This document shows, piece by piece, positions 1 through 64,000 of a stretch of DNA of 64,000 nt. Source of the stretch: Actinomycetota bacterium (lineage in GTDB: Bacteria; Actinomycetota; Actinomycetes; JBDIAW01); the NCBI GenBank assembly GCA_039812585.1, contig JBDIAW010000007.1, positions 1,162 to 65,161 on the forward strand, read 5' to 3'. Numbering within the stretch: position 1 is the first letter of the stretch; every line of letters begins with the position of its first letter. The position numbers were made by a program, and so were the translations under genes. Below the pieces are notes generated by a model. The model had not been told where the DNA came from and ran no database searches. It saw only the letters and a list, made by a program, of their open reading frames with translations.

Positions 1-693
1 GTCGGCCAGCAGTTGCTCCACATTCACCCCGGCTAACGCGCTGGGGACCAGCCCAAACGCGGTCAGTGCGCTGTAACGCCCCCCTACCATCGGGTCGGCC
101 AGCACTACGGTGTAGCCGGCCTGCCGAGCGCTGGCCTCCAGCGGGGAGCCCGGGTCGGTCACCACGATGATGCGCTGGGCCATGTTGTCCAGCCCCGCAG
201 CGGCGAACGCGGCCTCGTAGACACGGCGGTGGGAGTCAGTTTCGATGGTGCTGCCGGACTTGCTGGAGACCACCAGCACCGTGCGCTCCAGGCGTTGGCC
301 CAGGGCAGCGCGCACCTGCTGCGGATCGGTGGTGTCCAGGGTGGTTAACTCCACACCGGCACTGCCCGCGATCACTTCCGGTGCCAGGGAGGATCCACCC
401 ATCCCTGCCAGAACCACATGATCCAGGCCGAGGTTACGGCTGCGTTGCACCAGCTGGCCGATCTGAGGCAGCAACGCCCTGGAGGTTTGTGGAGCGTTGA
501 TCCACCCCAGGCGGATCTTCGACTCCGCCTCTGCCTCAGGCCCCCACAGGGTGTAGTCCTGCTTCATCAACTTGCTGGCCACTTGATCGTCTCGCAGCTG
601 CTCCAGCGCGGCGTGGGCCAGGGTGGCCAACGTCCCGGTGGCGTGCACGGTGACTCCACCAGCAACAACGTGGAGAACGGGTGTGGTGGTCAT
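1..693 (-). CDS. pgi: glucose-6-phosphate isomerase (N-terminal part; gene runs off window start)
   Basis: Minus-strand translation from ATG at 693 gives MTTTPVLHVV...SKSGSTIET...DPMVGGRYSALTAFGLVP (PGI signature GGRYS). It is absent from the ORF track because it is open at the window edge. Confidence 0.8.
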   Translation of the reverse strand, partial: MTTTPVLHVVAGGVTVHATGTLATLAHAALEQLRDDQVASKLMKQDYTLWGPEAEAESKIRLGWINAPQTSRALLPQIGQLVQRSRNLGLDHVVLAGMGGSSLAPEVIAGSAGVELTTLDTTDPQQVRAALGQRLERTVLVVSSKSGSTIETDSHRRVYEAAFAAAGLDNMAQRIIVVTDPGSPLEASARQAGYTVVLADPMVGGRYSALTAFGLVPSALAGVNVEQLLAD

Positions 694-860
694 CAAGGGC
701 TCCTGGAGTTGAGAGAAGGGTGAGGGACTGCTTTGAGGGTGAGGCGGAAAGTCCGGTAACCCTCTTTCTGTCTTCTGCGAGATTACTGCCCCGTTGCACG
801 CCGGCGGGCAGTCGGCTGGCACGCCCGGCATCGCCAACCAGTGCGGGGCTACCTTCGACG

Positions 861-933
861 GTTTTGGGTTGACGTTTGTGCGGTTTTAACGCGCTCTTGC
901 AGCGTTAAAACCGCACAAACGTCAACCCAAAAC
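861..933. terminator. perfect 32-bp inverted repeat with 9-nt loop (bidirectional hairpin between the tkt 3' end and the pgi start)
   Basis: gttttgggttgacgtttgtgcggttttaacgc / gctcttgca / gcgttaaaaccgcacaaacgtcaacccaaaac. The arms are exact reverse complements. No strong U-tract on either side. Confidence 0.5.
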
Positions 934-963
934 TTGGCAGCTAACCCTGTGGTGCGGTTGCCC

Positions 964-3207
964 TTACTGGGCAAGGCTTTCTTGGGCAGCAGCGACTACC
1001 GCCTCGACGGTGATCCCGAACTTCTCATACAACACGTTGGCAGCAGCGCTGGCCCCGAAGTGGTCGATGCTGACGCTGCGGCCGGTTTGCCCCACATAAC
1101 GAGGCCAACCCAGGCTGCTGCCAGCCTCCACGCTGACCCGAGCGCGCACCGCTGCCGGCAGCACCTGCTCGCGGTAGCTGTCGGGCTGATCGTCAAACCA
1201 CTCCAGGCAGGGCAGGGAAACCACCCTGGCGGCCACCCCACCAGCCGCGAGTCGGTCCTGTGCGGACAGGGCGAGGGACACCTCGCTGCCGGTGGCCAGC
1301 AGTAGCACCTCAGGAAGTTGCCCGCTGGCCAAGCCGGCAGCCTCCCGCAGGATGTACCCTCCCCGGGCTGTTAGGTCTGCACTGCCCCAGCGCTCGGGCT
1401 CCACACTGCGGTCGAAGACAGGCACATCCTGCCGGGTCAGGCACAGCGCGACGGGACGGGTGCCCACCTGCGGGTGCGGGTTAGTGCCCCCGGACGCAGC
1501 GGTGGTGGGTTCATCCGCCGGGTTGGGGCAGTCCTGACTGCCCTGTTCGTGCTGGGGGTTGGCCGCATGCCCCGGTGTGCCCACTGCGTTGGCACTGGCT
1601 AGCGCAGTGCGCCACGCCACTGCTGTCTCGTTGGCATCGGCAGGGCGCACCACATCCAGACCGGGGATGGCCCGCAACGCCCACAGGTGCTCGATGGGCT
1701 GGTGGGTCGGCCCGTCCTCTCCCAGGCCGATGGAGTCATGCGTCCACACGTAAATCACCGGCAGCTGCATGAGCGCAGCTAGGCGCACCGCAGGGCGCAT
1801 GTAGTCGCTGAACACCAGGAAGGTGGCCCCAAACGGCCGGGTGCCCCCGTGCACGGCGATACCGTTGAGGATCGCCCCCATCGCATGCTCCCGGATGCCA
1901 AAGTGCAGGGTGCGCCCGTAGGGGTCGGCTCCGGAAGCCGTGGAGCCAAGGGGCAGGAACGAGCCGGTACCGGGCAGCTCGGTGAGGTTGGACTCCGCCA
2001 GATCTGCCGAGCCTCCCCACAGCTCCGGGATCACGGGAGCTAAAGCAGCCAGGGTTTTGCCGGAGGCTTTGCGGGTGCTCATGGCACCAGCGGGGAAGGT
2101 GGGGATGGCCTGCTCCCAGCCCTGCGGCAGGGTGCGGGTGCGCAGCCGCTCAAACAGCGCCGCCTGCTCGGGGTGGGCGCTGGCCCACACCGCGAACTGC
2201 TCGTCCCAGCGGCGATGCGCCGCCGCTCCGCGTTGGGCCACCTGGCGGGCGTGGGCCAAGACCTGCCCGGGCACGTCGAAGCTGGCGTCGGGGTCCAGGC
2301 CCATGGCCTGCTTGGTGGCAGCTACCTCCTGCGCACCCAGAGCGGCCCCGTGGGCCTTGGCCGTGTTGCGGGCGTGGGGGGCGGGCCAGGCGATGACCGA
2401 GCGCATGGCGATCAGGCTGGGCCGGTCGGTGGTCTGCTGCGCGGTGAGCAGGGCGTCGTGCAGGGCATGGACATCCTCAGCATCGGCCACCCGTTGGGTG
2501 TGCCAGCCGTAGGAGGCGTAGCGGGCTAGCACATCCTCGCTGAAGGCCACAGACGTGTCGCCTTCGATGGAGATGTGGTTGTCGTCGTAGAGCACCACCA
2601 GGTTGCCCAACTGCTGATGCCCGGCCAGGCTGGCCGCCTCTGCCTGCACCCCCTCCTGCATGTCCCCGTCGGAGGCGAACACCCAAATGGTGTGGTCGAA
2701 GGGGCTCTGGCCAAGTGCTGCGTCAGGGTCGAACAGCCCCCGCTCGAAACGGGCAGCCATCGCCATGCCCACGGCGGTGGCAATGCCTTGCCCCAGCGGT
2801 CCGGTCGTGGTTTCCACCCCCTGCGTGTGGCGGTACTCCGGGTGGCCCGGGGTCAGGCTGGCCCACTGGCGCAACGCCTGCAAATCCTCCAACTGCAGCG
2901 GGTAGCCCGACAGGTACAGCTGGATGTACAGGGTCAGGCTGGAGTGCCCGCAGGAGAGCACGAACCGGTCCCGACCAGCCCAGCTGGCGTCGTGGGGGTC
3001 GTGCCGTAACAGCCGTTGGAACAGTAGGTAGGCCGCCGGAGCCAGGCTCATTGCCGTGCCCGGATGGCCATTGCCGGCCTGCTCCACGGCATCCATCGCC
3101 AACGCCCGAGCCACATTCACCGCCTGAGCATCGGTGTCGGACCAGTCCAAGGGGGCGGGTTGGCTGGCAAGGTCTGGTTGAGGGTGCGAGGTGGCGCAAG
3201 GATGCAT
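964..3207 (-). CDS. tkt: transketolase
   Basis: 747-aa ORF with the characteristic GHPG/SCGHSSL N-terminal region and C-terminal transketolase domains. It lies divergent to ctaB, as in many Actinobacteria. Confidence 0.95.
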   Translation of the reverse strand: MHPCATSHPQPDLASQPAPLDWSDTDAQAVNVARALAMDAVEQAGNGHPGTAMSLAPAAYLLFQRLLRHDPHDASWAGRDRFVLSCGHSSLTLYIQLYLSGYPLQLEDLQALRQWASLTPGHPEYRHTQGVETTTGPLGQGIATAVGMAMAARFERGLFDPDAALGQSPFDHTIWVFASDGDMQEGVQAEAASLAGHQQLGNLVVLYDDNHISIEGDTSVAFSEDVLARYASYGWHTQRVADAEDVHALHDALLTAQQTTDRPSLIAMRSVIAWPAPHARNTAKAHGAALGAQEVAATKQAMGLDPDASFDVPGQVLAHARQVAQRGAAAHRRWDEQFAVWASAHPEQAALFERLRTRTLPQGWEQAIPTFPAGAMSTRKASGKTLAALAPVIPELWGGSADLAESNLTELPGTGSFLPLGSTASGADPYGRTLHFGIREHAMGAILNGIAVHGGTRPFGATFLVFSDYMRPAVRLAALMQLPVIYVWTHDSIGLGEDGPTHQPIEHLWALRAIPGLDVVRPADANETAVAWRTALASANAVGTPGHAANPQHEQGSQDCPNPADEPTTAASGGTNPHPQVGTRPVALCLTRQDVPVFDRSVEPERWGSADLTARGGYILREAAGLASGQLPEVLLLATGSEVSLALSAQDRLAAGGVAARVVSLPCLEWFDDQPDSYREQVLPAAVRARVSVEAGSSLGWPRYVGQTGRSVSIDHFGASAAANVLYEKFGITVEAVVAAAQESLAQ

Positions 3208-3377
3208 CAGGAGGGTCTCCTGCCCGGGTCAGAGGTGGTGGGTTAGACGCCATCATTCTTGCCTATCTCTGGTGAAGATCCCAACCCGCGCCGCCAGATC
3301 TGGTCAATTGCCAGGGCTGGCCGGTGAGGTAAAGCTCACCGGGGCTGCAGTGTTGCTGTCTACACTGAGGGTGACCA

Positions 3378-4364
3378 TTGAGGAGCCCAGTGAGCATCAT
3401 TGCCCGTCAAAACACCACGCGGACCCTGCTGCCCAGCGCACCACCGGTGCATCGGGTGCGGCCGGGCCGCTTGGTCACCCTGAGGGCGTTTGTGGCGCTG
3501 ACCAAACCGCGCATCATCGAGTTGCTGCTGGTTACCACGGTTCCCACCATGATCTTGGCGCACCGCTTCAGTGGCCGACAAGGGCTGCCGTCGCTGGGAC
3601 TGGTGGTGATCACCTTGCTGGGTGGAACGTTGGCCGCAGGTGGTGCCAACACATTGAACTGCTACCTCGATCGGGATATTGATGCGCTGATGCGGCGCAC
3701 GGCACACCGCCCACTGGTCAGTGGTGCGGTCACTCCACGCGCGGCGTTGGGGTTTGGCATTGGTCTGTCGGTGAGCTCCACGGCCCTGATGGCGCTCATG
3801 GTCAATAACTTGTCCGCCGTACTCACGGCGATCGCCATTGGCTATTACGTGATCGGTTACACGTGGCTTCTCAAACGACGCACCCCGACCAACATTGTCT
3901 GGGGAGGAGCGGCTGGCTGTATGCCGGTACTCATCGGATGGTCGGCGGTGACGGGGAGCTTGAGTTGGGTTGCCGCCGCCCTATTCGCAGTGATCTTCTT
4001 TTGGACCCCACCGCACTATTGGCCCTTGGCGCTGCGGTTTCGCGAGGACTACGCCGCCGCTGCTGTGCCAATGCTGCCCGTGGTTGCGCAGCCAGCAGTG
4101 GTGGCTGCGCGCACAGTGGTTTACTCCTGGCTGATGGTTGCCTCCTCCCTGGCAGTGTGGCCGTTAGGCAGGATGGGGCTGCTCTACGGGCTGAGCGCCT
4201 TGGCCGTTGGGGGGTGGTTCCTGCTGGAGGCCCACCGCTTGCAACGGCGAGTGCACTGTGGGCAGGACCCCCAACCGATGCGTCTGTTTCATGGCTCCAT
4301 CAGCTATTTGTCTGTGTTGTTCCTGGCCCTCGCGCTGGACCCTTTGCTCCCTCTCGGGTGGTAA
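3378..4364 (+). CDS. ctaB: protoheme IX farnesyltransferase (heme O synthase)
   Basis: UbiA-family polytopic membrane protein with [14 protein letters not shown] and a CyoE/CtaB-like sequence. The start is a TTG at 3378; the exact start is uncertain. Confidence 0.9.
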
Positions 4365-4399
4365 CCCTGCTGACGGATCCGGCGGTAGGCTGCACGGGC

Positions 4400-5362
4400 A
4401 TGACCAGACGTTCGTGGGCGCAGAGGGTGCGCCAGCCTTCACATCAGGCGGTCCATCGCTGGGCGTGGGCCGCGTTAGTGGCCAATATCGGCATCGTCAT
4501 CACCGGTGCTGCCGTGCGGCTGACTGCCTCGGGGATGGGCTGCACCACCTGGCCCCGATGCACTCCTGACTCCTTGGTAGCAACCGGGGCGTTGGGGCAT
4601 CACGAGTACATCGAGTTTGGCAACCGGCTGCTCACATTTGCCGTCGCTGTGGCCTGCCTGGGTAGCGCTTGGACGGCGTGGCGCTATCGCCCGGCGCACC
4701 GGCTGTGGCGTGGGTTGTCCCTCGCAGTGCTGCTGGGGATTCCTGCCCAGGCCGTGGTAGGAGGTATCAGTGTGCGCACTCACCTCAACCCATGGATCGT
4801 GATGCTGCACATGCTGATCTCCCTGGGGATTATTGGTTTGGCCAGCTGGTTGATGCTGCGCACCCAGCCGGGTTTCACCCGCCTGCCGGTGGTCCACCCG
4901 GCGCTGGCCCGGTTAGGGCTGGGCCTTCTGGCGGTGTTGGCGGTGGTTGTCTACCTCGGGTCGATGGTGACTGGAGCGGGGCCGCATGCTGGTGATGCCC
5001 AGGCCACGCGCATTGCTCTGGACGTGGCCCTACTGAGTCAACTCCATGCCGACGCTGTTTTCCTGCTGGTGGGGTTCAGTGTGGGCTTGCGGGGGCTATT
5101 GGCAGTAGTGAAAGCGCCTGCGCGCACCCAGCGTGCTTTCACCTGGGTCTTAGTTGTGCTGGTCATCCAAGCGGTGATCGGCTACACCCAATACGCCCTG
5201 AAAGTTCCGGCTGTATTGGTCGGGATGCACGTGGGTGCTGCTGCGGTGTTGGTTGCGGTCACCTCGTGGGCGGTGGGCTCGTTGTGGCAGCACCAGAGCC
5301 CGACTCCGTCGAAGCGACCTGATGTCATTGACCTGAGCACTCCCAGAAAGGAAACGGTATGA
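4400..5362 (+). CDS. ctaA: heme A synthase (COX15/CtaA family)
   Basis: ATG at 4400 (MTRRSWAQ...) with Cys/His-containing TM helices (GCTTWPRC). The longer track ORF from 3863 overlaps ctaB in another frame and is treated as an artefactual extension. Confidence 0.85.
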   Translation: MTRRSWAQRVRQPSHQAVHRWAWAALVANIGIVITGAAVRLTASGMGCTTWPRCTPDSLVATGALGHHEYIEFGNRLLTFAVAVACLGSAWTAWRYRPAHRLWRGLSLAVLLGIPAQAVVGGISVRTHLNPWIVMLHMLISLGIIGLASWLMLRTQPGFTRLPVVHPALARLGLGLLAVLAVVVYLGSMVTGAGPHAGDAQATRIALDVALLSQLHADAVFLLVGFSVGLRGLLAVVKAPARTQRAFTWVLVVLVIQAVIGYTQYALKVPAVLVGMHVGAAAVLVAVTSWAVGSLWQHQSPTPSKRPDVIDLSTPRKETV

Positions 5363-5955
5363 ACCCGGAAACCCCACGTCTGCTGGTTGTCATTGGTAGC
5401 ACCCGCCCAGGCAGGGTGGGAGCTGCCGTGGCTGACTGGATCACCACGCAAGCCCACCAGGATGGGCGGTTCCAGGTTGAGGTGGCCGACTTGGCCCAGA
5501 TCAACCTTCCCCTGTTCGACGAGCCCCACCACCCGCGCCTGCAGCGCTACAGCCACGAGCACACCAAAAACTGGAGTGCCCTGGTTGATCGTGCTGACGC
5601 GGTGGCGATGGTGTTCCCCGAGTACAACCACAGCTTCAACGCGGCCACTAAAAACGCTATCGACTATCTGTTCCATGAGTGGGCTTACACCCCGGTGGGG
5701 TTAGTCAGTTACGGGGGAGTATCGGCGGGCTGCCGCGCCGCTCAGGCATTACGCCCAGTTTTGGCTGCGTTGAACACCATGGTGGCCACTCCCGCCGTGA
5801 CCATCCCGTTCGTGGCACAGCACGTGGACGATAACGGCACGTTTAGCTCCACCCCACTTCTGGACCAGTCGGTGACAGACCTGTTGACGGAGCTGGTTGC
5901 ACTGGAGCAAGCTCTTCGCGGGTTACGCGAGCACAATCGCTCACTCCGGAGCTGA
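5359..5955 (+). CDS. NADPH-dependent FMN reductase family oxidoreductase
   Basis: LLVVIGSTRPGRVG...VFPEYNHSFNAATKNAIDYL flavodoxin-like motifs. ATGA overlap with the ctaA stop. Confidence 0.8.
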   Translation: MNPETPRLLVVIGSTRPGRVGAAVADWITTQAHQDGRFQVEVADLAQINLPLFDEPHHPRLQRYSHEHTKNWSALVDRADAVAMVFPEYNHSFNAATKNAIDYLFHEWAYTPVGLVSYGGVSAGCRAAQALRPVLAALNTMVATPAVTIPFVAQHVDDNGTFSSTPLLDQSVTDLLTELVALEQALRGLREHNRSLRS

Positions 5956-6414
5956 ACGCACGGCCACAACCGCCAGGCTGGAGGGGCGGTCGATGTGGAA
6001 ACGTCGCCCAGAAATGGCCATTGGGGTAATACGAATGAACCGTTGTTTGGTCACCGAGGAATGGTGCCAACAATGCAGCGGCAAGGTTGCGGTCTCCAAG
6101 AGTTCGGGCACTGAGGCGATGGTCGAGGCTGTACCGGTGATGATCACACTCCAGGCAGTGTCATCACCTCCCTGATCACTGGAGGTCACCCCGTCAGCCT
6201 CGAAGGCCACAGACCCCGCCAGGCAGGCACGGTCTAACGTGGCGAGGTGGGCCGTGCGAAACACCACACACCCGTGATCGACCACAAAGTTAATGGGGAA
6301 AATCATGGGCTGCCCGTTGTGAAGAACCGCGACTCGCCCCACTTCAACCGAGCGCAACAGCGCCAAGCAGGTGCTCTCACTCAAGGCCTGGGGACCTTCC
6401 GGTTGCCCGGTCAT
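5941..6414 (-). CDS. pyridoxamine 5'-phosphate oxidase (PPOX)-family FMN-binding protein
   Basis: LALLRSVEVGRVAVLHNGQPMIFPINFVVDHGCVVFRTA split-barrel motif. Start chosen at the internal Met (MTGQPEG); the track ORF extends to 6660. Confidence 0.6.
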   Translation of the reverse strand: MTGQPEGPQALSESTCLALLRSVEVGRVAVLHNGQPMIFPINFVVDHGCVVFRTAHLATLDRACLAGSVAFEADGVTSSDQGGDDTAWSVIITGTASTIASVPELLETATLPLHCWHHSSVTKQRFIRITPMAISGRRFHIDRPSSLAVVAVRSAPE

Positions 6415-6584
6415 GTCCAATGCAGAGGGCAGGTGCAGGGCAGAACTGGGCATAACAGCAGTATGAACGATTATGGTCGCTTTGCCTATCAATGCCTCGA
6501 CTGTGGGGGTGTGTCCCTCCTCTACCACGTATCGCTGGTCGATAGTTGCTTCATTGCCAGGCGGGCAGTGCCGACACCCTGTAG

Positions 6585-7508
6585 GTGTTGCTTGCCTCGC
6601 GCTGTCAGACCAGCCCTTCCGCCCCTTTAGGGCAGGGTAGTGGAGGAAATCGGGGGACACTGATCATCCTCGCTCTCCTGGTGGTGATGACAGTGGCCGC
6701 TGCAGTGATGGGAGGCGGAGGATGGCTCAACCGTGCTAGCTCCTGGGTGCGAGGCGTGGGAAGTGCTCCCGGTGTGAGCTCCTCCTTAGAGCGGGCCAGT
6801 ACTTCCAGTACCAGTGCGGCGTTGGGGCGTGAGGTGAGCTCCGCGCTGCCCACGCGGTTACCTCCGGCGGATTACCGGGGCCTTCGCGGACAAGCCGATC
6901 AGTTCCGTTTCATCTCCAGTATCACCTCAGCCCAGGGTCAGCAACAGCCTGCCCGGTGGGATCCGTGCCAGCCGATCGCCTATCGCATCAATCCCGGTGG
7001 GATGCGTGCTGATGATGTGGTGCAGGTGCGCCAGGCGCTTCAGCGCATCAGCGTCGCCAGCGGTCTGCAGTTTCGTTACCTCGGGTTGACTAGCTATGTG
7101 TGGACCTCTCAGCCCAAGCAAGGGCAGGCTCCAGCTGATGCGGCGCTCACTTTTAGCTTTGCCCAGCCGGGCGATGGGCCTGGCCGCAGTGATCTGCTGG
7201 GATCGCAGCGGGTGGTGGGGGTGGGTGGCCCGATCTGGCAGACCTCCGCTCAGGGGCAGCGCATTGTGGCCGCCCATGTCGTCATGAACAGCCACGTGAT
7301 CTCCGCTTTGCCCTCAGCGCGCAGCTCAGGAGCACGCTTGAGCGCCTATATGCACGAGTTAGGCCACGCGGTGGGTTTGGACCATGTGAACAGCCCCACC
7401 CAGCTGATGTATCCCACCTTGCAAACCCAGTTACCCGCTGTTTTTGGAGCCGGAGATGTGGCTGGGCTGCGCCGGGTCGGAGCAGCAGGTGGGTGCTTGG
7501 CACCCTGA
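6585..7508 (+). CDS. secreted metzincin-type zinc metalloprotease
   Basis: HELGHAVGLDHV (HExxHxxGxxH) followed by a Met-turn (LMYP). N-terminal hydrophobic segment. The true start is probably internal (ATG at 6687 or an upstream GTG). Confidence 0.65.
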   Translation: MLLASRCQTSPSAPLGQGSGGNRGTLIILALLVVMTVAAAVMGGGGWLNRASSWVRGVGSAPGVSSSLERASTSSTSAALGREVSSALPTRLPPADYRGLRGQADQFRFISSITSAQGQQQPARWDPCQPIAYRINPGGMRADDVVQVRQALQRISVASGLQFRYLGLTSYVWTSQPKQGQAPADAALTFSFAQPGDGPGRSDLLGSQRVVGVGGPIWQTSAQGQRIVAAHVVMNSHVISALPSARSSGARLSAYMHELGHAVGLDHVNSPTQLMYPTLQTQLPAVFGAGDVAGLRRVGAAGGCLAP

Positions 7509-7548
7509 CCCCCTGTCGTTGCCCTGCTACTGACCTTGCATACTGAGG

Positions 7549-8832
7549 GTGTTTGCAGGGCTGGCAGGGGAGAGCAGAGGTGGGAGAGTGGCAGTTGAAC
7601 ATGCCCATGCAACGCAAGTCACCCCCCATCATGATCTTCCTGGACAGCCGCCAACTCTCGATGTTTTGCTAGTCGAGGATGACGATGGTGATGCTCTCAT
7701 CGTTGATGAGCTACTCCACCAAGCAGGGGCCTCCATTGAGGTGACGCGGGTGCGGACCTTAGGTCAAGCATTGCAGCACGTGGGGTCTAAGGCCTGCATT
7801 CTTTTGGACCTGGGGCTACCTGACACCACCGATTTATCGGGCATCTACACGCTGCGCCAGGCTGCTCCTGAAGCAGCGCTGCTCGTGCTGACCGGGCTTG
7901 ATGATCAACATAAAGGTGAGCAAGCGGTCACGGCTGGAGCCCAGGACTACCTAGTTAAGGGTCAGGTCGATAGTCATCTTCTGGATCGAGCAATCCGTTA
8001 CGCTGTGCAACGACAGCGGGCCGATGATCAGGATCGCCAACTGCTGGAAAGCTCGCTGCAAGCATCTGAAAACTCTCGCTTGGAGCGTGGCCTGCTCCCT
8101 AAGCCTCTGCTGAACGACCCTCGGGTGCAGGTGATCAGTCGTTACCGTCCCGGCAGTCGGCGCTCCCTGCTGGGAGGGGATTTTCTCGACGTTGTGCAGG
8201 ACCACAACGGCGCAGTGCACTTGCTCATTGGCGATGTGGCCGGCCATGGACCTGACGAGGCTGCCCTAGGAGTGTGCCTGCGCATCGCCTGGCGCACCCT
8301 GGTCCTGGCTGGTTATGACCCCGACCGTTTGCTTGCCGCTGTGGAGGAGGTGTTACTGCACGAACGTCATAACGAGGAGGACTTCGCCACTGTGTGCACG
8401 GTGACCATTGACTCTGCCCGTCGCCATGCCCAGTTGCGCCTGGCAGGCCATCCAGCTCCGTTGTTGTTGGGACCCCCAACACGCAGCCTGCCCGAGGGTG
8501 ATATCCGAGGGCCAGCTTTGGGGATTACCGACAATGCCCAGTGGCCTGCTTTAGAGGTGTCGTTGGGCGAGTCTGATCCTGGTGGTGGGGTACAGCAGCC
8601 TTGGAACTTGCTGTTGTTTACTGACGGTCTCGTTGAGGGCCGTGGACGGGTGGCGGGGACCCGATTAGGGGTCGAGGGTCTGATCGCCCTGCTCGACCAC
8701 ATGCCCCCACCCACCTCTCGGACTGGATTTGTGGATGATCTCATTGATCAGGTTCGCCACCTCAATGGCCAGGAAATGTCGGATGATCTCGCTGCCGTCG
8801 TGGTTTCCTTCACCCCGGAATCCTCGGGGTAA
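7549..8832 (+). CDS. response-regulator receiver domain fused to PP2C/SpoIIE-type Ser/Thr phosphatase
   Basis: DVLLVEDDDGDALIV receiver domain followed by a PP2C phosphatase domain (GDVAGHG...). Start is GTG at 7549 or TTG at 7666. Confidence 0.8.
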   Translation: MFAGLAGESRGGRVAVEHAHATQVTPHHDLPGQPPTLDVLLVEDDDGDALIVDELLHQAGASIEVTRVRTLGQALQHVGSKACILLDLGLPDTTDLSGIYTLRQAAPEAALLVLTGLDDQHKGEQAVTAGAQDYLVKGQVDSHLLDRAIRYAVQRQRADDQDRQLLESSLQASENSRLERGLLPKPLLNDPRVQVISRYRPGSRRSLLGGDFLDVVQDHNGAVHLLIGDVAGHGPDEAALGVCLRIAWRTLVLAGYDPDRLLAAVEEVLLHERHNEEDFATVCTVTIDSARRHAQLRLAGHPAPLLLGPPTRSLPEGDIRGPALGITDNAQWPALEVSLGESDPGGGVQQPWNLLLFTDGLVEGRGRVAGTRLGVEGLIALLDHMPPPTSRTGFVDDLIDQVRHLNGQEMSDDLAAVVVSFTPESSG

Positions 8833-8882
8833 TCAACGAGAGTTTTTCTGCCGTGTTCGATCAAGCATCGGGAGATATCACC

Positions 8883-10541
8883 ATGAGTCTGCATCATCGG
8901 TTAAGTCGTCTCATCCGCGTGGGAATTGTGGTTGGAGGGGTGGCAGCTTTGTCATGTGCAGCAGCCTTGGGGCTGATGATTCATGATCAAAAAATGGTCA
9001 CAGGATCGTATTTTCAGGCGGTGAGTTTGGCTTATCAGCAAGTCACTGTTCACTCAGAAATGCGCTCTGCGGTCAGAATGTATGAACAGAATGGGGAGGC
9101 GGAACGCGCAGAGCAATTCTTTAGCCTTGAAGCCAAAGACGATCATATCAATCAGGTGCTTAGAGAAGTCCTCAGCCAAGAGGAAAGCTTATTGCCTTTG
9201 GTAGACAGGGTGTATAAGGGCAGTACGCAATGGCGGATTACTAATGGAGAGCCTCGTATTGACGCTGTGAAGCGTCATGGACCTACGGGTGTGCCTTCCC
9301 CTCTATCCATACAGGGCGTGGAAGCGTTTGTTCCGGTCTCGGCGGCCAGTGATGACCTGATTCAATCGATCCTCTCTAGACGGCAACAGGCTATTCTCCA
9401 CCTCAAATATTCTACTGCCCTGGTAGGAATAGTATCTATCATTTCATTTGTGGGATTTATTTTTTCAATGTTCCTGCTGAACAGGTCGTTGCGTACATGG
9501 GTCACTGTACCGCTCGAAGGGCTCGTCCAAGAAGTAAGAATGGTGAGTGCGGGTAATTTGCAGCACACTATTAAAGGCTGTGGCCCCGAAGATATTATGA
9601 GCTTGGGTCGTAACATTGATGCAATGAGAAAAAGAGTTGTTGCTGAATATACGAATGCGGTGCACTCACAGCACGTCGCCGAAGAAGCCAGGGCGATTAT
9701 TGCTCGACAATCGGAAGATTTGGAGCGCTCTAACCGTGATTTGGAGCAGTTCGCCTATGTGGCCTCCCATGACCTTCAAGAACCATTGCGTAAAGTTTCT
9801 TCTTTTTGCCAAATGATTGAACGTCGTTATCACGACCAACTCGATGAACGCGGGCGTCAATACATCGATTATGCCGTCGATGGAGCTAAGCGTATGCAGA
9901 TTCTCATCAACGATTTATTAGCCTTTTCTCGAGTGGGTCGATCAGGGCGAAAGTGGGAGCAGGTTGATACCTCTGAATGTCTCAATGCTGCCCTTCACGT
10001 TTTAGAAGACTCGATAGAGCAATCAGAGGCACAGGTTGAGTTTCAAGGTTTGCCTGCTATTGTGGGGGACTCCACCCTACTGACCCAGCTTTTTCAAAAC
10101 CTCGTGAGTAATGCCATCAAATTCCGTGCTGATGCTCCACCCAAAGTTTTGCTATCAGCCCGATTAATCACTATTGATCCACATCGCCATGAGTGGGAGT
10201 TCTCGTGTCGAGACAATGGGATCGGAATTGAACCCCAGTATAAAGAAAAAATCTTTGCTATTTTTCAACGGCTTCACACCAAAAATGAGTACTCAGGCAC
10301 CGGTATCGGCTTGGCGCTGTGTAAAAAAATAGTGGAATACCACGGAGGTCAAATGTGGCTGCATGTGGAAGAAGCTGACGTGGAGCTGCAGCAAGGCACT
10401 GAGTTTCGCTGGACCATTCCCATCGAGCGATCAACCACGCTGGGGGACCAAACCAGTCCCAGCGGCCTTCCGGCCATATCCGCCGATGTTTACCCCACCC
10501 CTTTGAGCCAACCCAGTACCGCACCCACTACGGTGAGCTGA
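8883..10541 (+). CDS. membrane sensor histidine kinase (2 TM helices, extracytoplasmic sensor, HAMP, HisKA, HATPase_c)
   Basis: ASHDLQEPLRKV H-box, HAMP linker, and a G-box (GTGIGLALCKKIVEYHGG). ATG at 8883 preceded by GGGAG. Markedly lower GC (~47%) than its neighbours. Confidence 0.85.
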   Translation: MSLHHRLSRLIRVGIVVGGVAALSCAAALGLMIHDQKMVTGSYFQAVSLAYQQVTVHSEMRSAVRMYEQNGEAERAEQFFSLEAKDDHINQVLREVLSQEESLLPLVDRVYKGSTQWRITNGEPRIDAVKRHGPTGVPSPLSIQGVEAFVPVSAASDDLIQSILSRRQQAILHLKYSTALVGIVSIISFVGFIFSMFLLNRSLRTWVTVPLEGLVQEVRMVSAGNLQHTIKGCGPEDIMSLGRNIDAMRKRVVAEYTNAVHSQHVAEEARAIIARQSEDLERSNRDLEQFAYVASHDLQEPLRKVSSFCQMIERRYHDQLDERGRQYIDYAVDGAKRMQILINDLLAFSRVGRSGRKWEQVDTSECLNAALHVLEDSIEQSEAQVEFQGLPAIVGDSTLLTQLFQNLVSNAIKFRADAPPKVLLSARLITIDPHRHEWEFSCRDNGIGIEPQYKEKIFAIFQRLHTKNEYSGTGIGLALCKKIVEYHGGQMWLHVEEADVELQQGTEFRWTIPIERSTTLGDQTSPSGLPAISADVYPTPLSQPSTAPTTVS

Positions 10542-10611
10542 CAAATCAGGCTGACCTCGGGTCACCCGCAATCACTGATACCACCACGTGATCAGCAGAA
10601 CGGGAGTAGCA

Positions 10612-11046
10612 ATGCAGGGGGGACTTGTGCAACTGTTGTTGGTCGAAGATGACCCTGGTGACGTGATGCTCATCCAAGAAGCTTTTGCTGACCATAATCT
10701 GGAGCAGGCCATCGACCACGTCACCGATGGAGAGGCGGCCTTGCAATACCTGCGCCGCGAGGGTCGCTACGCCAATGCTCCCCGCCCCGATCTAGTGCTG
10801 CTCGATCTCAACCTTCCTCGGGTGGATGGCCGGGAGGTGTTGGCCCAGGTTAAATCTGATGAATCGCTGCGCAACATTCCTATCGTGGTGCTGACCACCT
10901 CTGAGGCAGAAGAGGACGTGCTGCGCAGTTACCACCTGCACGCCAACGCTTACGTGACCAAACCGGTGGACTTTGACAAGTTCCTCAACGTGGTGCGAAA
11001 GATTGATGACTTCTTTGTCGGAGTGGCCAAACTCCCCACCCGCTAG
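10612..11046 (+). CDS. single-domain CheY/Rcp1-like response regulator
   Basis: [10 protein letters not shown]...[17 protein letters not shown]...AYVTKP. ATG at 10612 with GGGAG 5 nt upstream. Confidence 0.85.
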
Positions 11047-11115
11047 TGTGGGGCGCGACAGCTCTGAACGGCGAACTGCCGGTGTTCGCTTCCTAGTGTA
11101 AAGGTGGTTTTGTTG

Positions 11116-12297
11116 ATGTCTGCACCCACTGCTTCCCCTGAGGTTGCCCAGCTGTTGCAAGACCCGGTCTTTGCTGCGCATGACCGCGGCAAGATGGAAA
11201 CCACCCTTAAAGCACCTATTCGTGACCGCGACGATCTCTCCCGTGTCTATACCCCAGGAGTAGCGCGAGTATGCGTGGATATTGCCGAAAACCCTGACCA
11301 CGTACGGGATTTCACCCTTAAGGCCAACACGATTGCCGTGGTGAGTGACGGCTCGGCGGTGCTCGGTCTGGGCAACCTAGGTGCGGCTGGCGCGCTTCCG
11401 GTCATGGAGGGCAAGGCCGCCCTGTTCAAACAGTTCGGGGGCATCGACGCGGTGCCGCTGTGCTTGGACACCCAGGACACCGAGGAGATCATCCGCACGG
11501 TACAACTGATTGCTCCGGTCTTTGCTGGTATTAACTTGGAGGACATCTCCTCCCCCCGCTGTTTCGAGGTGGAGCGACGTCTGCGCGAGTTGCTAGATAT
11601 CCCTGTTTTTCACGATGACCAGCACGGCACCGCAATTGTCACCCATGCAGCACTGCTCAACGCGTTGACGGTGGTGGGCAAACGCATCGAGGACGTGCGC
11701 ATTGTGATAGCCGGTGCCGGTGCTGCCGGTTCAGCCATCCTGAACCTGTTGCAGGCGCAAGGGGCATCGGATGTGGTGGTCTGCACGAGTAAGGGCGCGT
11801 TGGTGCAAGGCCGTACCGATGTGCCACCGCATTACCAGGAGATTGCGGCCCGCACCAACCCTCGGCGTATCAGCGGTACTTTGCGTGATGCGGTGCGTGG
11901 AGCTGACGTGTTCATCGGTGTCAGTGGCCCGAACCTGTTGGAGGGCTCCGACATTGCCACCATGAATGCTGATGCCATTGTGTTCGCTATGGCCAACCCC
12001 ACTCCGGAGGTCGACCCAGCAGCTGCCGCTCCTCATGCGGCGGTGATTGCCACCGGGCGCAGTGACTACCCCAATCAGATCAACAATGTGCTCGCTTTCC
12101 CCGGGGTGTTTCGGGGCCTCCTTGATGCCCGTAGCACGACCATCAACAATGAGGTCATCCTTCGGGCTGCCGTGGCCCTATCTCAGGTGATCCCCCAGCA
12201 GGAGTTGCGCGCCGACTACATCATCCCCAGTGTCTTCGACCCTCGCGTGTGCCCTGCCGTTGCTGGAGCAGTCCAAGCAGCCGTTGCCGGACAGTAA
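11116..12297 (+). CDS. NAD(P)-dependent malic enzyme
   Basis: YTPGVARVC...[15 protein letters not shown]...VPLCLD malic enzyme motifs. AAGGTGG RBS before ATG 11116. Confidence 0.85.
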
Positions 12298-12409
12298 GTA
12301 GGGGCTAGGACACCGCCAGCCCGACCGTGGGCACGATTGGTCGCGGCTGTCATACTGAAGCTTCCTGGGGTCACCGATGTGGGCAGTGGTTGTGGACAGG
12401 GGGCACGCT

Positions 12410-12994
12410 ATGGCGGAACCGTTTTTATGGCCACGCCCCGTCAGTGTGTCCCGCCTGACCGGGCAGTTATTGGTGGCCAGCCCTCATCTGCACGATCCCA
12501 ACTTTTCTCACACCGTGGTGTATCTGCTCGACCACTCCACCTCCGGAGCCTTAGGGGTGATCATTAACCGCCCGTCGGTGGTGGAGGTAGGTGCGGTGTT
12601 GTCCGGATGGGCTGACGCCGATCCGACCGGGGTGCTCTACCACGGTGGCCCGGTGAGCCAGAACTGCGCCCTGGGGGTGGCGGTGGCCTGTGCGGCACAG
12701 CCTCCCCGCGGCTGGCAGGGCATCGACGGAAGCTTTGGCCTGGTGGATTTGGATGCTCCGGTGGAGCAGTACTCCCGTCACGTGCGGGGCGTGCGAATTT
12801 TTGCCGGGTATGCGGGCTGGGACCCCGGGCAGTTGGAGGAGGAGTTGAGTGAGGACGCCTGGTTTGTCGTTGATGCCCTGCCTGGCGACCTGCTCACCGC
12901 TCATGCGCACACCCTGTGGCGTGCGGTGTTACGCCGACAAACCAACGACCTGGTCTACCTTTCCACCTACGTCGATGATCCCAGTCTGAATTGA
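12410..12994 (+). CDS. YqgE/AlgH family (UPF0301) protein
   Basis: LTGQLLVASPHLHDPNFSHTVVYLLDHSTSGALGVIINRP. Start chosen at the internal ATG 12410. Confidence 0.7.
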   Translation: MAEPFLWPRPVSVSRLTGQLLVASPHLHDPNFSHTVVYLLDHSTSGALGVIINRPSVVEVGAVLSGWADADPTGVLYHGGPVSQNCALGVAVACAAQPPRGWQGIDGSFGLVDLDAPVEQYSRHVRGVRIFAGYAGWDPGQLEEELSEDAWFVVDALPGDLLTAHAHTLWRAVLRRQTNDLVYLSTYVDDPSLN

Positions 12995-13117
12995 ACTGGC
13001 CTGCAGGCAAACTGTCGCACGGACTGCCAAGCCTCGTTTAGGCTGGTCAGTATGGACGCTGCAGCAATGAGCCTCACCTGTTCTTCGAGCCTGCCTTCGG
13101 GGCCGGGGATTGCCACG

Positions 13118-13369
13118 ATGGACCCGGATACGGACACCTTGACTCGGCCTGAGCAGGAAGAAAACTTCGAGCCCGGTGATCATGAGCGTTTTGCCCACTA
13201 TGTGCGTAAAGGCCAGGACATTCAATCAATGATGTATGGCACGCCGGTGGTGGCGCTGTGCGGGAAAAAATGGGTCCCCAGTCGTGATCCTAAAAGATTC
13301 CCCGTTTGCCCTATGTGCAAAGAGATCTACGCGTCGATGCCTGTGGGTAAGCCCGATCATCAGGACTGA
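13118..13369 (+). CDS. DUF3039 domain protein
   Basis: ERFAHYVRKGQD...ALCGKKWVPSRDPKRFPVCPMCKE matches the conserved actinobacterial DUF3039 pattern. Start at ATG 13118. Confidence 0.7.
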   Translation: MDPDTDTLTRPEQEENFEPGDHERFAHYVRKGQDIQSMMYGTPVVALCGKKWVPSRDPKRFPVCPMCKEIYASMPVGKPDHQD

Positions 13370-13432
13370 ACCTTCGGTGGTGTCACTGACCTCGGGTGTT
13401 TCCCTCCACTCGATGAAAGTGATGCCCCAACC

Positions 13433-15100
13433 ATGGCTGATGACCCGGGTAAAACCGGCGCGGTGGTGGTGAACCAGGATGCGTTCACTGCCTGCCTGCA
13501 GGGTGATTACACCGCGCTGAACCATCTGCTTACTACCCCGCAGCGCTACTTCCCGCCGATCAGTGCCTATCCCAGCCCCACCAGCCTGCAACGAATGGGC
13601 GGGTTGGAGCTGGAGATGCTGCTGATCAACCCGGTAACGGGGGAGTTGGCCGCAGCGGGGCAGCCATTGTGGGAGGACCTCACCCGCCACAACAGCCCGG
13701 AGGCCACCTTCACCAGGGAGGCCTCCACCTATGCCGTGGAGATTAACATTGCGCCTTTTCCCATAGCCGGCGCTGGGTTTGCCCTCCTGCGCCAACGCCT
13801 AGAGGCCGCGTTGGCCACCTTGCGTCGCGTGGCGGCTCGCTACGGGTTGGCCTGTCTGGGGGTCGGCATGGCTCCCTCAACCAGGCTGGAGCAGTTGGGC
13901 CCGCACGCCATCCCTGACGTGGCGCGTTATCACCTGCTCAACGAGGTCCTCATGCGCTACAACGTCAACCGCCCCGTGCGGCTGCAGGGCCCCACCGAGC
14001 AGGTGGATTTCTTAGCTGAGTCGGTGGCCCTGGTGGGGGCGGGGACCAGCGCTCAGTTTCACCTCATGGGGGATTACGACAGCTTCCCGGAGTTGTTCAA
14101 CGCGGCCCAGGCGATCACGGGCCTGATGGTGGGTTTGGCGGCGCACTCCCCGTTTTTTAACGGTCTGGCTTTAGCTCACGAGACGCGACTACTGACGTTT
14201 CAGGCCTTCACCGATACCCGCACCCCGCAGGAGTGTCAGCGAGGAGTCCCGGCACGGGTGGATGTGGGAGCAGGGTGGGTGCGCTCAGCCTTCGAGGCGC
14301 TGACCCGAGGGGTTGCCACCCATCATCCGTTGGTGCCCAATGTGGAGGGGTTGGCTGACTCGGTGCGCCAACTGGCCTTGGGGCAAACTCCCAGCCTGCT
14401 GGCGTTGCGCCGCAGCCAGGGCACCCAATGGGAGCACAATCGCGCCCTGTTCTGCACGACAGGAGCGGACCAGCCGGTGTCGGGAGGGTTTTTACGGGTG
14501 GAGACTCGCGCCATGGCCTCCGGTAGCACCCCTGATGTGTGGGCCAATTGCGTCTTCTCCGCCGGGCTGATGCACAGTTTGGCCAGTGACCCGGTGCCGG
14601 TGGCCGAACAATTCCATTTCGATCATGTGCGGCGCACTGTGAAGGAGGCGATTGCGCAGGGGATGGGCGCGAACGTGTGGTGGCCACAGTTGGGTCAGAT
14701 GCCTCTGCCTCAGGTTGTCACTCAGGTGTGCCTGCCGCTGGCGCGCCAAGGATTGGCCGACTTGCAGGTTTCGCCCAGCCTGGCGCACGCGGCGTTGGAC
14801 ATTATTGAGCAGCGTTGCCGTACGCAGGTCAACGGGGCCAGTTGGAGCTTGCGCGTGGTGGAACAGTTGCAGGCACGAGGGAGCTCCCGCACCGCTGCCT
14901 TGGCCGAGCTCACCCGATTGACCGCGCGGCATCAGGCCAGCTCCACTGCCTCGCCGGTGCACACCTGGCCGTTGCCCACCTCCGGGGTGGTCGCACGGCC
15001 CAAAGTAGGGGGGCGTGGCCCGGTGGTGGGATTGCCTGCGCCCACAGCTCCAAGCCGGGGTGCTGTGGGCTTCCCGGCTGTGGCACACTGGAGGGCATGA
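13433..15100 (+). CDS. glutamate--cysteine ligase family 2 / carboxylate-amine ligase (YbdK-like) with Pro/Ala-rich C-terminal tail
   Basis: GLELEMLLINPVTGE N-terminal GCS2 motif. The long low-complexity C-terminus makes the exact 3' end questionable. Confidence 0.55.
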   Translation: MADDPGKTGAVVVNQDAFTACLQGDYTALNHLLTTPQRYFPPISAYPSPTSLQRMGGLELEMLLINPVTGELAAAGQPLWEDLTRHNSPEATFTREASTYAVEINIAPFPIAGAGFALLRQRLEAALATLRRVAARYGLACLGVGMAPSTRLEQLGPHAIPDVARYHLLNEVLMRYNVNRPVRLQGPTEQVDFLAESVALVGAGTSAQFHLMGDYDSFPELFNAAQAITGLMVGLAAHSPFFNGLALAHETRLLTFQAFTDTRTPQECQRGVPARVDVGAGWVRSAFEALTRGVATHHPLVPNVEGLADSVRQLALGQTPSLLALRRSQGTQWEHNRALFCTTGADQPVSGGFLRVETRAMASGSTPDVWANCVFSAGLMHSLASDPVPVAEQFHFDHVRRTVKEAIAQGMGANVWWPQLGQMPLPQVVTQVCLPLARQGLADLQVSPSLAHAALDIIEQRCRTQVNGASWSLRVVEQLQARGSSRTAALAELTRLTARHQASSTASPVHTWPLPTSGVVARPKVGGRGPVVGLPAPTAPSRGAVGFPAVAHWRA

Positions 15101-15202
15101 GCCAGCTGCACGAGATTATTCCCTGCGCGCGTCGGTAGTTCCATCCACCGACGCGCAGACCTTCCGTGGCTCACGGGAGGTCTTTTTTATGGAAGGGTCG
15201 CT
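15090..15202 (+). promoter_or_regulatory. candidate leader/attenuator upstream of cimA/leuA: 13-codon uORF (MSQLHEIIPCARR) overlapping a 12-bp-stem hairpin, then a short hairpin plus T6 run just before the cimA RBS
   Basis: GGAGGG then ATG at 15097. The uORF stop lies inside the stem ctgcgcgcgtcggt...accgacgcgcag. ccgtggctcacgg+gaggtctttttt is unusual in this GC-rich DNA. Confidence 0.3.
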
Positions 15203-16780
15203 ATGTCCAGCACCACTGTTGACGTGTATGACACCACCCTGCGCGACGGTACGCAGGGGGAAGGGATCAGTTTGTCGGTGGGGGACAAGCTGACCATTGC
15301 CCGGCTGCTCGACGAGCTAGGGGTTGACTTCATCGAGGGAGGGTGGCCGGGGGCCAACCCCAAAGACAGTGAGTTTTTCGCCCGCGCCGCCGAGGAGTTG
15401 ACCCTGCACCATGCCCAACTGGCTGCCTTTGGAGCCACACGTCGCGCTGGTGTCGCAGTGGCCGATGATCCCCAGGTTGCGGCCTTGCTGGAGGCGAACA
15501 CTGCGGTGGTGTGCCTGGTAGCCAAAAGCCACGCCGAACAGGTAGAAGTGGCGCTTCGCACCTCCCTAGAGGAAAACCTCGCGATGATCACCGATACGGT
15601 GAGCTATCTCACCGGCCACGGTCGGAAAGTTTTTGTTGATGCAGAACACTTTTTCGACGGTTATGCGGCACATCCTGACTACGCGTTGCAGGTGGTGCGC
15701 GCGGCGGCGGATGCCGGTGCGCACGTGGTGGTGCTCTGCGACACCAACGGGGGAAGCCTGCCAGAGCAGGTGGGCGCTGCAGTGGCGGCGGTGCACCAGC
15801 TCAGTGGGGCGAATCTGGGCATTCACTGCCACAACGACAGCGGTGTGGCCGTGGCCAACACCCTCGCGGCGGTGCAGGCGGGGGCGATGCACGTACAGGC
15901 AGTGGCCAACGGGTATGGGGAGCGTTGTGGCAATGCGGATTTGTTCACGGTGGTGGCGGCCTTGCAGTTGAAGTTGGGTCGCACTGTGCTGCCTGCAGGC
16001 CGCCTGCAGGATCTGACCCGTATCAGCCATGCGATTGCCGAGGTGGCCAACCGTGCTTTGCCAGCACCGACCCCCTACGTTGGCGCCTCCGCCTTTGCCC
16101 ACAAAGGCGGCCTTCATGCCAGCGCGGTGAAAATCCGCCCCGACCTTTATCAGCACATTGATCCTCGTCAGGTGGGCAACGACACCCGGATGCTGGTCTC
16201 CGAGTTGGCGGGGCGTGCCTCTGTGGAGCTGAAAAGCCGCGAGTTGGGTGTGGACCTCTCTGATCGCCCCGAAGCCCTGACACAGGTGGTGGAGCTAGTC
16301 AAACAGCGTGAGGCAGTTGGCTACAGCTATGAGGCGGCCGATGCCTCATTTGAGTTGTTGTTGCGCGATGTGTTAGCCGGGGCCAAGCAGCGGCCTTTCC
16401 AGGTGGAGTCGTGGCGGGTGCTGGTGGAGCATCGCAGGGCCGGTGACCCAGTGCCCGCAGCAGAGGCCACAGTCAAGGTGCATGCCCAGGGTCAACGCCT
16501 GGTCGCTATCGGTGAGGGCAACGGCCCGGTCAACGCTTTAGATGCCGCCCTACGTCTCGCCTTGGAGCCGATCTATCCACAGTTAACTTCATTGAAGTTG
16601 ACCGACTACAAAGTGCGCATCATCGATACCGGCCAGGGCACCGCCGCAACCACCCGAGTCCTTATCGATACCACCGATGGCAAGACCTCCTGGTCCACCG
16701 TCGGTGTCGGGCAAGACATCGTCGAAGCCTCCTGGCAAGCCTTAGAGGATGCGGTCAGCTACGGGCTGCTGGGGAGTTGA
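15203..16780 (+). CDS. cimA: citramalate synthase / 2-isopropylmalate synthase family (LeuA-dimer domain)
   Basis: VYDTTLRDGTQGEGISLSVGDKL HMGL-like N-terminus with a C-terminal LeuA allosteric-type domain. 525 aa, typical of CimA. Confidence 0.8.
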   Translation: MSSTTVDVYDTTLRDGTQGEGISLSVGDKLTIARLLDELGVDFIEGGWPGANPKDSEFFARAAEELTLHHAQLAAFGATRRAGVAVADDPQVAALLEANTAVVCLVAKSHAEQVEVALRTSLEENLAMITDTVSYLTGHGRKVFVDAEHFFDGYAAHPDYALQVVRAAADAGAHVVVLCDTNGGSLPEQVGAAVAAVHQLSGANLGIHCHNDSGVAVANTLAAVQAGAMHVQAVANGYGERCGNADLFTVVAALQLKLGRTVLPAGRLQDLTRISHAIAEVANRALPAPTPYVGASAFAHKGGLHASAVKIRPDLYQHIDPRQVGNDTRMLVSELAGRASVELKSRELGVDLSDRPEALTQVVELVKQREAVGYSYEAADASFELLLRDVLAGAKQRPFQVESWRVLVEHRRAGDPVPAAEATVKVHAQGQRLVAIGEGNGPVNALDAALRLALEPIYPQLTSLKLTDYKVRIIDTGQGTAATTRVLIDTTDGKTSWSTVGVGQDIVEASWQALEDAVSYGLLGS

Positions 16781-16799
16781 TCGCTGGGTGAGATAGAAG

Positions 16800-19067
16800 C
16801 TAGCGATTAGAACTAATGGATTTCCCAGCTTGAAGCATGAAAGATTCTCGTGGCAAACGAGGCAACCGGATCATCTGAGAGGCACGATAAGGGACAGTTG
16901 CCCCACTGCGGGTAGAGTGCCCAGGTTTTTTCACGACACTGAATTGATGACCTTGCATCAAGTATTTCCTCTGCCCATGAACAGAACCCCATTCTGGTCT
17001 TGGAATAAGCGAAGCTTGCAGAATGACCACGCTATGACCTGGGATGATCACAGTCCCTCCTGGAACAATACCGGTCGGTGTGATCAGTGTTTTGTCGGCA
17101 GTCGTCGTGCATTCCAACGCATAGCTTTTCCACTGTCCTGCAGGCAGCTGAAAAGCAGTCTGCTTTGAGGAGCGATTAAAGATAACTAAGAGGCCATCCC
17201 CATCTCGTGTGGCACGTGGTGTAGTCGGCTGTTCCGTGCAAGCCATGAATGCGCCGAAGCATGAAATATGGGCATCCTGCGCTGTGTTAACGGTCGATCC
17301 GTCAGCTTTGAGCCATACGACATCTGGTGGCCCCCCCTCAAAATGAGGCAATCCTGTAAAATGACCGGGATCTCTTAATGCAGGGTGAGTTTTCCTGAGA
17401 TCAGCTAAGGCACCAAAGAAATGAAGTAGATCAGGATCTGGCACAGGCCATTGATGCCACACTCTGGCGTCATCAATGTCGTAAGGATTATGTAAACCGT
17501 CCTGTGTTTGGCCGCAAATATCGTTTGCTGTGACGAGCGGCATGCCTTTTGAAGTCATCAAAATCGTGAGTAAGCCCAGCGATATTTGTCGATTCACAGA
17601 GACGTCATTGGTGTTGGTGATATCTCTTACACGGTCTGCAAGTGTAGGTCCATCGTGACTACCAATGTATGAAATTACTCCACCTACCTTCCAGCCATGC
17701 GAATCGGAACTTCCAGCAAACCCTTTAATGAATAAATCTAAAGATTTACTGTTAGTAAGCCACCCAATAGAATCTCTCAACCCTGGATCCCACTCTGCAT
17801 ATTTACCTGGCAAACTACCAATTTGCGTTCCTAGGCAATCCCAAGGCTCCCCGCTTAGAAAGAGTCGAGATAACTCGGGATCATGTGCAATGTCATGGAG
17901 GAGTTGACTTGTGCCCTGTTCGTGAGTTTCACCCCCTCGTGTTAGCGCTGCCAGAAGATCGAAACGAAAGCCATCCACACCTAAATCGGCAAGATTGCGC
18001 AACGAGTCCATGATTATTTGGCGGGTCAATGGCGTATCATTTAAGGATGCACCACACCCGGTACAATCCCAATAATGAGGACCTATAGGTCGATACCATC
18101 CATGTGGATCTAAGCCTTTACCGGATGCTGTCAAGCCTTGGTGGTTACCCTCAAAGGTATGATTATAGACAACATCTACGATAATTTCTAGTCCTTGTCG
18201 GTGAAATGCCTCCACCATATCAGCGAATTCTTTTCTAATACCTCCTGGGTAGCCCTGTGTTCCATATCCAGGATCCAAAGCCATAAAGCTCATAGAATTG
18301 TATCCCCATACGTCATCAGGATGAGAGGCATGAACGGGCATGAGTTCTATAGTGGTTACTCCGGCAGCCTGAAAGAAGGGGATCAGGTGAACTAATCCAG
18401 AAAATGTTCTTCTTTGTCCTTCGGGTACATCTGGATGTATTCGTGTAATATGTCCGACATGAACTTCACAGATTATCCGCTGTGAAAGCGGTATTTTTGG
18501 TCTGTTTCCAGTATCCCACTGAAGGGAGTTGTCTGGTACTACCGAAAATGGAACATATCCAAAACTGTCGTAGTTATTAGGGCGAATATCAGCAGTACGA
18601 AAATTTCCACTTCTATCCATATCGTGTCCGTCATAAGTGGCTGCCCGTCCTATTTGCATCTTCTTTGGGTTTGGGTAGGCAATCTCCGACGCATGTGGAT
18701 CTATCAACGCTTTGTGAGGGTTGAACACCTCGCCCATGTAAGGTGCCCAAGGTCCATCAACACGGATGTTGTACTTCGTACCGGGCGGTGTGTCGGGTAT
18801 CTCTCCCGTCCATGGACCTTTGGTGGCAGCACTGCTTAAATCTCTTTGTCTAGATTGTGGTGTGAGAGACCAGAGTTCCTCTCTGCCATTAGGTTTAAGA
18901 ACTGCTATATAAACTTTCCAAGCTTTAGGCGCAAAGACGGTGAAGGTGGTTGCTCCGGTCTCGGGATCATAAGTCGGTCCCTGTCGTTCAGGACTTGGGG
19001 CGGGCCTTGCAGCCCGTACTCTAATGATTGCCTTTTCATAGCTCATGTCATGCATTTTAACATCCAA
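16800..19067 (-). CDS. treX: glycogen debranching enzyme GlgX/TreX (GH13 isoamylase-type)
   Basis: CBM48 N-terminus and GH13 catalytic regions (GFRFDLLA, VDVVYNH). ~48% GC; sits downstream of treY. Confidence 0.85.
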   Translation of the reverse strand: MDVKMHDMSYEKAIIRVRAARPAPSPERQGPTYDPETGATTFTVFAPKAWKVYIAVLKPNGREELWSLTPQSRQRDLSSAATKGPWTGEIPDTPPGTKYNIRVDGPWAPYMGEVFNPHKALIDPHASEIAYPNPKKMQIGRAATYDGHDMDRSGNFRTADIRPNNYDSFGYVPFSVVPDNSLQWDTGNRPKIPLSQRIICEVHVGHITRIHPDVPEGQRRTFSGLVHLIPFFQAAGVTTIELMPVHASHPDDVWGYNSMSFMALDPGYGTQGYPGGIRKEFADMVEAFHRQGLEIIVDVVYNHTFEGNHQGLTASGKGLDPHGWYRPIGPHYWDCTGCGASLNDTPLTRQIIMDSLRNLADLGVDGFRFDLLAALTRGGETHEQGTSQLLHDIAHDPELSRLFLSGEPWDCLGTQIGSLPGKYAEWDPGLRDSIGWLTNSKSLDLFIKGFAGSSDSHGWKVGGVISYIGSHDGPTLADRVRDITNTNDVSVNRQISLGLLTILMTSKGMPLVTANDICGQTQDGLHNPYDIDDARVWHQWPVPDPDLLHFFGALADLRKTHPALRDPGHFTGLPHFEGGPPDVVWLKADGSTVNTAQDAHISCFGAFMACTEQPTTPRATRDGDGLLVIFNRSSKQTAFQLPAGQWKSYALECTTTADKTLITPTGIVPGGTVIIPGHSVVILQASLIPRPEWGSVHGQRKYLMQGHQFSVVKKPGHSTRSGATVPYRASQMIRLPRLPRESFMLQAGKSISSNR

Positions 19068-19551
19068 CCTAACGTTGAGGGTAGGACTTTCAGCAGAAGT
19101 TGGCCGCGCAACACTCAGTAATCATGAGATAGTGGATAGTTAAAAGATTTTGTTGCTCGATAACTTGACAAGAGAATAATTATATTCGAGGTTGAGATTT
19201 GCCGCAATTCATTACATCAATTCAAAATTAATAAACTAGTAGTAAAATAAATTATTACTGGTAGAAAATTATGTGCACTTCTTGCCAAGCATATCATCTG
19301 TATTGTTTCGTAGAAGCTGGAGTTAAAGTTAGCACAAAAAGAGCTTGCAGGCTAATTGAGAACCTACCGAGCTAGTACAACTGCCCGAGGACCCTACCTG
19401 CATGGCATTTTGGTAGTCATTGTCTGAAAAATCGTTCGGTGATGCGAACTACATTGTATGACCAGTTGCTTAAAGAGGAATTGCTCCAATCGGGATTCTC
19501 TAAGGGTAGTATCACTAGGAGCTACTTTAGACGATAGAAAAAAGTTATGAT
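19068..19551. other. 484-bp strongly AT-rich (~30% GC) spacer between treY and treX
   Basis: No ORF of 60 aa or more. Runs such as aattaataaactagtagtaaaataaattattactgg. Possible internal promoter, sRNA or remnant of foreign DNA. Confidence 0.5.
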
Positions 19552-22146
19552 CTATCTCGCTACTTTAGGGTTTAATCGAGGATGAATGCGTGCACAGACT
19601 ACACTCACGTACAATTGGGGTGGAATCACTTGATCCTGCTGCTGAGGTGCACGCACCATTATCGCCACAGGCAGGTCAGCAAGCATGGTAGCTAATTGCG
19701 CGTTACCGCCCTGGTAGACATCTCCGGTTAAGGTATTAATCCATTGACCTGGGGGAAGAGCAATAGTAGCACTATTGAAACCACCAGATTGATTCAAGCC
19801 ATGAGCAAGACGAGTAACCACGGCGATAACTGCCTGATTTCTTCCCTCACGTTTGAAGGCATAAGCATGATCGCTAGTGGTAGGGACCTGCTGGTAGGTG
19901 GAATCTGGGCTAAACGCATCGGGGCATTCTCGACGTAATCGTAAAGCGCTAGAAACTACTAGCATTTTTTGATCGTCAAGATCGTGAGGAGATCTACCTG
20001 CAGTAAGTGTCTGCATTCTGTGATTCAACGCGGCGTAGTTGACCAGTTCGCGATTGTCTGGATCAACACCCATCTGACGGACTACCTCACACCCTTGGTA
20101 TGTGTCCGGCACACCCGGGAATAGGAGTTGCACTGTAACTGCGCCAAGAATGTTTGCGCGAATCGCGTGAGACATCGCGTGATGGTATTGCCGGATAATT
20201 GTACGAACTTCGGTGCTTGCGCAAGCGCCTTCAACTAATTTTCGCACGGCTTCTTCATATTTATCATGTTCGTCATTTCGATCGCTCCAGCGAGTATAAG
20301 ACCCAGCTTCGCGAATAGATTTTTCCATGATAACTATTAAACGTTCGGTGATTTTTTTCAAGCCAGCTGCGTCAAGAACCGTTTGTAGGGGCCACACTGA
20401 CACTAACGTTTGCCAAAACAAATATTTGGTGGTTGCGTCCACCATAGTTTGACGCAATGTCGCTTCTTCCAGCTTACGAATAGTAGCATCCCATCCCTGA
20501 GGATCCTCGGTTGCGACCTGATTAATAGCGCGCAAGTCTCCTGACCGTTTAGTATCATGTGTATTTAATGTGGTCATGGTGGCTGGATATTTCTCTAGTA
20601 CGGTCTGGGCAAAAGCGGTTAATTCATCGGGATTGATCGCAAGTTGATCAGGATCTCCGCCCACCTCTTTCAAGGCAACAAGAAATGTATGGAGATAAAA
20701 TGCTTGATCTTCTTTTGCTTTTGCCATGAGTGGCCCAGCGGCTTGATTAAACCTAGTAGTAAATTCATTCATTATTGGGTCGGAGCTCACCGAAACGAGA
20801 ATGTCGTTCAGTATATGCAAAGCTGTTAAAGCAGACTCATCGTCACTGAGAACACCCTGTGCGTATGAGTAAGCTTTTTCTATGGTCAGTAATGAATCCT
20901 TAGAGGGAATTTGCCCAGGAACGGAGTATGATCTGTAGCATTGCATTCCTATGAGGAGCTGCACCAGCGCTGTCCTAACGCTATCTTCAGGCGCTTCATT
21001 AAGTTGTGGAATATTGTGTGCCAACCTCATGAGACGATGCACTTCAGGGTAAAGAATACTCGTCAGAACATGTATTTTTGCCGCAGTAACTACTTCTGAA
21101 AATTCCTCCGCTTGCTGGGTATATTTGATATACAATTCCCGTAATTTTTCTACACTTTGTGGATCTATAAATAATTTGTCGATTTTTTCGAGGGCTTTGT
21201 AGCCTGTATCCCCAGCAGTTTTCCAATCATCTGGTAATTGTTCATTTCCCTCGAGTATCTTTTCTACTATGACCCATGGTTTTTTCTCTTCCCCCCACAA
21301 TTGGGTCCAATTTTCAGTTAAATCATCCAGTAATTTTTTGGGGTTGGCTACGCCATCAATATGGTCACAACGTAACCCTACAAACACTTTACCTTCGGGA
21401 TCTATGGTATGAAGAATCTCTAACAACGGTGTGACAGTAGCGCGAAATACTTGTGGGTGTTCTACTTGAACACCTATGAGTTCATTGACGTTGAAAAAGC
21501 GTCGGTATCCAGGCCCCTCGCGCCAATCACCGAATCGATAATATTGTGCATCAAGCAAATCTCTGAGCGGTAGATTTTCGGTGCCTGCTTTGATGGGAAA
21601 GGTACGCTCGTCGTCACCATGATACAGTTTTAGTACGGATGAGCCATTACTCAGTCGCTCTACCCGAACAAGCCCCCATTGAATGCAGTCTTCAATAGAG
21701 CTGCCGAGGAACGGGAGGATGATTTTATTTCCCCCTAGCTCCCAGTCGACATCATAAAACTTCGCGCACTCACTTTCGGGACCGTATGTAAGTAATTGCC
21801 ATAGGGTCGGGTTTAATTGAACATCGCGAGGGAACCCTTGATGGTTAGGAACAATATCAATAATAATATGCATCCCGCGCGCCTGAACTTGTGCTGCAAG
21901 GCTGGCTAGCCCCTCCTCGCCACCAAGGTCAGAACTGATGATAGTGGGATTGACTACATTATAACCGTGGGTTGAACCGGGTTCCGCCTGTAAAACGGAA
22001 GATAAATAAAGAGTATCGATACCAAGTTCTTGAAGGTAATCCAGTTGATGTATTAAATCAGCAAAGGTAAACTCTGAACGTAACTGTACACGGTAAGTTG
22101 ACGATGGAACTTGAGTACCAATCTGCATGATGAGAACGCCTTTCAT
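19552..22146 (-). CDS. treY: malto-oligosyltrehalose synthase
   Basis: STYRVQLRSEFTFADLIHQLDYLQELGIDTLYLSS...DIVPNHQG. ~45% GC with AT-rich codon usage. The start may be the Met at 22128. Confidence 0.85.
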   Translation of the reverse strand: MKGVLIMQIGTQVPSSTYRVQLRSEFTFADLIHQLDYLQELGIDTLYLSSVLQAEPGSTHGYNVVNPTIISSDLGGEEGLASLAAQVQARGMHIIIDIVPNHQGFPRDVQLNPTLWQLLTYGPESECAKFYDVDWELGGNKIILPFLGSSIEDCIQWGLVRVERLSNGSSVLKLYHGDDERTFPIKAGTENLPLRDLLDAQYYRFGDWREGPGYRRFFNVNELIGVQVEHPQVFRATVTPLLEILHTIDPEGKVFVGLRCDHIDGVANPKKLLDDLTENWTQLWGEEKKPWVIVEKILEGNEQLPDDWKTAGDTGYKALEKIDKLFIDPQSVEKLRELYIKYTQQAEEFSEVVTAAKIHVLTSILYPEVHRLMRLAHNIPQLNEAPEDSVRTALVQLLIGMQCYRSYSVPGQIPSKDSLLTIEKAYSYAQGVLSDDESALTALHILNDILVSVSSDPIMNEFTTRFNQAAGPLMAKAKEDQAFYLHTFLVALKEVGGDPDQLAINPDELTAFAQTVLEKYPATMTTLNTHDTKRSGDLRAINQVATEDPQGWDATIRKLEEATLRQTMVDATTKYLFWQTLVSVWPLQTVLDAAGLKKITERLIVIMEKSIREAGSYTRWSDRNDEHDKYEEAVRKLVEGACASTEVRTIIRQYHHAMSHAIRANILGAVTVQLLFPGVPDTYQGCEVVRQMGVDPDNRELVNYAALNHRMQTLTAGRSPHDLDDQKMLVVSSALRLRRECPDAFSPDSTYQQVPTTSDHAYAFKREGRNQAVIAVVTRLAHGLNQSGGFNSATIALPPGQWINTLTGDVYQGGNAQLATMLADLPVAIMVRAPQQQDQVIPPQLYVSVVCARIHPRLNPKVAR

Positions 22147-22225
22147 GACGTTTCCTACTTAAACTGCCCCAAGTATGCCCTACATCGGTAGGGAATACTG
22201 CTTAAACGCGCGAAGATGTAGGAAG

Positions 22226-22687
22226 TCAAGAGTTCAGTTCGTAAGGACTGAACTCTTCTACCGTGCGTCGCCTGATCATCGTGCTGCTGACCCCTGGGGT
22301 ATAGCCGAAATACTCCACGGCTGCGCCGAGGGCTTTTAGGCGCTCTGCATCGGCTATCCATCCTGGCTCGTGGGCGCGGTCGTCTCCGGCGAACAGGCAG
22401 TCAAAACCCCAGCGCTGCCAAGCGGCTACTTTGTCGATGGTGGTGTGATCAACCAGCACCACCTCATCGACGTAGCGGAGGGCAGCCAGGATTTCGGCGC
22501 GATCTGCGGCTGTGATCACTGGAGGGCGCTGCTTGAAGAAAATCACTAATTCATCGGTGAGAACTCCCACACGTAGATGCTGACAGCGGGCGCGCGCTTG
22601 ACGCAGCAGGGCTAAGTGGCCCACGTGGAACAGGTCGAAAACTCCCGCAATGTAACCACGCGCATACCTTGGGTCAAGTTGGGACAC
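22226..22687 (-). CDS. glycerol-3-phosphate cytidylyltransferase-like (TagD/TarD family)
   Basis: GVFDLFHVGHLALLRQARA (HxGH nucleotidyltransferase motif). Start taken as GTG 22687; the track ORF runs to 22810 and overlaps the upstream gene. Confidence 0.7.
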   Translation of the reverse strand: MSQLDPRYARGYIAGVFDLFHVGHLALLRQARARCQHLRVGVLTDELVIFFKQRPPVITAADRAEILAALRYVDEVVLVDHTTIDKVAAWQRWGFDCLFAGDDRAHEPGWIADAERLKALGAAVEYFGYTPGVSSTMIRRRTVEEFSPYELNS

Positions 22688-25628
22688 GGTGACACTCTCC
22701 CACAGAAAAGGTTTCCGGGCCGGCAAGCAGGTCCAGAGCGGCGGGCAGAACGCGGGTCCGGCGGATACCCCAGGCGTTGACTTGGCGGCGAATGGCGTCA
22801 ACGAACACATTGCAGATCACCACACACGTACGTTGCGGATCCACACCTGCCAACACGGCGGGAGATTGCACCGTCAAACCATGGCTGAGGGTGCCCCAGC
22901 GGTTCATGTCGTTATCCACCAAAATCTGCACGGGTAAGGGGGAGTGGGTGCTGTTCTCTTGATCCCACAGCTGCCCCGCCCCGAAGGCCACCACCGTCCA
23001 CTCCTGCAAACCTGTCCACGGATGGTGATACCAGCGCAACACCTCGGCATACCCACAGTCAGGATCCAACCACGCCGGGTGGCCCCGATGGTGGCGCAGG
23101 CCACCTCCAGGGCCGCCGTCGGGATCGGCAAAGGTGGCTCCGTACAGCTGGGGCAGCAGCAGGTGTGGCTGCGCCGGAGTAGGCACCTGCAACTGTTCGA
23201 AATCGTGCGTTGTGTGCCACGAACTGAAGTGATGCGCGGGTAACCCTTGGTACTCATAGCTACCGGTGTATTGGGTGAGCACCGCCGCAAGGCCAGTACG
23301 TGCAGCGTCGTAGGTGCGCACCTGCTGTTGCCACTGGGCCAACGGTTGACCAGCAGGCAGTGAGGCGGCCTGCTGGCACACCTGCTCCCACCGCTGTGCG
23401 GAACAATCGAGAAAACCGTGCCGGCGTGGTCCATACCGTTGGGCGAACACTAAACGTTGCAGGTGGCGCAACTGGTCAACATGCTCCTGGTGTGCAGCCT
23501 GGTCGGCGGGCACACCATCCACAGCAGTGATATCAATCCACATCCCCGCGTGGTGGGGTTGCCCAGCGTGCAGATGCTCCAACGCGGTGGTCGTGCTGTC
23601 TCGCAAGCGCAAAGCCCCGCCGAGAAAAAAATGCGGATCGGAGTCCGGGGTCTGCAGCCACAGCCCGGCTGGCCAGACGTTGGCGGGCAGGGCAACCAGA
23701 ACGTCAAAATCAGCTCGAGGCATCACCACGTCCAGGTCATCATCCCAGGGGATGAAGCCATCGTGGCGAAGTGCCCCCAGCAGGCTGCCATACATCACCG
23801 CCCAGCGCAGACCATGGGCGTGACAGACCTGGCCCAAGTGTTGCACCAACTGCAGTTGCACCTGCCACTGCCGCTTACGAATCCAGCTGATACTCGGGTC
23901 TCGGGCCGTACTGGCCCGCAGCAGCGGTAACTGCGGGTCAGTGGGGGTCGCCGCGTCCTGGTAGCGCCGGGCCGTCAGCGCAACCGGGGAGCTGTGCTGC
24001 CACGACCGCATCACCTGGTGGGTGTGATGGGCGCGGTTGGCAGCAACGAACGCGTACTCCTGCTCCAACCATTGCTGCCACTGCTCAGTCAGGCCGTAGC
24101 GGTGCTTCAATCCCTCCAAGCTGACCACCGTGTCGAGGGCGGGATTGAAGAAGTAGCTGTAGTGCAACGCCCGCACCATGATGGAGCCCATCGTCAGGTT
24201 AGGCTGGCAAAACTCCTGGTCAAACCACAGAAACTGCCCGTCGCGGTAAAAGCAGTTGAAGGGGACCAGGTCCAGAAAAGCCTGCTGCAGCACGGTGGTG
24301 CTGTTCCACGCTGCCAGCTGCGGTTGCCCCTGGACTCCCGCCGGATGGGGATCAACGGAGCAGCCCAGGGGCGGGCTGCTGCGCATGATCTGCTCGGCCA
24401 AACCGTCGAAAATGCAGATGAGCTGCCGGCCAACGTCAGCAAACGCGGGGATCGCGGCCAGGTGGCCGGCCAGAGTGGGACCCTCCACGTGAGGTAAGCG
24501 AACGGCAGGCCCGGGCTCCAGCTGGTGATCCAAAACGGTCAAGCCACGCTGGCGCAACGTGGCTGTATGGCTGACCAGCGCCTCGATCGCCGGATGGCCC
24601 GCTGACCACAAAGCACGCTTACGCACCGTGTGGTCGTGGTGCATGGTGGTGATCAGCGCATGCCCCACCTCCCGGTCGCTGGAGATCACCGCGCAGGTAG
24701 GGCTTTCGGCAGGGATCTGCTGACCGGCCAGCACCACAAACCCCTGGGAGAAGAACTGCTGCACCCCATTCTCGCGTAAAGCTGCCCACAGGTGAGCGGG
24801 CTCCGCGACCTGGCCCTGCCGCGTGGGGGAGTAGGTGGACAACCGGGAGAACACCTCCGGCTGCGGCTGGTAACTATCGGTGAGGATCAGCTGAGGCACA
24901 TGGTGATCGGGCAGAGGTTGGTGGACACGGACCTGGGCCAATCCGGCCTGGTGGCACAGTTGCTGAACCTGGGCCAAGCTGCGCTGGGGATGAGCTCCCG
25001 CGTAGTGCTGCATCCCCTCGAAGGCAGCATCGCCACTGCCAGGTTCGGGCAGGCCACACCAACCCGACAACGCAAACCGATTCGGCAACGCCCACAGCAA
25101 CACCCCGTGCGGGGGCAAACTCTCGGCGATGCGCGCCAGCAATTGCACGGTAGCGTGATCGCGGCGTTCGCCAGTGTCAACAAACCACGGCCAGCCATCA
25201 AGCACCACCAGATCCCACTGGCCCTGGTGGTGAGCAGGCAACAACGCAGGCAGATCGGTGGGGCTGACCAGAGTCAGGCTGCTGCCGGCGGGCACAGCCT
25301 GGGCCGGCAGGCGCGCGGTCAAAAAATCCTCACGCGGGCTGCCCAGCGCTACCACACTGACCTGCGTGCGGGCCTGCTGCCCCGATCGGCGCAGCAACGC
25401 CTCAGTCAGCTCCCCGTAGTTAGGGTTGATCTCCAACACTGATGCTGATGGAGGCAGCGGATACCACGCCACCACGGCATCACGCAGGGGGCTCAGCGCC
25501 CGAAAGACCTCCCAGCGGCCATCAGCGGTGATCACCTCGGTGAATCGGTGGGGGTCCAGGCTTGGAGCGTGCTGCTGCAAGGCACGCAGAATGACCTGCT
25601 CTGGCTGCGGCCTGCCCGCACTGCTCAT
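22674..25628 (-). CDS. large multidomain protein with central LicD-family phosphotransferase domain and C-terminal Rossmann-like domain
   Basis: MYGSLLGALRHDGFIPWDDDLDVVMPRADFD is the LicD motif. ATG at 25628 (MSSAGRPQ) overlaps the upstream stop as ATGA. C-terminus has GAGQLWD...ILVDNDMNRWG. Confidence 0.75.
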   Translation of the reverse strand: MSSAGRPQPEQVILRALQQHAPSLDPHRFTEVITADGRWEVFRALSPLRDAVVAWYPLPPSASVLEINPNYGELTEALLRRSGQQARTQVSVVALGSPREDFLTARLPAQAVPAGSSLTLVSPTDLPALLPAHHQGQWDLVVLDGWPWFVDTGERRDHATVQLLARIAESLPPHGVLLWALPNRFALSGWCGLPEPGSGDAAFEGMQHYAGAHPQRSLAQVQQLCHQAGLAQVRVHQPLPDHHVPQLILTDSYQPQPEVFSRLSTYSPTRQGQVAEPAHLWAALRENGVQQFFSQGFVVLAGQQIPAESPTCAVISSDREVGHALITTMHHDHTVRKRALWSAGHPAIEALVSHTATLRQRGLTVLDHQLEPGPAVRLPHVEGPTLAGHLAAIPAFADVGRQLICIFDGLAEQIMRSSPPLGCSVDPHPAGVQGQPQLAAWNSTTVLQQAFLDLVPFNCFYRDGQFLWFDQEFCQPNLTMGSIMVRALHYSYFFNPALDTVVSLEGLKHRYGLTEQWQQWLEQEYAFVAANRAHHTHQVMRSWQHSSPVALTARRYQDAATPTDPQLPLLRASTARDPSISWIRKRQWQVQLQLVQHLGQVCHAHGLRWAVMYGSLLGALRHDGFIPWDDDLDVVMPRADFDVLVALPANVWPAGLWLQTPDSDPHFFLGGALRLRDSTTTALEHLHAGQPHHAGMWIDITAVDGVPADQAAHQEHVDQLRHLQRLVFAQRYGPRRHGFLDCSAQRWEQVCQQAASLPAGQPLAQWQQQVRTYDAARTGLAAVLTQYTGSYEYQGLPAHHFSSWHTTHDFEQLQVPTPAQPHLLLPQLYGATFADPDGGPGGGLRHHRGHPAWLDPDCGYAEVLRWYHHPWTGLQEWTVVAFGAGQLWDQENSTHSPLPVQILVDNDMNRWGTLSHGLTVQSPAVLAGVDPQRTCVVICNVFVDAIRRQVNAWGIRRTRVLPAALDLLAGPETFSVGECHRVPT

Positions 25629-26851
25629 GTGGGCACCCGCAGGGCAATCATGCCCCGGCCCAGGTCGTCGCGCAGATGCAGCCCGTCGAGGAAGGATAAC
25701 TCCAGGCGGGAGTAGGTGCTGCTGATGTGGCGCCACAGGCGGTCGGCAAACTCCGGGTAGACAGCTTTGGCCCCACCGGCCAGCGCGGCGGGGGAGATGA
25801 GGCTGCTCAGCTCGGCCACCATCGAGGCCCACGTATCGCGCACGGCAGCGTGCAGCTGCTCCAGGCAAGCCAGGTGGGCACTGCAGCGATGCTCGGCAAA
25901 GCTGAGGAACGCTCCCGCGCAGTTCATGGTGGACACCGACGCTTCGGTGGAGGTCACCATCGTCTCTAACAGGTGGTAGCGGCCCAGCAACCAGCTGGGA
26001 TGCTCCCCTGGGTGCACGCCGCGAGTCAGCAGCGCACTCACCTGCCCGTGCCAGTCGGGCATCCCCCGGTAAAAGCCCAGGTAGAAGCCCTGCCAGTCGG
26101 CTGTGACCAATTGCTCCAAGCCGGCCTGGCACGTGCCCATCGAGACCAGATCGAAAAAGGCGAACGTGCCGCCCTCGCGCACCCCCAAGCGGTGCAGGTA
26201 GGCACTGTAATGCTGACGCAAGCCTGCGGCGTCCTGCAAAATCTGATCGCGATGCGCAAAGGCGCGCTGCAGGGCCAGCTGAGCTCCAGCCGCATCCAAC
26301 GCCGTGCGCGGGGCATCTGGGCTGCTGGTGGACACCCCCGCAAGGCCAGCGGGCAGGCGCTCGGCCAGCAGGTCATCCACCGTGCCGGCAAAGGGGGAGT
26401 GGCACAGGGCAGCTAGATCCTGGTCGCTGCGCAGGCTGGCCTTGCTGATGAGGCTTCGGGAGATGCGTAAATAGCGCGAGGCTGGCAGATTGTGCCCGCC
26501 GGGCAAGTGGCGCAACGACTCATAGAGCTGGCGCAGCAGCAGGCCATCGCGAGCGGCGAAAAGAACCAGGTGAGGTTGGCGCAGCATCATCTGCTGGGCC
26601 AACCACACGGTGAAAACGCCCAGCAGCGGCCCGAGAATGAGCTGGCCCACCTGCGTCATCGAACTCAACCGGGGGCGGGGGTCCTCCGGCGGCCCACCCA
26701 ATCGCTGGGCGTGCTCGATCACTGCCCGGGCCACGTGGTGCTCCAGGGGGGATCGGGCCAGGTGCTCCAAGTCCGCCCAGGGGTGTGCACTGTCCTGCTG
26801 TGGTGAGATCTCCGGCAGCCTGGGGGTGTCAGTGGGGGTGGGCCAGGGCAT
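25625..26851 (-). CDS. hypothetical protein carrying an uncharacterised domain paralogous to the C-terminal half of 30247..32478
   Basis: LVLFAARDGLLLRQLYE and GTFAFFDLVSMGTCQAGLEQL align with LYVAARDGFILQRLITD and DTIAFCDFVSAGTSQLALEDVL in the other protein. Confidence 0.5.
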   Translation of the reverse strand: MPWPTPTDTPRLPEISPQQDSAHPWADLEHLARSPLEHHVARAVIEHAQRLGGPPEDPRPRLSSMTQVGQLILGPLLGVFTVWLAQQMMLRQPHLVLFAARDGLLLRQLYESLRHLPGGHNLPASRYLRISRSLISKASLRSDQDLAALCHSPFAGTVDDLLAERLPAGLAGVSTSSPDAPRTALDAAGAQLALQRAFAHRDQILQDAAGLRQHYSAYLHRLGVREGGTFAFFDLVSMGTCQAGLEQLVTADWQGFYLGFYRGMPDWHGQVSALLTRGVHPGEHPSWLLGRYHLLETMVTSTEASVSTMNCAGAFLSFAEHRCSAHLACLEQLHAAVRDTWASMVAELSSLISPAALAGGAKAVYPEFADRLWRHISSTYSRLELSFLDGLHLRDDLGRGMIALRVPT

Positions 26852-27992
26852 AGAGAACCGTCTCCGCAGGGTAGATGCTGTAGTGGCGCAGGTAGAGCGT
26901 GTAATCGGGGACCAGCGAGGTGATGAGTTCCGGGATGATCACCACGTCCTCCGGGCGGTGGTAAACCGAGATCGCCAAGCTGGGACGGTGAGTGGTGATG
27001 GTCGAACGCGCCCCCCACAGCGCTTCGTACTCTGCGCCCTCAATGTCCATCTTGATGAAGCTGACCGCCCGGCCCTGCAGCCAGGAGTCCAGGTCGGTCA
27101 CCTCAATACTGTCTGCGGCTTGGGCGGCGATGGTCGAGCTGCCGTTGCTGGTAGCAAGAAAGCCCAACCGGGTTTGGTGGCTCCACAACCCCAGGGGTAC
27201 CAGCGTGCACGCCGGGCGCCGCCCCGCCTGGACCAGCTGGTGGGCGCGGGCGAGGTTGGCCGGATCGGGCTCGAAGGCGTAAAACTGCCCTCGGTGCTCA
27301 GGGCCGTAGTGGCGTTGCATGACCTCAGCAAAGGCTTGGGTGGTCTCCAGCTCCAACGCCCCGGCATCCACCACCACCTCATCGGCGCGCAGGTGCACCA
27401 AGCCTGGTTCCAGGTATTGCACCGACAGATCCGCGCTGCCGCCCAGAATGTGCTCCGGGCTGACCCCGTGGGCTAGCAGCAGTGTGCGCATCTGGTCGGC
27501 ATACATCTCCGAGCCCAACAGGAAGCGCACCGGGCGGCCTTGATGGTAGGCGGCAACGACCTCCAGAGGATGCTCCACGGGCAGATCCTTGGTGGCGCTC
27601 AGTGCGCTGTTGCGGTCGCAGAAACTATGCACCTGCACACCCAACTGTGACTGCACAATCCAGCGCAGCGCATCCCCCTCCCCCCCAGCCCCATAGATCA
27701 CCAGCTGGCAGGAAGGCGCCAGAGCGGCGAGTTGATCGAGCAAACGCTGCCAGCTAAAGGGCTCCTTCAACTGGACCAGACCTTGATCGACCAGATCCAT
27801 CATGCACATCGGGTCGTGGGTGTGGTTCATCTGGAGTCGGGCAGCCAGGATGGTGCGAGAGTGCTCATCGGCCAACCGGTCAGCTACCGCCTCGGCCTGT
27901 GCCGTAGTGGGCACCGGGCGCTGCACTGGCAGGCCCAACGGTGCCGGGTCGCAGGCCAGGCTGGGTGGGGCTGGGTGCAGATTCAGGCTCAT
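26829..27992 (-). CDS. FkbM-family methyltransferase with N-terminal Rossmann-like domain
   Basis: FIKMDIEGAEYEAL FkbM motif. ATG at 27992 forms an ATGA overlap with the TagF-like stop. N-terminal QLVIYGAGGEGD. Confidence 0.7.
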   Translation of the reverse strand: MSLNLHPAPPSLACDPAPLGLPVQRPVPTTAQAEAVADRLADEHSRTILAARLQMNHTHDPMCMMDLVDQGLVQLKEPFSWQRLLDQLAALAPSCQLVIYGAGGEGDALRWIVQSQLGVQVHSFCDRNSALSATKDLPVEHPLEVVAAYHQGRPVRFLLGSEMYADQMRTLLLAHGVSPEHILGGSADLSVQYLEPGLVHLRADEVVVDAGALELETTQAFAEVMQRHYGPEHRGQFYAFEPDPANLARAHQLVQAGRRPACTLVPLGLWSHQTRLGFLATSNGSSTIAAQAADSIEVTDLDSWLQGRAVSFIKMDIEGAEYEALWGARSTITTHRPSLAISVYHRPEDVVIIPELITSLVPDYTLYLRHYSIYPAETVLYALAHPH

Positions 27993-30250
27993 GACTGGCT
28001 CCGGGTGGGCGTGCAAGCCAGGCTGTTCTGCTCCCGCACGGTGCGCACCAGACCGTCGTGGATGCGTTGCCCCACCCGCCCATCCAGCGGCCCCATCACC
28101 GCCGCAAAGGCCTGCCGTTGCCCTGCTTCATCGTGCTGTCCGTTGGTGAGGTGGTCCAACAGGTCATCGAGGCTGACCTCACCTCCATCTTGTTGGCAGG
28201 CCCAGGGCAGGTTGGCACTGTAACTGCCAAAGCAGCCGTGCTCCTGCGTGCGTTGCCAGGCATCGGGGTCGGCACAGCGAGTGGAGACCAGCCTCCAACT
28301 GCCGTCAGGACTGCCTATCGACAGCGACAGGTCATAGGCCCATTGCGTGACCACCGTGCCATCAGCCAAGCAGGTGGCGAACAGGGCGTTACTGACCCAG
28401 TCATGCTCGGGGGTACTGCGCTGCGCAGCGTCCTGGTAGGGCAGTGGGCCCACATCGGCCAGCTCAATCCGTGGTGTAGAGGCGTGAGGGTCGATCCGCA
28501 CCGCAGCGTTGGCGTCACGAGGCAAGGCCAACACCTGCCCCTGCCAGGCCACCACGTTGACAAAAGGGATCACCCCGGGAGTGAAGCCGGCGGGGTAGTC
28601 ACTGAAGCGGCGCGTCTGGCCAGTGTCCAGATCGTAGGCCAGGATGGTGCTGCCCTGCGCGGGTGCCAACCACACCGTGCGGTCCAGAACGAGCAGATCC
28701 CAAAACGCCTCGCCGGGCTGGCCCACCTCGTGGCGGGTCACCGTGTGGGTGGCCAGATCGAAGATGAATAGCGCGTTGGTGCGGGTGCTGGCCATATACA
28801 GCAGATCCCCCTCCAGCTGCACCCCGTTCATGGCGTGGAAGATCAGCTCGTTGCCGTGCGGGGCGGGGTTATCCTCCAGCCAGTCATCCCACACCTGCTG
28901 AGCTCCGGTGCTCAGGTCGACCAGGACCAAGCCTGGGTGCAGGCCTGGTACCAGCACCAGGGTGTCCCTCCAGCGCACCGAGCGCACGAAGGACTGCGGC
29001 GTTGCCCCGGGAACCTCGTTGCGCTGCATCCACCCACTGGAGGGCTGGTAGCGGCACATCACCCGGGAGAAGTAAGGAGTCACCAGCAGCTCGTCGTGTT
29101 CGCGGCTCCAGGACACAGCATTGTGGGCGCGCAACAACTGCCTGGGTTGACCCAGGCTGGCTACGGGGGTGAACTCACCTGTAGCCAGATCCAGCCGACA
29201 CAGGGTGTCCAGCCGGGCATGGGCAAACCACGCGGTGGTTGGCTCATCAGGATCCTGAACCAGGTCCGTCATCCACGCCTGGTCATAGCAGGTGGAGCTT
29301 GGCGGTTGCTGGTGGGCCTGAGGGTCAGGAGCAGCCAGCAACAGCACCGGCTTACCTGCCGCCCCAAAGTAATGCGCCGCCGAGGAGGTCGGCTCTCCCA
29401 GGTAGGCCGAGCACCAATGCAGGGCGGCGCTGAGATCAGTGGTGGTATCGATGAGCACCGCCTGGCTGCTGGTCGCCGTTTTGCGCAAAGCGTTATAGGC
29501 CACTCGCACCAAGGGGGCCTGGGAGGTCAGCGTGGCCTCCAGCAGAGGGTGAGGCCTCCAGATCAGCACGATGTCGCGGCGTTGCTCCACCGCCGCGATG
29601 ACCTGTTTCAGGCGCGTGAAGTAGGCCGAACCCGCCGCCAATACTGTGGCGATTCCGGTGTTGAGAAACACGGCGGTACGTCCCCGTAGGTGACTCACCC
29701 AGTCCGGTGTCTGCAAAGGCACAGTGCTGTTGGTGCTGGTTGCACGCACGACCAGGTCGGTTTTGGCGCTGCCCCAGGGCAGGAGTTTGTCACGGTAGCG
29801 CGGGCTGAAATGGTGAGCCATCTGCGGCGTTTGCGTGATGATCCAATCCACGTTGTCATAACTGGGCAGACTGCCGTGGGATTCGGTCAACGCCCCCCCG
29901 GAAAGGTAATAAGGCAGGTAGACAATGCTGGCCCCGGTATTTTTCAACGTGGAGGCAAAAAACCGTTGGGGGATCCGGGTCACCACGTTGAAAATGTCAA
30001 AGACGTTGTGCAGATAGATGATGTCGGGACCAAAACTGTGCACATCGAAGGTTTCGTGGGACTCCACCATCACCTCAGCCGGAAACTGGTCGGATTCATC
30101 GTGGACGGCGACCGGAACACCTTCAACGATTTCGCTGTAAGGGATGGGAATGACCTTCACCTCGCACTCTGGGTCGTTGATCGCCGCCTGCCAAACCGTG
30201 TGCATGCAGTCCCACAAGCTTGCTTTATAGGGCATGAAACAGATCCTCAT
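27989..30250 (-). CDS. TagF/TagB-family CDP-alditol phosphotransferase (polymerase-like) fused to C-terminal beta-propeller-like repeat domain
   Basis: N-terminal ~400 aa has RDIVLIWRPHPLL (the KPHP-type motif of the Glyphos_transf family). The C-terminal ~350 aa has repeated beta-strand blocks. ATG at 30250 overlaps the upstream stop as ATGA. Confidence 0.65.
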   Translation of the reverse strand: MRICFMPYKASLWDCMHTVWQAAINDPECEVKVIPIPYSEIVEGVPVAVHDESDQFPAEVMVESHETFDVHSFGPDIIYLHNVFDIFNVVTRIPQRFFASTLKNTGASIVYLPYYLSGGALTESHGSLPSYDNVDWIITQTPQMAHHFSPRYRDKLLPWGSAKTDLVVRATSTNSTVPLQTPDWVSHLRGRTAVFLNTGIATVLAAGSAYFTRLKQVIAAVEQRRDIVLIWRPHPLLEATLTSQAPLVRVAYNALRKTATSSQAVLIDTTTDLSAALHWCSAYLGEPTSSAAHYFGAAGKPVLLLAAPDPQAHQQPPSSTCYDQAWMTDLVQDPDEPTTAWFAHARLDTLCRLDLATGEFTPVASLGQPRQLLRAHNAVSWSREHDELLVTPYFSRVMCRYQPSSGWMQRNEVPGATPQSFVRSVRWRDTLVLVPGLHPGLVLVDLSTGAQQVWDDWLEDNPAPHGNELIFHAMNGVQLEGDLLYMASTRTNALFIFDLATHTVTRHEVGQPGEAFWDLLVLDRTVWLAPAQGSTILAYDLDTGQTRRFSDYPAGFTPGVIPFVNVVAWQGQVLALPRDANAAVRIDPHASTPRIELADVGPLPYQDAAQRSTPEHDWVSNALFATCLADGTVVTQWAYDLSLSIGSPDGSWRLVSTRCADPDAWQRTQEHGCFGSYSANLPWACQQDGGEVSLDDLLDHLTNGQHDEAGQRQAFAAVMGPLDGRVGQRIHDGLVRTVREQNSLACTPTRSQS

Positions 30251-32478
30251 GGCATGGCTTCCTCTGCTGGGGCGGCTGGACATTCCAAACCGGTGCATTC
30301 CAGCCAGGAGAAATCTCGACCACAAAACTCGTCATAGAGTTTTTTGTCCGCCAGGATGTGTGGGTTAGTGACCACGGTGTAGTCGCGGTGAAGAAATTTC
30401 AGCAGCCGATCGGCCACGCTCGGATCAGGATTGTGCCACGGGGTGTAGCCCAGTAATTCGTGAAAAGTGCGTGCATAATCGGTGATCGCATCGTGGATGT
30501 CCCGCAGACTGGCAATTTGATCAGGTGTTCTCGTTTCAGGGCCAAACACTGGCTCGCCACCTGAAGAAAATCCCACCAACGTCGGTTGATCAGACGACAG
30601 CACATTTTCGACGAACATGTAGTTGTCCAACAGGTGTGACGTGGACACATAGTGGTTACCGCTAGTGAAAAGTGACTGGACAGCTAAGCCTTTTTTGGGA
30701 GGAAAGTCGGAGGCTAAGCGGACGAAAAAGAACCCCTGGATCGATCGACCCAACACATCCTCCAACGCCAATTGAGAGGTACCTGCCGAGACGAAGTCAC
30801 AGAAGGCAATCGTGTCTTCCTTGGTCAGTCCAAGATCTTCCAGATAGGTACGGTAATTCTTTTCTGCTTCTTGCGCGCGGGCTTGGATGGCCGGCCAGTG
30901 GCGCTGCACATAATCGACCCATTCTTCCCCTGCCTCTCGGGGGGAGATCTCCTGCGGATCCAGGTGGAAACGTTGGGCAAGCAGGTGCTCCGCACTGCCT
31001 TGGAAGGGAAACGAGACGGCATACTCCAAGCGCTGTGGGTTGACCAACGAAGCAAAAACCCCGCAGGCTCGTGAAGTGAGTAGATAGACCGGTTGGGGAT
31101 AGTGATGCTCACCTCGATGACGATGCTGATAGCCCTGGATAAAATCAGTAATGAGCCGTTGAAGAATAAAGCCGTCACGTGCTGCTACATACAATCGCTC
31201 ACATTGACCTTGTGTGCGCTCGAGCAGCCAGTGAACAAAGGTGGTGACAATCGGTGCAGTAAAGATGGTCCCGATATCGCTGTCATGCTCGAGACGAAGA
31301 CGTCCTTGGGTGTCATGGAAGATAAACGGATCATTGAAGACGTGCGAGGCGAACATTCCCACCTGAAGCTGGGTGTGGGGGGTCGTAGCGAGCTCCAGGA
31401 GTTCATCGAGGGCCGAGCAGTCCAACAGGGCATAAGGGGAGGCAATGAGCACACTGGACATTCCCCGCTGGGTGGCAGCTGCATCGTCGGCGTCGGGGTT
31501 GTCTCCAATGTGCACACAGGTCGAAGGGTTTTTACCTTCCAGATACACGTCAAATAAGCCATTGCATTTCGAGACGCCGTAGTCGCCAGACACCAGCAGG
31601 GTGTGTGGCCCACGCACCCCACAACGCTGCAACCATCCGGTGATCGTGGCGCTGGAGTGGTACATATCAGAAATCAAGGTGACGGGCTTACCTAGGCTCA
31701 GGGCATAGTCATAGAGGTCCACCACGGCTCGACGGGGGATCAGGGCTTGAGTTTCACAGGATAATTCCAGCGCTTGCAACTCCTGACATAACCATTGGGG
31801 CCAGCCGGTGTTGCGATGTAAACGTTGGTAAATATCTTCAAGGGTAGGGCTGCCGATCTCGCGGTTCAGTTCACCTTCTGCACCACTGCGTTGCTGCGCG
31901 AAACGGTCACAGTCATACCCACGAGCTGAGGCCTGTACGGCAACCAGATCAAAAATGTGTGCAGGTTGCAAAACCCGCCGGGTCATCAAGGTGTCGAAAA
32001 TGTCAAAACTAATAGAATCCGCCTGTGCGATCTGAGCTTTCACCTCATCGGAACTCACAGATGGGTAGGGATCGAGGTAGGTGTTTTTTTCTGCCAGCCG
32101 AGTCAGATCGCGTCCTTGCAAATCATAAACGGCAATGCCAGCCTGGCGACAGGATTGTTCTATGCGACGGAAAATAATACGCACATTGCTATTACGGGCC
32201 ACAATAACGATAGTTTGTACTCCAGAAGCCACTGCTTCATCCATACTCAACACCGGATACCCGTAAACCCGCTCACCTTCTCGTGCGGCATCCAACAATC
32301 CCACAATGTGATAATGCGGGTAATGGTGCACAATGATTTCAGTGCTTGCACTTAACCCATAAATGGCCACTGGAAGGTGAGGGTCGGTCACGATGGACCC
32401 AAATTGTTGCAGAACATAGCGTTGTTCAGCAGTTAACTGCCCTGGGGTATGACTGAGGTTATTCAGGGTGGTTGTCAT
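30247..32478 (-). CDS. multidomain protein: N-terminal Rossmann-like domain, HAD-like phosphatase domain (DxDxT), C-terminal uncharacterised paralogous domain
   Basis: PVAIYGLSASTEIIV...; ISFDIFDTLMTRR is HAD motif I; the C-terminal half is paralogous to 25625..26851. ~45-50% GC. ATG 32478 has a GAGGTG RBS. Confidence 0.65.
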   Translation of the reverse strand: MTTTLNNLSHTPGQLTAEQRYVLQQFGSIVTDPHLPVAIYGLSASTEIIVHHYPHYHIVGLLDAAREGERVYGYPVLSMDEAVASGVQTIVIVARNSNVRIIFRRIEQSCRQAGIAVYDLQGRDLTRLAEKNTYLDPYPSVSSDEVKAQIAQADSISFDIFDTLMTRRVLQPAHIFDLVAVQASARGYDCDRFAQQRSGAEGELNREIGSPTLEDIYQRLHRNTGWPQWLCQELQALELSCETQALIPRRAVVDLYDYALSLGKPVTLISDMYHSSATITGWLQRCGVRGPHTLLVSGDYGVSKCNGLFDVYLEGKNPSTCVHIGDNPDADDAAATQRGMSSVLIASPYALLDCSALDELLELATTPHTQLQVGMFASHVFNDPFIFHDTQGRLRLEHDSDIGTIFTAPIVTTFVHWLLERTQGQCERLYVAARDGFILQRLITDFIQGYQHRHRGEHHYPQPVYLLTSRACGVFASLVNPQRLEYAVSFPFQGSAEHLLAQRFHLDPQEISPREAGEEWVDYVQRHWPAIQARAQEAEKNYRTYLEDLGLTKEDTIAFCDFVSAGTSQLALEDVLGRSIQGFFFVRLASDFPPKKGLAVQSLFTSGNHYVSTSHLLDNYMFVENVLSSDQPTLVGFSSGGEPVFGPETRTPDQIASLRDIHDAITDYARTFHELLGYTPWHNPDPSVADRLLKFLHRDYTVVTNPHILADKKLYDEFCGRDFSWLECTGLECPAAPAEEAMP

Positions 32479-32491
32479 GGTTCGCTGCACC

Positions 32492-33256
32492 TCACCCGAA
32501 AATCTGTTCAGTTTCGCGGGCGTCTAAGATCGCCCTCACCATGTAAAAGTCGGTGGCGGTCGTCACTTTGATATTGTCCGGCGAACACAGAACGGCGTGC
32601 ATGGTATGGCCATAGGCTTGCATCAGGCTTGCCGAATCCACAAAATCACACCTGCGATCCCTGCGGGCATATTCATGGGCGCGGAAAATATCCCGAAAAC
32701 GAAAACTTTGTGGGGCTTTCGCGATATGTGTTTGAGAGCGTTCTAAGACGTCATCAATGCGACCATTGTCGTGAACTCTGGCTACTGTTTCCCACTCTGG
32801 GGCAACCGTAATTGCGTTCCCTTTGTTTTTCACTGATTCGATGTTGGCAGAAATTGCCTCTGCGGTCACTAAAGGGCGTACCCCATCATGAATCAATACG
32901 ATGCCGTCATCGGGCACACCTGCTAATTCAAGCGCCTTCAGCCCTTGGTAGATGGACTCCTGACTGGTCGCCCCACCTGGAACAATATCGATTACTTTGT
33001 CACATTTGTGGTGAGCGGCATCTTTTTTAGCACGATCAATCCATCCCGCCACGCACACCACGACTATCCCATTGATCTCTGGATGAGTGTCAAAATGTTC
33101 AATGGTGTGCTGCAAAATGGTTTTCCCGTGAATGCGCAAAAACTGCTTCGGTGTGGCGCGCGAGTTCATGCGCACCCCCACACCTCCGGCAAATATCACC
33201 ACGTAATTAATGGCGTGTCCCCTCTGCAGGGGGTGATCTGCATGCTGGCAAATCAC
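32492..33256 (-). CDS. tarI: IspD/TarI-family cytidylyltransferase (candidate ribitol-5-phosphate cytidylyltransferase)
   Basis: VVIFAGGVGVRM...PKQFL...GK.IL. ~50% GC. Sits beside an SDR reductase, like the two halves of Bcs1. Confidence 0.75.
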   Translation of the reverse strand: MICQHADHPLQRGHAINYVVIFAGGVGVRMNSRATPKQFLRIHGKTILQHTIEHFDTHPEINGIVVVCVAGWIDRAKKDAAHHKCDKVIDIVPGGATSQESIYQGLKALELAGVPDDGIVLIHDGVRPLVTAEAISANIESVKNKGNAITVAPEWETVARVHDNGRIDDVLERSQTHIAKAPQSFRFRDIFRAHEYARRDRRCDFVDSASLMQAYGHTMHAVLCSPDNIKVTTATDFYMVRAILDARETEQIFG

Positions 33257-33288
33257 CCAGAATCACCCGTAGGGTAACGGAAAGGTGA

Positions 33289-34431
33289 TCAACTGATAAC
33301 GGCGGGGGCCTGGTCCAAACGGACTATCGGCGCAGCCGGGCAGATTTGCCCACTGGCGTGCCAGTACTGCACCATCTGGCTCAGGCTATCGGCTAACTGG
33401 GTGCGAGGGTGCCACCCCAGGTGCCTCAGGCGATCCGCGCTCAGACGGTTGGCCGTGGGGGCGGCGAAGCCCGTTATGCGCCGGTCACGCACATCAATCC
33501 TCACTTGGCAACGGCCACCCCCGAAGCGGTCGCAGATCAGCTGCGCCAACTGGGCCACTTGCATACTGCTGGCGGGGTTAACCACGGTATAGGCGGTAGG
33601 ACTGTGACCCACCAGCCCTACCTGGAGCAGGCCGGCCAGGGCATCCAAGCTGTCGCAGTAGTTCCCCATTGCGGTTCCGGTGCTGCGCAGTATCACATCC
33701 TGACCCAGGAGCACTTGTCGGGTGAAGGCGGCAGGAGCGCGCGGATCAAGCGCGGAGGTCCCCATCCCTACCACTTGCCCCAGGCGAGCCACCACGCAGT
33801 TCAGCCCATGCTGAGTCGCATACAACGTGCACAGGTGCTCGGCGGCGCGTTTGCCCAGCGGGTAGCAACTGCGTGGGTCTACCGGGTCAATCTCCCCCAG
33901 ATACGCTTCCTCGTCGGCCACACGTGGGTGTGCCGAGCGCAGGCCGTAGACCTCCACCGAGGAGAGGTAGACCACTCGCGTGGCGTGTTGCTGCTGCGCC
34001 CAGCCCAACACCTGGGAGGTGCCGGTGAGGATCCCCTCGAAGACCTGCAGCGGTTGGCTGGCCATCGTCGAGGAGGAGGTGGTTGCGGCGCAGTGGAACA
34101 CCCACACCCCGTCGGCGCCTGGCACCGCCTGGCTCAGCTCAGGGGGAGCTTGCTGCTGCAGGTCCCAGCGCACCCACTGCAGGGGCGTGTCTCCCAGAGG
34201 GGGGAGATGCTCGGGTAGGCCTGGGCGGTGACGGTAGGTGCCCACCAGGCGCAGGTCCAGATCATGGGCTCGCTGAGCTGCATCAAGGGCTGCCACCAGC
34301 ATCCCACCCACCGTGCCGCTGGCTCCGGTGATCACCACGCAGGCGCCGCGAAGCCGCTGCCATGGCAAAGGCAGTGCAGCCACCTGGTCTAAGCCTGTGC
34401 TCCACCCTGATTCGCCCCAGCCTGCACGCAC
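33289..34431 (-). CDS. NAD-dependent epimerase/dehydratase-family SDR (candidate ribulose-5-P reductase partner of TarI)
   Basis: VVITGASGTVGGMLV glycine-rich NAD-binding motif and extended SDR fold. Start is uncertain and probably internal. Confidence 0.7.
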   Translation of the reverse strand: MRAGWGESGWSTGLDQVAALPLPWQRLRGACVVITGASGTVGGMLVAALDAAQRAHDLDLRLVGTYRHRPGLPEHLPPLGDTPLQWVRWDLQQQAPPELSQAVPGADGVWVFHCAATTSSSTMASQPLQVFEGILTGTSQVLGWAQQQHATRVVYLSSVEVYGLRSAHPRVADEEAYLGEIDPVDPRSCYPLGKRAAEHLCTLYATQHGLNCVVARLGQVVGMGTSALDPRAPAAFTRQVLLGQDVILRSTGTAMGNYCDSLDALAGLLQVGLVGHSPTAYTVVNPASSMQVAQLAQLICDRFGGGRCQVRIDVRDRRITGFAAPTANRLSADRLRHLGWHPRTQLADSLSQMVQYWHASGQICPAAPIVRLDQAPAVIS

Positions 34432-34464
34432 GCGCCGAAGACTAGCAACCGCCCGACCGCTGCT

Positions 34465-37110
34465 TTAGCGGCGCACCTGCAGCTGCACATACTCCCCGTC
34501 CTTGGGAGCCACCAGACGCAGGTAGAGCAAGCCTGCCGAGGAGTCCCACCAGGCGCAGGATTTGCCCGAGCGAGCTAGTTCGGCGGTGCTGCTGACAGCT
34601 CCGCCGTAGCACCACTGGTCTTTGGCGGCAATGTCGCATCCGTAGAGGCTGACCTGCGGCTTGGTGGGCATGGGGACCTCCACCTCCACCCAGCCCCCGG
34701 TGGGGGCCCGCATAACGTAGGCCGACTGAGCCGGGGGTGCCGCTGTGGCGAAGGCCACCGTGTAACGCTGCCCGGAAACGGCTGTGGTGTAGGCGGTGGT
34801 GGAGTCCGGCTCAGGGCCGTCGAGGGTGATGCTGGCACCCTCACGGCTGATGGTCAATGGCCGCAGCGCCGCCTGCTCGTTGGGTACCTCCACCGAGAGG
34901 CCGATGTAGGAGGCAGCAGGGCAAATCGCCGCGTTCCACTCCGGGCGCACCGTGCATCGCGAGCCTGCGTTGAACCCATCTCGTGCCATGACCACACTGC
35001 CTGCGCTGCCGGTGACTGAACCGTCAGTGTCGTGGAACAACGCCGAGCGTTGGGAGTCATACAGGGTCGGTTTGCCCTCATCGTCGGTGGGGGAGGCGGG
35101 TGCGGCGTAAAAAGGTAGGGCATCGACAAACCGCGCACTGGTGGCGAAGTTGTCGGCACTGGTGGGATAGCCGTTATCCAGCTTGAGCCCCAGCCCGCTG
35201 GCTTGACGCACTGCATTGGGCGTGAACTGGGCAAATGTGGTGGCGATGGTGCCCACATCACCGTCGTAGAACTCAAACCCCCGGATGGGGAACTCAGGCT
35301 GCCACGGGCGGGGCAGCGCTCTGCCAGCCGCCCCGCGCTTCTCCCATCCCTGCGCGGTGCCCGTGTTGGCGGTTTCGCCCACAACCAAGCTCTCGCGCAG
35401 ACTGGTGTGGTCGTTGGCGAACGTAGCCCCAATGGCGTTATCCGCCAGCACCGCAGCGTGCACCTGTTGGTGGGAACCGCGCAACCACACTCCGTGGTCA
35501 CGGTTTTTGTAGGCGGTGATGCCTTCGAACACCGCTACCACGGGGGCTGACTTCTCTGAGGTAGGGGTTTTGCGGGGGGAGAAGTTAGCCTCCACGCCGT
35601 CACGTTCCTGCTCCGGAGCAGGGTTGACGTTGACTCCGTCGCGGTCGTTGGAGTGGGCGGTGTTGTTGCGAAAGGTCCCCAGCGCGGTGGTCGCCGGGCG
35701 CAGGCTGGTGTAGGAGGACAGCTTGGCTGACAGCCCAGTGACATGTTTGGGCGGAGCGAGCCAAAAGCCCATTCCATCGGAGCCAGCGGCCACATTGCCG
35801 GTGATGGCATTGTTGGGATTGGTGATCCAAAAAGAGGCGGGGGATTGCTCATCGCTGAGCAAAATCCCTTGCCCAGCAGGAGGTTTACGGGTCCGAAAGC
35901 TCAGGTTGTCGCTGAGGCGTACCCCGGTTTCAGAGCCATCTTCAAAGAAAATCCCATGCCCGATGTGGTCATAGCAGGTGTTGCCGCTGACGGTGAGATT
36001 CTGAATACCGTGGATGGTGATGCAGCGGTTAAATGTATGGTGAATGCTGGAGTTTTTCACGTACATCTGGCTGCCATCGCCCACCAAGTGGAAGTGAATC
36101 GGGTAGCGGCGCAACGCGCTTTTCTGCCCCATGCGCGTCAGCTCGACACCAGCGATACGAGCCTGACTGCCGGCCATCACCATGATCTGCCCGCCGAATC
36201 CTCCTGAGCTGGTGGCCTGCTCGCCTTCCACGGTGACGTTGTGACTAAGCAACGCGACCTCGGCACGCTGGTCGACGCTTTGCCCCGCGACGGTCTGCAC
36301 CCGGCCCCAATGCGCAAACTCCGTGGGAGAGTTCAGCCCGATCGTGGAGCCTTGAACCGAGGTGATGGTGAACACCTCGCTGAAGGTGGGGTTGAAGTCG
36401 GTGGAGGCCACCGCGATGCGATCTCCCACCGCCCACGGCATGGGTTTGGCCAGCGTCAGACTCCGCGAGCCGGCTTTGAGGGTGGCGCCCAGTTTGGTCC
36501 ACGTGGGCAGGGTGCGTCCATGCAAATCCAGTCGACCCCCCATCACCCCAATCACCTTGGTGCCCATCTCCATGAGGTCTTCGTTGGACTTTTTGCCGGT
36601 TAAAACGATGCGGGCCCGTTTGGTGAAGGGTTGCTGCTGCGAGCCCACCTGCAACGCACCGTGCACCATAATGGCCCGCGCTTGGAGGGTGAGGTCAGCA
36701 TCGCCAAAGGTCAGCGAGCCGTTAATAGTCAGGACTCCGATGGGAGCAGGGCTGGCGATCACAACCACGTCACGTCCTGCGGGGATCGTCACATCCTGCC
36801 CGGCTAAGGGCACCTGCCCACCCCACGTTGCGGGGTCATCCCAGCGGGTGGCTTGCGCAGGGATCTGTTGTGGCCCCTGCGGGTCAGGGATTCCTACAGT
36901 GGGCCCCTCCTGCAATCCTTGACGCTCCAGCCCAGTCTGTTCTCCCGCCGTCCACGGATGCCAGGCCAGCACCCCGACCAGTCCAACCACCATGAGCACG
37001 ATGAGGGCCCCAATCAGCCCAGGCGAGCGCATCCAGGGTAGGGCTGGTGCGGCGCGTCGCCGGCCACGCACTGTTTGGGGGTAGGGCATCTGGAATTGGC
37101 TCATCCTCAC
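34465..37110 (-). CDS. membrane-anchored G8-domain / right-handed parallel beta-helix protein (putative secreted glycan depolymerase or modifying enzyme)
   Basis: N-terminal signal anchor (LIGALIVLMVVGLVGVLAW). G8-like segment DVTIPAGRDVVVIASPAPIGVLTINGSLTFGD. Many NxxHD/beta-helix repeats. Confidence 0.65.
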   Translation of the reverse strand: MRMSQFQMPYPQTVRGRRRAAPALPWMRSPGLIGALIVLMVVGLVGVLAWHPWTAGEQTGLERQGLQEGPTVGIPDPQGPQQIPAQATRWDDPATWGGQVPLAGQDVTIPAGRDVVVIASPAPIGVLTINGSLTFGDADLTLQARAIMVHGALQVGSQQQPFTKRARIVLTGKKSNEDLMEMGTKVIGVMGGRLDLHGRTLPTWTKLGATLKAGSRSLTLAKPMPWAVGDRIAVASTDFNPTFSEVFTITSVQGSTIGLNSPTEFAHWGRVQTVAGQSVDQRAEVALLSHNVTVEGEQATSSGGFGGQIMVMAGSQARIAGVELTRMGQKSALRRYPIHFHLVGDGSQMYVKNSSIHHTFNRCITIHGIQNLTVSGNTCYDHIGHGIFFEDGSETGVRLSDNLSFRTRKPPAGQGILLSDEQSPASFWITNPNNAITGNVAAGSDGMGFWLAPPKHVTGLSAKLSSYTSLRPATTALGTFRNNTAHSNDRDGVNVNPAPEQERDGVEANFSPRKTPTSEKSAPVVAVFEGITAYKNRDHGVWLRGSHQQVHAAVLADNAIGATFANDHTSLRESLVVGETANTGTAQGWEKRGAAGRALPRPWQPEFPIRGFEFYDGDVGTIATTFAQFTPNAVRQASGLGLKLDNGYPTSADNFATSARFVDALPFYAAPASPTDDEGKPTLYDSQRSALFHDTDGSVTGSAGSVVMARDGFNAGSRCTVRPEWNAAICPAASYIGLSVEVPNEQAALRPLTISREGASITLDGPEPDSTTAYTTAVSGQRYTVAFATAAPPAQSAYVMRAPTGGWVEVEVPMPTKPQVSLYGCDIAAKDQWCYGGAVSSTAELARSGKSCAWWDSSAGLLYLRLVAPKDGEYVQLQVRR

Positions 37111-38617
37111 CTCGGCTCACCCCACCTCGCTGTGTGGGTCAATCCAGCACAGCGCACCTCTGCACTCAGTCAGGCCTGCTTTGCCACACCTTTCCCCCCT
37201 CAGGCACAGATCATGAACTGGCTGGCGTTGCCTCTGCCAGCCTGAGAACAGCAGCTTTCTGCCTCGTAGACCATGGTGGTGCGCGATCTAAGCAGCCGTG
37301 ATCACCAGGAGGGCATCCTCGCTGAGGGGGTTGGTGAAGCTGCGGGTGCCAGAGTAGGTCACTGGCTCTGCCGTGCCTACGTTTTTCCCGGTGGAAGGGT
37401 TGATCCACTGAGCTTTACCGGGCCCGGAGAGCTTACCGAGGTTAATAGTGAGATTGCGCTGAACCGGGGTGTACGCCATGATCAACGATCCGTCTGACGA
37501 ACGGGCTGCGGTGGCGTAGGTATCGTTGCTGCCTCGCTCACCGGTCAGGATCGAGCCGTCGGTGTCAGGCGCCAGCGACGCGATGGGGTAGCGCTGCATC
37601 ACGATGCCCACCATGGCTGTGTCACGTGCACCTTGGCGATCGAGTTCTTTAACTGCCATCTGGCCTGCGGAACCAGGCTGTGTGTCCCAGTTCAAGACCG
37701 ATCCACCGTAGGCCACTCCCATGGCTTCAGCGAGGGCAGCCCACCAGCCGGTGCGTCTGTTGCGGCGGACTCCGAAGTCCCACCCGGAGCCGCAGCAGGG
37801 TTCCTGGTCGTAGTGCGGCTCCATGTGAAACACGGGTTTGGCGGGGGACCAGGCTCGTTGGTTGGACACGTAGCCGTAAGGCCAGGGAGAGCTTTCAGCG
37901 CTGAATTGGAAGGAATAGAAACTGTGCCATGAACGTGACTGCATCTGGGGTGCGCTGCTTTAGTTGTGGTAAGTGATGATTGCGGCGGGGTGAGCGCTGC
38001 GAATCGCCGGCCCCAAGATGTCAGCTTGGGCGATGAACTTCGCATTGTCGTCATCTCCTCCCAGGAACCAGATGACGTTGCTCGAGTTTTTGTACCGCTG
38101 CCCCAGGAAGCGGCCGTAGGCGGCCAACTCATCGTCACAAGGCGAGCGAGTCGATCCCCCATCGCCCCACCCCCCATTATTAGCTGCCCACAACGGGTTC
38201 AGCATCAATGTGATGCCTTGTGATTGGGCATATCGCACGAGCTCATCGGCTCCTTGCCACCAGGAAGGATCAGGAGAAGTTAACGTACCGTTCAGGAAAG
38301 GTTGACCGCGCACAGTGTCTTGCGTGTAGCTGTGAAATGAGAACGACGCCATGATGGTGTTATAGCCCTGGCGTTGACGAATCTGCATGTACTGCTTGAC
38401 AGCGGGGATGGTGTAACCGCTGAATATGTTCCACCCAGTGTCGGCCACCATAAAGAACGGTTTTCCGGAGTTGTCAGCCAGATAACGTTGATCGCTGCTC
38501 ACGCTCAGAGGCCAAGTGGGAGTTCCAGTCGATGAGGGGACTCGGGATGTGGAGGGCGATGCGACCTGGCTGATCGAACCAGTGCTGTGAGGGGGGGCTC
38601 CACGAGGTCGTGGCGGT

Positions 38618-38629
38618 GGGGGGGGGGGG
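38618..38629. repeat. G12 homopolymer inside Pro-rich linker coding region
   Basis: tgg gggggggggg t; encodes CCC (Pro) codons on the minus strand. Candidate slipped-strand or sequencing-error site. Confidence 0.9.
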
Positions 38630-38637
38630 TGTGGGCA

Positions 38638-38649
38638 GGGGGGGGGGGG
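38638..38649. repeat. second G12 homopolymer, 8 bp from the first
   Basis: ggg ggggggggg c at 38638-38649. Confidence 0.9.
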
Positions 38650-38955
38650 CAGAGGGCGCAGTGGGGGAGGGTGTCTGGTCCGTCACGATGTCGGTGCGGG
38701 TCGAGGTCACCGTGGAGCGATCATCCTGGCTTGCTGTCAGCAGACCAGCGATCAGTGTGGCTATACCCAGGATGACGCAGGTAACTACTGCTCGCGTACG
38801 CCAGGGTCTTGTTGCCGGTTTGGGTAATGGACTCATTCTCGGCGACTCCTTATGCCCTCCAGTCCCACAACGCGTCAGCGCTCTCTTGTCAAGAGTAGAG
38901 ATGTACTCATGGTGAGGTGTGAAAACTGGCTAAAGCCCAAGTGGGCTACCCCCGG

Positions 38956-39336
38956 TCAGGTGACAGTCAAAGGGGTGCGCAGGCCGTCTCCAGCCATACC
39001 GGGCTTGCATTGGGCGGTGTAGGTACCCGGTTGGGTGAGCTCCACGGTCATGGTGCGCGACAGGCCGGGGGAGATGTCCTCCACCTCGCTGATGACCCGA
39101 TCACCCTCGCCCAGCAGGTACAACTCGGTGAGCTTGCTGCCGGAGTTGGTCACCGTGAACTCCACTTTCCCCTTCGCCACGCTGGTGCGCGAGAGTTGAC
39201 AAGCGTTGTCGGTGGAGGTGACGGTGACGGTGACCTTCTCGGTGGAGGCTGAGGTTGAGGTGCTGCTGCAGGCGCTCAAAGTCAACACTGCACTAGCGGC
39301 GGCGAGGGTGGGCAGGACGCGATGAAACTGGTGCAT
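38956..39336 (-). CDS. cupredoxin-like lipoprotein (EfeO N-terminal-domain-like iron uptake component)
   Basis: Lipobox LTLSAC. Small beta-sandwich with KVEFTVTNSGSKLTELYLL. Lies immediately downstream of the FTR1 permease. Confidence 0.65.
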   Translation of the reverse strand: MHQFHRVLPTLAAASAVLTLSACSSTSTSASTEKVTVTVTSTDNACQLSRTSVAKGKVEFTVTNSGSKLTELYLLGEGDRVISEVEDISPGLSRTMTVELTQPGTYTAQCKPGMAGDGLRTPLTVT

Positions 39337-39369
39337 AGCGGGTTTCCTTTCGATCTAGGTCAGGGTCAG

Positions 39370-40257
39370 TTAGCGGGCGCTGGAGATCAGCTGCGGCATT
39401 GCGGTGGGGTCGGTGACCCCCACCGGCGGGCTGGCGGGGGTACGGACTGGTCGTAGGAACGCAGGCAACACCACGGTGAGGTAGGCCAGCCAGGCGATGG
39501 CCTGAAGCCAGGTAGCGGTCGGGGTGAGGTTGAACATCCCCTTGGCGAGCACCGCATACCAGGTCGATGGGTCGATCATGTGGCTGATGTCGAAGGCCAG
39601 GCTGTTTTGCCCCGGCAGCACTCCGGCCTCCTGCAGGTCGTGGATGCCGTAGGCCAGAATCCCGGCTGCGACCAGGATCAACGCCACCCCGGTGACGCGG
39701 AAAAACAGGTGCAGGTTGATGCGGATTGCCCCCTGGTAGATCAGCACGCCGAGCACCACTGCACTACCCAGCCCCACCGCCCAGCCCAGCAGTGGCCACA
39801 TCGAGCCGACCTGTGCAGCTTGCACGGTGGCGTAGAAGAAAATCGCCGTCTCCAGGCCCTCGCGGCCTACTGCCAGGAAGGCCACGAGGGCCACTGCCAA
39901 GGCGGTTTTTCGCGTCGAGCCTGCCCCCAGTGCGCGGCTCAACCGGCCTTTGAGCTGCCCGGTCAGGGTAGCGGCGGCGGTGCGCATCCACAGCACCATG
40001 CCGGTAACAAACGCCACCGCAACCAGGGAGGCCACGCCTCCTATCAGCTCTTGGGCGCGAAAGCTCAGTGTGGAGGTGCCGTAGGTGAGCAGCGCACCCA
40101 GCGCCACCGACAGAGTTACTGCGGCGAGCACCCCGGCAGCCACCCACCGTAACGCTTCCCGCCGGCCTGTTTTGACCAGGAAGGCCACCAGAATGACCAC
40201 GACCAGGGCAGCTTCCAAACCTTCACGCAAGCCGATGAGGGCGTTACTGAGCAACAC
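39370..40257 (-). CDS. efeU: FTR1/EfeU-family high-affinity iron permease
   Basis: Two REXXE motifs (REGLEAALVV and REGLETAIFF) in a polytopic membrane protein. Confidence 0.85.
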   Translation of the reverse strand: MLLSNALIGLREGLEAALVVVILVAFLVKTGRREALRWVAAGVLAAVTLSVALGALLTYGTSTLSFRAQELIGGVASLVAVAFVTGMVLWMRTAAATLTGQLKGRLSRALGAGSTRKTALAVALVAFLAVGREGLETAIFFYATVQAAQVGSMWPLLGWAVGLGSAVVLGVLIYQGAIRINLHLFFRVTGVALILVAAGILAYGIHDLQEAGVLPGQNSLAFDISHMIDPSTWYAVLAKGMFNLTPTATWLQAIAWLAYLTVVLPAFLRPVRTPASPPVGVTDPTAMPQLISSAR

Positions 40258-40282
40258 GGTGGATCTCCTTGGCGGGGCCGCG

Positions 40283-40301
40283 AGTAGCTAACTTAGGTTA
40301 G
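40283..40301. promoter_or_regulatory. IdeR/DtxR iron box upstream of efeU
   Basis: TTAGGTTAGCCTAACCTTA compared with consensus TTAGGTTAGGCTAACCTAA (17/19 matches; a palindrome). It lies 26 bp upstream of the efeU start codon. Confidence 0.75.
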
Positions 40302-40319
40302 CCTAACCTTATCCGTAAG

Positions 40320-41423
40320 TCACTCCAGGGAGTCGGCTGCTGGCACCCGCACTCGTAGCGCCCCGGGCTGCACTCGGGCTGACAGGGTGGAAGCCACCCC
40401 CACCGGGTCACCGTCGATCTGAGCCAGTTTGGGGTGAGCCAGAGTGGCCGATAACACCTGCCCCTGGTAGTGGTCAACATTGCGGTGACCACGACGACGG
40501 TGGGTGATCAACTGCACCATCACCCCCATCCAACCCACCACCGAGCGAGGGGAGAGGATCAGCGCGTCCAGCGCGCCATCATCGACTGCAGCGTTAGGCA
40601 TGAGGGAGATCCCCGCCTGGATTTTGCCGCAGTTGCCGATGAGCACGCTACGGACCCGCCCGTTGTGCACCAGCCGTTGCTCGATGCGCAACTCCAGGCG
40701 CACCCGATGCCCCCGCAAACGGCGCGCACCAGAGACCACATACGCCACCGGGCCCATACGCGCCTTGAGCTTGGCTGGGGCATGAGCCATGATCTCCGCG
40801 TCATACCCCAAACCGGTCATGACCAGAAACGCCTGCTCAGGCTGGTCGTTCAGGCTGACCCAACCCACATCGATGGTGCGATCCACCCCAGTGAGGGCCA
40901 CCTCCACAGCCGCCGCCAGATCGTCTAAGGGGTGGCCAAGATTACGAGCCAGCAGATTGCCCGTACCAGCAGGCAGCAGCCCCAACGGCACATCCCGACC
41001 GGCCAACTCCTGCGCCACGCAGCGCACCGTGCCATCGCCTCCACAGGCCATCACCAGGTCGGGTTGCTGGTGCAGCGCTTGCTGGGTCTGGCCACAGCCC
41101 GGATCTTCCGCCGTGGTCTCCACAAACTGCGGGGGTTGCCAACCCCACCGCTGGCACGCATCAGCAATCGTTGCTTGAACCTGCCCCACCGACCCATGAT
41201 CAAATTTGCTGGGATTGATGATGACAATGGCCCGTCCGGGCTGAGGGGCATTCACCCTGGTTAGCTTAGGGGCAGGCATTCGGCGCAGCCGCAGCCGATG
41301 CCGGGCTGCCTGCACGAACTGCTCCACATGAGCGCCCCAGCCTGATGCAGTTGGGCGTGCGGCAGGAAGTACAGGAGCAGAAGGGGTCGGCGGCTTTGAC
41401 AGGCCTTGGTGCTGGTGCATCAC
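40320..41423 (-). CDS. diacylglycerol kinase-family lipid kinase (YegS/BmrU type)
   Basis: AIVIINPSKF...ACGGDGTVRCVAQELAG...LLPAGTGNLLARNLG. Likely real start is the Met at 41279. Confidence 0.8.
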   Translation of the reverse strand: MMHQHQGLSKPPTPSAPVLPAARPTASGWGAHVEQFVQAARHRLRLRRMPAPKLTRVNAPQPGRAIVIINPSKFDHGSVGQVQATIADACQRWGWQPPQFVETTAEDPGCGQTQQALHQQPDLVMACGGDGTVRCVAQELAGRDVPLGLLPAGTGNLLARNLGHPLDDLAAAVEVALTGVDRTIDVGWVSLNDQPEQAFLVMTGLGYDAEIMAHAPAKLKARMGPVAYVVSGARRLRGHRVRLELRIEQRLVHNGRVRSVLIGNCGKIQAGISLMPNAAVDDGALDALILSPRSVVGWMGVMVQLITHRRRGHRNVDHYQGQVLSATLAHPKLAQIDGDPVGVASTLSARVQPGALRVRVPAADSLE

Positions 41424-41426
41424 CGT

Positions 41427-41732
41427 CTACTGTGGGAGGCCAGGAGGAGCAACAACTGGGTTACCCAGGGAGAACCCCTCCTCCAGCAGCCGGGGGGAGT
41501 AGGTGCGAAACGCGATGTGCGTTTCGGTGCGGGTTACTCCAGGCACCTTATTGAGACGGTCGGCCACCACCTCAGCGATCTGATCGTGGCTGGCGACCCG
41601 CACCAAGGCAATCAGGTCCAGATTCCCCGTCACCGAATACACCTCACTGACACCCTCCAGGTCAGCAATAGCTTGAGCCACATCGGGAATGCAATCCACT
41701 TGTGCGTTGATAAACACCATCGCGGTCACCAT
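41427..41732 (-). CDS. stand-alone Lrp/AsnC C-terminal (RAM) ligand-binding domain protein
   Basis: MVFINAQVDCIPDVAQAIADLEGVSEVYSVTGNLDLIALVRVAS; no HTH region. Start at the internal Met. Confidence 0.5.
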   Translation of the reverse strand: MVTAMVFINAQVDCIPDVAQAIADLEGVSEVYSVTGNLDLIALVRVASHDQIAEVVADRLNKVPGVTRTETHIAFRTYSPRLLEEGFSLGNPVVAPPGLPQ

Positions 41733-42049
41733 GCCAGCCCATGCTAGTGCCACCGAGGTCCTACCCCATGATGTCTGCGGCAGTGATGAGCGAGGCTCGC
41801 CAAGACTCACTGGTTCGTTCCACGAATCGGGCTGCTGGCCAGGAGTTGTTCGGGCGGCATCATGAGGACGCGCTCGGTGGTGGCTTCGGTGGACTCGGGA
41901 AGAGTCGTGAGCCGATACCCCGACTTGCGTGCCGGGGTCACGTTGTCATCTGTGTCACGGGGTCCTCATAGCAGTCGGTCTGGCACAGCTGGTGTCCGTT
42001 GCAGTGTGACGAACCAGTGTTACTTGACATAACGTGCATTATCGGCGTT

Positions 42050-42077
42050 GAAACCAACGGGAGTACAACTAGATGCA
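42050..42077 (-). terminator. weak hairpin (7-bp stem gggagta/tactccc, 14-nt loop) 100 bp downstream of ATPase stop, followed by GTTGGTTT
   Basis: gggagtacaactagatgcaactactccc. Confidence 0.25.
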
Positions 42078-42176
42078 ACTACTCCCGTCACTCGACGTGG
42101 GCGGCCGCAGCTGGTCAAAGTCATCGACGGACTATGGGGGGTCTCGCTCGAGGCTTGCCGTGCAGCGCATCTCGGC

Positions 42177-44366
42177 TCAGAGGTTCTTCACCTGACGGTA
42201 GAGATCGCGCAGTGCGGCGTCGGACATGTCGATGATGGGCTCGTACATGAACGAATTCACATGGATGTTCTCCGGCGTCATCAGCACCACAGTGTCGAGC
42301 GTGTTCACAGCCTCGGGCGTTCCTGCTCCCCGGCTCTTGAAAGCCCGGAACAGCGCTTGCGTCTGGTTCGCCACAATGGCGCCTGTGAAGACCGGGTCCG
42401 CCAACTTGTCGATCATGTACTTCTCCGCGAGTACCCTCGTGGCGATCGACAGCACGATTTTGTTCTCGAAGTTCACTCCCTCGGGCGCCGTGAGGGCGAG
42501 GTCGGCCTGCTCGATCAGAAGGTCCACCACGCGATCACCCTGCGGCGCCCACGCCTTGTGCTGCTGCTCGGGGAAGGTGTCCTTGAAGATTCGGTCGAGG
42601 TTGGCATGGGTAATAGAGTCCGAGTTTGACTTCCAGTGCAACAGCGACGTGAGCGTGATGTAGTCGGGGTCGTCCTCGCCTTTCGTGTACTCAAGGATGT
42701 TCCGCACGAACGGAATCGAGGCGATGCGCTGCATGCCGTCGGAGAAGAAGTTCACTTTGAACCCGCGTATGAACGGGTTGTTGACATGCTGAGCCTGGTT
42801 AAGGACAACCTTGGAGTCGCCCTTCTGAGCCATAAAGCACCGGTTATAGCCCACGACGCCGCGGCTGAGAAGCGTTCGGAAGAAGTCGAAGTTGTGCGTG
42901 AGCAGCACGAGCTTGAAGTCAGTGTGCTCAGCCATCTCTTTGAGGTACTGAATAATGGCGTACTTGTTCTTGTAGTCGAACGAGTCGGCAAGATCGTCGA
43001 TGACGAAGAGGGTCTCGCGGCCCACAGCCTTGCGCGTTTCCATCTCAAAGAGAACGTTGAGGATGTAAAGGGCCTTCTTCTCGCCCTGGCTCAAGACAGA
43101 CAGCAGGTCATCCCTCTCCACCCCCCTCGACTCGCCACCCTCCTCGAACTTGAAGATCAGCTTGAGCATGGCCTCCTGGCCGAGCGCAACCTTGTGCTTG
43201 TTCTCGGCACTCAGGCGAAACGGGACGAAGAAGCGGTCGTTGAAGATCCGAATGACCTTTTCCCAGTGCGTGCTCTCTTCAGCAGCCTGTTTCTCGATCT
43301 CCTTCCTGCGTTGCTCCGTACCCTTGAGGCAGGTGACGACGCGCTGGTACAGCTCCTCGCGCGTCTTCAGGTACGCCTTCCAGACCTTCTGCTGGAACGA
43401 GCCCACGTTCATGAGCTCAGGTAACAGCTCCTCTCGGTTAGCGATGAAGTTGAAGAAGTTGCGTGCGTCGACGTTTTTCTGCAGAGCCCTCTCGACCGCG
43501 TCCAGCTTCTTGCGGAGGGCATCGTCGTTCGTGATCCGTTTCTTTTCCTCGGCGATCAGCGCCTTTAGGTCGGCGTCGTTCGTGACTGTCCGCACTGTTT
43601 CTCCGTCCTGGTCGTGCAAGAGCAGTGAGTGCTTTGCGGAGAAGAAGCCGTTGTCGCCCAAACTCTTCGTGACGTTCGTCGCGTTGTAGAAGGTGAACGA
43701 ACTCCGGTTGAAGAACGGTGACTCGTCCAGGAGCTCGTTGAGGCGCTTGACATACTCAGCCAGCTCTGCCTGGACGCCTGGGGTGCGTAGGACGGCGTCG
43801 ACCTTGTCGTTGAAGAGGACGTCGTACGGCAGGTCCGCGAACCTGGTGTCATCGAGCTGGCCGACCTCGTACTCAACACGTGCTAACGCTTCGAAGAACT
43901 TGTCGGCCTCTGGGGTGAAGACCCTTGACACGGTGGCGATGACGTCCTGCTTCGTGCCGGACTGCTCGCGCAGCGCAGAGACCAGCTCGTCCCGCGCCTG
44001 GACGAGGTCGACCTGGAGGCCTTCGTACTCCCGTCGCAATGCTGCGTTGACCAGCAGAGTCGATGTGGACTCGGTAGGCCCCAATGCCTCGTCGTAGGAG
44101 AGCACGACCACGACGTCGTCCGGGTCTAGTTCGTCGCCTTTCTCGTCGGTGATGCGCCGCTCAGTATCCCTCGTCGGGAACATGCGGTCGGACGACTCCT
44201 GGCCGCTGGCGAGATCCTTGAACGTGTGGGCGAGCGACGTCTTCATCGTGCCGTTGGGAGCGTAGACCGCGACGGCGCGCCCGCTCGCGAAGTCGAACGT
44301 CGCATCCAGTTCTCGGATGCCATGGCAGTTCTTCAGCTCGACTTTGAGTTTCTCCATGGCCACCAA
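42177..44366 (-). CDS. Rad50/RloC-like ABC (SMC-type) ATPase with ~400-aa coiled-coil insertion and uncharacterised ~280-aa C-terminal domain; candidate defense/abortive-infection protein
   Basis: Walker A AVYAPNGTMKTSLAHTF at the N-terminus. Long charged helical region. ABC signature LSQGEKKALYILNVLF, Walker B LFVIDDLADSF, H-loop LLTHNF. ~58% GC against the ~67% background. Confidence 0.8.
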   Translation of the reverse strand: MVAMEKLKVELKNCHGIRELDATFDFASGRAVAVYAPNGTMKTSLAHTFKDLASGQESSDRMFPTRDTERRITDEKGDELDPDDVVVVLSYDEALGPTESTSTLLVNAALRREYEGLQVDLVQARDELVSALREQSGTKQDVIATVSRVFTPEADKFFEALARVEYEVGQLDDTRFADLPYDVLFNDKVDAVLRTPGVQAELAEYVKRLNELLDESPFFNRSSFTFYNATNVTKSLGDNGFFSAKHSLLLHDQDGETVRTVTNDADLKALIAEEKKRITNDDALRKKLDAVERALQKNVDARNFFNFIANREELLPELMNVGSFQQKVWKAYLKTREELYQRVVTCLKGTEQRRKEIEKQAAEESTHWEKVIRIFNDRFFVPFRLSAENKHKVALGQEAMLKLIFKFEEGGESRGVERDDLLSVLSQGEKKALYILNVLFEMETRKAVGRETLFVIDDLADSFDYKNKYAIIQYLKEMAEHTDFKLVLLTHNFDFFRTLLSRGVVGYNRCFMAQKGDSKVVLNQAQHVNNPFIRGFKVNFFSDGMQRIASIPFVRNILEYTKGEDDPDYITLTSLLHWKSNSDSITHANLDRIFKDTFPEQQHKAWAPQGDRVVDLLIEQADLALTAPEGVNFENKIVLSIATRVLAEKYMIDKLADPVFTGAIVANQTQALFRAFKSRGAGTPEAVNTLDTVVLMTPENIHVNSFMYEPIIDMSDAALRDLYRQVKNL

Positions 44367-44421
44367 CCTAGGGCGTGACGGTTCAGACGCAAGCGGCGTC
44401 CGGGCTCAGCAACTGCCGCGC

Positions 44422-44745
44422 CTAGAAACAGGTGCGAGAGCTGGTCGCCCCCCTTGCATTGCGGTGTTTCCGCAGGACACAGGCGAATGGCCCCTGGGCC
44501 CGGGGTCCGACGTGCACCGGAGCAGCCAGATATCGCCTGCTCAACAGGGGCTGGAGCGCTTCCACAAGGCGGTCGCCGTTGCTGAACAGGTCAGCCTGAT
44601 CGCTGAAACCCATCGCCACAGCAAGTTCTTGGGTCACTCTTGCGGGGCCGGACCACTCCACGAGGCCCGAACACAGGATGGCTCTCTCACGGTCCGTCAG
44701 GTCCAACTGAAATGCGCTCGCCCACGGACACAGCGTTGCACGCAA
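44422..44745 (-). CDS. hypothetical small protein immediately upstream of the ABC ATPase
   Basis: 107-aa ORF with no recognisable motif, on the same strand and 55 bp upstream of the ATPase start. Confidence 0.3.
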   Translation of the reverse strand: MRATLCPWASAFQLDLTDRERAILCSGLVEWSGPARVTQELAVAMGFSDQADLFSNGDRLVEALQPLLSRRYLAAPVHVGPRAQGPFACVLRKHRNARGATSSRTCF

Positions 44746-44919
44746 TTCGACAGATAAGCGATGTCACGCGCCCAAGCGATGAGTTGCTCCCAGCTTCGCC
44801 CGCTCTCCCGGAACCGTAGGTCGCCGGAAGATCACCAACTCGTCGCAGTCCAACTTGTCGCTTCGTCAGTTCTTGGTGGAGGAGATCAGTGCGGTGCTCA
44901 CGCCATGGATTGGTTCAGG

Positions 44920-45686
44920 TTAAGCGCTAGCCAAAGCCTGCTGGAGCGCGGTGGTCAGTGCCAGTAAGAGGAAGGTGACGAAGGCGGCTGCGTTGGCCTC
45001 ATGGTCGCTGGTGCGTAGGGCCGCGTAGTAGTCCTGTTGCCGGTCGCGGATTACGGTCTCCACGGGAAGGTAGGCCAGCAGGGGTTGCCAGCGGGTCAGG
45101 ATCAGCGACTGCCACAGGCGGCCCAGGCGGCCATTACCGTCGGTGAAGGGGTGAATGAACTCAAGTTCGTAGTGCACCAGACAGCTGCTGACCAGGGGAT
45201 GTTCATCGGTGGAGCTCAGCCATCCCAGCAGATCCCCCACCAGGATGGGTACGCGCGCCGCAGGGGGAGCCATGTGGATCAGTTGATCGTCACGGAAGAC
45301 CCCTACTCCACCGCAGCGAAAATGGCCCGCAGGCTCGGCCAACCCGGCCATGAGTAGGCCATGAGCGGTCAGCAGGTCTTCCACACGGACGGGATCCCAC
45401 GTGGCATTGCCTCATAGGCAGCCAGCGCATTGGTCACCTCCAGGATCTCGCGGGGATGACCCAACACTGGCTTGCCCTCGATGACTGCACTGACCTGCTC
45501 CACGGTCAGGCAGTTGGCTTCGATGGCTAGGGAGGCATGGATGCTGCGGATACGGTTGCCCCGCTGCAACTGCGGTGAGTTGACCCGTTCGCCTAACGCG
45601 CGTAAACCACCTACCAGTTCGGCAATCTCGGCCACCTGAGCGGTGATGGTGCTGCTGTGGGTGAAGGGGGGCGCATAGTCCGCCAC
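44920..45686 (-). pseudogene. Fic/DOC-family protein disrupted by a frameshift
   Basis: The N-terminal half (45369..45686, ...TVEQVSAVIEGKPVL) and C-terminal half (44920..45384, HPFTDGNGRLGRLW Fic motif) are in different frames and overlap by 16 nt. Confidence 0.6.
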
Positions 45687-45704
45687 GGGCTACTCCTTGG
45701 TGGG

Positions 45705-46631
45705 TCAAAGCTGGGCCTGCCTTGAGGGTAGCCCCCCGGCACGTAGGTGCAGATGGAGGTAGGCGGCGGCCTCGCAGACCGGGTCGGGTAGGGGGTGGAC
45801 CCCGGTGAGAGCGGTGCGGTGGGAGCCTCCGGCCCAGACCATAACGGGAGGGTGTAGGGCGCTCAGGTGGTCGACCACCAGTTGAGCCTGCTTGACAGTG
45901 CGGGCGGTGGGCACGCCGATGACGGCAGCCGTCACGGGTGCATGGGGCTGGTGGGCGCGACCCGCAGCCTGGACCCACTCGGTGACCGGGACATCTGCCC
46001 CCAGGTACACCACGTTGACACCGAGGCGGCGCAGGCAGGTGGCAAAAGCGAACAGCACCAACTCGTGACGCTCCCCCGGTGGGGCGCCCACCAACACCAT
46101 CGGTGCTCCAGGGCTCACCTGGGCGCCCGCCTGATCGAACAACCCACCCAGGGCGCGCATCAAACCAGCGCTGGCGAAATGCTCGGCGGCCACTGAGAGG
46201 TGGCCGGTTACCCACGCTGCGCCCAAGCGTTGTAACTGCGGTTGCAGCCAGTTCTGCGCGACGTGTTCAAACGCAGCGCTGGCCAAGGCCTGCTCTACGG
46301 TCAGGGCCAACACGCCCGGGTCCAGAGACATCGCCGTTGCTACCAGGTCCGGGTTTGGCAGGGGGTGCTGCCCAGCGGCCTGCAGTTCCCCCGTGGAGTC
46401 GGTTGAGCTGTTCAGCACGGCTTGCGCGGCCTGGGCGGTGGGAACTCCAGCGGCCACCAATGCGGCCATGTGGCGCAGGGCTGCCACCTGGGTGGGGTCG
46501 TAAAGACGATAGTTACCGCCAGAACGCGCAGGTTCCACGATGTGGTAGCGACGCTCCCATGCACGCAATGTGGCTTGGGCCACCCCGGTCAGGGCACTGA
46601 CCTGCTTGACGGTGTAGCTAGGGCTGATCAT
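45705..46631 (-). CDS. MerR-family regulator with C-terminal cobalamin-binding domain (CarH/LitR-like light-responsive regulator)
   Basis: YTVKQVSALTGVAQATLRAWERRY HTH. Rossmann-like B12-binding region PGERHELVLFAFATCLRRLGVNVVYLGADVP. Divergent from the carotenoid operon. Confidence 0.75.
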   Translation of the reverse strand: MISPSYTVKQVSALTGVAQATLRAWERRYHIVEPARSGGNYRLYDPTQVAALRHMAALVAAGVPTAQAAQAVLNSSTDSTGELQAAGQHPLPNPDLVATAMSLDPGVLALTVEQALASAAFEHVAQNWLQPQLQRLGAAWVTGHLSVAAEHFASAGLMRALGGLFDQAGAQVSPGAPMVLVGAPPGERHELVLFAFATCLRRLGVNVVYLGADVPVTEWVQAAGRAHQPHAPVTAAVIGVPTARTVKQAQLVVDHLSALHPPVMVWAGGSHRTALTGVHPLPDPVCEAAAYLHLHLRAGGLPSRQAQL

Positions 46632-46674
46632 GGGGCTCGCTTTCACCAACGACTCCAGGCAGGGTAGCAAAGCC

Positions 46675-46749
46675 TGGACAAAGGTTGAACAGATCAGCTA
46701 GGGTCGACCACAACCTTGGACAAAGATTGGACAAACGATCCGTGGACAC
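46675..46749. promoter_or_regulatory. TGGACAA direct repeats with ~10-11 bp periodicity in divergent carH/crt promoter region (candidate CarH operator)
   Basis: cTGGACAAAGgTTGAACAgatc...cTTGGACAAAGaTTGGACAAAcgatccgTGGACAct. Confidence 0.35.
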
Positions 46750-46810
46750 TTCAGTGCACTCTCCCCTGACGGTCAGCCCCAGGAGGGATGCTGAGGAGAG
46801 TGATCAGGTA

Positions 46811-48421
46811 GTGCTGCTCAACGAGGTGGGGCAGCCGATCGGGCAGGCACCGCGCAGCAGCATCCATTCCCCCCACACACCGCTACATCTGGCCTTCTCC
46901 ACCTACCTATTCAATGCTCGCGGCGAGGTGCTGCTCACCCGACGAGCCCTGAGTAAGAAAACCTGGCCTGGAGTATGGACTAACTCCTGCTGCGGGCATC
47001 CCCAGCCCGGCGAGGAACTGGAGGCCGCCATTCGTCGGCGCATCCGGCAGGAGTTGGGGCTGCGCATAGGCCGCTTGATCCCTCTGCTGCCCGATTTTCG
47101 CTACCGCGCCACTGACTCCAATGGGATCGTGGAAAACGAGATCTGCCCTGTTTATGCGGCGGTGCTCAAAGACCACCAGCCACCGTTGATGCCTGACCCC
47201 GATGAGGTGGCTGAATGCGCCTGGGTGCCCTGGCCCCACGTTCTTGCCGCCGTGGCCGCCACTCCGCAGGTGTACAGCCCTTGGGCGGCCCAGCAAATCG
47301 CCCTGCTGGGCCAACACCCCTTGCCTGATCTGAACCCCCCGCTACAGCCGCCTGTCTTAAGCCTGCAGGAGTTCACCGCTGAGGTGGATGCCCTCCTTGC
47401 CCAGCAAACTAGCGCCTTGATCCAGGAGTGGGCCAGTTATACCAAGCAGTTGCGGCTGGACATTCTGCCCGAGGATCTGCCGGCCTGGTTGGAACACCTG
47501 CTGGTGGGGCAGGGTAAACGCCTGCGGGTCATGATGACCTTCTGGGGTTTTGCTGCGGCGGGAGGTCGGGCGGACTCCCCCGGTTATCACCACGCAGTGC
47601 GCGCTGCTGCCGCATTGGAGACCTTGCACTTGTTCGCGCTGATTCACGACGACGTGATGGACGAATCCAGCATGCGTCGAGGTTTTCCGGCTGCCCATGT
47701 TCAGGCCGCTCAGTGGCACCGGCAGGCCAACGCTCGCGGGGACGCGCCGGTGTTTGGCCGCAACCTTGCCATTTTGCTGGGGGATCTGGCCCACACCACC
47801 GCCGACCGCTTGGCCCAAGACCTGCCCGAGGCGATGCGCCAGCAGTGGTATGCCCTCTCGGTTGAACTCATTGCTGGTCAGCGGGCGGACCTGACCGCTG
47901 CGGCGGCGGGTCGACGCGAGCAGGCGCACGCCCAGCAGGTGGCTGACATCAAATCGGGCCACTACACCATCACCCGCCCGTTGCATTTGGGGGCCTGTGC
48001 GGCGCAGGCTAACTCAGCAGTGATGGCTGCTTTGACGCAGTACGCCACCCATGTGGGCCGGGCGTTTGCCTGGCGAGATGACTACCTCGGCGTGTGGGGA
48101 GATCCAGTGGTGACTGGCAAACCAGCCGGGGAGGATCTGCTGGAGGCTAAAGCGACGGTTCTGCTCAGCGTGGCCCAGCAGCAGATGCGCGGCTGGCCAG
48201 CGCACCTGCTGGCCCGGGTGGGGACTGCAGGGTTTGGTCCTTTGGACGCAGCAGCTTTGGCCCAGAACATGCACGAGGCGGGTGTGGACTCCCAGTTGGA
48301 GGCAATGATCGCTGCCGAGGTGGAGGCAGCTGTTGATGCGCTAAACCCGCGTGTTCTGCCAGCAAGCGCGGTGGCTGGCCTGGGCCAAGCGGCCCAGGCC
48401 ATCGCCTGGAGAGACGCGTGA
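46811..48421 (+). CDS. fused isopentenyl-diphosphate isomerase (type 1) / geranylgeranyl diphosphate synthase
   Basis: N-terminus VVLLNEVGQPIG...LHLAFSTYLFNARGEVLLTRRALSKKTWPGVWTNSCCGHP closely resembles E. coli Idi. C-terminus is a polyprenyl synthase with IHDDVMDE. One continuous frame. GTG 46811 has a GAGGAGAG RBS. Confidence 0.8.
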   Translation: MLLNEVGQPIGQAPRSSIHSPHTPLHLAFSTYLFNARGEVLLTRRALSKKTWPGVWTNSCCGHPQPGEELEAAIRRRIRQELGLRIGRLIPLLPDFRYRATDSNGIVENEICPVYAAVLKDHQPPLMPDPDEVAECAWVPWPHVLAAVAATPQVYSPWAAQQIALLGQHPLPDLNPPLQPPVLSLQEFTAEVDALLAQQTSALIQEWASYTKQLRLDILPEDLPAWLEHLLVGQGKRLRVMMTFWGFAAAGGRADSPGYHHAVRAAAALETLHLFALIHDDVMDESSMRRGFPAAHVQAAQWHRQANARGDAPVFGRNLAILLGDLAHTTADRLAQDLPEAMRQQWYALSVELIAGQRADLTAAAAGRREQAHAQQVADIKSGHYTITRPLHLGACAAQANSAVMAALTQYATHVGRAFAWRDDYLGVWGDPVVTGKPAGEDLLEAKATVLLSVAQQQMRGWPAHLLARVGTAGFGPLDAAALAQNMHEAGVDSQLEAMIAAEVEAAVDALNPRVLPASAVAGLGQAAQAIAWRDA

Positions 48422-49929
48422 GACGCTCCGGCTCTGCGCACCCTGGAGGAGGCAAAGGCAGGGTGGTCGTGGTCGGAGCGGGCTTGGCGGGGCTATCCGC
48501 TGCGCTGCACCTGGCCGGAGCGGGGCATGAGGTGATGGTGGTGGAGCGCGAGGCTATCCCTGGGGGGCGTAGCGGGTGGCGCGAGCAGGATGGTTTCGGG
48601 TTCGACACCGGCCCGGTGGTGTTCACCATGGTGGACCTGCTGGAACAAGCGTTTGCTGCGGTGGGGCGGCGCAGCAGCGAGTTTGTGGCCTTGCGCCTGC
48701 TGGATCCGGCCTACCACGCCTTCTTCGCCGATGACTCCCGTCTGCTCATTCGTCCCGGGTATGAAAAGATGCGAGCCGAGATTGCCGCGCAGTGCGGAGC
48801 AAAGGATGCGCGCGCTTTCGACCAGTTTCACGCCTGGCTCAAACAGCTCTACGAACTGGAAATGCCGCACTTTATCGACGTGAGTTTCAACTCCCCGCTG
48901 GGATTGCTGCGCTCCCCCGCCGCCGCTGCTCGGTTGCTGCGCCTGGGAGGGTTCGCCCGGCTCGGATCGACCGTGCAGCAGCGTTTTGCCGACGAGCGGT
49001 TACACCGGGTCTTCAGCTTCCAGGCCATGTATGCGGGGTTGGCTCCAGCCCAAGCACTGGCCCTTTACGCGGTGATCACCTACATGGACTCCATTGAGGG
49101 GGTGTGGTTTCCCGAGGGCGGGATGAATGCCGTGCCTCAAGCCATGGCTGCTGCGGCTGGGCAGGCCGGCGTGCAGTTCGCCTGGTCCACCCGCGTGGAG
49201 CACATCAACCCCCGCCGTGCAGGCCAGCCGGCTCGGGTCATCCTCGCTGGAGGGGAGCACCTGCGCGCCGATGCGGTGGTCATCACAGCCGATCTTCCCA
49301 CCGCTTATGAGCAGCTTCTGCCCCACACCCGCCCACCCCGGGTCGCGCGTGCAGGCTCCTACTCCCCCAGCGCATTGGTGTGGCATCTAGGAGTAGCCGG
49401 TCCTCTGCCCGACCAGGTGGGTCACCACAACATCCACTTCGGGGCGGCCTGGGAGCAGGCATTCGATGATCTGCTGCACCGGGGGGTGCCGATGGCCGAT
49501 CCGTCGCGGTTTGTCGCCATCCCCTCCCTGAACCACCCCCAGGCGGCCCCGCCGGGGCATCACAGCCTGTACGTGCTCGAACCGGTGCCTAATCTGCAGG
49601 TGGGTCGGGAGGTGGCGTGGCAGCAGGAAGGTCCTCGGCTGCGTGAACGCATCCTGGCCTGGATGGAGCAGTTTGGCTACCCCACGCAAATCCTCACCGA
49701 GCATCTGGTCACGCCGGTGGACTGGCAGCAGCAAGGCATGGCCGCAGGGACTCCGTTTTCCCTGGCGCACACCTTTGGCCAGACAGGGCCATTCCGCCCC
49801 AAGAATATCGACCGACGCCTGCCGGGGGTGGTGTTTGCTGGGTCGGGAACCACCCCAGGAGTGGGAATCCCCATGGTGTTGATTTCGGGCAAACTGGCCG
49901 CCCAACGGGTGCAGGAGATGCTGGCATGA
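48418..49929 (+). CDS. crtI: phytoene desaturase
   Basis: VVVVGAGLAGLSAALHLAGAGHEVMVVE FAD-binding fold. Typical CrtI length. Overlaps the idi-crtE stop. Confidence 0.85.
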   Translation: MRRSGSAHPGGGKGRVVVVGAGLAGLSAALHLAGAGHEVMVVEREAIPGGRSGWREQDGFGFDTGPVVFTMVDLLEQAFAAVGRRSSEFVALRLLDPAYHAFFADDSRLLIRPGYEKMRAEIAAQCGAKDARAFDQFHAWLKQLYELEMPHFIDVSFNSPLGLLRSPAAAARLLRLGGFARLGSTVQQRFADERLHRVFSFQAMYAGLAPAQALALYAVITYMDSIEGVWFPEGGMNAVPQAMAAAAGQAGVQFAWSTRVEHINPRRAGQPARVILAGGEHLRADAVVITADLPTAYEQLLPHTRPPRVARAGSYSPSALVWHLGVAGPLPDQVGHHNIHFGAAWEQAFDDLLHRGVPMADPSRFVAIPSLNHPQAAPPGHHSLYVLEPVPNLQVGREVAWQQEGPRLRERILAWMEQFGYPTQILTEHLVTPVDWQQQGMAAGTPFSLAHTFGQTGPFRPKNIDRRLPGVVFAGSGTTPGVGIPMVLISGKLAAQRVQEMLA

Positions 49930-50792
49930 GCCGCACACCTACCGCCCTTTTGGCTCAGGGGTACCGGCAGTGCGCGCAGCTGACCCGCAGGCACGGCACC
50001 ACCTACTACTGGGGGGCGCGCCTGTTGAGCCCATCCCAACGTCGGGATGTGTACGCGGTGTATGCGCTGTGTCGATTGGCCGATGACCTGGTGGATGAGC
50101 CGCCCACCGGGCCTGATGCAGCTGACTCAGCGCAGCGATTAGCAGACTTTCGCCGCACTTTTTTTCACGCGCTGCACCAGGGCCAGGCTGACCAGCCGGT
50201 GATGGCGGCCATCATCGCCAGTATCACGGCTCGAGGCATCGATCCCGAGTGTTTTGAACGGTTTTTTGACGCGATGGCCGCCGATCTCACCCACACCACC
50301 TGGGGCAGCTGGCAGCAGTTGCGCGATGACTACATGGAGGGCTCCGCTGCAGTGATCGGGGAGATGATGCTGCCGGTGCTGCAGCCCCTCAGCTCCCAAG
50401 CCAAGCAGCCTGCGCGAGCATTGGGCCACGCCTTTCAGCTGACCAACTTTCTGCGCGACGTGGCCGAGGATTTGGATCGCGGTCGGGTCTACCTCCCGCA
50501 GGAGGACTTAGCCCGACATGGAGCCGACCCGTGGCTTCGTCAGGTGACCCCGGCCTGGCGTGCCCTGATGGCCGAGCAGATCCAGCGCAACCGGCAGCTG
50601 TACACGCAGGCCCAGCTGGGTTTGCCGTTGCTGCCTGCGTCATCGCGTCGGTGTGTGAGCACGGCTTTAACCCTCTATCGCCGTATCCTCGATCGGATCG
50701 AAGCTGCCGACTACAACGTGTTCGCTGGGCGCATTCGGGTGCCCAGCCGGGAAAAGGCGTGGGTCAGCCTGCGCGCGTTAGCGACGCGCTAA
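49926..50792 (+). CDS. crtB: phytoene synthase
   Basis: YCRLADDLVDE and squalene/phytoene synthase motifs. ATGA overlap with crtI. Confidence 0.85.
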   Translation: MSRTPTALLAQGYRQCAQLTRRHGTTYYWGARLLSPSQRRDVYAVYALCRLADDLVDEPPTGPDAADSAQRLADFRRTFFHALHQGQADQPVMAAIIASITARGIDPECFERFFDAMAADLTHTTWGSWQQLRDDYMEGSAAVIGEMMLPVLQPLSSQAKQPARALGHAFQLTNFLRDVAEDLDRGRVYLPQEDLARHGADPWLRQVTPAWRALMAEQIQRNRQLYTQAQLGLPLLPASSRRCVSTALTLYRRILDRIEAADYNVFAGRIRVPSREKAWVSLRALATR

Positions 50793-52271
50793 CAGGCCAC
50801 GCATCGGCACGCTCCACAGGTCGTGGCCGGCGGTGCTCCAGCGCTGCAGCAGGGTGTTGGCGGCCAAGAATCCGGTCGTGGCCGCACGCTCCATCAGAGC
50901 AACGGGGTAGTCGCAGCGCACCCAGTCCCCCGCCACCACCAAGTGGGGCGCGGGAGTGCTTACTCCCGGTCGAGCCGCCCAGGGCTTGGGGTCGATGAGG
51001 GTGCAGTCATCCCGGAGGAGAACCTCCTGATGCACCACCTGGGCCGAACAGGTCTCGGGATAGACCCGATGCAGCTGCTCCAGCAGCTGCCCCACCACGG
51101 CAGTGCTGTCCTGCGTGCAGGCGTAGGCGTGCAGCTCCACCACACTGCCCCGGTGCTTCGCGCTCCAGGTGGCTGCGCCGCGCTCGAAGCGCTCCAGCAC
51201 CGAGACATTATCCAGCGGCCCATACCCGGCGGTCCCCAGGAACGCAGCACGACCAGGCTCCACGTGACGGTCTAACCACAAGCGCACCACAACAAACGGT
51301 GGGGCGTTGCGAGTGGCGGCCACCGCGCGCTGCCAGGGAGCCAAACCCGCATCCGGCAAGGCAGCGCAGAGGGCGCGGGCTTGACGCGGATCGGTAGCCA
51401 ACACCACCGCATCTGCACTGAGCTGGCCGCTGGGCGTATGCACCGAGGCACCAGTAGTGGAGAGTTCAAGGTGATGCACCGGGCAGTCCACCTGGATCTG
51501 CACCCCCCTGCTGGCCAGGTAACTGCCCAGCGGAGCCCACAGCGTGGTGTCGTAGTCATCTTCGGGCACCTCGAACAGCAAACCCTCCGCCGAGCCTAAG
51601 AAGTAGGTGTGAAACATCGCCACCAACTCCCCGGCGGCAAACTCGGTGGGGTCGGCGAAAAACGAGCGGGCAAAGACCTCCAAGGCTAGGTCCCTGGCTG
51701 CAGCGGGGAAGTGGAGGCGCTGCAGAAATTGCTCCGCTGATTGCCCGTCATAGTTGCTGTAGGTGTCGGGGAAACGCACTCGCAGCAGTTCCAACGCCGC
51801 AGGCAGATTCACCCGCGCCAGCCCGGCCAGGCTAAACGCGGGAGAGCGGGCGACAAAGTGCAGCATCGACCAGGGTGGGGTGCGTGCCAAACTGGTGAAG
51901 GTATCGCGCATCCCGTCGGGGCGTTGCAGTGGGTAGTCATCGATCGGGCGCAGAAACCCCAGCGTGGGGTCAATGCGGGCAAGTAGGGCGCGCAGGTTGT
52001 AGTACTGGCGGAAGAAAGCGTGAAAACCCCGACTCATGGTGCGCGTTGTCCCCGGCAGAGGCCACGCGGCCACCCGGCCTCCTAAGCGGGGGGTGGCCTC
52101 CAGCAGGCTCACCCGCACGCCTGCCTCGGCCAGGCCCGTGGCGGCAGCCAGCCCGGCGATCCCACCTCCAACAACGATCACCGACTGCTGGTTCTCAATC
52201 TGGGCGCGGCCCGGTGGCGCCCGATGCAACACGGCCCGGCGGTCCCGTCCGGGCAGGCCAGTGGTAGTCAT
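50778..52271 (-). CDS. carotenoid-associated FAD-dependent oxidoreductase (CrtU/CrtD-like desaturase family)
   Basis: VIVVGGGIAGLAAATGLAEAGVRVSLLE dinucleotide-binding motif. ~500 aa. Located in the crt cluster. Confidence 0.55.
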   Translation of the reverse strand: MTTTGLPGRDRRAVLHRAPPGRAQIENQQSVIVVGGGIAGLAAATGLAEAGVRVSLLEATPRLGGRVAAWPLPGTTRTMSRGFHAFFRQYYNLRALLARIDPTLGFLRPIDDYPLQRPDGMRDTFTSLARTPPWSMLHFVARSPAFSLAGLARVNLPAALELLRVRFPDTYSNYDGQSAEQFLQRLHFPAAARDLALEVFARSFFADPTEFAAGELVAMFHTYFLGSAEGLLFEVPEDDYDTTLWAPLGSYLASRGVQIQVDCPVHHLELSTTGASVHTPSGQLSADAVVLATDPRQARALCAALPDAGLAPWQRAVAATRNAPPFVVVRLWLDRHVEPGRAAFLGTAGYGPLDNVSVLERFERGAATWSAKHRGSVVELHAYACTQDSTAVVGQLLEQLHRVYPETCSAQVVHQEVLLRDDCTLIDPKPWAARPGVSTPAPHLVVAGDWVRCDYPVALMERAATTGFLAANTLLQRWSTAGHDLWSVPMRGLLARR

Positions 52272-52594
52272 CAGGTGTCCTCCCGGGGGTCAGGGTCAGG
52301 CTGACGACGTATCCACAGCAGCACCGTCAGGGTCACCAAAGCCCACCCAAACCCGAAGTCCTCCACGGGAATGTCCCAGGGCCACCGTAACCCCATATGG
52401 TGGCCTGGGGTGTAGAGCACGATGGGGGCGCTGAGCTTAGTCAGCCATCCATCCACCACACATTGGAACCCCGCAATGATCGCCATACTGATCCAGTACT
52501 GCGCTTGGCGAAACAAGCCCGTGCGCCACCACCGCAGTTCCAGGCCCACCACCGACAGCACGGCGAGCACAGTCAGCAGGGTGTATTCAGGCAT
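52271..52594 (-). CDS. crtYd: lycopene cyclase domain protein (heterodimeric cyclase subunit)
   Basis: Small 3-TM protein MPEYTLLTVLAVLSVVGLE... downstream of its partner. Start at the internal Met. Confidence 0.65.
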   Translation of the reverse strand: MPEYTLLTVLAVLSVVGLELRWWRTGLFRQAQYWISMAIIAGFQCVVDGWLTKLSAPIVLYTPGHHMGLRWPWDIPVEDFGFGWALVTLTVLLWIRRQPDPDPREDT

Positions 52595-52937
52595 CGTGCT
52601 GCTCCCGTTGCGCTTGGCGCCTAGCGACCAGGTGGAGGACCTGACCCACTGCCTCATAGGTGAGCAGGGCACACAGAGGGATCACCACGAAGAAAACTAA
52701 CTCCTCCAGGGGTAAAGGCCCCAGGAGGATCCCGGTGGTGAACCGAGGGCTGTAGGACCAGTGGTCACGCCAGATCCCCACCACGTCCCACAGGGCAAAC
52801 ACCGCCACGACCACGAGCAGGACTCGCGCCACCGTGCGGGGGCGGCGATACACCCGCGCGCGTAGGACGAACTCCAAGGGCAGCGTCACCAGTACGCAGG
52901 CGCCCATCAGCGCCAGGTAGTGATAGCGCTCATCCAT
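52587..52937 (-). CDS. crtYc: lycopene cyclase domain protein (heterodimeric cyclase subunit)
   Basis: MDERYHYLALMGACVLVTLPLEF typical CrtYc-type N-terminus. Confidence 0.65.
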   Translation of the reverse strand: MDERYHYLALMGACVLVTLPLEFVLRARVYRRPRTVARVLLVVVAVFALWDVVGIWRDHWSYSPRFTTGILLGPLPLEELVFFVVIPLCALLTYEAVGQVLHLVARRQAQREQHDA

Positions 52938-52948
52938 GACTCGCCCCT

Positions 52949-54148
52949 CTAGTGTCCAAACCGTAAACGCATCCCGCGTACGCAATACCCCGCGATCAGG
53001 TCATCCCAATGCACCTGGGGTTGGGTCACCAGACGGGGCTCTAACGCTAGCAAGGCGGTCAGCAGAGTGTGGGTTTCCTGCATGGCTAGTGACTGCCCGG
53101 GGCATTTGTGCGCCCCGTCTCCGAAAGACAGGCCAGTGGGATCGACTCCTGGCGGCACCTGACGCCCCGGGCGCAGCCGTTGGGCGTCGGCTCCCATCAC
53201 CGCAGGATCGGTATTGGTGTGGCGCACGCACACATCGACCAAATCTCCTGGGTGGACTTCGGCGGTGGAGTTCAGGGGGAAGCTGCCCACCACCCGCCGG
53301 TAAAGGTGACCCACCACCGGCTCCAAGCGAATGATTTCGGCCAGGATAGCCAGCTGGCCGCTGCGATCTGCCTGCTGATACTGCTGGCACAACTGCGGAT
53401 CGCTCAACAGATGCCAGGCAGCCATGCTGATGAACTCCCGGGTGGTCACCATGCCGGCGCTGGCGTAGGTGACGCACTCCACCGCACAATCGGCGTTGGT
53501 GTAGCCCTGGCTGATCAGGTGGCTGATGACATCGCAGCGTGGCTGACGACGCCGGCTGCGAACCGCTGGGCGCACATCGCACAGGTAAAAAAGGGCCAGT
53601 GGCACCAGCGCGTTCACTGCGGCCTGGGCCTGACGCGCCAAGCTGCGCCCACCCTGACGGCGGCTGGGATCAAAAGGAGGTTGGTTGAACAAACGCACCA
53701 GTCTCCGCGCCATAGGGCGCACCGGAGCATGTGTTAAGCCCACGACCACAGCGCTGACCTCCACGGCATACCACAACGCCACCTCCTCGAGCAGACACTC
53801 CCCCTGCTGCTGGGCCTGGGTCAGTAGGCGCTGCGCGCTCGCGGTCATGAAGGGACCGTACTGGCTGCCCACCACCGCCGGAGCAAAGTAGCGCGCCACC
53901 GCACTGCGCTGCTGGTCATGCAGCTGCCCGTCGGAGAACAGGATGGGGTGGTGGCGGAAAAACCGGCGGGGAATGGCCTCGGCGGCAAAGCCGGCCTGGG
54001 TGGTGCGCTGGCGCTGCCGCAACACTTGACGGGCTGCCTGCCAGGTGTGAACCCGCACGACCCCAGGCTGGTCAGACCGTTCGCTGCGCTGGAGGTCAGC
54101 CTCGTCGGCGGGAGGGATCGCTTTGCGCGCGGGGTGGTGTTGCCTCAC
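52949..54148 (-). CDS. cytochrome P450
   Basis: FGDGAHKCPGQSLA heme-thiolate loop; EXXR region. GTG start overlapping the marR stop. Confidence 0.85.
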   Translation of the reverse strand: MRQHHPARKAIPPADEADLQRSERSDQPGVVRVHTWQAARQVLRQRQRTTQAGFAAEAIPRRFFRHHPILFSDGQLHDQQRSAVARYFAPAVVGSQYGPFMTASAQRLLTQAQQQGECLLEEVALWYAVEVSAVVVGLTHAPVRPMARRLVRLFNQPPFDPSRRQGGRSLARQAQAAVNALVPLALFYLCDVRPAVRSRRRQPRCDVISHLISQGYTNADCAVECVTYASAGMVTTREFISMAAWHLLSDPQLCQQYQQADRSGQLAILAEIIRLEPVVGHLYRRVVGSFPLNSTAEVHPGDLVDVCVRHTNTDPAVMGADAQRLRPGRQVPPGVDPTGLSFGDGAHKCPGQSLAMQETHTLLTALLALEPRLVTQPQVHWDDLIAGYCVRGMRLRFGH

Positions 54149-54618
54149 ACCAAGGCTCGCATGGCTGCGGCAGATGCCTGTAGGTAGGCGGCAATCGTCT
54201 CGCGTTGGCTGGGGGTGATGGAGGCGTCCAACTCTTGCAACGCGCTGTACATGGGCAGCAATTGGCGCAGCACCGCTTCCCGTCCCTGGTCGGTGATCAC
54301 GACATGCATGCGGCGTTTGTCCTGCTCATGGGGTTGCCTGCTGACCATCTCTCGGGCTTGGAGGCGGTCGATGATGCCGGAGGAGGCGGCGGTGGTCACG
54401 CCCAGGCTAGCGGCCAACTCCCCCGGGCTACACGTGGCGCGCATGAGCATCCGCAGTGCGGCCATCTCCGTGGCCGAGAGGCCAGCTCGACGGGCGATAG
54501 CAGCGGGGACCTGTTCGGCCACGGAGATCAGCTCACGCAGGGCGTTCAGGGAGGGGGTGTGCTCCCAACGCTGGAGGAAGTCAGTAGCCGGAGTGGCTGG
54601 TTTGACATGATCAGACAT
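54145..54618 (-). CDS. MarR-family transcriptional regulator (CrtR-like by context)
   Basis: Winged-HTH LSATEMAALRMLMRATCSPGELAASLGVTTAASSGIIDRLQAREMVSR. Confidence 0.8.
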   Translation of the reverse strand: MSDHVKPATPATDFLQRWEHTPSLNALRELISVAEQVPAAIARRAGLSATEMAALRMLMRATCSPGELAASLGVTTAASSGIIDRLQAREMVSRQPHEQDKRRMHVVITDQGREAVLRQLLPMYSALQELDASITPSQRETIAAYLQASAAAMRALV

Positions 54619-54733
54619 GGCATTTCCTTAGGACGGAAGTCGTGCTTGGTCAAGGAGTGCACAATATAGCTAACGAGATTACTAACATGCTAAGCTACTA
54701 TGCCCACGTCATTGTCTACTCCTGGAGGAACCC
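54619..54733. promoter_or_regulatory. divergent marR/mmpL promoter region with locally AT-rich imperfect palindrome
   Basis: aatatagctaacgagattactaacatgctaagctactatg contains TAGCTAA/TTAGCTA-type half sites. GGAGGA RBS before mmpL GTG 54734. Confidence 0.3.
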
Positions 54734-56830
54734 GTGAGTGATCCCACCCCATCCGTGCGGCCAGAGCGCCTGCGCTTGACCCCTCGCCGTGCCGCGTTCA
54801 TTGCCCTGGTGATGCTAGTGGTGGGCTTGGCGGTGGCCGGCTGGGGTAGCTCCGCTCCCACCCGGGACCCGGCCGCGAACCTGCCCTCCGGGTCGGACTC
54901 GGCCCAGGTCGCCACGCTGGCCTCCCAAGCGCCGGCGGGGGGATCGGGCTCCACCACCGCAATCGTGGTCTACTCCACAGCCGTTGCCTGGCAACCGCAC
55001 ACACTGATGCAGGTGCAGCAAAGCCTGCGTCAAGCCGCCGGCCAGCAAGGACTGACTGTGCTGCCCATCGGCGCAGGCCCCACCCCTGAGCTGCAGGCCA
55101 GCAGTGACAACAGCGCCGCGCTGGCCACCGTGGTCCTGCCCCCCACCGACACCGCAGCTCTGGCTACCACGGTCACGACTCTGCGCGAAGATCTGCGCCA
55201 GCACGCCCCGGCTGGAGTCACCGTGCAGGTCACCGGACCTGCCGCAGTGAAGGCGGACCTGGCTAGCGTCTTTGATGGTGCCAATCTCAAACTGTTGGTG
55301 GCGACCGCCCTAGTCGTCACCCTTCTGCTGTTGATCACTTATCGCAGTCCGTGGCTGTGGCTGATTCCCCTCAGCGTGGTCGCCTTGGCCGACCGGGCTG
55401 CAGCGGTCTTGGCTACTCGGGTGCTGGACGGGATCGGGCTGGTCTGGGACGAGTCGACCACCGGCATTTTGTCGGTGCTGGTGTTTGGAGCGGGCACCAA
55501 CTATGCCCTGCTGCTCATCTCCCGCTACCGCGAGCTGCTGCGCCAGCGCGAGAATCGCTACCAAGCCATGGGTGTAGCGCTGCGCCAAACCAGTCATGCC
55601 GTGCTGTTCAGTGCTAGCACCGTCATCGTGGCAGTGCTCATGTTGGCCCTTTCGCAAGTGCCCACCTTGCGGGCTTTAGGAGTGGGCTGCGCGGTGGGGA
55701 TCCTTGTCGCGGTCCTGTTTGCCCTGGTGATGCTGCCGGCGGTGTTGGTGCTGTTCGGTCGGTGGGTGTTTTGGCCGATGGTTCCCCGCATCAGTGCGCA
55801 GCGTAGCAACGCGCCCACGGGAGTGTGGGCGCGGGTCGCTCGCCTGGTCACCCGGCGTCCTGCCCTGGTGGTGGCGGTGAGCCTGGGCGTGTTGCTGGCG
55901 ATGAGCGCGGGAGTATTCTCCGTGCGCAGTGGGCTGGACCCGGCTGATCGGTTCCTGCGCCAACCGGAGTCCATCGCTGCCGCTGAGAGGATTGCCCTCT
56001 CCTTCCCCGGCGGTAACGCCAACCCCCTCACCGTGGCCACCACCGGCCCAGCCTCCCAGGTCGCCCAGCGAGCCGCGAGCGTACCGGGAGTGGCCAGCGC
56101 CACCGACTCCTCATCGATGGCCCCCTTGCCCGACGGGTGGAGCTCCGTACAGGTGATCACTGCGGCTGCCTCCGACAGCGACGCGGCCCTGCAGACCACG
56201 CGAGCGGTGCGCGACGCTTTGCACGCTCAGGCCAGCCAGGCCGGTTTCACCACCTACGTGGGGGGCAGCATGGCGCAAACCCTGGACACCGATCAGGCTT
56301 CCTCTCGGGATCGCAGGCTGCTACTGCCGCTGATTACCCTGGCGGTGTTAGTGCTCATGGTGGTGCTGCTTCGTAGTGTGGTGGCTCCGCTGTTTCTGGT
56401 TGGTGGCGTGCTGCTGACCAACGCAGCCGCCCTGGGCACCTCGTGGTGGGTTTTCACCCACGTCTTGGGCTTTCCTGCCCTGGATGCGCAAACCGCGCTG
56501 CTGGCCTTCCTGTTCATGGTGGCCCTGGGGGTGGACTACACCATCTTCTTGGTCGTGCGCGCCCTGCAAGAGATGCGTAACCACGACTGTCGCCCTGCCA
56601 TGATCCGGGCCTTGGCCGCCACTGGAGCAGTGATCACCAGCGCCGGAGTCCTGCTGGCTGCCGTGTTCGCGGTGTTGGGAGTGCTCCCCCTGGTCGCCTT
56701 GGCCCAAATCGGCGTGGTGATCTGCTTGGGTGTGCTGCTGGACACGTTGATCGTGCGCACCCTGTTGGTGCCCAGCCTGGCTCAGTTGTTGGGTCGCCAC
56801 TTCTGGTGGCCCCGCCCGGTGCGGGGGTAG
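54734..56830 (+). CDS. MMPL-family (RND superfamily) membrane transporter
   Basis: 698 aa with 12 TM helices and two large extracytoplasmic loops. Typical MMPL sequence features. Confidence 0.85.
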   Translation: MSDPTPSVRPERLRLTPRRAAFIALVMLVVGLAVAGWGSSAPTRDPAANLPSGSDSAQVATLASQAPAGGSGSTTAIVVYSTAVAWQPHTLMQVQQSLRQAAGQQGLTVLPIGAGPTPELQASSDNSAALATVVLPPTDTAALATTVTTLREDLRQHAPAGVTVQVTGPAAVKADLASVFDGANLKLLVATALVVTLLLLITYRSPWLWLIPLSVVALADRAAAVLATRVLDGIGLVWDESTTGILSVLVFGAGTNYALLLISRYRELLRQRENRYQAMGVALRQTSHAVLFSASTVIVAVLMLALSQVPTLRALGVGCAVGILVAVLFALVMLPAVLVLFGRWVFWPMVPRISAQRSNAPTGVWARVARLVTRRPALVVAVSLGVLLAMSAGVFSVRSGLDPADRFLRQPESIAAAERIALSFPGGNANPLTVATTGPASQVAQRAASVPGVASATDSSSMAPLPDGWSSVQVITAAASDSDAALQTTRAVRDALHAQASQAGFTTYVGGSMAQTLDTDQASSRDRRLLLPLITLAVLVLMVVLLRSVVAPLFLVGGVLLTNAAALGTSWWVFTHVLGFPALDAQTALLAFLFMVALGVDYTIFLVVRALQEMRNHDCRPAMIRALAATGAVITSAGVLLAAVFAVLGVLPLVALAQIGVVICLGVLLDTLIVRTLLVPSLAQLLGRHFWWPRPVRG

Positions 56831-56847
56831 GCATAGGGTGGCGCCAG

Positions 56848-57534
56848 CTAGACCTCCTCGACGCGTAGCCCCAGATGGTGGGCCAGCAGCCCCGCAAGCT
56901 GCTGGAGTTGCAGGCTGCTGATAGTGGCTCCCCGCAGGTCAGGCAAGCCTTCGATGGTGCTCAGGTGCGCCCCGCGCAGGTCCACGTCGCTGAGGGTGGC
57001 CGCCCGCACGTCGAGGGTGTCCACTTGACAGTCGATCAGGCACAGCCGCCTAACCTGAGCTTGGTTGAGGTCAAGGGTGTCCAGGCGGCAGTGCTCCAAC
57101 AGCAGGTCGGCCACTTGGCTGCCTCGCAGGTTGAGGTAGGTCAGCTTGACGCCGCTGAGGCGCACGCTGCCCCAATCCGACTCGTAGGCGTCCACCGCCC
57201 CCAGCCGCCCGGCGTCCAGGTGCACGTCGCGCCACCGGGTGCTCCAGGCCTGCACCAGGGCCACATCAGGGCGGTGCAGCACCACGTCGCGCAGGCTGGA
57301 CCCCTCCAGCCTCAGGGTGGGAGTGTGCAGGTCGACCAGACGACAACCGTCGAGGGTGGCGTCGGTCAGACGGACCTCAGCGCCCTGCACCCCTAGCAGC
57401 TCCACCGCCTCCAACAATGCCCTCGATCGCAGGTCGTCCAGCTGCCCCGCAACCAGCGGGGGAAGCTCGACCGTCGGGCAATGGGGTGGGGCAGGGTCGG
57501 CAGGGGCTTGATGGCTCATGAGTGCTCCAAGCAT
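56848..57534 (-). CDS. pentapeptide-repeat protein
   Basis: Tandem A(D/N)LxG-type pentapeptides (DLRGAHLSTIEGLPDLRGATIS...). Confidence 0.65.
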   Translation of the reverse strand: MLGALMSHQAPADPAPPHCPTVELPPLVAGQLDDLRSRALLEAVELLGVQGAEVRLTDATLDGCRLVDLHTPTLRLEGSSLRDVVLHRPDVALVQAWSTRWRDVHLDAGRLGAVDAYESDWGSVRLSGVKLTYLNLRGSQVADLLLEHCRLDTLDLNQAQVRRLCLIDCQVDTLDVRAATLSDVDLRGAHLSTIEGLPDLRGATISSLQLQQLAGLLAHHLGLRVEEV

Positions 57535-57620
57535 TGGTCAAGGCAACGACGTAGACCAACGGGGAAATCTACACTGTCACTGTGGTTCCATTGCCGCGCA
57601 TTAAACAGGAAGCGTTTCAT

Positions 57621-58775
57621 ATGCCCACTTTGACACCGAGCAGAATACCGTCACGCCAGCACCGCTCACCCTCCCCTGTGTTCATCATTTGTTTGATGTG
57701 TGTGGTGATTGCCGCTATCGGAGTGACCGCCTTCACGCTTTCCCGGTGTGATAGCGCCTTTGCTGCTGTTCCCTCTAGTCGCTCTGCAGCTGCAACGGAC
57801 CAGATGAATATGAGTTTTTCGGGTAGCCGTTATACCTCTACCTATCATGTATTTGCCTCGGGCGTGGACACCAGCAAATCCGTTGGAATGCTGATTTATG
57901 CCGATGGTAGTGGTGAATACGGGTTAAAGAACCCCACAAGCTCGTATGCTCTAGCCGGTTCTCATGGACTCATCGCGGTTGCTCAGCGCCACAACATGAT
58001 TGTCGTGACCCCCTTTTCACCTAATAAAGATTGTGATGATGGTGACGGATCTTGTTGGTATTACGGTGACTCAGAGGGCTATGCCCAATGGGCGAAAGAG
58101 TTGGTGCTCTCTCTTCAGCACACCTACGCTGTCGATAAGAGCCGTATGGCGATGGGCGGGTACTCCTCTGGTGCCCAACTAGCGACGGAATGGTGGGTTC
58201 CCTCGGGGGCTGCGCAAGCCACGATGACCGATGGCGTGATCGTGGCGATTTCCTATGGTGGTCGTCCGCAGATGAGTGATTCAACCTCGGATGCGTTCAA
58301 GAAAACGGTCCACATGAGTTGGAACGTCGGCTCTGATGACCCCTCCTATACCGGCGATGGTCAGTATGGAGTTCGGGCAGGGTATGACTACTACACCAGC
58401 AAAGGTTTTGATACCTCCCTCACTGTTGTTGACGGGGTTGACCACGATCGTGACGGGCAATTTGGTGCCATCATGGACCGGGAGATTACAGCTCACGTTC
58501 CGCCTGTGGGACATAGCGGCACTTCCTCTGCATCCCCGGCGCCCAGTTCCTCATCACCCACACTGACCCAACCGACCAGCAGTGCTAAGGCCGGCAGTAC
58601 CCCAGCTAGCGGTCCTCCAGCCAAGCTCACCGGCAACGCCAGCACCGACAGCAGCCCAGCCCCGGCGCAGCCACCGCCCTCCCCCAATGTGACTGTCACC
58701 GGGCTAAACCCCTCTCCCAGTGTGGAGGTCACCTCCGCTCAGCATCCTGCTTGGCAATTCTGGCGCTGCCGGTAA
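57621..58775 (+). CDS. secreted alpha/beta-hydrolase esterase (depolymerase/feruloyl-esterase-like) with Ser/Pro-rich C-terminal tail
   Basis: Signal/TM segment. GGYSSGAQLA nucleophile elbow (GxSxG). ~52% GC. ATG at 57621. Confidence 0.65.
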   Translation: MPTLTPSRIPSRQHRSPSPVFIICLMCVVIAAIGVTAFTLSRCDSAFAAVPSSRSAAATDQMNMSFSGSRYTSTYHVFASGVDTSKSVGMLIYADGSGEYGLKNPTSSYALAGSHGLIAVAQRHNMIVVTPFSPNKDCDDGDGSCWYYGDSEGYAQWAKELVLSLQHTYAVDKSRMAMGGYSSGAQLATEWWVPSGAAQATMTDGVIVAISYGGRPQMSDSTSDAFKKTVHMSWNVGSDDPSYTGDGQYGVRAGYDYYTSKGFDTSLTVVDGVDHDRDGQFGAIMDREITAHVPPVGHSGTSSASPAPSSSSPTLTQPTSSAKAGSTPASGPPAKLTGNASTDSSPAPAQPPPSPNVTVTGLNPSPSVEVTSAQHPAWQFWRCR

Positions 58776-58883
58776 AGGCCTGGCGTCAAACGGAGCTGGT
58801 CTTGGCTGGTTCATGCTCTGATCGGCTGGAGCGTGCGGGGATCCCCGCGCTCACCCCGAGCAGCGCGACTAGCCTTACCTGGC

Positions 58884-60614
58884 ATGTCCTCCCCTGCTGA
58901 TGTCCTTGACCCTCTGATTCGTCGCGCGATTGCTGCGGCCTTTGGGCCGCAGTTCTTCGACGAGGACCCGGTGCTGCGGCCCAGCCAGTTCGCTGACGTG
59001 CAGGTCAACGCCGCGTTGGCATTGTCCAAGCGGGTGGGGCAACCTCCCCGCCAGGTGGCTACCCAGATCGTGGAGCACCTCGATCTGGACGCGATCGCCA
59101 GCCAGGTGAACGTCAGCGGCCCCGGCTTCATCAACATCACCCTGCGCGAGAGCTGGATCGCCGAGCAGGTGGAGGCGATGGCTGGCGACTCCCGTTTGGG
59201 AGTGCCCCTGCAGCCCGGTCAACGCATCCCCATCGACTACTCCGCGCCGAATGTGGCCAAGGAGATGCATGTGGGGCACCTGCGCACCACGGTGGTGGGG
59301 GACGCGCTGGCTCGCACCTTGGAGTTTTTAGGCCACCACGTCATTCGGCAGAACCATATTGGGGATTGGGGAACTCCGTTTGGGATGCTTATTGAATACC
59401 TGTTGCGCGTAGGGGAAAACAGCGAGCAGGCGCAGCTGTTGGAAACCGACCCGAATGCGTTTTATCAGGCCGCGCGGGCGGCGTTTGAAGCCGATGATGA
59501 TTTCGCGACCCAAGCACGCGCCCGGGTGGTGGCTCTGCAAGCCGGGGATGAGGAAACTCTGCGGCTGTGGCAAGGGTTGGTGGACCGCTCCAAACAGTAT
59601 TTTAACCGGATTTACTCCCGTCTGGGGGTCACGTTGACCGATGGGGACTTGGCGGGTGAATCCCGTTATAACGATGCCCTGCCCGGTATTTGTCAAGAGT
59701 TGGAATCCGCCGGTATTGCCACGATCAGTGAAGGAGCGCTCTGTGTGTTCCTGGATGGTTTTACCGGTCGGGAGGGTAAACCCGTTCCGTTGATTATCCG
59801 CAAATCCGATGGTGGTTATGGGTATGGCACCACAGATTTAGCCACCGTGAAATACCGCGTGAACACCCTGCATGCCGACCGCCTGCTTTATGTCATCGGC
59901 GCCCCACAGGCGTTGCACCTGGCGATGGTGTGGCAAACCGCCCGCAACGCTGGGTGGTTGCCTGAGTCGATCCCCGCCATCCACGCGCAGATCGGCAACG
60001 TGTTGGGTTCCGATCGGAAGATTCTGCGCACCCGCAGTGGATCTCCTCTGCGTCTCATGGCGTTGTTGGAAGACGCGGTGGCCAGCGCCCGAGCCATGAT
60101 CGACGAAGCTCGGCCTGACTTGGACGAAGCCACGCGCGCCCAGATCGCCCCGGCGGTGGGGATTGGGGCAGTGAAGTATGCGGATCTGTCGGTGGCACAC
60201 GATAGTGAGTACGTCTTCGACTTGGGGCGCATGCTCGCTCTGGTGGGCAATACCGGTCCTTACCTGCAGTACGCAGCGGCGCGGGTGCGCTCCATTTTCC
60301 GTAGCGCCGGGTTGGACCCCGACCAGACGGTCGGAGCGGTGGAAATCGGCACGCCCACCGAACGCGAATTAGCGCTGCAACTGCTGGAGTTTGGCGCCGT
60401 GGTCACCCAGGTTGGTGACCTGTTGGAGCCCCACCGCCTCTGCACGTATTTGTTCAGCCTGGCGCAGGCTTTCTCTGCCTTCTACGAGCAGTGCCCGGTA
60501 CTCAAGGCCGACCCGCAGGTGCGTCAGTCCCGCCTGCATCTGAGCGCCCTGACCCTACGGGTCCTGGTCACCGGCCTGGACCTGCTGGGGTTGGAGTCCC
60601 CCGAACAGATGTAG
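58884..60614 (+). CDS. argS: arginine--tRNA ligase
   Basis: Class I aaRS with HVGH motif (MHVGHLRTTVVGD) and the typical ArgRS C-terminal anticodon-binding domain ending in M. ATG at 58884. Confidence 0.9.
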   Translation: MSSPADVLDPLIRRAIAAAFGPQFFDEDPVLRPSQFADVQVNAALALSKRVGQPPRQVATQIVEHLDLDAIASQVNVSGPGFINITLRESWIAEQVEAMAGDSRLGVPLQPGQRIPIDYSAPNVAKEMHVGHLRTTVVGDALARTLEFLGHHVIRQNHIGDWGTPFGMLIEYLLRVGENSEQAQLLETDPNAFYQAARAAFEADDDFATQARARVVALQAGDEETLRLWQGLVDRSKQYFNRIYSRLGVTLTDGDLAGESRYNDALPGICQELESAGIATISEGALCVFLDGFTGREGKPVPLIIRKSDGGYGYGTTDLATVKYRVNTLHADRLLYVIGAPQALHLAMVWQTARNAGWLPESIPAIHAQIGNVLGSDRKILRTRSGSPLRLMALLEDAVASARAMIDEARPDLDEATRAQIAPAVGIGAVKYADLSVAHDSEYVFDLGRMLALVGNTGPYLQYAAARVRSIFRSAGLDPDQTVGAVEIGTPTERELALQLLEFGAVVTQVGDLLEPHRLCTYLFSLAQAFSAFYEQCPVLKADPQVRQSRLHLSALTLRVLVTGLDLLGLESPEQM

Positions 60615-60706
60615 GCAGCGGAATAACCTCGTTCACCGACCCGTTGAGGCCAACGCGCACCACCCTTGATGTCCGTGGTGATCACCGGGCCCCTTGAGGA
60701 GAATCC

Positions 60707-60919
60707 ATGGAGAGTCGAAGCTTCGCCGTGACCGGGATGAGCTGCGGGCATTGTGAGGCCGCCATCCGCCAGGAGGTTCAGGCCGTGCCAGGGGTCAGTC
60801 AGGTGCAGGTGAGCTCTCAAACCGGGGTGCTGCAGGTGCAGGCCTGCGCCGAGGTGGCGGAGGCGGCGATCCTGGCGGCGGTCCAGGAGGCCGGCTACAC
60901 GGCGGTGCCCACCTCGTGA
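60707..60919 (+). CDS. copZ: heavy-metal-associated domain copper chaperone
   Basis: GMSCGHCEAAI (MxCxxC). Confidence 0.85.
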   Translation: MESRSFAVTGMSCGHCEAAIRQEVQAVPGVSQVQVSSQTGVLQVQACAEVAEAAILAAVQEAGYTAVPTS

Positions 60920-63147
60920 GCCAGCCCTCCGGTCAGACTCGCCCCCTACAGTTGGCGATCTCCGGCATGACCTGCGCCTCCTGCGCGGCGCGCATCGAGC
61001 GCAAGCTTAACCGTCTGGAGGGAGTGCACGCCAGCGTCAACTACGCCACGCATCAAGCCCACGTGCAGGCCGAGGACCAGGTTTCCACGCAAACACTGCT
61101 CGACGCCGTGGCAGCAGCGGGTTACCGTGCGCATCTGCCTGAAGCTGCCTCGGACTCCTCGCAAACCCCCCAGCAGCAACCCGACCCCGAGTTGGCGGCA
61201 CTGCGGCAACGCCTGCTGGTCTGCGCCGCCTTGGCCCTGCCGGTGATCGTGCTGGCGATGGTGCCGGCGTGGCAGTTCACGCACTGGCAGTGGGCCAGCC
61301 TTACCTTGGCCGCCCCCGTGGTGGTCTGGGGGGCGTGGCCGTTTCACCGCGCTGCGTGGATCAACGCCCGGCACGGCAGCTCCACTATGGACACCCTGAT
61401 CAGCGTGGGCACCTTGGCCGCTTTTGGGTGGTCGCTTTACGCGCTGTTCGCTGGCCACGCGGGGATGCCTGGCATGCACCATGAGTTCCGTTTCAGCGCC
61501 GAAGCGGGTCAGGCGGCCAACACTATCTACCTGGAGGTGGCCGCCGGGGTCACCCTGTTCGTCTTGGCTGGGCGTTACGCCGAGAAACGCTGCCAGAGTC
61601 ACGCCGCCTCTGCACTGCACGCCTTGCTGCGCCTGGGAGCCAAACAGGCAGCAGTGTTGCGTGATGGTGTCGAAACCCTCCTACCCATTGAGCAACTGAG
61701 CGTCGGGGAGCAGTTCGTCGTGCGCCCCGGTCAGAGCATTGCCACCGACGGGTTGGTGGTGGAGGGCACCAGCGCGGTGGACAACTCGATGCTCACCGGG
61801 GAGTCGGTGCCCCAGGAGGTGGGGCCAGGCGATGAGGTAACCGGGGCCACGCTGAACACCTCCGGGCGCCTGGTGGTGCAGGCCACCCGCGTGGGCGCCG
61901 ACACCCAGTTAGCGCGGATAGCAGCACAGGTCACCCAGGCCCAGGCAGGCAAAGCGCCCGTGCAACGGCTAGCTGACCGCATCAGTGCAGTGTTCGTGCC
62001 CTCGGTGTTGGTCGTTGCCGGGTTGACGCTGGTGGCCTGGCTGGTCACCGATCACTCCCCCAGCCAGGCTTTCGCGGCTGCCGTGGCCGTGCTGATCATC
62101 GCCTGTCCGTGTGCGTTGGGGCTGGCCACCCCGACCGCGCTGCTGGTGGGCACCGGCAGGGGGGCGCAGCTGGGCATCCTCATCAAAGGTCCGCAGATCT
62201 TGGAATCCACCCGCCGTGTGGACACCATAGTGCTGGACAAAACCGGAACCTTGACCACCGGCCACATGGCACTGCTGCAGGTCATCCCCGCCCCTGGCCA
62301 GGACCCGGAGCTTCTGCTGCGCTGGGCGGGGGCGGTAGAGGACGCCAGCGAGCACCCCATTGCCCAGGCCATCGCCCAGGCTGCGCGAGAGCAACACGCA
62401 CCGCTGCCACCGGTTATCAACTTCCAAGCTCAGCCTGGGTTCGGCGCTCAAGGCAGCGTGGAGGGCCACCATCTCCGCATCGGTCGCCTAGAGCCGGCCA
62501 CTCTGCCCGCGCAGCTTCGGCAGGCGGCCGATCAGGGGCAGAGCCAAGGCCAAACGGTGGTGATGGTGAGTTGGGACGGCCAAGTACGGGGGCTGCTGGC
62601 GGTGGCCGACCAACTCAAACCGACCAGCGCACAGGCGGTGGAGCAGTTGCGCACACTGGGCCTGATCCCTCGACTACTGACCGGGGATCATCCGAGGACG
62701 GCAGCGCACATTGCCAGTCAGGTGGGCATCAACCCCGACCATGTGCTGGCTGAAGTTATGCCGCAGGATAAGGCCCGCCACGTGGAGCAGTGGCAACGCC
62801 AGGGCGCGGTGGTGGCGATGGTGGGTGATGGGGTTAACGACGCAGCCGCGCTGGCGCAGGCAGATTTGGGTTTAGCGATGGGTACCGGCACCGACGCGGC
62901 GATCGAGGCCGCCGACATCACCTTGATGGGGGCGGATCTGCGCAAAGCGGCACAGGCGATCCGCCTGTCACGGCAAACTCTTCGCATCATCAAGTCCAAC
63001 CTGGCCTGGGCGTTCGCCTACAATGTTGCCGCGATCCCTCTGGCCGCAGCGGGCTTGCTCAACCCCATGGTGGCAGGTGCCGCTATGGCAGCCAGTAGCC
63101 TCAGTGTGGTCGCCAACAGCCTGCGGCTGCGCCGCTTCGAGCGGTAG
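60916..63147 (+). CDS. copA: copper-translocating P1B-type ATPase
   Basis: N-terminal GMTCASCAARIE; CPC motif IIACPCALGLATP; DKTGTLT; GDGVNDAAAL. Overlaps the copZ stop. Confidence 0.9.
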   Translation: MSQPSGQTRPLQLAISGMTCASCAARIERKLNRLEGVHASVNYATHQAHVQAEDQVSTQTLLDAVAAAGYRAHLPEAASDSSQTPQQQPDPELAALRQRLLVCAALALPVIVLAMVPAWQFTHWQWASLTLAAPVVVWGAWPFHRAAWINARHGSSTMDTLISVGTLAAFGWSLYALFAGHAGMPGMHHEFRFSAEAGQAANTIYLEVAAGVTLFVLAGRYAEKRCQSHAASALHALLRLGAKQAAVLRDGVETLLPIEQLSVGEQFVVRPGQSIATDGLVVEGTSAVDNSMLTGESVPQEVGPGDEVTGATLNTSGRLVVQATRVGADTQLARIAAQVTQAQAGKAPVQRLADRISAVFVPSVLVVAGLTLVAWLVTDHSPSQAFAAAVAVLIIACPCALGLATPTALLVGTGRGAQLGILIKGPQILESTRRVDTIVLDKTGTLTTGHMALLQVIPAPGQDPELLLRWAGAVEDASEHPIAQAIAQAAREQHAPLPPVINFQAQPGFGAQGSVEGHHLRIGRLEPATLPAQLRQAADQGQSQGQTVVMVSWDGQVRGLLAVADQLKPTSAQAVEQLRTLGLIPRLLTGDHPRTAAHIASQVGINPDHVLAEVMPQDKARHVEQWQRQGAVVAMVGDGVNDAAALAQADLGLAMGTGTDAAIEAADITLMGADLRKAAQAIRLSRQTLRIIKSNLAWAFAYNVAAIPLAAAGLLNPMVAGAAMAASSLSVVANSLRLRRFER

Positions 63148-63197
63148 TGATGAGCCTGATTCGCAGTTCAGGTCTACTCGGTGAGGAGCTCTATTCC

Positions 63198-64000
63198 ATG
63201 TCAGATCATCCAGAGCCGGATCGTCGTCGGCCGCGCAAACGGCTGCTGGCAGTTGTACTCGCCTTAGGGTTGGTGTTAATCACCACTCTGGTGGTGGCGT
63301 TGGTGTGGAGAGGGAACACCACGCGTCATGCCACTGCGGTGGCGAGCACCACCAGCACCGCCTCAGCAGATGTGCAGGTTGCGCTGCCTTCTCACACCCC
63401 GTCGGTGCCAGCCCTGGCCTCCTCCTCCACCATCGGCACCACCACTCCTGCCGGGTCGCCTTCCGGCGCCACCCAGCCCGGTACATCCCCAGCGACGCCT
63501 CAGTGCACCAACAGCGACGGAACGCCTTGCCCCGCCTCGTATTTCACCGGCCCGTTGGGGAAGAACAATGTGGTGCCACGAGGCACCGGCGCCCTGTTGA
63601 TGGATCGCTATGGTGGCCAGGGGACTAGCTGGGCACAAGCCCAACAGGGGTTGCTGGCACGAGAGAAGGCGATGGGGCGCATGTTTGACTCATTCCAGTT
63701 TCAAACAAACGCTGAGGATCCCACCGCCACACGAGGTCAAGAGCAGTGGTTGATTGACCACGGCTACGAGTTTCTGACGATCGCTTGGACTCCCACCTAC
63801 GATATTCCCGCGATTAACCGGGGAGATTACGACGCCTTGTACGTGAAAGCAGCGCAGTATTGGAAGCAGTTCGCCCCCACCCGGATCATGTTGCGCACCT
63901 TGGGCGAATTTAATCTCAAACAAGATCTGGTGGCCAACTCCTGCGGACAGCCTTTTCAACAGGCTTGGCAGCGGATGGTGAACATTTTCGCCCGACATGG
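63198..64000 (+). CDS. membrane-anchored/secreted protein with Thr/Ser/Pro-rich linker and glycosyl-hydrolase-like domain (3' end beyond window)
   Basis: ATG 63198: MSDHPEPDRRRPRKRLLAVVLALGLVLITTLVVALVW..., then a T/S/P-rich linker, then DHGYEFLTIAWTP...RIMLRTLGEFN. Open to the window end, which is why it is missing from the ORF track. Confidence 0.5.
   Translation, partial: MSDHPEPDRRRPRKRLLAVVLALGLVLITTLVVALVWRGNTTRHATAVASTTSTASADVQVALPSHTPSVPALASSSTIGTTTPAGSPSGATQPGTSPATPQCTNSDGTPCPASYFTGPLGKNNVVPRGTGALLMDRYGGQGTSWAQAQQGLLAREKAMGRMFDSFQFQTNAEDPTATRGQEQWLIDHGYEFLTIAWTPTYDIPAINRGDYDALYVKAAQYWKQFAPTRIMLRTLGEFNLKQDLVANSCGQPFQQAWQRMVNIFARH

Follow-up and report, generated by a model that had tools for sequence, protein, structure and literature searches.

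The locus and its composition

The locus holds two genes on the minus strand, treY and a gene for a divergent debranching enzyme of the GlgX/TreX type (hereafter the GlgX-like protein), which are separated by an AT-rich non-coding spacer and together form a low-GC island within the window, that is, the whole stretch of 64 kb analysed here (Table 1). On the left, 19 bp separate the end of the debranching ORF from the stop codon of cimA, which is convergent with it; on the right lies a cytidylyltransferase gene, which is the final gene of a wall-glycopolymer cluster and runs in the same direction as treY (Logan contig L001 calls a 153-aa gene at this locus, downstream of LicD). As called, the two ORFs extend over 16800-19067 (minus strand, 755 aa) and 19552-22146 (minus strand, 864 aa), exactly as in the initial annotation. 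The true start of the debranching gene is the ATG at 19055, to which we moved it because NCBI and Logan both list the resulting product of 751 aa; the spacer, previously given as 484 bp, is therefore 496 bp long. A ribosome-binding site (AGGA) stands 6 nt ahead of the treY ATG, and the short intergenic region upstream of treY also contains an inverted repeat of 8 bp (CCTACATC...GATGTAGG).

Table 1. Features of the low-GC island and its borders (positions in the window)
Feature	Position	Strand	Characteristics
cimA, citramalate synthase, native (left flank)	15203..16780	+	convergent with the island; TIGR00977 656.7 bits; GC 62.5%, GC3 0.72
Low-GC island	16800-22146	both genes -	~5.3 kb, AT-rich, 2 genes
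C-terminal tail of the debranching ORF	16800..17018	-	~65-70 aa; without counterpart in homologues; pLDDT ~30; GC 48%
Divergent GlgX/TreX-type (GH13 isoamylase-like) debranching gene, core	17019..19055	-	Pfam CBM_48 + Alpha-amylase; colinear with homologues
Tract differing between two assemblies of one sample	18663..19202	.	5' end of debranching gene + 147 bp of spacer
AT-rich non-coding spacer, treY to debranching gene	19056..19551	-	496 bp; 38.1% GC
treY, malto-oligosyltrehalose synthase	19552..22146	-	864 aa; TIGR02401 676 bits (cut-off 498.65)
Intergenic region upstream of treY, right island edge	22147..22225	-	79 bp; RBS + inverted repeat; GC 40% -> 58%
Cytidylyltransferase, native (right flank)	22226..22687	-	PF01467; GC3 0.66

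The GC content of the island is 45.9%, compared with 62.2 ± 2.8% in windows of the same size (5347 bp) from the rest of the 64 kb (z = -5.8), the lowest of which has 56.4%. By parts, the debranching gene has 47.8%, treY 45.7% and the spacer (19068-19551) 38.4%; the earlier description of both genes as AT-biased, with ~45% GC, is thus borne out, GC3 being 0.40 in each of them vs. 0.66-0.82 in their neighbours. The background had been put too high, at ~67%: without the island, the window has 62.5% GC. All three codon positions are shifted towards AT (GC1/2/3 of 0.587/0.386/0.399 in treY vs. 0.72/0.46/0.83 in the treY of Kribbella), and so is the protein, as TreY contains 21% FYMINK and 24% GARP residues, compared with 9-14% and 29-37%, respectively, in 12 actinobacterial TreYs. 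At both borders GC rises stepwise within ~200 bp, at the cimA stop (16780) and at the cytidylyltransferase stop (22226), and the C-terminal tail of the debranching ORF, given its GC content, still belongs to the island. The foreign composition of both genes is well supported, and the shift of codon positions as well as amino acids points to a long stay in a genome rich in AT, and not to drift of recent date.

The maltooligosyltrehalose synthase

TreY passes the equivalog test over its full length (residues 14-831 span positions 1-837 of the 838 of the TIGR02401 profile). The roles of its catalytic Asp/Glu/Asp residues are presumably those known in general from GH13 enzymes. It also aligns full length to the Arthrobacter MTSase 6lcv, the motifs DIVPNH, GLRCDHIDG, VEKILEGNE and THDTKRS pairing with DIVPNH, GLRVDHPDG, VEKIIEGDE and THDTKRS of the latter, while the final ~32 aa overrun the homologues. 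From these motifs and the equivalog score, the treY product is predicted to be catalytically intact.

The protein is nevertheless far from any known relative. A search of 5.8 billion clusters gave, among the best 120 matches listed, a best full-length match of at most 42% identity, and a scan of GTDB genomes with TreY returned a single match (30%, Chthoniobacterales). The nearest TreYs come from high-GC Actinobacteria, the host's own phylum; identity to actinobacterial TreYs is 37-41%, whereas those share 46-74% among themselves, and TreY stands on a long branch outside them, roughly equidistant from all. It keeps 82% of the conserved columns, compared with at least 94% in other members, figures that are to be read with the note that the references were best-hit sets, which inflate apparent conservation.

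Assembly support and allelic variation

Mis-assembly of the spacer had been named at the outset as an objection that would overturn the finding. Two independent Logan contigs cross the host/island junctions and match the window at >=99.9%: _2772 includes host DNA, cimA and the adjoining 1863 bp of the island, and _3710 contains 3.4 kb of the island followed by 10 kb of host DNA, which speaks against a chimera. The Logan assembly does break within the island, as contigs end at 18662 and 18728 and leave the 65 bp of 18663-18727 uncovered, and the sample appears mixed, with two haplotypes; both observations would fit a low-GC fragment of another organism that was joined into a high-GC contig. Such an artefact, however, would require that two wrong joins arose independently, both of them between genes, and the debranching ORF aligns in colinear order to GlgX homologues right through the uncovered 65 bp, so that we give this explanation hardly any credence.

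The two haplotypes, from which the source seems to be a mixed sample, become visible in a tract at the 5' end of the debranching gene, where Logan contig L001 shows 16 mismatches to the window, all within 18814-19202. Fourteen of these fall in codons 12-85 (11 non-synonymous, 3 synonymous), which is near the neutral ratio. A diversity-generating retroelement or a deaminase as the source of this tract was rejected, the changes being bidirectional and not restricted to adenine.

The debranching enzyme

The GlgX-like protein has the architecture of its family (CBM48, catalytic barrel and C-domain, the latter aligning to residues 507-677 of 7u39) and is colinear with GlgX 7u39, TreX 2vnc and residues 12-697 of the Kribbella TreX, homologue alignments stopping at ~17019. 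The four conserved regions and the catalytic triad are kept (DVVYNHT, VDGFRFDL, GEPWD, GSHDG, invariant columns in common with 40 homologues). Its AF2 model (pTM 0.78, with low confidence at about residues 406-484) has GlgX, TreX and isoamylases as best Foldseek matches (TM 0.72-0.82), with 724-752 alignment columns and TMt of 0.78-0.82 to GlgX/TreX. Streptomyces venezuelae GlgX (PDB 7u39), Sulfolobus solfataricus TreX (2vnc) and E. coli GlgX (2wsk) have the same CBM48 + (beta/alpha)8 + C-domain organisation and share with the GlgX-like protein, at 27-31% identity, the catalytic Asp/Glu/Asp as well as all four conserved regions of GH13.

In other respects the protein departs from these enzymes. 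It fails the GlgX equivalog (TIGR02100, 368.6 bits; cut-off 640.9), its best-scoring segment being limited to residues 28-481, and Pfam does not detect in it PF21331, a family matched by most homologues. In a set of 120 homologues from several phyla, 208 columns are conserved at >=95%; the protein keeps 63% of them (37% changed), compared with at least 91% in other members, although best-hit references again inflate apparent conservation. Among the 114 columns with >=99% conservation, it differs at 28. A conserved segment of ~35 aa is deleted: the stretch after region IV (SYxxKHNEANGE...SWNxGxEG) that is present in the GlgX/TreX structures is missing, DGLHNPY stands in place of GNNNAY and GLTASGKGLDP in place of GPTLSFRGIDN, and a disordered tail of ~65 aa has been added. 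Many of the changes, and the deletion, concentrate in the loops that follow the catalytic Glu and region IV; around its active-site loops the debranching enzyme is strongly diverged. Its relatives reach at most 36% identity among 5.8 billion clusters and at most 42% among 1.84 billion representatives searched without word filter. The protein's missing self-match in the databases might have pointed to annotation as a pseudogene; this was rejected, since the representative of its 90% cluster is a peptide of 39 aa unrelated to it (a database artefact).

The low equivalog score, the changed columns, the ~35-aa deletion and the allelic 11:3 ratio raise the doubt that the GlgX-like gene may be non-functional. 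Taken further, the island could be a decaying relic, the remainder of a treXYZ-type cluster, foreign or native, after loss of treZ, with a dead pathway and with the debranching gene and perhaps treY drifting to pseudogenes whose ORFs are still open by chance. The reduced conservation of both proteins, the lost segment, the overrun of homologue ends by both ORFs, the near-neutral alleles, the poorly modelled region and the lack of treZ in the window (see below) are all consistent with this. Yet 864 and 751 codons are intact in DNA of 46% GC, where about one nonsense hit is expected per 1% of neutral divergence (~1.15 in treY, ~0.9 in the treX-like gene), and that both ORFs are open all the same argues that they are kept by selection; moreover, all catalytic motifs are retained, treY passes its equivalog model, the conservation deficit is exaggerated by the choice of references, and treZ may sit elsewhere in the genome. 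We therefore regard a relic as unlikely, while granting it some weight.

The spacer and expression of the island

The spacer was initially described as an ORF-free segment with ~30% GC that may carry a promoter, an sRNA or a recombination scar. Its lack of coding capacity stands, as no ORF exceeds 34 aa, which also rules out a small protein; its GC content is ~38%, and 32% is reached only in its lowest 200 bp (23% in its lowest 100 bp). Of the proposed contents, the promoter is represented by a weak consensus match on the minus strand (19297-19268), promoter-like sites numbering 13 observed vs. 8.7 expected, and two terminator-like hairpins, likewise weak consensus matches on the minus strand, lie at 19449-19434 and 19367-19347. 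An sRNA or riboswitch was ruled out by an Rfam search without match at E<=1 and by a fold z-score of +0.47, that is, no excess structure; neither a repeat nor a scar was found in the spacer, and a relic of treZ was dismissed after tblastn with the TreZ proteins of Kribbella and of a JGI contig gave no match there. Most likely, the spacer holds the putative terminator of treY together with a putative promoter and 5' leader that serve the debranching gene; it would then be the ordinary AT-rich intergenic DNA of the donor rather than a distinct element.

Lsr2 and CgpS bind acquired DNA that is AT-rich and marked by a drop in GC (PMC6584129, PMC7002338, 10.1101/751156). Actinobacterial islands silenced by them (PMC6584129, PMC7002338) share with the present one the sharp GC drop (~16 points here) and the lowest GC in the intergenic region with the promoter (a putative one here), but contain prophage or specialised-metabolite genes, whereas this island carries metabolic genes. 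Given the sharp GC drop in an actinobacterial host, the island is probably the type of target that Lsr2-type xenogeneic silencers recognise, and by analogy its expression would be low unless counter-silenced.

Gene order and the trehalose pathway

The lack of treZ reported earlier for the window was confirmed by tblastn with two TreZ proteins, whose matches in the 64 kb are weak paralogous GH13 hits inside the debranching gene (E ~1e-9) and treY; Pfam scans of 38 other ORFs of the window found no further GH13 gene. The roles of the treXYZ enzymes on the way from glycogen to trehalose have been reviewed (PMC11046441), and the closest known systems are the actinobacterial TreX-TreY-TreZ operons (Kribbella deserti, L008; a JGI metagenome contig, L009), in which TreY, itself GH13 and from the same equivalog family, stands beside a GlgX/TreX-type GH13 enzyme, with the same predicted chemistry of debranching followed by isomerisation of the reducing-end bond. 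In these nearest relatives treX, treY and treZ overlap, whereas the island has treY, 496 bp, then treX and no treZ, so that the three tightly coupled genes in X-Y-Z order which characterise a treXYZ operon are not found here. The operon genes furthermore have 67-71% GC, compared with ~46% in the island, whose TreY and TreX are ~40% and ~32% identical to the known members, the debranching enzyme remaining under the equivalog cut-off.

As predicted from sequence, the division of labour would be that the GlgX/TreX-type enzyme supplies linear chains from a glycogen-like glucan, and that TreY turns the alpha-1,4 bond at the reducing end of these linear alpha-glucans into an alpha,alpha-1,1 bond. 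Release of free trehalose would still require TreZ or another alpha-amylase encoded elsewhere. The initial reading of the locus as a trehalose-from-glucan module thus holds for the identity of the two enzymes, TreY and a GlgX/TreX-type partner, and fails for completeness, with treZ missing and an atypical debranching enzyme.

One could argue that the GlgX-like enzyme has itself changed specificity and releases trehalose from maltooligosyltrehalose, or acts on a different glucan substrate, which in the former case would make the two genes a self-sufficient route. It lies downstream of treY, in the place that treZ takes in the relatives, the window has no treZ, and many changes and the deletion cluster around an otherwise retained set of catalytic residues. 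The protein is, however, GlgX/TreX-like and not TreZ-like (TIGR02402 gives 71.4 bits vs. a cut-off of 538.8, far less than the score of TIGR02100), no TreZ is found within the top 50 structural matches in Foldseek, WGYN, GFRFDL and EPWD, typical of alpha-1,6-acting enzymes, are retained, and the near-neutral N-terminal alleles do not suggest strong selection. Such a change of function is in our view highly improbable; if true, treY and the GlgX-like gene would form a trehalose route of two genes, derived from an unsampled lineage of low GC, and represent a new GH13 subgroup.

Origin of the island

AT-rich DNA is not automatically foreign in this genome, as a syntenic and apparently native histidine kinase gene (8883-10541) has a GC of 49% and a GC3 of 0.48. 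In the sister lineage, whose transketolase is 80% identical and which shares synteny from tkt to DUF179, this gene has 55% GC, and its product is 54% identical, compared with 65-80% for the neighbours. Both island genes could likewise have been inherited vertically in a deep-branching lineage and become AT-rich and fast-evolving in place, and in agreement with this the nearest TreYs are all actinobacterial and about equidistant, much as the host transketolase is from those of other orders (63-68%). Signs of mobility are also missing: there is no integrase, IS or other mobility ORF in the island, no tRNA in the 64 kb, and flanking direct or inverted repeats are short and at chance level (integration scars are ruled out by the lack of tRNA and of meaningful flanking repeats). 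Against native genes, GC1, GC2 and amino acids are shifted as much as GC3, which needs far longer than the time since the sister split, the GC steps match gene ends exactly, the gene order is non-canonical, and the island lies far under the GC minimum of all other windows of its size. Protein searches gave no full-length TreY orthologue of the sister lineage among the best 120 matches listed, and the 38-kb sister contig (SRR9691016_1401) extends 23.9 kb beyond the syntenic part. Vertical inheritance is hence improbable. Judging from these searches among the best 120 matches listed, the nearest sampled relative appears to be without the island, which fits acquisition after the lineages split. 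A scan of JGI metagenomes with CimA gave 80 loci (61-67% identity), none of which (0/80) shares the upstream GCS2 or DUF3039 genes, so that these loci are uninformative on an empty site; exact look-up of DUF3039 returned the same species only (runs SRR10090776 and SRR10090778).

We consider it likely that the two genes of the locus came by horizontal transfer, as an island from an unsampled donor with ~45% GC, and now lie between cimA and the cell-wall glycopolymer cluster of a high-GC Actinomycetota lineage. The transfer itself is inferred, a foreign origin being well supported, and the island is of an ordinary kind among those formed by gene transfer. Of the recent horizontal acquisition proposed initially, the foreign composition stands; recent transfer from any sampled lineage does not, since the best matches are only 37-42% identical and those of TreY are high-GC Actinobacteria. 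No donor clade, which was to be identified by BLAST, can be named from these matches.

For the most part the biology is routine, an island recognised by its composition in which a well-known pathway is incomplete. What the locus adds is that a poorly sampled actinobacterial lineage probably acquired genes of glucan/trehalose metabolism from a donor that is not represented among ~15 billion public proteins, and that two GH13 enzymes stand on long, unexplored branches, of which the debranching enzyme, with its catalytic residues kept and its substrate-side loops rebuilt, is a reasonable candidate for an altered chain-length or bond specificity.

Composition and borders of the island

The treY gene, the treX-like gene next to it and the spacer between them form a compositional island lying far beyond the local GC range. 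Mean GC over the whole window is 61.1%; in a 1-kb profile, values of 59-69% on either side frame a trough at 17-22 kb, and the island stands at z = -5.8 against equal-sized windows elsewhere (62.2 ± 2.8% GC, minimum 56.4%). In 200-bp windows, GC drops from 60% to 49% across the stop of cimA (16780) at the left edge and climbs from 40% to 58% across the stop of a cytidylyltransferase gene (22226) at the right. Both ORFs have precisely the limits proposed in the initial annotation, whose estimates of ~67% GC for the genome and ~30% for the spacer were too extreme.

Features of the window with their composition or content
Feature	Position	Strand	Composition or content
Island	16800-22146		GC 45.9%
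treX-like ORF	16800-19067	-	GC 47.8%
Spacer, limits as first annotated	19068-19551		GC 38.4%
treY	19552-22146	-	GC 45.7%
Window minus island			GC 62.5%
Terminator-like hairpins	19449-19434; 19367-19347	coding	weak consensus matches
Promoter-like site	19297-19268	coding	weak consensus match
Histidine kinase	8883-10541		GC 49%, GC3 0.48
Glycopolymer cluster	22226-34431		cytidylyltransferase, ~1000-aa LicD protein, FkbM methyltransferase, IspD/TarI-like cytidylyltransferase, epimerase/reductase, two ~750-aa proteins without Pfam domain
Third lower-GC patch	30-33 kb		GC 50-55%
881-aa protein	34465-37110	-	G8 and CEMIP-type beta-helix domains
Apiosidase-like (PF13204) gene	37288-38502	-	split into two ORFs
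First apiosidase-like ORF	37960-38502	-	PF13204 profile positions 1-185
Second apiosidase-like ORF	37288-37944	-	PF13204 positions 195-318, collagen-binding-like domain
Carotenoid cluster	45705-54148		MerR/B12-binding (LitR/CarH-like) regulator, NUDIX-polyprenyl synthetase fusion, two phytoene-desaturase-like oxidases, phytoene synthase, P450

Immediately upstream of treY and co-directional with it lies a cluster for a teichoic-acid-like cell-wall glycopolymer, which includes the third lower-GC patch. Further along, the 881-aa protein has an architecture better known in eukaryotic hyaluronidase-like proteins, the apiosidase-like gene is broken in two, either by a frameshift or stop or through a sequencing error, and a carotenoid gene cluster follows.

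Identity of the two genes

The 864-aa TreY product scores 676 bits against TIGR02401 (cut-off 498.65) over the entire profile, aligns end to end with the Arthrobacter MTSase (6lcv) and keeps the GH13 region I-IV motifs, so that by its sequence the gene appears to be a bona fide treY; its ORF extends ~32 aa beyond the C-terminal end of homologues. The protein is isolated: it shares 37-41% identity with 12 named actinobacterial TreYs, which share 46-74% (median 54%) among themselves, and its best non-self match in 5.8 billion clusters reaches 42%. In a neighbour-joining tree rooted with Chthoniobacterales TreY, it forms a long branch, sister to all sampled actinobacterial TreYs.

The treX-like product, carrying a CBM_48 and an alpha-amylase catalytic domain, finds its best NCBIfam match in GlgX (TIGR02100), at 368.6 bits, which is below the cut-off of 640.9; the TreZ model gives 71.4 bits. 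It is colinear with GlgX 7u39, TreX 2vnc, GlgX 2wsk and residues 12-697 of Kribbella TreX, and contains the DVVYNH, GFRFD, GEPWD and SHDG motifs. An AlphaFold model (41-sequence alignment, pTM 0.78) has as top PDB matches S. venezuelae GlgX, S. solfataricus TreX, E. coli GlgX and isoamylases (TM 0.72-0.82), with TreZ missing from the top 50. The ORF overruns homologues by ~65 aa, a tail predicted to be disordered (pLDDT ~30). Best non-self identity is 36% in the 5.8 billion clusters and 42% among 1.84 billion representatives searched with no word filter; the self-hit is missing, a database artefact rather than biology, because an unrelated 39-aa JGI peptide serves as representative of the 90% cluster of this protein (P0362/P0363). 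Among columns at least 95% conserved in each protein's own 120 best hits, a choice of reference that inflates apparent conservation although the GlgX set covers several phyla, TreY keeps 82% of 192 (lowest other sequence 94%) and the GlgX-like protein 63% of 208 (lowest other 91%). Where GlgX homologues read GPTLSFRGIDN and GNNNAY, the window protein has GLTASGKGLDP and DGLHNPY, and a segment conserved after region IV is gone. Taken together, these features make it a strongly divergent gene of the GlgX/TreX type.

The spacer

NCBI and Logan record a 751-aa form of the debranching protein starting at ATG 19055, and the spacer is therefore 496 bp long. As first described, it is free of ORFs, the longest on either strand being 34 aa. 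An sRNA, a recombination scar and an internal promoter had also been suggested. For the first, Rfam gave no hit at E<=1 across 16000-23000, and the spacer folds no more stably than its shuffled versions (z = +0.47); for the second, the spacer has no repeat partner. A promoter-like site does exist on the coding strand, but it is a weak match in AT-rich DNA, where 13 such sites were found against 8.7 expected; the two hairpins are similarly weak. TreZ similarity is likewise missing from the spacer. The simplest reading is that it would be the donor's ordinary AT-rich intergenic region between two transcription units, which fits its GC, 8-10 points below the adjoining coding DNA.

Foreign or native origin

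A chimeric assembly could produce such an island, but this is very unlikely, since two independent Logan contigs from run SRR10090775 join host DNA to it, one per side: _2772 covers 5203-18662 and _3710 covers 18728-32146, at 99.9% identity or more. They break inside the debranching gene, leaving 65 bp uncovered.

Composition, gene order, the sister lineage and selection make horizontal acquisition the most likely origin. GC at codon positions 1/2/3 of treY is 0.587/0.386/0.399, against 0.72/0.46/0.83 in Kribbella treY, and the protein has more FYMINK and fewer GARP residues than actinobacterial TreYs; a shift at all three positions and in amino acids is what a long stay in an AT-rich genome leaves behind, as opposed to recent third-position drift. 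The nearest TreY relatives sit in overlapping treX-treY-treZ genes, whereas here treY comes first, followed by the spacer and treX. The host belongs to an Actinomycetota lineage; its transketolase shares 80% identity with a protein found only in Logan assemblies and 63-68% with the enzymes of many actinobacterial orders. The sister lineage, its nearest sampled relative (38-kb Logan contig SRR9691016_1401), shares the gene order of the window between tkt and DUF179, and the contig continues 23.9 kb further, while the window treY ends 9.2 kb past DUF179. No full-length TreY orthologue from this lineage is among the protein matches listed, and from synteny and these matches we infer an empty site. 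Finally, about one nonsense hit is expected in the island ORFs per 1% neutral divergence; they cannot have stayed open without selection, and their large divergence thus built up in a functional setting, presumably the donor.

Some caution is due. TreY's closest relatives are actinobacterial, and the syntenic histidine kinase forms a second low-GC patch, with a sister-lineage counterpart of 55% GC; the two are 54% identical, against 65-80% for neighbouring genes. Signs of mobility (tRNA, integrase, IS, flanking repeats) are missing from the island, and a metagenome scan with CimA for an island-free junction returned only distant loci (61-67% identity, neighbours not shared).

Variation, pathway and expression

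All 16 mismatches between _3710 and the window fall in 18814-19202, 14 of them in debranching codons 12-85 (11 non-synonymous, 3 synonymous). The stretch 18663-19202 has the look of a second haplotype, or else of a recombination tract, with ~6% divergence, near-neutral evolution and limits that seem to lie within the 5' end of the gene and the adjoining spacer; it weakens confidence in constraint on the N-terminal CBM48 part and hints at other island carriers in the sampled community. Short contigs of the sibling runs SRR10090776 and SRR10090778 (L092, L093) come from the same species, with an identical DUF3039 protein between the same neighbours, and may thus offer population data on the island.

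Going by the enzyme families and the reviewed pathway (PMC11046441), removal of alpha-1,6 branches from a glycogen-like glucan would fall to the debranching enzyme. TreY would then convert the alpha-1,4 bond at the reducing end to an alpha,alpha-1,1 bond, and TreZ would be required for trehalose release. The absence of treZ from the window holds, as the 38 other ORFs scanned include no GH13, trehalose or glycogen genes. In Actinobacteria, acquired DNA that is rich in AT is bound by silencers of the Lsr2 type, and CgpS favours sites near promoters where GC falls sharply (PMC6584129; PMC7002338; 10.1101/751156), so silencing of the island would be a reasonable expectation.

The initial interpretation is thus supported in part, for the foreign composition, treY and the missing treZ: the compositional island is real and most likely horizontally acquired, and it carries a bona fide treY with a strongly divergent GlgX/TreX-type gene, no treZ and an unremarkable spacer. 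Only two points are mildly surprising: how far both proteins stand from other known sequences, and the remodelling of the debranching enzyme.

Follow-up and report, generated by a model that had tools for sequence, protein, structure and literature searches.

What is built by the eight co-directional genes that run down the minus strand from 34431/34383 to 22226 in this actinobacterium, and on which acceptor? A first-pass annotation had read them as a split version of the Haemophilus type b (Hib) bcs pathway that makes a wall polymer or capsule. We examined the eight genes, their surroundings in the window (the whole 64-kb stretch of DNA analysed) and 82 related loci, around which flagellar and membrane genes were counted within 10 kb either side. 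The ORF listing and junction sequences bore out the tight packing described earlier. The first two gaps measure 32 nt (SDR/IspD) and 13 nt (IspD/HAD-CriT), the end of the FkbM gene overlaps the start of the gene for a 408-aa protein by 23 nt, and the LicD-large gene overlaps the GTG start of the tagD-like gene by ~17 nt. ATGA start/stop overlaps were present as reported, but there are three (30250-30247, 27992-27989 and 25628-25625) and not two. No transmembrane segment was predicted in any of the eight proteins. Promoter and terminator scans of the sequence gave chance-level signals only, and a tRNA scan found no genes.

The first two genes likely supply an activated donor. An extended SDR of the NAD-dependent epimerase/dehydratase family (33289..34383, minus strand, 364 aa; PF01370, E 1e-28) is followed by an IspD/TarI-like cytidylyltransferase (32492..33256, minus strand, 254 aa; PF01128, E 1e-43), which confirmed the pairing first proposed. 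The longest ORF of the SDR reaches 34431; the 364-aa call is that seen on metagenome contigs L001 and L002. On sequence grounds, family membership of the IspD-like protein is certain, and it scored just under two narrower models, with 178.4 bits against a cut-off of 181.3 for TIGR00453 (ispD) and 155 against 166 for NF001183, the ribitol-5-P cytidylyltransferase subfamily. The SDR had no NCBIfam equivalog match and differs in type from TarJ, which is an MDR. We regard it as a putative pentulose-5-P reductase partnering the IspD-like enzyme. IspD occurs in 16 of the 82 related loci, and an SDR of this type accompanies it in 11 of these.

A second cytidylyltransferase, TagD-like and of the HxGH family, closes the operon (22226..22690, minus strand, 154 aa; PF01467, CTP_transf_like, E 2.9e-16). 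Its translation contains HVGH and TPGVSST, and its GTG start is preceded by GGGAGAG. The earlier assignment to TagD held for the superfamily, to which the Pfam match and the HxGH motif assign the protein, and no further: the glycerol-3-P cytidylyltransferase equivalog TIGR01518 gave 52.4 bits against a cut-off of 165.4, slightly below the score for RfaE domain II. Because this lies so far under the cut-off, a glycerol-3-P substrate is not established. The gene is present in 71/82 related loci, usually beside the TagF-like gene.

The gene at 30247..32478 (minus strand) encodes a HAD-CriT protein of 743 aa in three domains. A Rossmann-like module (32119-32373) is followed by a HAD phosphatase (31384-32013), which is homologous to CrpP of Hib Bcs3, and by a ribofuranosyl-5-P transferase domain of the PRPP type (30250-31383), whose homologue is CriT of Bcs3. 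Using the Bcs3 domain limits and key residues given in PMC10299916, we found a phmmer match to residues 384-854 (8a0c/9h50) at E 7.3e-9, which a profile of the protein's family extended to E 7.8e-42. The Pfam match to HAD was weak (E 1.4e-3). The region nevertheless aligns to Bcs3 384-591 and carries motif I as DIFDTL (DxDxT), the motif III Lys at K548 and motif IV as GDNPDAD, and this motif I together with the CrpP homology upheld the DxDxT phosphatase domain annotated earlier. The CriT domain aligns to Bcs3 592-854, with equivalents of R679/D680 (RDG), S707/R708 (SR) and T825 kept and E818 replaced by Asp. Over the full length, the protein is 30-32% identical to the neighbours of TagF-propeller genes in related loci L003, L006 and L020. 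Judged by these alignments, its relationship to the CrpP and CriT regions of Bcs3 is one of true sequence homology.

A further CriT-like (gPRT-like) protein of 408 aa, a stand-alone paralogue with no phosphatase domain, is encoded at 25625..26851 (minus strand). It matched residues 397-680 of the HAD-CriT protein by BLASTP (E 1e-23) and is linked to CriT solely through that protein, as it gave no direct match in Pfam, NCBIfam or the PDB. The RDG, SR, D and G-T-x-Q motifs, invariant or conservatively kept across both CriT-like proteins of the window and six homologues, are retained in it, and in both window proteins the position of Bcs3 S678 is Ala. Pairs of gPRT and PRP domains add Ribf to glycans in a PRPP-dependent manner (PMC11231755). 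The first-pass annotation had given no function for this gene and had likewise missed the CriT-like domains. A natural-product reading, with PRPP ribosylation of the aminoglycoside type, was set aside, since the homologues lie in glycosylation islands and other biosynthetic genes are absent.

Between these two genes lies one for a 753-aa protein (27989..30250, minus strand), in which a TagF-like GT-B phosphotransferase domain (29336-30250, minus strand) is followed by a beta-propeller (28271-29263, minus strand) and a C-terminal helical tail. The protein itself did not match PF04464 (Glyphos_transf) at E ≤ 0.01, whereas 14 of 26 aligned homologues did (best E 2.5e-13), so that its membership of the TagF family is transitive only. 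Fold comparison indicated a GT-B two-Rossmann fold resembling TagF. Two histidines, H81 and H234 (the latter in R-P-H-P), are invariant in the 26 sequences and follow beta-strands in the N-terminal and the C-terminal half; they are candidate counterparts of the catalytic pairs H444/H584 of TagF and H96/H233 of CroT. The TagF-like assignment made earlier is supported by family homologues and fold. In TagF-type enzymes, Pro at position +3 after the putative catalytic His goes with glycerol-P transfer and Gly with ribitol-P transfer (PMC10299916). By simple motif reading, the window protein has neither at +3, and its donor is therefore not readable from the sequence. It also lacks an N-terminal extension of ~110 aa present in its relatives. 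Taken with the HAD-CriT protein, the second CriT-like protein and the split IspD and SDR, this TagF/CroT-like GT-B protein made the analogy with a split Hib bcs pathway stronger than first drawn.

The two remaining proteins would modify the product further. An FkbM-family methyltransferase of 387 aa (26829..27992, minus strand) exceeded the cut-offs of both PF05050 (E 5.5e-13; 49.8 bits against 22.7) and TIGR01444 (63.1 bits against 37.7), in agreement with its first assignment, and is 39% identical to the FkbM protein of L020. It consists of a catalytic domain (~26946-27332) and an N-terminal Rossmann-like module (~27423-27680). The LicD-large protein (22674..25628, minus strand) starts with a domain resembling class I methyltransferases, in which motif I is degenerate (25029-25481). 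A conserved but uncharacterised domain comes next (23994-25028), then the LicD phosphotransferase domain (23139-23825), and a Rossmann-like module (22749-22994) makes up the fourth part. The LicD domain proposed earlier was clearly matched (PF04991, E 1.5e-30; 107.5 bits against 22.6, with IPWDDDLDV in the translation), and the length given then as ~985 aa is corrected to 984 aa. Its match to FKRP (6kaj) was weak (E 5.5e-3), and over 55 aa only, its N-terminal motif is similar to the glycolipid cholinephosphotransferase Mf1 of Mycoplasma (NF045866, E 1e-15). LicD is found in 46 of the 82 related loci.

The N-terminal 545 aa of this protein fall in a family of 1291 representatives. Methyltransf_11 matched 21 of 28 members, and the family profile matched N-methyltransferases in the PDB (E 4e-10); motif I reads LEINPNYGELT in the window protein against a consensus of LEIGxGFGALTG. 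Outside the methyltransferase part of this region, Pfam gave nothing; the profile of the middle domain gave nothing in the PDB, and single-sequence AF2 reached a pLDDT of 35. A LicA/APH-type kinase, prompted by a D-L-V-P-x-N...F-D-Q-E motif, was unsupported (hhalign probability 0.1 against an approximate NPTII sequence). A word-index search for homologues with the 984-aa query returned the query alone. The Rossmann-like module of ~80 aa is common to the 743-aa, FkbM and 984-aa proteins. Speculatively, it may dock its three carriers in place of the covalent fusion found in Bcs3.

These families suggest a pathway. Like the halves of Bcs1, the SDR and the IspD-like enzyme would together produce a CDP-pentitol, of which CDP-ribitol is the likeliest, a step suggested by their families and conserved pairing; the TagD-like enzyme would make a second CDP-activated donor. 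The TagF-like/propeller protein and the LicD domain might each use a CDP donor to place a phospho-linked group on the hydroxyl of a sugar. The CriT-like domain would move ribofuranose-5-phosphate from PRPP and the CrpP-like HAD domain, with an activity assigned by homology, would strip the 5-phosphate, while the phosphatase-less CriT-like protein could add a further ribose or leave ribose-5-phosphate. FkbM would then O-methylate the product. We consider it probable that the operon encodes soluble cytoplasmic enzymes which form a self-contained set and make a phosphodiester glycan with Hib-capsule-like chemistry on an acceptor encoded elsewhere. Weighing against this are the inferred donors, the PF04464 failure of the TagF-like protein, the degenerate SAM motif, the lack of an SDR equivalog and the mosaic GC3.

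The operon contains no initiating transferase, exporter or ligase, which suggests that it extends or decorates a pre-existing glycan that is protein- or lipid-linked. The surroundings gave the same picture. Among the window genes scanned by Pfam, no exporter (ABC transporter or flippase; TagGH, Wzx, KpsMT) was found, and the 64 kb held no polyprenyl-phosphate priming transferase (TagO/WecA-type), LCP ligase or initiating glycosyltransferase. The operon is thus not a complete capsule locus, and its product may serve to decorate a protein, or a wall polymer already in place, instead of forming a capsule alone. This result, together with the placement of Bacillota cassettes in flagellin islands, told against the earlier claim of a wall polymer or capsule; a glycerol-phosphate content or a methylated poly(alditol-phosphate) is something that we infer at most. 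Genes for export, priming and ligation could sit outside the 64-kb window.

It is possible, but not the reading we favour, that the operon encodes the polymerase and the precursor enzymes for a wall polymer or capsule of the teichoic-acid kind, such as poly(Ribf-ribitol-phosphate) with glycerol-phosphate and methyl groups, which would be assembled on a lipid carrier at the membrane's inner face and then exported and ligated by the products of distant genes. The CroT-, CrpP- and CriT-like modules are those of the Hib polymerase, which function in trans when separated, and in E. coli K18 CroT is a separate protein (PMC10299916). TagF/TagB-type enzymes are peripheral and not integral membrane proteins, so that the soluble predictions are compatible with such a polymer. 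The absence of flagellar genes from the 64 kb also fits it, as does the protein encoded directly upstream on the same strand, a membrane-anchored, glycan-depolymerase-like beta-helix protein. Teichoic acids are, moreover, common in actinobacteria. Against it stand the missing transporter, primer and ligase, the enrichment of homologous cassettes at flagellin loci nearly free of export genes, and the one characterised TagF-like enzyme of such an island: FtaD (CD0244) of C. difficile is a single-transfer phosphotransferase acting on protein-linked GlcNAc, and no polymerase (bioRxiv 10.64898/2026.02.12.704994).

The beta-helix protein (34465..37110, minus strand, 881 aa) combines G8 and CEMIP-type domains (PF24606, E 1e-66; PF10162, E 2e-30) with an N-terminal membrane anchor, a hydrophobic segment at residues 31-49. 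The arrangement is repeated on metagenome contig L001, and the protein is absent from all 82 related loci. Its membership of the operon is uncertain.

Related loci placed the cassette in a different setting. The TagF-like/propeller family has at least 579 relatives in species-representative genomes, and none of 88 homologues had a high-GC amino-acid composition. The best 80 GTDB loci were all from Bacillota, found with peptide patterns that the window protein itself does not match, so that close actinobacterial relatives may be missed; within these limits, the view that the locus is unusual for an actinobacterium was supported. No relative came up when metagenomes were scanned with the window protein, and the window proteins were all singleton 90% clusters. 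Homologous cassettes sit beside flagellin genes in gut and soil Firmicutes, and relatives of the cassette occur at flagellin loci of Clostridia, Kineothrix and other Lachnospiraceae among them. In Clostridium sp. KNHs205 (L020), a matching gene set lies downstream of fliD-fliS-flgN-fliC and flagellin glycosyltransferases, with an IspD 43% identical to that of the window. In Paenibacillus agaridevorans (L006), TagF-propeller, HAD-CriT and MT-X-LicD genes adjoin fliC/fliW/csrA, the MT-X-LicD fusion being 29% identical over 742 aa. L003, the closest homologue, also adjoins flagellin. In all of L003, L004, L006 and L020, the cassette has flagellin or flagellar genes and a flagellin glycosyltransferase as neighbours. 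As far as sequence comparison goes, the cassette shares its ancestry with the accessory genes of flagellin glycosylation islands in Bacillota. Identities to these cassettes are only 25-50%, and the function may therefore have diverged.

This kinship raises the alternative that the enzymes elaborate an O-glycan with phosphodiester groups, ribose and methyl on flagellin or another cytoplasmically glycosylated surface protein, with the initiating glycosyltransferase and target distant. We think this rather unlikely. All three best-matching loci (L003, L006 and L020) abut fliC, and flagellar genes occur within 10 kb in 22 of the 82 related loci, against a chance expectation roughly estimated at a few per cent; in the other 60, none does. 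No polytopic membrane protein lies within 10 kb either side in 66/82, and of ten membrane ORFs sampled only one or two were polysaccharide-related. The enzymes of the window are likewise all soluble, with no exporter. The orders of the host's nearest named relatives include motile genera; its best named transketolase relatives are from Actinomycetes MAGs (63-67% identical). FtaD and FtaC of C. difficile offer a precedent, and FkbM and tagD genes are noted in Geobacillus flagellin islands (PMC5109656). However, the 64-kb window holds no flagellin, flagellar gene or flagellin-type glycosyltransferase, actinobacteria are mostly non-motile, and our literature searches gave no flagellin glycan with ribitol-phosphate or ribofuranose.

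Composition bears on another alternative, that the operon's target is a glycolipid or its product a small phosphoglycosylated metabolite, or that it is a partly decayed acquired cassette of little function. GC3 is mosaic, with 0.77 for the SDR and 0.54, atypical for the host, for the IspD-like gene, and foreign DNA adjoins the operon. These features, the NF045866-like stretch of LicD, the degenerate methyltransferase motif I and the missing N-terminal extension of the TagF-like protein would all suit it. We nevertheless hold it to be very improbable. The eight reading frames are all unbroken and coupled in translation, and the catalytic motifs of the IspD, HAD, CriT-like, LicD and cytidylyltransferase domains are kept in the translations and alignments. 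The IspD protein is identical on independent metagenome contigs, where the gene order matches over the covered part. GC3 is host-like in five of the eight genes, which suggests long residence under selection.

The preferred reading, a soluble phosphodiester-glycan pathway acting on an acceptor encoded elsewhere, would bear on a recent field. It was only in 2022-2023 that PRPP-dependent addition of ribofuranose and multi-enzyme polymerisation of the Bcs3 type were described, in capsules and O-antigens of Gram-negative bacteria, and the authors of the Bcs3 work left open the role of its Gram-positive homologues. Here, an uncultured, deep-branching actinobacterium has Bcs3-type catalytic modules on separate proteins whose translation is coupled, and homology ties these modules to Bacillota flagellin-island cassettes. 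A bolder and decidedly less probable idea is that many Lachnospiraceae, Paenibacillus and Selenomonadaceae share an undescribed class of cytoplasmic protein-glycan elaboration, placing Hib-like ribitol-phosphate/ribofuranose on flagellin or surface proteins, and that the actinobacterial copy was acquired horizontally and re-targeted to a non-flagellar acceptor. Such a class would comprise the TagF-like/beta-propeller, CrpP-CriT, IspD with SDR, LicD and cytidylyltransferase proteins, and if it exists, the flagella of gut commensals could show epitopes related to the Hib capsule antigen. Clostridium sp. KNHs205 is a cultured carrier of a homologous cassette, whose product could be accessible there through flagellin glycoproteomics; P. 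agaridevorans T-3040 is cultured as well. The TagF-like/propeller family and the family of the uncharacterised ~350-aa domain (~1300 representatives) are further leads.

Compared with Hib Bcs1 and Bcs3, all module types are present in the window (IspD-like plus reductase, TagF-like GT-B, HAD and PRPP-type transferase), but they are distributed among four or five proteins. The phosphatase and transferase are direct homologues of Bcs3 385-854 (E 8e-42), and in both systems the phosphatase precedes the transferase. The TagF-like part has diverged strongly, with no Pfam match and a beta-propeller instead of the SH3b domain, and the reductase is an extended SDR that is not fused to IspD as in Bcs1. 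The window adds a second CriT-like gene, LicD, a second cytidylyltransferase and FkbM, and it has no ABC-transporter capsule export region; its host is Gram-positive.

The two-domain ribofuranosyltransferases (gPRT and PRP) of Klebsiella O4/O7, as far as the work of Kelly et al. 2022 is related in PMC11231755, show the same HAD and PRPP-transferase pairing in one polypeptide, which is likewise one module among separately encoded transferases. Sequence homology to gPRT/PRP was compared against Bcs3 only, and at E ≤ 0.01 the search did not bring up the Thermobacillus composti structure. The window protein has an extra N-terminal Rossmann-like module and a phosphatase-less paralogue, and no Wzm/Wzt transporter or terminator modules lie near its genes.

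The wall teichoic acid polymerases TagF and TarL differ from the 753-aa protein, which fails PF04464, lacks the TagF membrane-association region and carries a propeller, at a locus with no tagB, tagD, tagO, tagG, tagH context. Pneumococcal TarI/TarJ with LicD and mammalian ISPD-FKTN-FKRP have in common with the window an IspD-type enzyme, here a putative source of CDP-alditol, and a LicD-fold transferase (DxD motif WDDDLD); here, LicD is embedded in a 984-aa MT-like/unknown/LicD/Rossmann fusion, and the reductase is not of the TarJ (MDR) type. FtaABCD of C. difficile (CD0241-CD0244, flagellin Type A), likened by enzyme type, likewise joins a cytidylyltransferase, a class I methyltransferase and a TagF-like enzyme in a cytoplasmic, exporter-free system. 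Fta uses an NTP_transferase-type cytidylyltransferase and the PSP-like FtaA and has no IspD, LicD, CriT/CrpP or propeller, whereas the window has these and no flagellin context.

The genes between 22226 and 34431 form an operon. The ORF listing showed eight successive minus-strand ORFs with nearly no intergenic space, whose likely limits are SDR, 33289-34383 (364 aa in metagenome-contig calls); IspD, 32492-33256 (254 aa); HAD-CriT, 30247-32478 (743 aa); the TagF-like/propeller protein, 27989-30250 (753 aa); FkbM, 26829-27992 (387 aa); a CriT-like paralogue, 25625-26851 (408 aa); the LicD-large protein, 22674-25628 (984 aa); and a tagD-like gene, 22226-22690 (154 aa). ATGA couplings were present as first described, but the count of two was too low, as the junctions gave three (30250-30247, 27992-27989 and 25628-25625). 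Read directly, the FkbM and CriT-like genes overlap by 23 nt (26829-26851), the tagD-like gene starts with a GTG at 22690 within the final LicD codons, preceded by GGGAGAG, and only 13 and 32 nt flank the IspD gene. Scans for consensus promoters and terminators gave nothing above chance level.

In Pfam/NCBIfam domain checks, IspD matched at E 1e-43, scoring slightly under both the ispD and the ribitol-5-P cytidylyltransferase cut-offs of NCBIfam. Its neighbor matched the epimerase/dehydratase family of extended SDRs (E 1e-28), and FkbM exceeded both curated cut-offs, so these assignments of the first-pass annotation held. The proposed TagD-like glycerol-3-P cytidylyltransferase belongs to the HxGH cytidylyltransferase family (E 2.9e-16) but reached only 52 bits against the glycerol-3-P equivalog cut-off of 165; the name is therefore right at the family level only. 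IspD and SDR together would supply a CDP-ribitol donor and the tagD-like enzyme some CDP-X donor, while FkbM would carry out methylation.

We then compared HAD-CriT with Bcs3, the CroT-CrpP-CriT capsule polymerase of Haemophilus influenzae type b (Hib). Residues 160-595 aligned to Bcs3 384-854 (phmmer, E 7.3e-9), the sole PDB-sequence match, and a profile of HAD-CriT plus six homologues matched Bcs3 at E 7.8e-42. In Bcs3, residues 374-591 form the HAD phosphatase CrpP and 592-1036 form CriT, which transfers ribofuranose-5-phosphate from PRPP (PMC10299916). The alignments thus identify HAD-CriT as a true homologue of CrpP plus CriT at the sequence level. The phosphatase domain predicted earlier was recovered with its DIFDTL motif, motif III Lys and GDNPDAD, aligned to CrpP. 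In Bcs3 numbering, the CriT residues R679/D680 (RDG) and S707/R708 (SR) are kept, T825 (G-T-x-Q) is retained, and the E818 position is an invariant Asp in the HAD-CriT alignment. The 408-aa gene, which had been given no function, encodes a phosphatase-less protein that is paralogous to this CriT-like domain (E 1e-23) and has the same motifs; PRPP would be the donor for both. With the CriT-like modules matched, the locus is predicted to carry every activity of Bcs1 (CDP-ribitol synthase) and Bcs3, divided among separate proteins, and the analogy with a split Hib bcs pathway is supported.

The TagF-like/propeller protein itself had no Pfam match. Its homologues, mostly ~845 aa and from Lachnospiraceae and relatives, share at most 31% identity with it, and 14 of the 26 sequences in the family alignment matched PF04464 (Glyphos_transf). 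An AF2 model (pLDDT 84) showed a predicted TagF-like fold, with an N-terminal alpha/beta domain (1-305), a beta-propeller (about 330-660) and C-terminal helices; a ~110-aa N-terminal helical extension found in relatives is missing. H81 and R-P-H234-P are invariant across the 26 sequences, and H81/H234 are plausible counterparts of the catalytic histidines H96/H233 of CroT and H444/H584 of TagF (PMC10299916). The donor-discriminating residue of TagF-type enzymes is Pro in glycerol-P transferases and Gly in ribitol-P transferases (PMC10299916); by simple motif reading, it is neither in this protein.

The LicD domain proposed earlier was confirmed (E 1.5e-30, WDDDLD motif) and is followed at the C-terminus by a ~80-aa Rossmann-like module. 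The N-terminal ~545 residues of LicD-large define a family of 1291 representatives (E <= 1e-3). The leading part of this family is a methyltransferase of class I, with 21 of 28 members matching Methyltransf_11 and N-methyltransferases as the best PDB profile matches (E 4e-10). Motif I is degenerate in the window protein (LEINPNYGELT vs LEIGxGFGALTG). Residues ~200-545 (23994-25028, minus strand) form a conserved domain of ~350 aa with the motif [DE]-h-h-P-x-N-C-F-Y...F-D-Q-E-F and zero Pfam or PDB matches. Its family (P0222-P0370) has about 1300 representatives in a 50%-identity library, usually after a class I methyltransferase domain. A kinase-like reading of this domain was unsupported by the comparisons made. 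By profile comparison (E 1e-7 to 1e-8), the Rossmann-like module recurs at the HAD-CriT N-terminus and within FkbM, in its N-terminal half, and thus occurs in three of the eight proteins (32119-32373, about 27423-27680 and 22749-22994, minus strand). In homologues it corresponds to PF22674 (C2185-like_N), joined to many enzymes of related Bacillota islands; we speculate that it may be a docking or assembly domain.

All eight proteins are soluble, with no transmembrane-like segment, and the 64-kb window lacks export and initiation genes (exporter, polyprenyl-phosphate priming transferase, LCP ligase) as well as ordinary glycosyltransferase and flagellar genes. The remaining genes are housekeeping or unrelated (tkt, ctaA/B, a two-component system, malic enzyme, leuA-like, treX/treY-like, iron permease, DAGK, crt genes, MmpL, argS and copA). 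A lipid-linked wall polymer as acceptor, in line with the wall polymer of the first-pass annotation, is possible but less likely than not. Directly upstream of the operon (34465-37110, minus strand) lies a gene for an 881-aa G8 and CEMIP-type beta-helix protein with an N-terminal membrane anchor, a possible glycan depolymerase. Because this gene was found in none of the 82 related loci, its operon membership is uncertain. At 37288-38502 (minus strand), an apiosidase-like glycoside hydrolase (PF13204) occupies two adjacent ORFs (180 and 218 aa). An independent metagenome contig was called with this split too, so it is not an assembly error in the window.

The window comes from an uncultured lineage of Actinomycetes. 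All window proteins looked up were singletons at 90% identity; the transketolase had one 80% relative, and its best named relatives (63-67%) were MAGs of Pseudonocardiales, Frankiales, Mycobacteriales and Acidothermales. GC3 is mosaic within the operon (IspD 0.54, HAD-CriT 0.56, tagD-like 0.63; 0.75-0.82 in the other five genes and in host genes). Just downstream (16800-22146, minus strand), treX/glgX-like and treY-like alpha-amylase-family genes, with no treZ seen, are clearly foreign (G+C 46-48%, GC3 0.40 vs about 0.75-0.82 in the genome). These values show that the region repeatedly received foreign DNA. An SMC/AAA_13-type ATPase of 729 aa is encoded at 42177-44366 (minus strand), in a lower-G+C stretch (0.58, 42001-44000); along its entire length it matches PDC-S46, a candidate anti-phage system in PADLOC (E 2e-271). 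In a carotenoid cluster at 45705-52271, crtI and crtB accompany an Idi-polyprenyl synthase fusion (46685-48421) and another FAD oxidoreductase; an adjoining ORF with an N-terminal MerR-like helix-turn-helix, recognized by eye, suggests regulated pigment synthesis.

Scanning species-representative genomes with the 26-sequence alignment returned at least 579 relatives; all of the 80 best were from Bacillota. The scan's peptide patterns do not match the window's own TagF-like protein, so close actinobacterial relatives could be overlooked. A metagenome scan with that protein found no relatives, and none of 88 homologues had a high-GC amino-acid composition. When ORFs of 82 related loci were searched with the window proteins, homologues were found for tagD-like in 71 loci (usually adjoining the TagF-like gene), LicD in 46, IspD in 16 (11 also with SDR), FkbM in 10 and HAD-CriT in 6-9.

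Clostridium sp. KNHs205 has the whole set (IspD, TagF-propeller, LicD, the methyltransferase-like and ~350-aa domains, two FkbM, tagD, HAD-CriT and SDR) directly downstream of fliD-fliS-flgN-fliC and DUF3880- and GT2-TPR-type glycosyltransferases. Four of the eight window proteins have their best match there (32-48% identity), and the SDR has its second-best (33%). Homologues of all eight functions lie there in one run (NZ_JNLE01000005.1, 1485-21117), in which fliC is followed by three DUF3880/Glyco_trans_1_2-type glycosyltransferases, a GT2-TPR transferase and the window homologues. Paenibacillus agaridevorans has TagF-propeller, HAD-CriT and the same fusion of the methyltransferase-like, ~350-aa and LicD domains adjoining flgK-fliC-fliW-csrA-fliC. 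The locus of the closest homologue is also downstream of flagellin-fliW-csrA, and a Lacrimispora locus is flanked by pseudaminic-acid/Maf genes and fliE-fliF. Flagellar genes occurred within 10 kb in 22 of the 82 loci. The entire gene set is homologous to cassettes in Bacillota flagellin islands. No polytopic membrane protein was encoded in about 20 kb at 66 of the 82 loci; ten such ORFs sampled comprised one Wzy-like protein, one PMT/acyltransferase fusion and otherwise unrelated transporters. Such islands of soluble enzymes are a signature of cytoplasmic protein glycosylation. A protein-linked glycan as acceptor, as for the Bacillota relatives, is nearly as likely for the window as a lipid-linked wall polymer, and likewise less likely than not. 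Overall, the operon's product is probably a phosphoglycan of the ribitol-phosphate/ribofuranose type, built in the cytoplasm on an acceptor that is produced elsewhere; we likewise infer the reaction order and the acceptor. Clostridium sp. KNHs205, a cultured organism, is ready for experiments to find the product.

In Clostridioides difficile, a role was first predicted for the TagF-like CD0244/FtaD (PMC10714395), which was then shown to use a CDP donor to place phospho-N-methylthreonine on flagellin O-GlcNAc (bioRxiv 10.64898/2026.02.12.704994); a class I methyltransferase of that system works on the CDP donor, and fta-like genes have been noted in larger clusters in Kineothrix and other Lachnospiraceae. 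Geobacillus flagellin islands are reported to contain FkbM and tagD genes (PMC5109656). In the flagellin glycan literature, we found no report of CriT/CrpP, IspD or LicD modules, nor of ribitol-phosphate or ribofuranose; the Bcs3 paper is silent on flagella and does not settle what Gram-positive homologues do (PMC10299916). O-antigen synthesis has established examples of two-domain gPRT/PRP ribofuranosyltransferases (PMC11231755). Each enzyme family is already known, as is a split Bcs3 in E. coli K18, where CroT is a separate protein; Bcs3 fragments also function in trans (PMC10299916). What is new is the combination of modules, the TagF-like/propeller fusion, the fusion of LicD to the methyltransferase-like and ~350-aa domains, the duplicated CriT-like gene, the actinobacterial host, and the connection of Bcs3-type modules with flagellin glycosylation islands.

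Follow-up and report, generated by a model that had tools for sequence, protein, structure and literature searches.

A probable pseudogene of a GH140-like glycoside hydrolase whose linker frameshift lies outside two neighbouring G12 tracts

The closest described relatives of the enzyme encoded at the locus reported here are glycoside hydrolases of family GH140, whose founding member is BT1012 of Bacteroides thetaiotaomicron (PDB 5msy/3kzs) and whose catalytic profile, PF13204, is the former DUF4038. For homopolymers in coding sequence, a described system is the 7C/7G tract of glpK in M. tuberculosis, which undergoes reversible frameshifting at 3e-8 per generation (PMC10334774; bioRxiv 10.1101/717272). 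Apparent homopolymers can also bear the mark of sequencing chemistry: GGT>GGG is the strongest systematic-error motif of Illumina data, being both direction-specific and replicable (PMC3295828), and T>G at NT[TG] is an artefact of two-colour chemistry (PMC13218037).

We analysed a 64,000 nt stretch of a 65,821-nt actinobacterial contig, hereafter the window. Its transketolase gene (964-3207) shares at most 68% identity with any named sequence and 80% with one Logan protein, which places the contig in a deeply branching, uncultured lineage of Actinomycetota. The window contig was absent from the matches of two protein-pattern scans of GTDB species representatives.

An original prediction, made from the window sequence, described a secreted GH140-like hydrolase gene that was broken at two tandem G12 homopolymers and by an in-frame TAA, and that was either phase-variable or decaying. 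We observed that the N-terminal ORF and the catalytic domain do lie in different frames (phase 1 and phase 0), and that the G12 runs and the TAA are present in the window where they had been placed. The gene is laid out as follows.

38836-38474, minus strand: ORF1, 120 aa, codon phase 1, with its ATG at 38836 and a TGA at 38476-38474
38502-37960, minus strand: ORF2, the N-terminal half of the apiosidase-like (GH140) catalytic domain, phase 0, stopping at the premature TAA
37959-37288, minus strand: ORF3 region, the C-terminal catalytic half plus Collagen_bind_2 (PF12904), in the phase of ORF2
37944-37288, minus strand: ORF3 as called, phase 0, with the native stop TAG at 37290-37288

A search for relatives that took in 5.8 billion proteins identified P0001 (517 aa, 67% identity) as the closest intact protein; the retrieved DNA of its gene is referred to as L001. 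ORF1 comprises an Arg-rich, basic N-terminus, a hydrophobic segment of ~20 residues (RTRAVVTCVILGIATLIAGLLTA) and then a Ser/Thr/Pro linker, and its N-terminus aligns with that of P0001 (RTRAV..C..LGI..L.AGLLT.S.DD...T.TRTD). The hydrophobic segment is a putative signal peptide or signal anchor, from which we infer an export signal. The catalytic phase is open from about 38683, where it reads PLSVSSDQRYLADNSGKPFFMVADTGWN..., as far as the TAA, and then continues in the same phase to the TAG.

When the gene was repaired conceptually, PF13204 (Apiosidase-like) matched the protein with E=1e-56 (193 bits against a cut-off of 26.5) and covered model positions 1-318 of 320 in the joined sequence, while PF12904 matched C-terminally at residues 426-511 (E=3e-11); most homologues have both domains. 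Among solved structures, the closest to the conceptually joined protein were apiosidase 8t9w (E=2e-31) and, for GH140, 3kzs/5msy (E=1e-27), with alignments that covered almost its whole length. The full-length catalytic profile, the similarity to characterised members and the C-terminal PF12904 argue for membership of GH140, in agreement with the predicted identity. Judged by its sequence, the former product was an exported GH140-family (apiosidase-like) glycoside hydrolase with a putative signal or anchor, a Ser/Thr/Pro linker, and a barrel followed by Collagen_bind_2. With two breaks in its reading frame, the window gene cannot give rise to an enzyme.

The dead gene lies between two other loci.

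38956-40257: FTR1/cupredoxin iron-uptake pair, flanking the dead GH140 gene on one side
34465-37104, minus strand: G8/CEMIP beta-helix protein of 879 aa, intact and immediately downstream from the dead GH140 gene

A nearby cluster holds IspD-like nucleotidyltransferase, NAD-dependent epimerase-like, LicD and FkbM-type genes. The pairing of GH140 with G8/CEMIP is absent beside both P0001 and P0002, the next closest relative (gene L002), and APS-kinase-type genes come after both. These sulfate-activation genes (PUA_2/APS-kinase type) lie at 3657-4604 of L001 and 4868-6397 of L002, which hints that this GH140-like clade may be linked to sulfated glycans. It is no more than a guess that the window enzyme once trimmed a glycan of the cell envelope or one outside the cell. 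A search of the window against Rfam returned no RNA family, and a promoter and terminator scan around the gene returned nothing above shuffle expectation.

Two further regions of the window may be of interest in their own right. Very large minus-strand ORFs (1152, 408, 395, 778 and 747 aa) occupy 22674-32490, with the ends of adjacent ORFs overlapping; LicD and FkbM-methyltransferase are the only recognizable domains, and several of the ORFs have no Pfam match. This region is possibly a biosynthesis island for a cell-wall glycopolymer (teichoic-acid-like) of a poorly known actinobacterial lineage. At 45705-46670 (minus strand) lies a MerR-type regulator with B12-binding domains, the architecture of CarH/LitR-like light sensors, and divergent from it at 46685-48421 (plus strand) is a 578-aa isopentenyl-diphosphate isomerase fused to a polyprenyl (GGPP/FPP-type) synthase. 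Taken as a unit, 45705-48421 resembles an isoprenoid/carotenoid module under light control, and its Idi-synthase fusion is unusual.

We used exact-protein look-ups of ORF3 and the neighbouring cupredoxin gene to obtain Logan contigs, which came from four SRA runs. Contig L004 (SRR10090775) aligned to the window over 8,882 nt without gaps and with exactly 5 mismatches, all in the G12 tracts, and L005 (SRR10090778) aligned over 3,802 nt, likewise without gaps and with the same 5 mismatches. Gene calls on L004 gave products of 120, 163 and 218 aa, and L005 stops inside the second ORF. The frameshift is carried by the window, L004, L005 and L008 (SRR19427084), and all assemblies (the NCBI contig, SRR10090775, SRR10090778 and SRR19427084) align gap-free at the locus. 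Because the lesions recur across read sets, they are not random sequencing errors. A longer comparison was made with contig L019 (SRR10090775), which differs from window positions 5203-18662 (13,460 nt) by four scattered transitions and one C>G; the two are near-identical yet not perfectly so, and the Logan contigs are genuinely independent of the window assembly. The C>G lies at window position 10444, in a GGCGG context (CTGGCGGAC > CTGGGGGAC) within a histidine-kinase ORF (8853-10541). It is the only transversion among the five differences between the window and L019 and, like the change at 38641 described below, it extends a run; the window G may be another miscall in the NCBI contig.

Other searches for the locus were less productive. 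When the window-type 120-aa product was looked up exactly, neither Logan nor ENA contigs contained it, leaving the single NCBI contig as its only source in the collection searched, and metagenome contigs scanned with a pattern that allowed any tract content or length gave no match. The SRR accessions had no match in the literature. Genome contigs scanned with a single protein yielded no relative, and scanned with an alignment they yielded only relatives of ~35-42% identity, from MAGs assigned to Propionibacteriaceae, Actinomycetota and other groups; being too distant, they were dropped as guides to the linker.

The break had been predicted to lie in the G12 tracts, and homology placed it elsewhere. 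In the DNA alignment, the codons CCC TCT GCC before the tracts and ACG ACC TCG after them lie in the N-terminal phase in the window and in the coding phase in L001. Since both of these codon anchors are in the N-terminal phase, the G12 tracts at their present length keep the ancestral phase. A tblastn comparison agreed: the N-terminal-phase match spans both tracts as far as TTSWSPPS, opposite TTSDSPSS of P0001. Homology in the catalytic phase starts at 38541, with GTC CCC TC (VPS..G.P.WPL). The positions that delimit the frameshift are as follows.

38611-38603, minus strand: upstream codon anchor, ACGACCTCG
38602-38542, minus strand: frameshift interval of 61 nt, from the codon anchors against L001
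38597-38591, minus strand: C7 run (G7 on the plus strand), present as C7 in the window, L004, L005 and L008
from 38541, minus strand: downstream codon anchor, GTCCCCTC

The two anchors are 63 nt (21 codons) apart in L001 and 61 nt (20 codons plus 1) in the window, which puts the frameshift inside the interval, 16-76 nt downstream of the second G12 tract. Within it, the C7 run is the most likely site of a 1-nt insertion by expansion of a C run. Just after C7, the catalytic phase reads HSTGSISQVASPSTSRVPSSTG, which is Ser/Thr/Pro-rich and linker-like as in P0001, while the N-terminal phase reads SQHWFDQPGRIALHIPSPLIDW (SQHWFDQPGRIALHI...), which is not linker-like; P0001 has CCCCTCC in place of a run. 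We infer the exact base from a low-complexity linker and one close relative, and what this evidence fixes is the interval.

Simulation of length changes clarified what slippage could achieve. The frame was restored by -1 or +2 only, whether in a G12 tract or in C7, and not by +1 or -2, so that the predicted rescue by a slip of one nucleotide in either direction holds for one direction alone; in every case the frame-restored ORF still ended at the TAA, after 291-292 aa. Repair of both lesions (C7->C6 plus TAA->CAA) gave a 515-aa protein, against the 517 aa of P0001.

The second lesion is a nonsense codon.

37962-37960, minus strand: in-frame TAA, opposite Gln (CAG) in the two closest relatives

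The window, L004 and L008 all carry the TAA, at a position that L005 does not reach. It sits mid catalytic barrel, just past the invariant His of the ...ITYH motif. The comparison of orthologues proposed with the original prediction was informative here: the closest relatives are intact in frame, L001 and L002 each having CAG where the window has TAA, and more distant relatives have Trp. The window protein also carries 8 private changes at columns that are invariant in its ten closest relatives, 6 of the 8 lying downstream of the TAA. At the same invariant columns, P0001 has 3 private changes, P0002 has 0 and one intact distant relative has 11, and relaxed constraint on the window protein is suggested by what is a weak signal.

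Taken together, these data make it highly likely that the locus is a recently inactivated, fixed pseudogene with two independent lesions, and that the G12 tracts neither cause nor modulate the break. The first lesion is a net +1 frameshift in the linker, inside the 61 nt interval and most likely through C-run expansion to C7; the second is a Gln-to-TAA nonsense mutation in the catalytic barrel. Both are fixed in the population covered by several sequencing runs. Of the two fates originally proposed for the gene, decay is supported by lesions that recur across assemblies while relatives are intact; phase variation is not, the tract length being the same in every assembly with no ON state.

The G12 tracts call for an explanation of their own. 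They are the only homopolymers of at least 8 bases in the 64 kb window, in which runs of at least 12 are expected ~0.06 times from base composition, and they were not a reproducible feature: in L004 and L005 the equivalent sequence is interrupted, non-homopolymeric and of equal length, in the same broken gene. The frameshift therefore exists in genomes that lack G12. The tracts and the five substitutions (L004-type base > window base, plus strand) are as follows.

38638-38649: G12 tract 1 (C12 on the gene strand), CCCCCACCGCCC in L004 and L005, equal length
38618-38629: G12 tract 2 (C12 on the gene strand), ACCACCCCCACC in L004 and L005, equal length
38620: T>G in GGT, tract 2
38626: T>G in GGT, tract 2
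38629: T>G in GGT, tract 2
38644: T>G in GGT, tract 1
38641: C>G in GGC, which becomes GGG, tract 1

On the gene strand, L004 and L005 read GCC CCC ACC GCC CTG CCC ACA ACC ACC CCC ACC ACC GCC across the tracts, which translates to APTALPTTTPTTA, a Pro/Thr linker of ordinary kind and as long as that of the window. The five substitutions turn Thr and Ala codons (ACC, GCC) into CCC and leave the length unaltered. The tracts are in frame in either version and are not the lesion.

No other stretch of the window comes near the surrounding 38584-38683 in G-richness (up to 82% G in 40 nt), and this region contains a canonical G-quadruplex motif in both sequence versions. Each of the four changed T bases precedes G or T. 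In SRR19427084 the Logan contigs stop exactly at both tracts: L006 ends inside tract 1 with C11, and L008 starts inside tract 2 and at 38620 agrees with L004 against the G of the window. Against a background difference rate of about 3e-4 per nt or lower, five changes in 25 nt are wildly non-random, and either an artefact confined to the site or extreme hypermutation there has to be invoked. We consider that the G12 tracts are probably a base-calling or assembly artefact. Illumina miscalls of the GGT>GGG type would have entered a low-coverage metagenome-assembled contig at an extremely G-rich site of G-quadruplex type. Two other G4 motifs (12806-12829 and 14256-14279) are identical between the window and L019, and this counts against an artefact to the extent that G-richness alone does not always produce discrepancies. 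A diversity-generating retroelement was also considered for the clustered A-to-C changes (gene strand) and rejected: one change is G-to-C, and the cluster occupies 25 nt of a linker rather than a C-terminal variable region.

The main alternative, though unlikely, is that the G12 tracts are real alleles that arose by run-extending substitutions in the linker of an already dead gene, prone to slippage but not the cause of the break. The route would be transient-misalignment ('dislocation') mutagenesis or a clustered event at the G4-forming site. Under the Kunkel model, run-extending changes are the expectation of dislocation mutagenesis, and all five changes lengthen existing G runs, as does the further C>G at 10444 in its GGCGG context. 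Genuine SNPs separate the window population from that of SRR10090775 (4 scattered transitions in 13.5 kb), and the C11 end of L006 backs the window-type tract 1, although L006 may share reads with the NCBI assembly. However, the 25 nt hold 5 transversions and the other ~10.5 kb of overlap with L004 and L008 hold 0, so that a local rate >1000-fold above background would be needed, five times over. The same read set that gave the C11 end also has the L004-type base at 38620 (L008), the differences match a known sequencing-error motif exactly, and the Logan contigs break at the tract site. We regard as a long shot the stronger proposition that a burst of five substitutions in the G4-forming Pro/Thr linker of one strain created two new 12-nt slippage tracts immediately upstream of the frameshift. 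If true, it would mean the birth of a contingency tract, or else hypermutation of an extreme and local kind at a G4 site; a -1 slip in either tract would then suppress the frameshift.

Readings in which the gene still yields enzyme fare worse than that of a pseudogene. Were slippage in G12 or C7 to toggle the hydrolase, the window would represent the OFF state of a phase-variable contingency gene. A -1 change in either G12 tract or in C7 rejoins one frame, 7-nt C/G runs are proven to be reversible in M. tuberculosis glpK (PMC10334774), and a putative exported, envelope-associated product is of the class that is typically phase-variable. As for long simple-sequence tracts, the window has G12 twice, L004 and L005 have an interrupted sequence of equal length in their place, and all have C7. 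No length variation was seen, with C7 and 12+12 nt in every assembly and at least 3 read sets, and P0001 lacks a run at the C7 position. Whatever the tract state, the TAA would end the product at 291 aa, and this lesion is beyond repair by slippage. No simulated tract length carried the ORF past the TAA (292 aa at most), leaving no ON state; given the downstream TAA, no tract state gives a full-length product, and we hold phase variation to be very improbable. Recoding, in which tRNA-Pro would shift +1 on the CCC-C of C7 and the TAA would be read through to give some full-length enzyme, has in its favour that CCC-C is a +1-prone site and that the shift needed is +1, on a CCC CCC run where the slipped tRNA stays cognate. 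Yet TAA is the least leaky stop codon, the relatives require neither event, and a gene that needs recoding at two separate points would be without precedent, which leaves this explanation with a negligible probability.

The biological weight of the pseudogene is small: an uncultured lineage of actinobacteria has lost a single accessory glycoside hydrolase. The locus has more to say about the reading of metagenome-assembled contigs. Long G/C homopolymers in such contigs, especially in Pro/Thr-rich linkers, can be GGT>GGG miscalls, and should not be read as phase switches without read-level support. A frameshift beside a conspicuous tract is not necessarily in the tract, and homology anchoring can place it.

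How does this locus compare with the described systems? Like the M. tuberculosis glpK tract, the C7 of the window is a 7-nt C/G coding run in which a 1-nt change toggles the frame; unlike glpK, the locus has no length heterogeneity among assemblies and carries an irreversible TAA downstream. Set against Illumina systematic errors, 4 of the 5 tract differences are GGT>GGG and are clustered in an extremely G-rich stretch with contig breaks, whereas the fifth is C>G, and such errors normally stay below the consensus, so that their entry into it would require low or strand-biased coverage.

A functional GH140 enzyme needs one uninterrupted ORF, and the window gene, with its frameshift and TAA, does not have one. 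The window protein shares no more than about 25-30% identity with characterised GH140 members, its host is an actinobacterium that has not been cultured, and the gene adjoins a G8/CEMIP beta-helix gene and cell-wall glycopolymer genes in contrast to a pectin-utilisation locus. Compared with the intact P0001 and P0002, the lesions are disabling, and they were seen in independent assemblies, as expected of a pseudogene. Ordinary bacterial pseudogenes have the same two-lesion pattern of a short-homopolymer frameshift and a nonsense codon in an otherwise well-preserved gene, and nothing notable differs here; the enzyme family is likewise a known one.

What the first reader, a model, noticed from the sequence alone, without database searches (positions are those of the whole stretch)
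41811..45700. Stand-alone Rad50/RloC-like ABC ATPase in a small degraded island: candidate uncharacterised defense system
A 729-aa protein (42177..44366) has the ABC/SMC architecture: a Walker A motif at the extreme N-terminus, a ~400-aa charged helical coiled-coil insertion, then signature, Walker B and H-loop. This is followed by ~280 aa with no recognisable nuclease, TOPRIM or HNH motif. This layout matches anticodon-nuclease (PrrC/RloC), Lamassu/Septu/Gabija-type and ABC-3C conflict-system ATPases, but no canonical partner gene is present. Its GC content (~58%) is below the surrounding ~67%. It is flanked by a frameshifted Fic toxin-family gene, a tiny orphan ORF and a truncated Lrp-like fragment, which is typical of a defense or mobile island. 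No zinc hook (CxxC) was seen in the coiled coil, so it is not a classical RloC. The C-terminal domain could be a novel effector.
Basis: partly seen in the sequence, partly recalled or inferred. Interest (0 to 1): 0.75.

Follow-up and report, generated by a model that had tools for sequence, protein, structure and literature searches.

The report
Stand-alone ABC ATPase–HEPN defence candidate (PDC-S46)
The gene is an intact, horizontally acquired copy of a widespread single-gene family that PADLOC already lists as the untested phage-defence candidate PDC-S46, and its "unknown" tail models as a HEPN (RNase-type) domain, so it resembles the anticodon nucleases PrrC and RloC but belongs to neither.

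Summary
ORF 42177..44366(-) is real and intact, and probably starts at the ATG at 44357 (726 aa). It has an SMC/Rad50-like ABC ATPase head split by a 279-aa helical insert with no CxxC. It has no conserved partner gene in 80 related loci. Its neighbours are a frameshifted, truncated SoFic-like gene, an orphan ORF and an Lrp fragment that keeps only the ligand-binding domain.

Best reading: an autonomous, NTP-gated abortive-infection RNase of the ABC–HEPN kind. It is not a member of PrrC or RloC, because defining features of both fail. No experiment supports this yet.

The parts
42177..44357 (-). PDC-S46 family gene (726 aa plus stop). The ORF can be extended to the TTG at 44366.
   Evidence: PDC-S46 model, E 2.4e-271, full length; dN/dS about 0.1.
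44070..44357 (-). N-terminal half of the ABC ATPase head (aa 1-96). It includes Walker A, YAPNGTMKTS, at 44235-44264. Met replaces the second P-loop Gly in 139 of 142 members.
43233..44069 (-). Helical insert (aa 97-375): two long helices (105-133 and 334-375) plus a globular helical part with a small beta-hairpin. No CxxC zinc hook. Presumed sensor or dimerisation module.
42846..43232 (-). C-terminal half of the ABC head (aa 376-504): signature LSQGE (43080-43094), Walker B/D-loop LFVIDDLADSFD (42975-43010), H-loop LTHNFDF (42882-42902).
42180..42845 (-). C-terminal HEPN-fold domain (aa 505-726). Invariant or near-invariant residues: R552, N553, E556, H574, K633, R641, E645, Q665, T666, H699, N701, E706, D710.
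   Evidence: No Pfam or PADLOC family other than PDC-S46.
42636..42704 (-). RNILEYTKGEDDPDYITLTSLLH, the R-x3-E-x17-H motif proposed as the catalytic core.
   Evidence: PrrC/RloC triad as described in PMC2610378. hhalign aligns RN..E in register with PrrC.
42228..42278 (-). TPENIHVNSFMYEPIID, the most conserved stretch of the family. It is a low-confidence loop in the model. Function unknown; an alternative source of the catalytic His (H699).
44920..45686 (-). SoFic-like Fic gene, frameshifted near 45369-45384 and lacking about 90 C-terminal residues. The HPFTDGNGR motif is still present. Probably a pseudogene.
   Evidence: The same sequence appears in an independent Logan assembly.
44422..44745 (-). 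Orphan 107-aa ORF between Fic and the ATPase. Not shown to be a gene.
   Evidence: Not called in L001.
41427..41810 (-). Lrp/AsnC-family remnant. Only the ligand-binding (RAM) domain is present; the HTH part is missing from this frame.

Best explanation
The gene encodes a self-contained ABC ATPase–HEPN fusion of the PDC-S46 family.

Proposed mechanism (inferred, not shown): the SMC/Rad50-like head binds NTP and dimerises. The 279-aa helical insert acts as the sensor for an infection cue, such as a phage protein, an abnormal DNA structure or loss of an R-M partner. The resulting change in the head releases or pairs the C-terminal HEPN domains. These then cut cellular RNA, most plausibly tRNA as PrrC and RloC do, and stop translation so that the phage cannot complete its cycle (abortive infection).

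The catalytic centre is proposed to be the invariant R552-N553-x-x-E556 helix together with H574, or alternatively H699. This would be a non-canonical HEPN site comparable to the PrrC/RloC Arg-x3-Glu…His triad.

In this genome the gene is an intact, horizontally acquired single-gene cassette beside a decayed SoFic-like gene. It has no R-M partner, so it would have to work autonomously.

For: - Full-length match to the PADLOC PDC-S46 model. PDCs were derived from genes embedded in BREX, DISARM or type I R-M systems.
- AlphaFold model with pLDDT 90. The head matches SMC, Rad50 and cohesin heads and the defence ATPases PtuA and AriA.
- Invariant R552, near-invariant N553 and H574, and E556 in 121 of 142 members. 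The motif RN[LI]xE[YK]T is shared with PrrC and aligned in register by hhalign (triad per PMC2610378).
- No conserved neighbour in 80 loci.
- Homologues lie inside type I R-M operons in L019 and L024 and directly after hsdR in L045 and L037. Type III methylases are adjacent in 6 loci. Fic genes are adjacent in 3 loci. Resolvases, relaxases and VapC are also nearby.
- The family is on 27 plasmids but nearly absent from phage records.
- dN/dS is about 0.1.
- The window copy keeps every invariant residue.
Against: - No member of the family has been tested. PDCs are explicitly untested.
- The canonical HEPN Rx4-6H motif is absent.
- The C-domain alone shows no significant sequence or profile similarity to PrrC, and matches no HEPN, PrrC or RloC model.
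- The E-to-H spacing (17) is outside the reported PrrC (31) and RloC (36-52) ranges.
- I had no model coordinates, so I could not check that R552, E556 and H574 are close in space.
- Met in place of the second P-loop Gly could alter or weaken NTP hydrolysis.
- In this window there is no R-M or other defence partner, and the neighbouring accessory genes are decayed.
Confidence: 0.5

Rival explanations
1. The HEPN-fold domain is non-catalytic, an RNA-, nucleotide- or protein-binding module as in MtlR or the nucleotidyltransferase-linked HEPNs. The protein would then be an SMC-like sensor or clamp that acts on DNA, or signals to effectors encoded elsewhere such as R-M enzymes acting in trans.
Against: The polar residues R552, N553, H574, K633, R641, E645, H699, N701, E706 and D710 are invariant or nearly so across phyla, which is more typical of an active site than of a binding surface. 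No partner is conserved in 80 loci, so an effector in cis is excluded, and an effector in trans would have to be universal.
Confidence: 0.2
2. The gene serves conflicts between mobile elements rather than phage defence. Examples are plasmid exclusion, post-segregational killing, or protecting a plasmid's leading region during conjugation.
For: 27 plasmid copies, 11 of them on conjugative plasmids. In a Providencia plasmid the gene lies beside an antirestriction gene, an hsdM fragment and tra genes. In an Acinetobacter plasmid it lies between T4SS genes and a recombinase. Relaxases and resolvases neighbour it in chromosomal loci.
Against: Most copies are chromosomal, including the window copy, which has no mobile-element genes beside it. 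The R-M embedding matches known anti-phage back-up systems such as PrrC.
Confidence: 0.15
3. It is a housekeeping RecF/RecN/SbcC-like DNA-repair ATPase.
For: Weak sub-threshold matches to SMC_N and to the RecF model over the signature and Walker B region. Structural match to Rad50/SMC heads.
Against: The distribution is patchy: 67-90% identity across different actinobacterial genera (dS 0.66 to Marmoricola), while the adjacent regulator has at most 57% identity to anything. There is no conserved synteny. DNA homology stops at the ORF ends. The gene is absent beside crt-LitR in two relatives. It is plasmid-borne, carries a HEPN-fold tail, and the scores are far below the family cut-offs (26 against 172 bits for RecF).
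Confidence: 0.03
4. In this particular genome the copy is a silent relic, intact in sequence but no longer expressed or used, like its decayed neighbours.
For: Adjacent Fic and Lrp genes are broken. No sigma-70-like promoter was found upstream. No R-M partner is present in the window.
Against: The ORF is uninterrupted over 726 codons and keeps all invariant residues. dN/dS is 0.11 against its closest genomic relative. The promoter scan is a crude consensus search that does not cover actinobacterial promoters.
Confidence: 0.1

Closest known systems
PADLOC PDC-S46 (single-gene phage defence candidate; Payne et al., bioRxiv 10.1101/2024.01.29.577857)
   Same: End-to-end HMM match (900 bits). A single gene without a partner. 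Relatives are embedded in type I R-M operons, which is how PDCs were defined.
   Different: Nothing differs; this is a member. The catalogue entry carries no function, domain annotation or experimental test.
PrrC anticodon nuclease (E. coli prr locus)
   Same: ABC ATPase followed by a C-terminal RNase-type domain. The Walker A begins Y-A-x-N-G. Walker B is 'DD'. The RN[LI]xE[YK]T helix is followed by a conserved His. Some relatives sit between hsdM and hsdR as prrC does.
   Different: PrrC is about 400 aa with no helical insert. It has a normal G-K-T P-loop and an E-to-H spacing of 31. It is nearly always embedded in a type I R-M system. Here there is a 279-aa insert, Met in the P-loop, a spacing of 17 and about 150 extra C-terminal residues. 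Most loci, including this one, have no R-M neighbour. The C-domains show no significant sequence similarity.
RloC (wobble-nucleotide-excising anticodon nuclease)
   Same: A Rad50-like ABC head split by a long helical insert, a C-terminal ACNase/HEPN domain with an Arg-x3-Glu…His pattern, mostly not linked to R-M, and an occasional Fic/Doc neighbour.
   Different: No CxxC zinc hook in 0 of 142 members. The insert is partly globular rather than one long coiled coil. The spacing lies outside X36-52. The Pfam AAA_13 match is sub-threshold and confined to the signature and Walker B region.
AF0298-type HEPN domains (PDB 2hsb) and AbiV
   Different: Those are small stand-alone or MNT-associated HEPN proteins, not ABC fusions. 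Sequence identity is only 5%. Residue equivalences were not checked.
ABC ATPases of Septu (PtuA), PARIS (AriA) and Lamassu (LmuB)
   Same: The same head fold with helical inserts. PtuA and AriA are structural matches; weak PADLOC matches to LmuB, AriA and PtuA cover only short stretches.
   Different: Those need a separate effector gene (PtuB, AriB, LmuA). Here the effector-like domain is fused and no partner is conserved.

Membership tests
PADLOC PDC-S46 | Full-length match to the family HMM | tested here: met
   E 2.4e-271, 900.5 bits, residues 4-729 against profile positions 1-718 of 719. The C-domain alone also matches.
PADLOC PDC-S46 | Single-gene system with no obligate partner | tested here: met
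   no neighbour family is shared by more than 8 of 80 loci, and that family is unrelated ABC transporters. DNA homology ends at the ORF.
PADLOC PDC-S46 | Demonstrated anti-phage activity | not testable with these tools
   PDCs are described as 145 untested candidates. No paper mentions PDC-S46.
PrrC | Match to the PrrC family model over the whole protein | tested here: not met
   the PrrC HMM matches only residues 444-532 (E 4.3e-7); full-length hhalign probability 79%, driven by the ABC part. One search shows what a true PrrC scores (489 bits).
PrrC | Compact ABC domain without a coiled-coil insert (about 400 aa) | tested here: not met
   279-aa insert, 726 aa in total.
PrrC | Catalytic Arg-x3-Glu…His triad in the C-domain | tested here: inconclusive
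   R552-x3-E556-x17-H574 is conserved (142, 121 and 141 of 142) and RN..E aligns in register. The C-domain-only profile comparison is not significant, and spatial proximity was not checked.
PrrC | Embedded in a type I R-M operon (hsdM-hsdS-prrC-hsdR) | tested here: not met
   Not met in the window. Met only in a minority of relatives (L019, L024; adjacent in L037, L045).
RloC | Coiled-coil insert with a CxxC zinc hook | tested here: not met
   0 of 142 members have CxxC in the insert. The insert is partly globular.
RloC | Arg-X3-Glu-X36-52-His motif (PMC2610378) | tested here: not met
   The spacing to H574 is 17 and to H699 is 142.
RloC / Pfam AAA_13 | Pfam AAA_13 match above the gathering score | tested here: not met
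   35.1 bits against a cut-off of 36, covering residues 422-500 only.
HEPN superfamily | Four-helix up-down HEPN fold | tested here: met
HEPN superfamily | Rx4-6H catalytic motif | tested here: not met
   No conserved His lies 5-7 residues after R552 or R641. Position 647 (R641+6) is His in only 15 of 142 members.
SMC/Rad50/RecN/RecF housekeeping ATPases | Family-model match above threshold, and conserved, vertically inherited locus | tested here: not met
   SMC_N 26.9 bits against a cut-off of 40; RecF 26 against 172. No synteny, and a pattern of horizontal transfer.
Septu / Lamassu / Gabija / PARIS / ABC-3C | Conserved partner effector gene next to the ATPase | tested here: not met
   Only weak partial HMM matches to LmuB, AriA and PtuA.
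SoFic (the neighbouring gene) | Intact full-length Fic ORF | tested here: not met
   Frameshift near 45369-45384, and profile positions 270-361 are missing.

The most novel reading that the evidence does not exclude
PDC-S46 is a third, previously undescribed branch of ABC–HEPN anticodon-nuclease-like defence proteins beside PrrC and RloC. It is found across many bacterial phyla, works as a fully autonomous single gene, and uses a non-canonical HEPN active site (R-N-x-x-E plus a distal His, no Rx4-6H). Its NTP switch has a P-loop that carries Met where all classical P-loops have Gly. The invariant TPENIH-NSFMYEP-D loop could be a new substrate-recognition or gating element.
Probability: 0.3. 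Interest if true: 0.6.

Novelty: new variant of a known kind. Interest (0 to 1): 0.45.

Why it matters
If the model is right, a family with hundreds of 50%-identity clusters across many bacterial phyla and on plasmids would join PrrC and RloC as a translation-targeting abortive-infection nuclease. It needs no partner, so it is easy to transplant and test. Its non-canonical HEPN site and Met-substituted P-loop would show how far both motifs can drift while function is kept. It would also give one of PADLOC's 145 untested candidates a concrete set of mutations to make. For this genome alone the finding is modest: one intact, horizontally acquired defence-type gene beside a dead Fic gene.

Tried and rejected
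- Pfam, NCBIfam and PADLOC scans of the C-terminal 220 aa, for the window protein and for 34 family members, found nothing but PDC-S46.
- phmmer against PDB sequences found only SMC/Rad50 signature regions.
- Foldseek of the C-domain against the PDB found nothing significant. The AFDB libraries were not available.
- hhalign of the C-domain profile against a PrrC C-domain profile was not significant (probability below 1%). The PrrC alignment was shallow (76-92% identity). It was seeded with a PrrC sequence recalled from memory, used only as a search query after it scored 489 bits on PADLOC's PrrC model.
- A test for an internal duplication in the C-domain found none.
- I considered that the 107-aa ORF is the missing HTH half of the Lrp gene, split by insertion of the cassette. 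This is rejected: there is no Pfam match even at E 10 and no homologue anywhere.
- Searches for flanking repeats, att-like sites, tRNA genes, Rfam families, promoters and terminators around the cassette found nothing meaningful.
- Island borders could not be set precisely from close relatives. The nearest relatives of the flanking regulator are only 57% identical (Propionibacteriaceae), and their synteny ends at that gene.
- Literature searches for PDC-S46, ABC-HEPN, RloC-like and AAA_13 gave no paper on this family. The HEPN paper's supplement is held only as an index.
Full report
**Observation.** The ORF 42177..44366 on the minus strand exists (729 aa from a TTG). All homologues align from its fourth residue, so the real start is most likely the ATG at 44357. 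That gives 726 aa, identical to database protein P0001.

The ABC motifs are present and conserved in an alignment of 142 diverse family members (A1, 33-89% identity):
- Walker A, Y-A-[PS]-N-G-x-M-K-[TS]-S (44235-44264).
- Signature L-S-x-G-E.
- Walker B/D-loop, hhhh-D-D-I-A-D-S-F-D-Y-K-N-K-Y-A-I.
- H-loop, L-T-H-N-F-D-F.

One oddity is that Met replaces the second glycine of the P-loop in 139 of 142 members.

Pfam sees only sub-threshold AAA_13 and SMC_N matches. phmmer against PDB sequences finds only the signature and Walker B region of SMC and Rad50.

**Structure.** An AlphaFold2 model built on A1 has mean pLDDT 90. The head (aa 1-96 and 376-504) is split by a 279-aa helical insert. The insert has two long helices (105-133 and 334-375) and a globular helical part with a small hairpin.

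Foldseek against the PDB returns SMC, cohesin, condensin and Rad50 heads, and the defence ATPases PtuA (Septu and retron complexes) and AriA. None of the 142 members has CxxC in the insert, so the absence of a zinc hook holds for the whole family.

**The C-terminal domain.** Residues 505-726 match no Pfam, NCBIfam or PADLOC model other than the family's own. This was tested on the window protein and on 34 members.

- The HEPN toxins 7ae2, 5yep and 8xdj.
- Sacsin HEPN and Roquin.
- Csm6 and Csx1.
- RnlA and LsoA.
- MtlR.
- The kanamycin nucleotidyltransferase C-domain.

The canonical Rx4-6H motif is absent. The conserved polar residues are:
- R552 (142 of 142), N553 (136), E556 (121, plus 8 Asp), then H574 (141) and K576. 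This is RNILEYTKGEDDPDYITLTSLLH, 42636-42704.
- K633, R641 and E645 on the longest helix.
- Q665 and T666.
- The most conserved stretch of the protein, T-P-E-N-I-H699-x-N-S-F-M-Y-E-P-I-x-D. This is a low-confidence loop in both models.

**Comparison with PrrC and RloC.** The catalytic triad is Arg320-x3-Glu324…His356 in PrrC, and Arg-X3-Glu-X36-52-His in RloC (PMC2610378). Both C-domains are classed as divergent HEPN domains fused to ABC ATPases, often found near R-M systems and Fic/Doc toxins (PMC3710099).

I seeded a search with a PrrC sequence recalled from memory. It scored 489 bits on PADLOC's PrrC model. All comparisons then used only the database proteins the search returned (P0270-P0389).

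Full-length profile-profile alignment gives probability 79% and E 1.6e-5. It places the family's IPFVRNLiEYT on PrrC's FTLLRNLYEKT in register. The C-domains alone do not align significantly. The spacing to the His (17) differs from PrrC (31) and RloC (36-52).

The resemblance to the triad is therefore a motif-level lead, not a demonstrated homology.

A tentative mapping, not tested, would be:
- E556 in helix 2.
- H574 in the insert between helices 2 and 3.
- R641 in helix 3.

I had no access to model coordinates, so I could not check which residues are neighbours in space.

**Family identity.** PADLOC-DB matches the protein end to end to PDC-S46 (E 2.4e-271, 900 bits). [quoted passage not shown] They are stated to be untested (bioRxiv 10.1101/2024.01.29.577857). 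No paper in the library mentions PDC-S46.

Weaker PADLOC matches cover only parts of the ABC region (PDC-S06, mad8, PrrC, AbiLi, LmuB, AriA, PtuA). NCBI names many homologues "phage infection protein".

**Distribution and mobility.**
- The family is large: 781 clusters at 50% identity with E ≤ 1e-30, nearly all about 720 aa and full length.
- It spans many phyla: Actinomycetota, Pseudomonadota, Acidobacteriota, Planctomycetota, Bacteroidota, Nitrospirota, Thermotogota and CPR bacteria.
- The window protein is 86-90% identical to proteins of Knoellia, Nostocoides/Tetrasphaera and Marmoricola. The adjacent MerR/B12 regulator has no relative above 57% identity, the nearest being Propionibacteriaceae. 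That contrast indicates recent horizontal transfer.
- DNA similarity to other actinobacterial loci stops within about 15 bp of the ORF ends (42165-44384).
- No flanking repeats, tRNA genes or integrase are present.
- dN/dS is 0.09-0.19.
- GC is 0.59, but GC3 is 0.83 and GC at codon positions 1 and 2 is 0.47. The low GC reflects amino-acid composition, not a low-GC donor.
- 27 plasmids carry full-length copies, 11 of them conjugative. One of 50,697 phage records and about 12 of 2.9 million viral contigs carry a copy, several of them near contig ends.

**Genomic context of relatives.** Across 80 loci no neighbouring family is shared by more than 8 loci, and that one is unrelated ABC transporters. 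Recurrent neighbours, confirmed with Pfam, are:
- Resolvases (6 loci).
- Type III Mod methylases (6 loci).
- TrwC relaxases (4 loci).
- HsdR (4 loci) and HsdM (3 loci).
- Fic (3 loci, including the window).
- PIN/VapC and DUF2130.

Four loci place the gene in or beside a type I R-M operon on the same strand:
- L019: hsdM – PDC-S46 – DUF1016/YhcG nuclease – GmrSD – hsdS – hsdR.
- L024: hsdM – DUF1016 – PDC-S46 – unknown – AAA_21 ATPase – hsdR.
- L045: the gene follows hsdS-hsdR directly.
- L037: the gene follows hsdS-hsdR after a YgjP-like gene.

This is the PrrC-like arrangement, but only in a minority of loci.

**Context in the window.** All of the following genes are on the minus strand, listed from high to low coordinates:

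| Coordinates | Gene |
|---|---|
| 45705-46631 | LitR-type MerR/B12 regulator, beside a carotenoid cluster |
| 45369-45686 | Fic N-terminal piece |
| 44920-45384 | Fic core |
| 44422-44745 | Orphan ORF |
| 42177-44357 | ATPase (PDC-S46) |
| 41427-41810 | Lrp remnant |
| 40320-41423 | Diacylglycerol-kinase-like gene |
| 39370-40257 | FTR1 iron permease |
| 38956-39336 | Cupredoxin-like protein |

Joining the two Fic ORFs extends the SoFic profile match to positions 23-269 of 361 and raises the score from 98.6 to 118.3 bits. It is therefore one gene with a frameshift and a missing C-terminus. The same sequence is present in an independent Logan assembly.

The Lrp ORF matches only the ligand-binding half of the profiles.

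In two Propionibacteriaceae relatives the crt-LitR block is conserved, but what follows it differs and contains none of these genes. The accessory segment is about 4.3 kb. No other defence-type gene lies within about 10 kb. "Defence island" is therefore generous.

**Interpretation.** The best-supported reading (confidence about 0.5) is an autonomous ABC ATPase–HEPN abortive-infection nuclease.
- The NTP-binding head and the helical insert sense a cue.
- They license the fused HEPN domain to cut RNA.
- tRNA is the most plausible target, by analogy with PrrC and RloC.

It is not a member of PrrC: there is no full-length match, an insert is present, and it is not embedded here. It is not a member of RloC: there is no zinc hook, the spacing is wrong, and the AAA_13 match is sub-threshold. 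It does plausibly work like them.

Rivals are:
- A non-catalytic HEPN domain in an SMC-like sensor (0.2).
- A role in conflicts between mobile elements rather than phage defence (0.15).
- A silent relic in this host (0.1).
- A housekeeping repair ATPase (0.03), essentially excluded by the patchy distribution, lack of synteny and plasmid carriage.

**Verdict.** The family is already catalogued as PDC-S46. The tail is HEPN-like rather than unrecognisable. The domain sizes and the GC argument were off.

I rate novelty as a new variant of a known kind: ABC–HEPN, beside PrrC and RloC, in a family that is catalogued but uncharacterised. Interest is moderate (0.45).

Noticed in passing
window 16800-22146 (minus strand): A block with GC of about 0.45 in a genome of about 0.64 GC. 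It holds two large genes whose products match glycogen debranching enzyme GlgX/TreX (E 5.5e-78) and maltooligosyl-trehalose synthase TreY (E 9.5e-117). This is a much stronger compositional anomaly than the finding itself and probably a foreign trehalose-synthesis cassette.
   Followed up: partly
window 37288-37944 and 37960-38502 (minus strand): Two adjacent ORFs match consecutive parts of the Pfam Apiosidase-like catalytic domain (profile 1-185 and 195-318). This looks like another split or frameshifted gene a few kb from the broken Fic and Lrp genes.
   Followed up: no
window 45705-52271; loci L082-L084: A carotenoid cluster (IDI/NUDIX-polyprenyl synthase fusion, phytoene desaturases, phytoene synthase) sits next to a MerR/B12-binding LitR/CarH-type regulator. 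The arrangement is conserved in Propionibacteriaceae relatives.
   Followed up: partly
window 45705-46631: The regulator's closest database relatives are only 57% identical (Tessaracoccus and other Propionibacteriaceae). The host lineage is therefore poorly represented in public data.
   Followed up: partly
window 44422-44745 (minus strand): A 107-aa ORF (GC3 0.71) lies in the 550-bp gap upstream of the ATPase. It has no family match and no homologue in about 100 fetched loci, and it was not called in the Logan contig. Its status as a gene is open.
   Followed up: partly
L019 4444-17435; L024 22-10889: In two metagenome-assembled genomes the PDC-S46 homologue shares the inside of a type I R-M operon with a DUF1016/YhcG PD-(D/E)XK nuclease, and with either GmrSD or an AAA_21 (AbiEii-like) ATPase. 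These are multi-layer embedded defence cassettes.
   Followed up: partly
L087 (Providencia plasmid NZ_CP097292.1): The homologue lies in a region with an hsdM fragment, an antirestriction gene, umuD and tra genes. This recalls the reported linkage of some RloC genes to the anti-restriction factor ArdC.
   Followed up: no
window 27989-30325 (minus strand): A 778-aa ORF with high GC3 and no Pfam match at E ≤ 1e-5.
   Followed up: no
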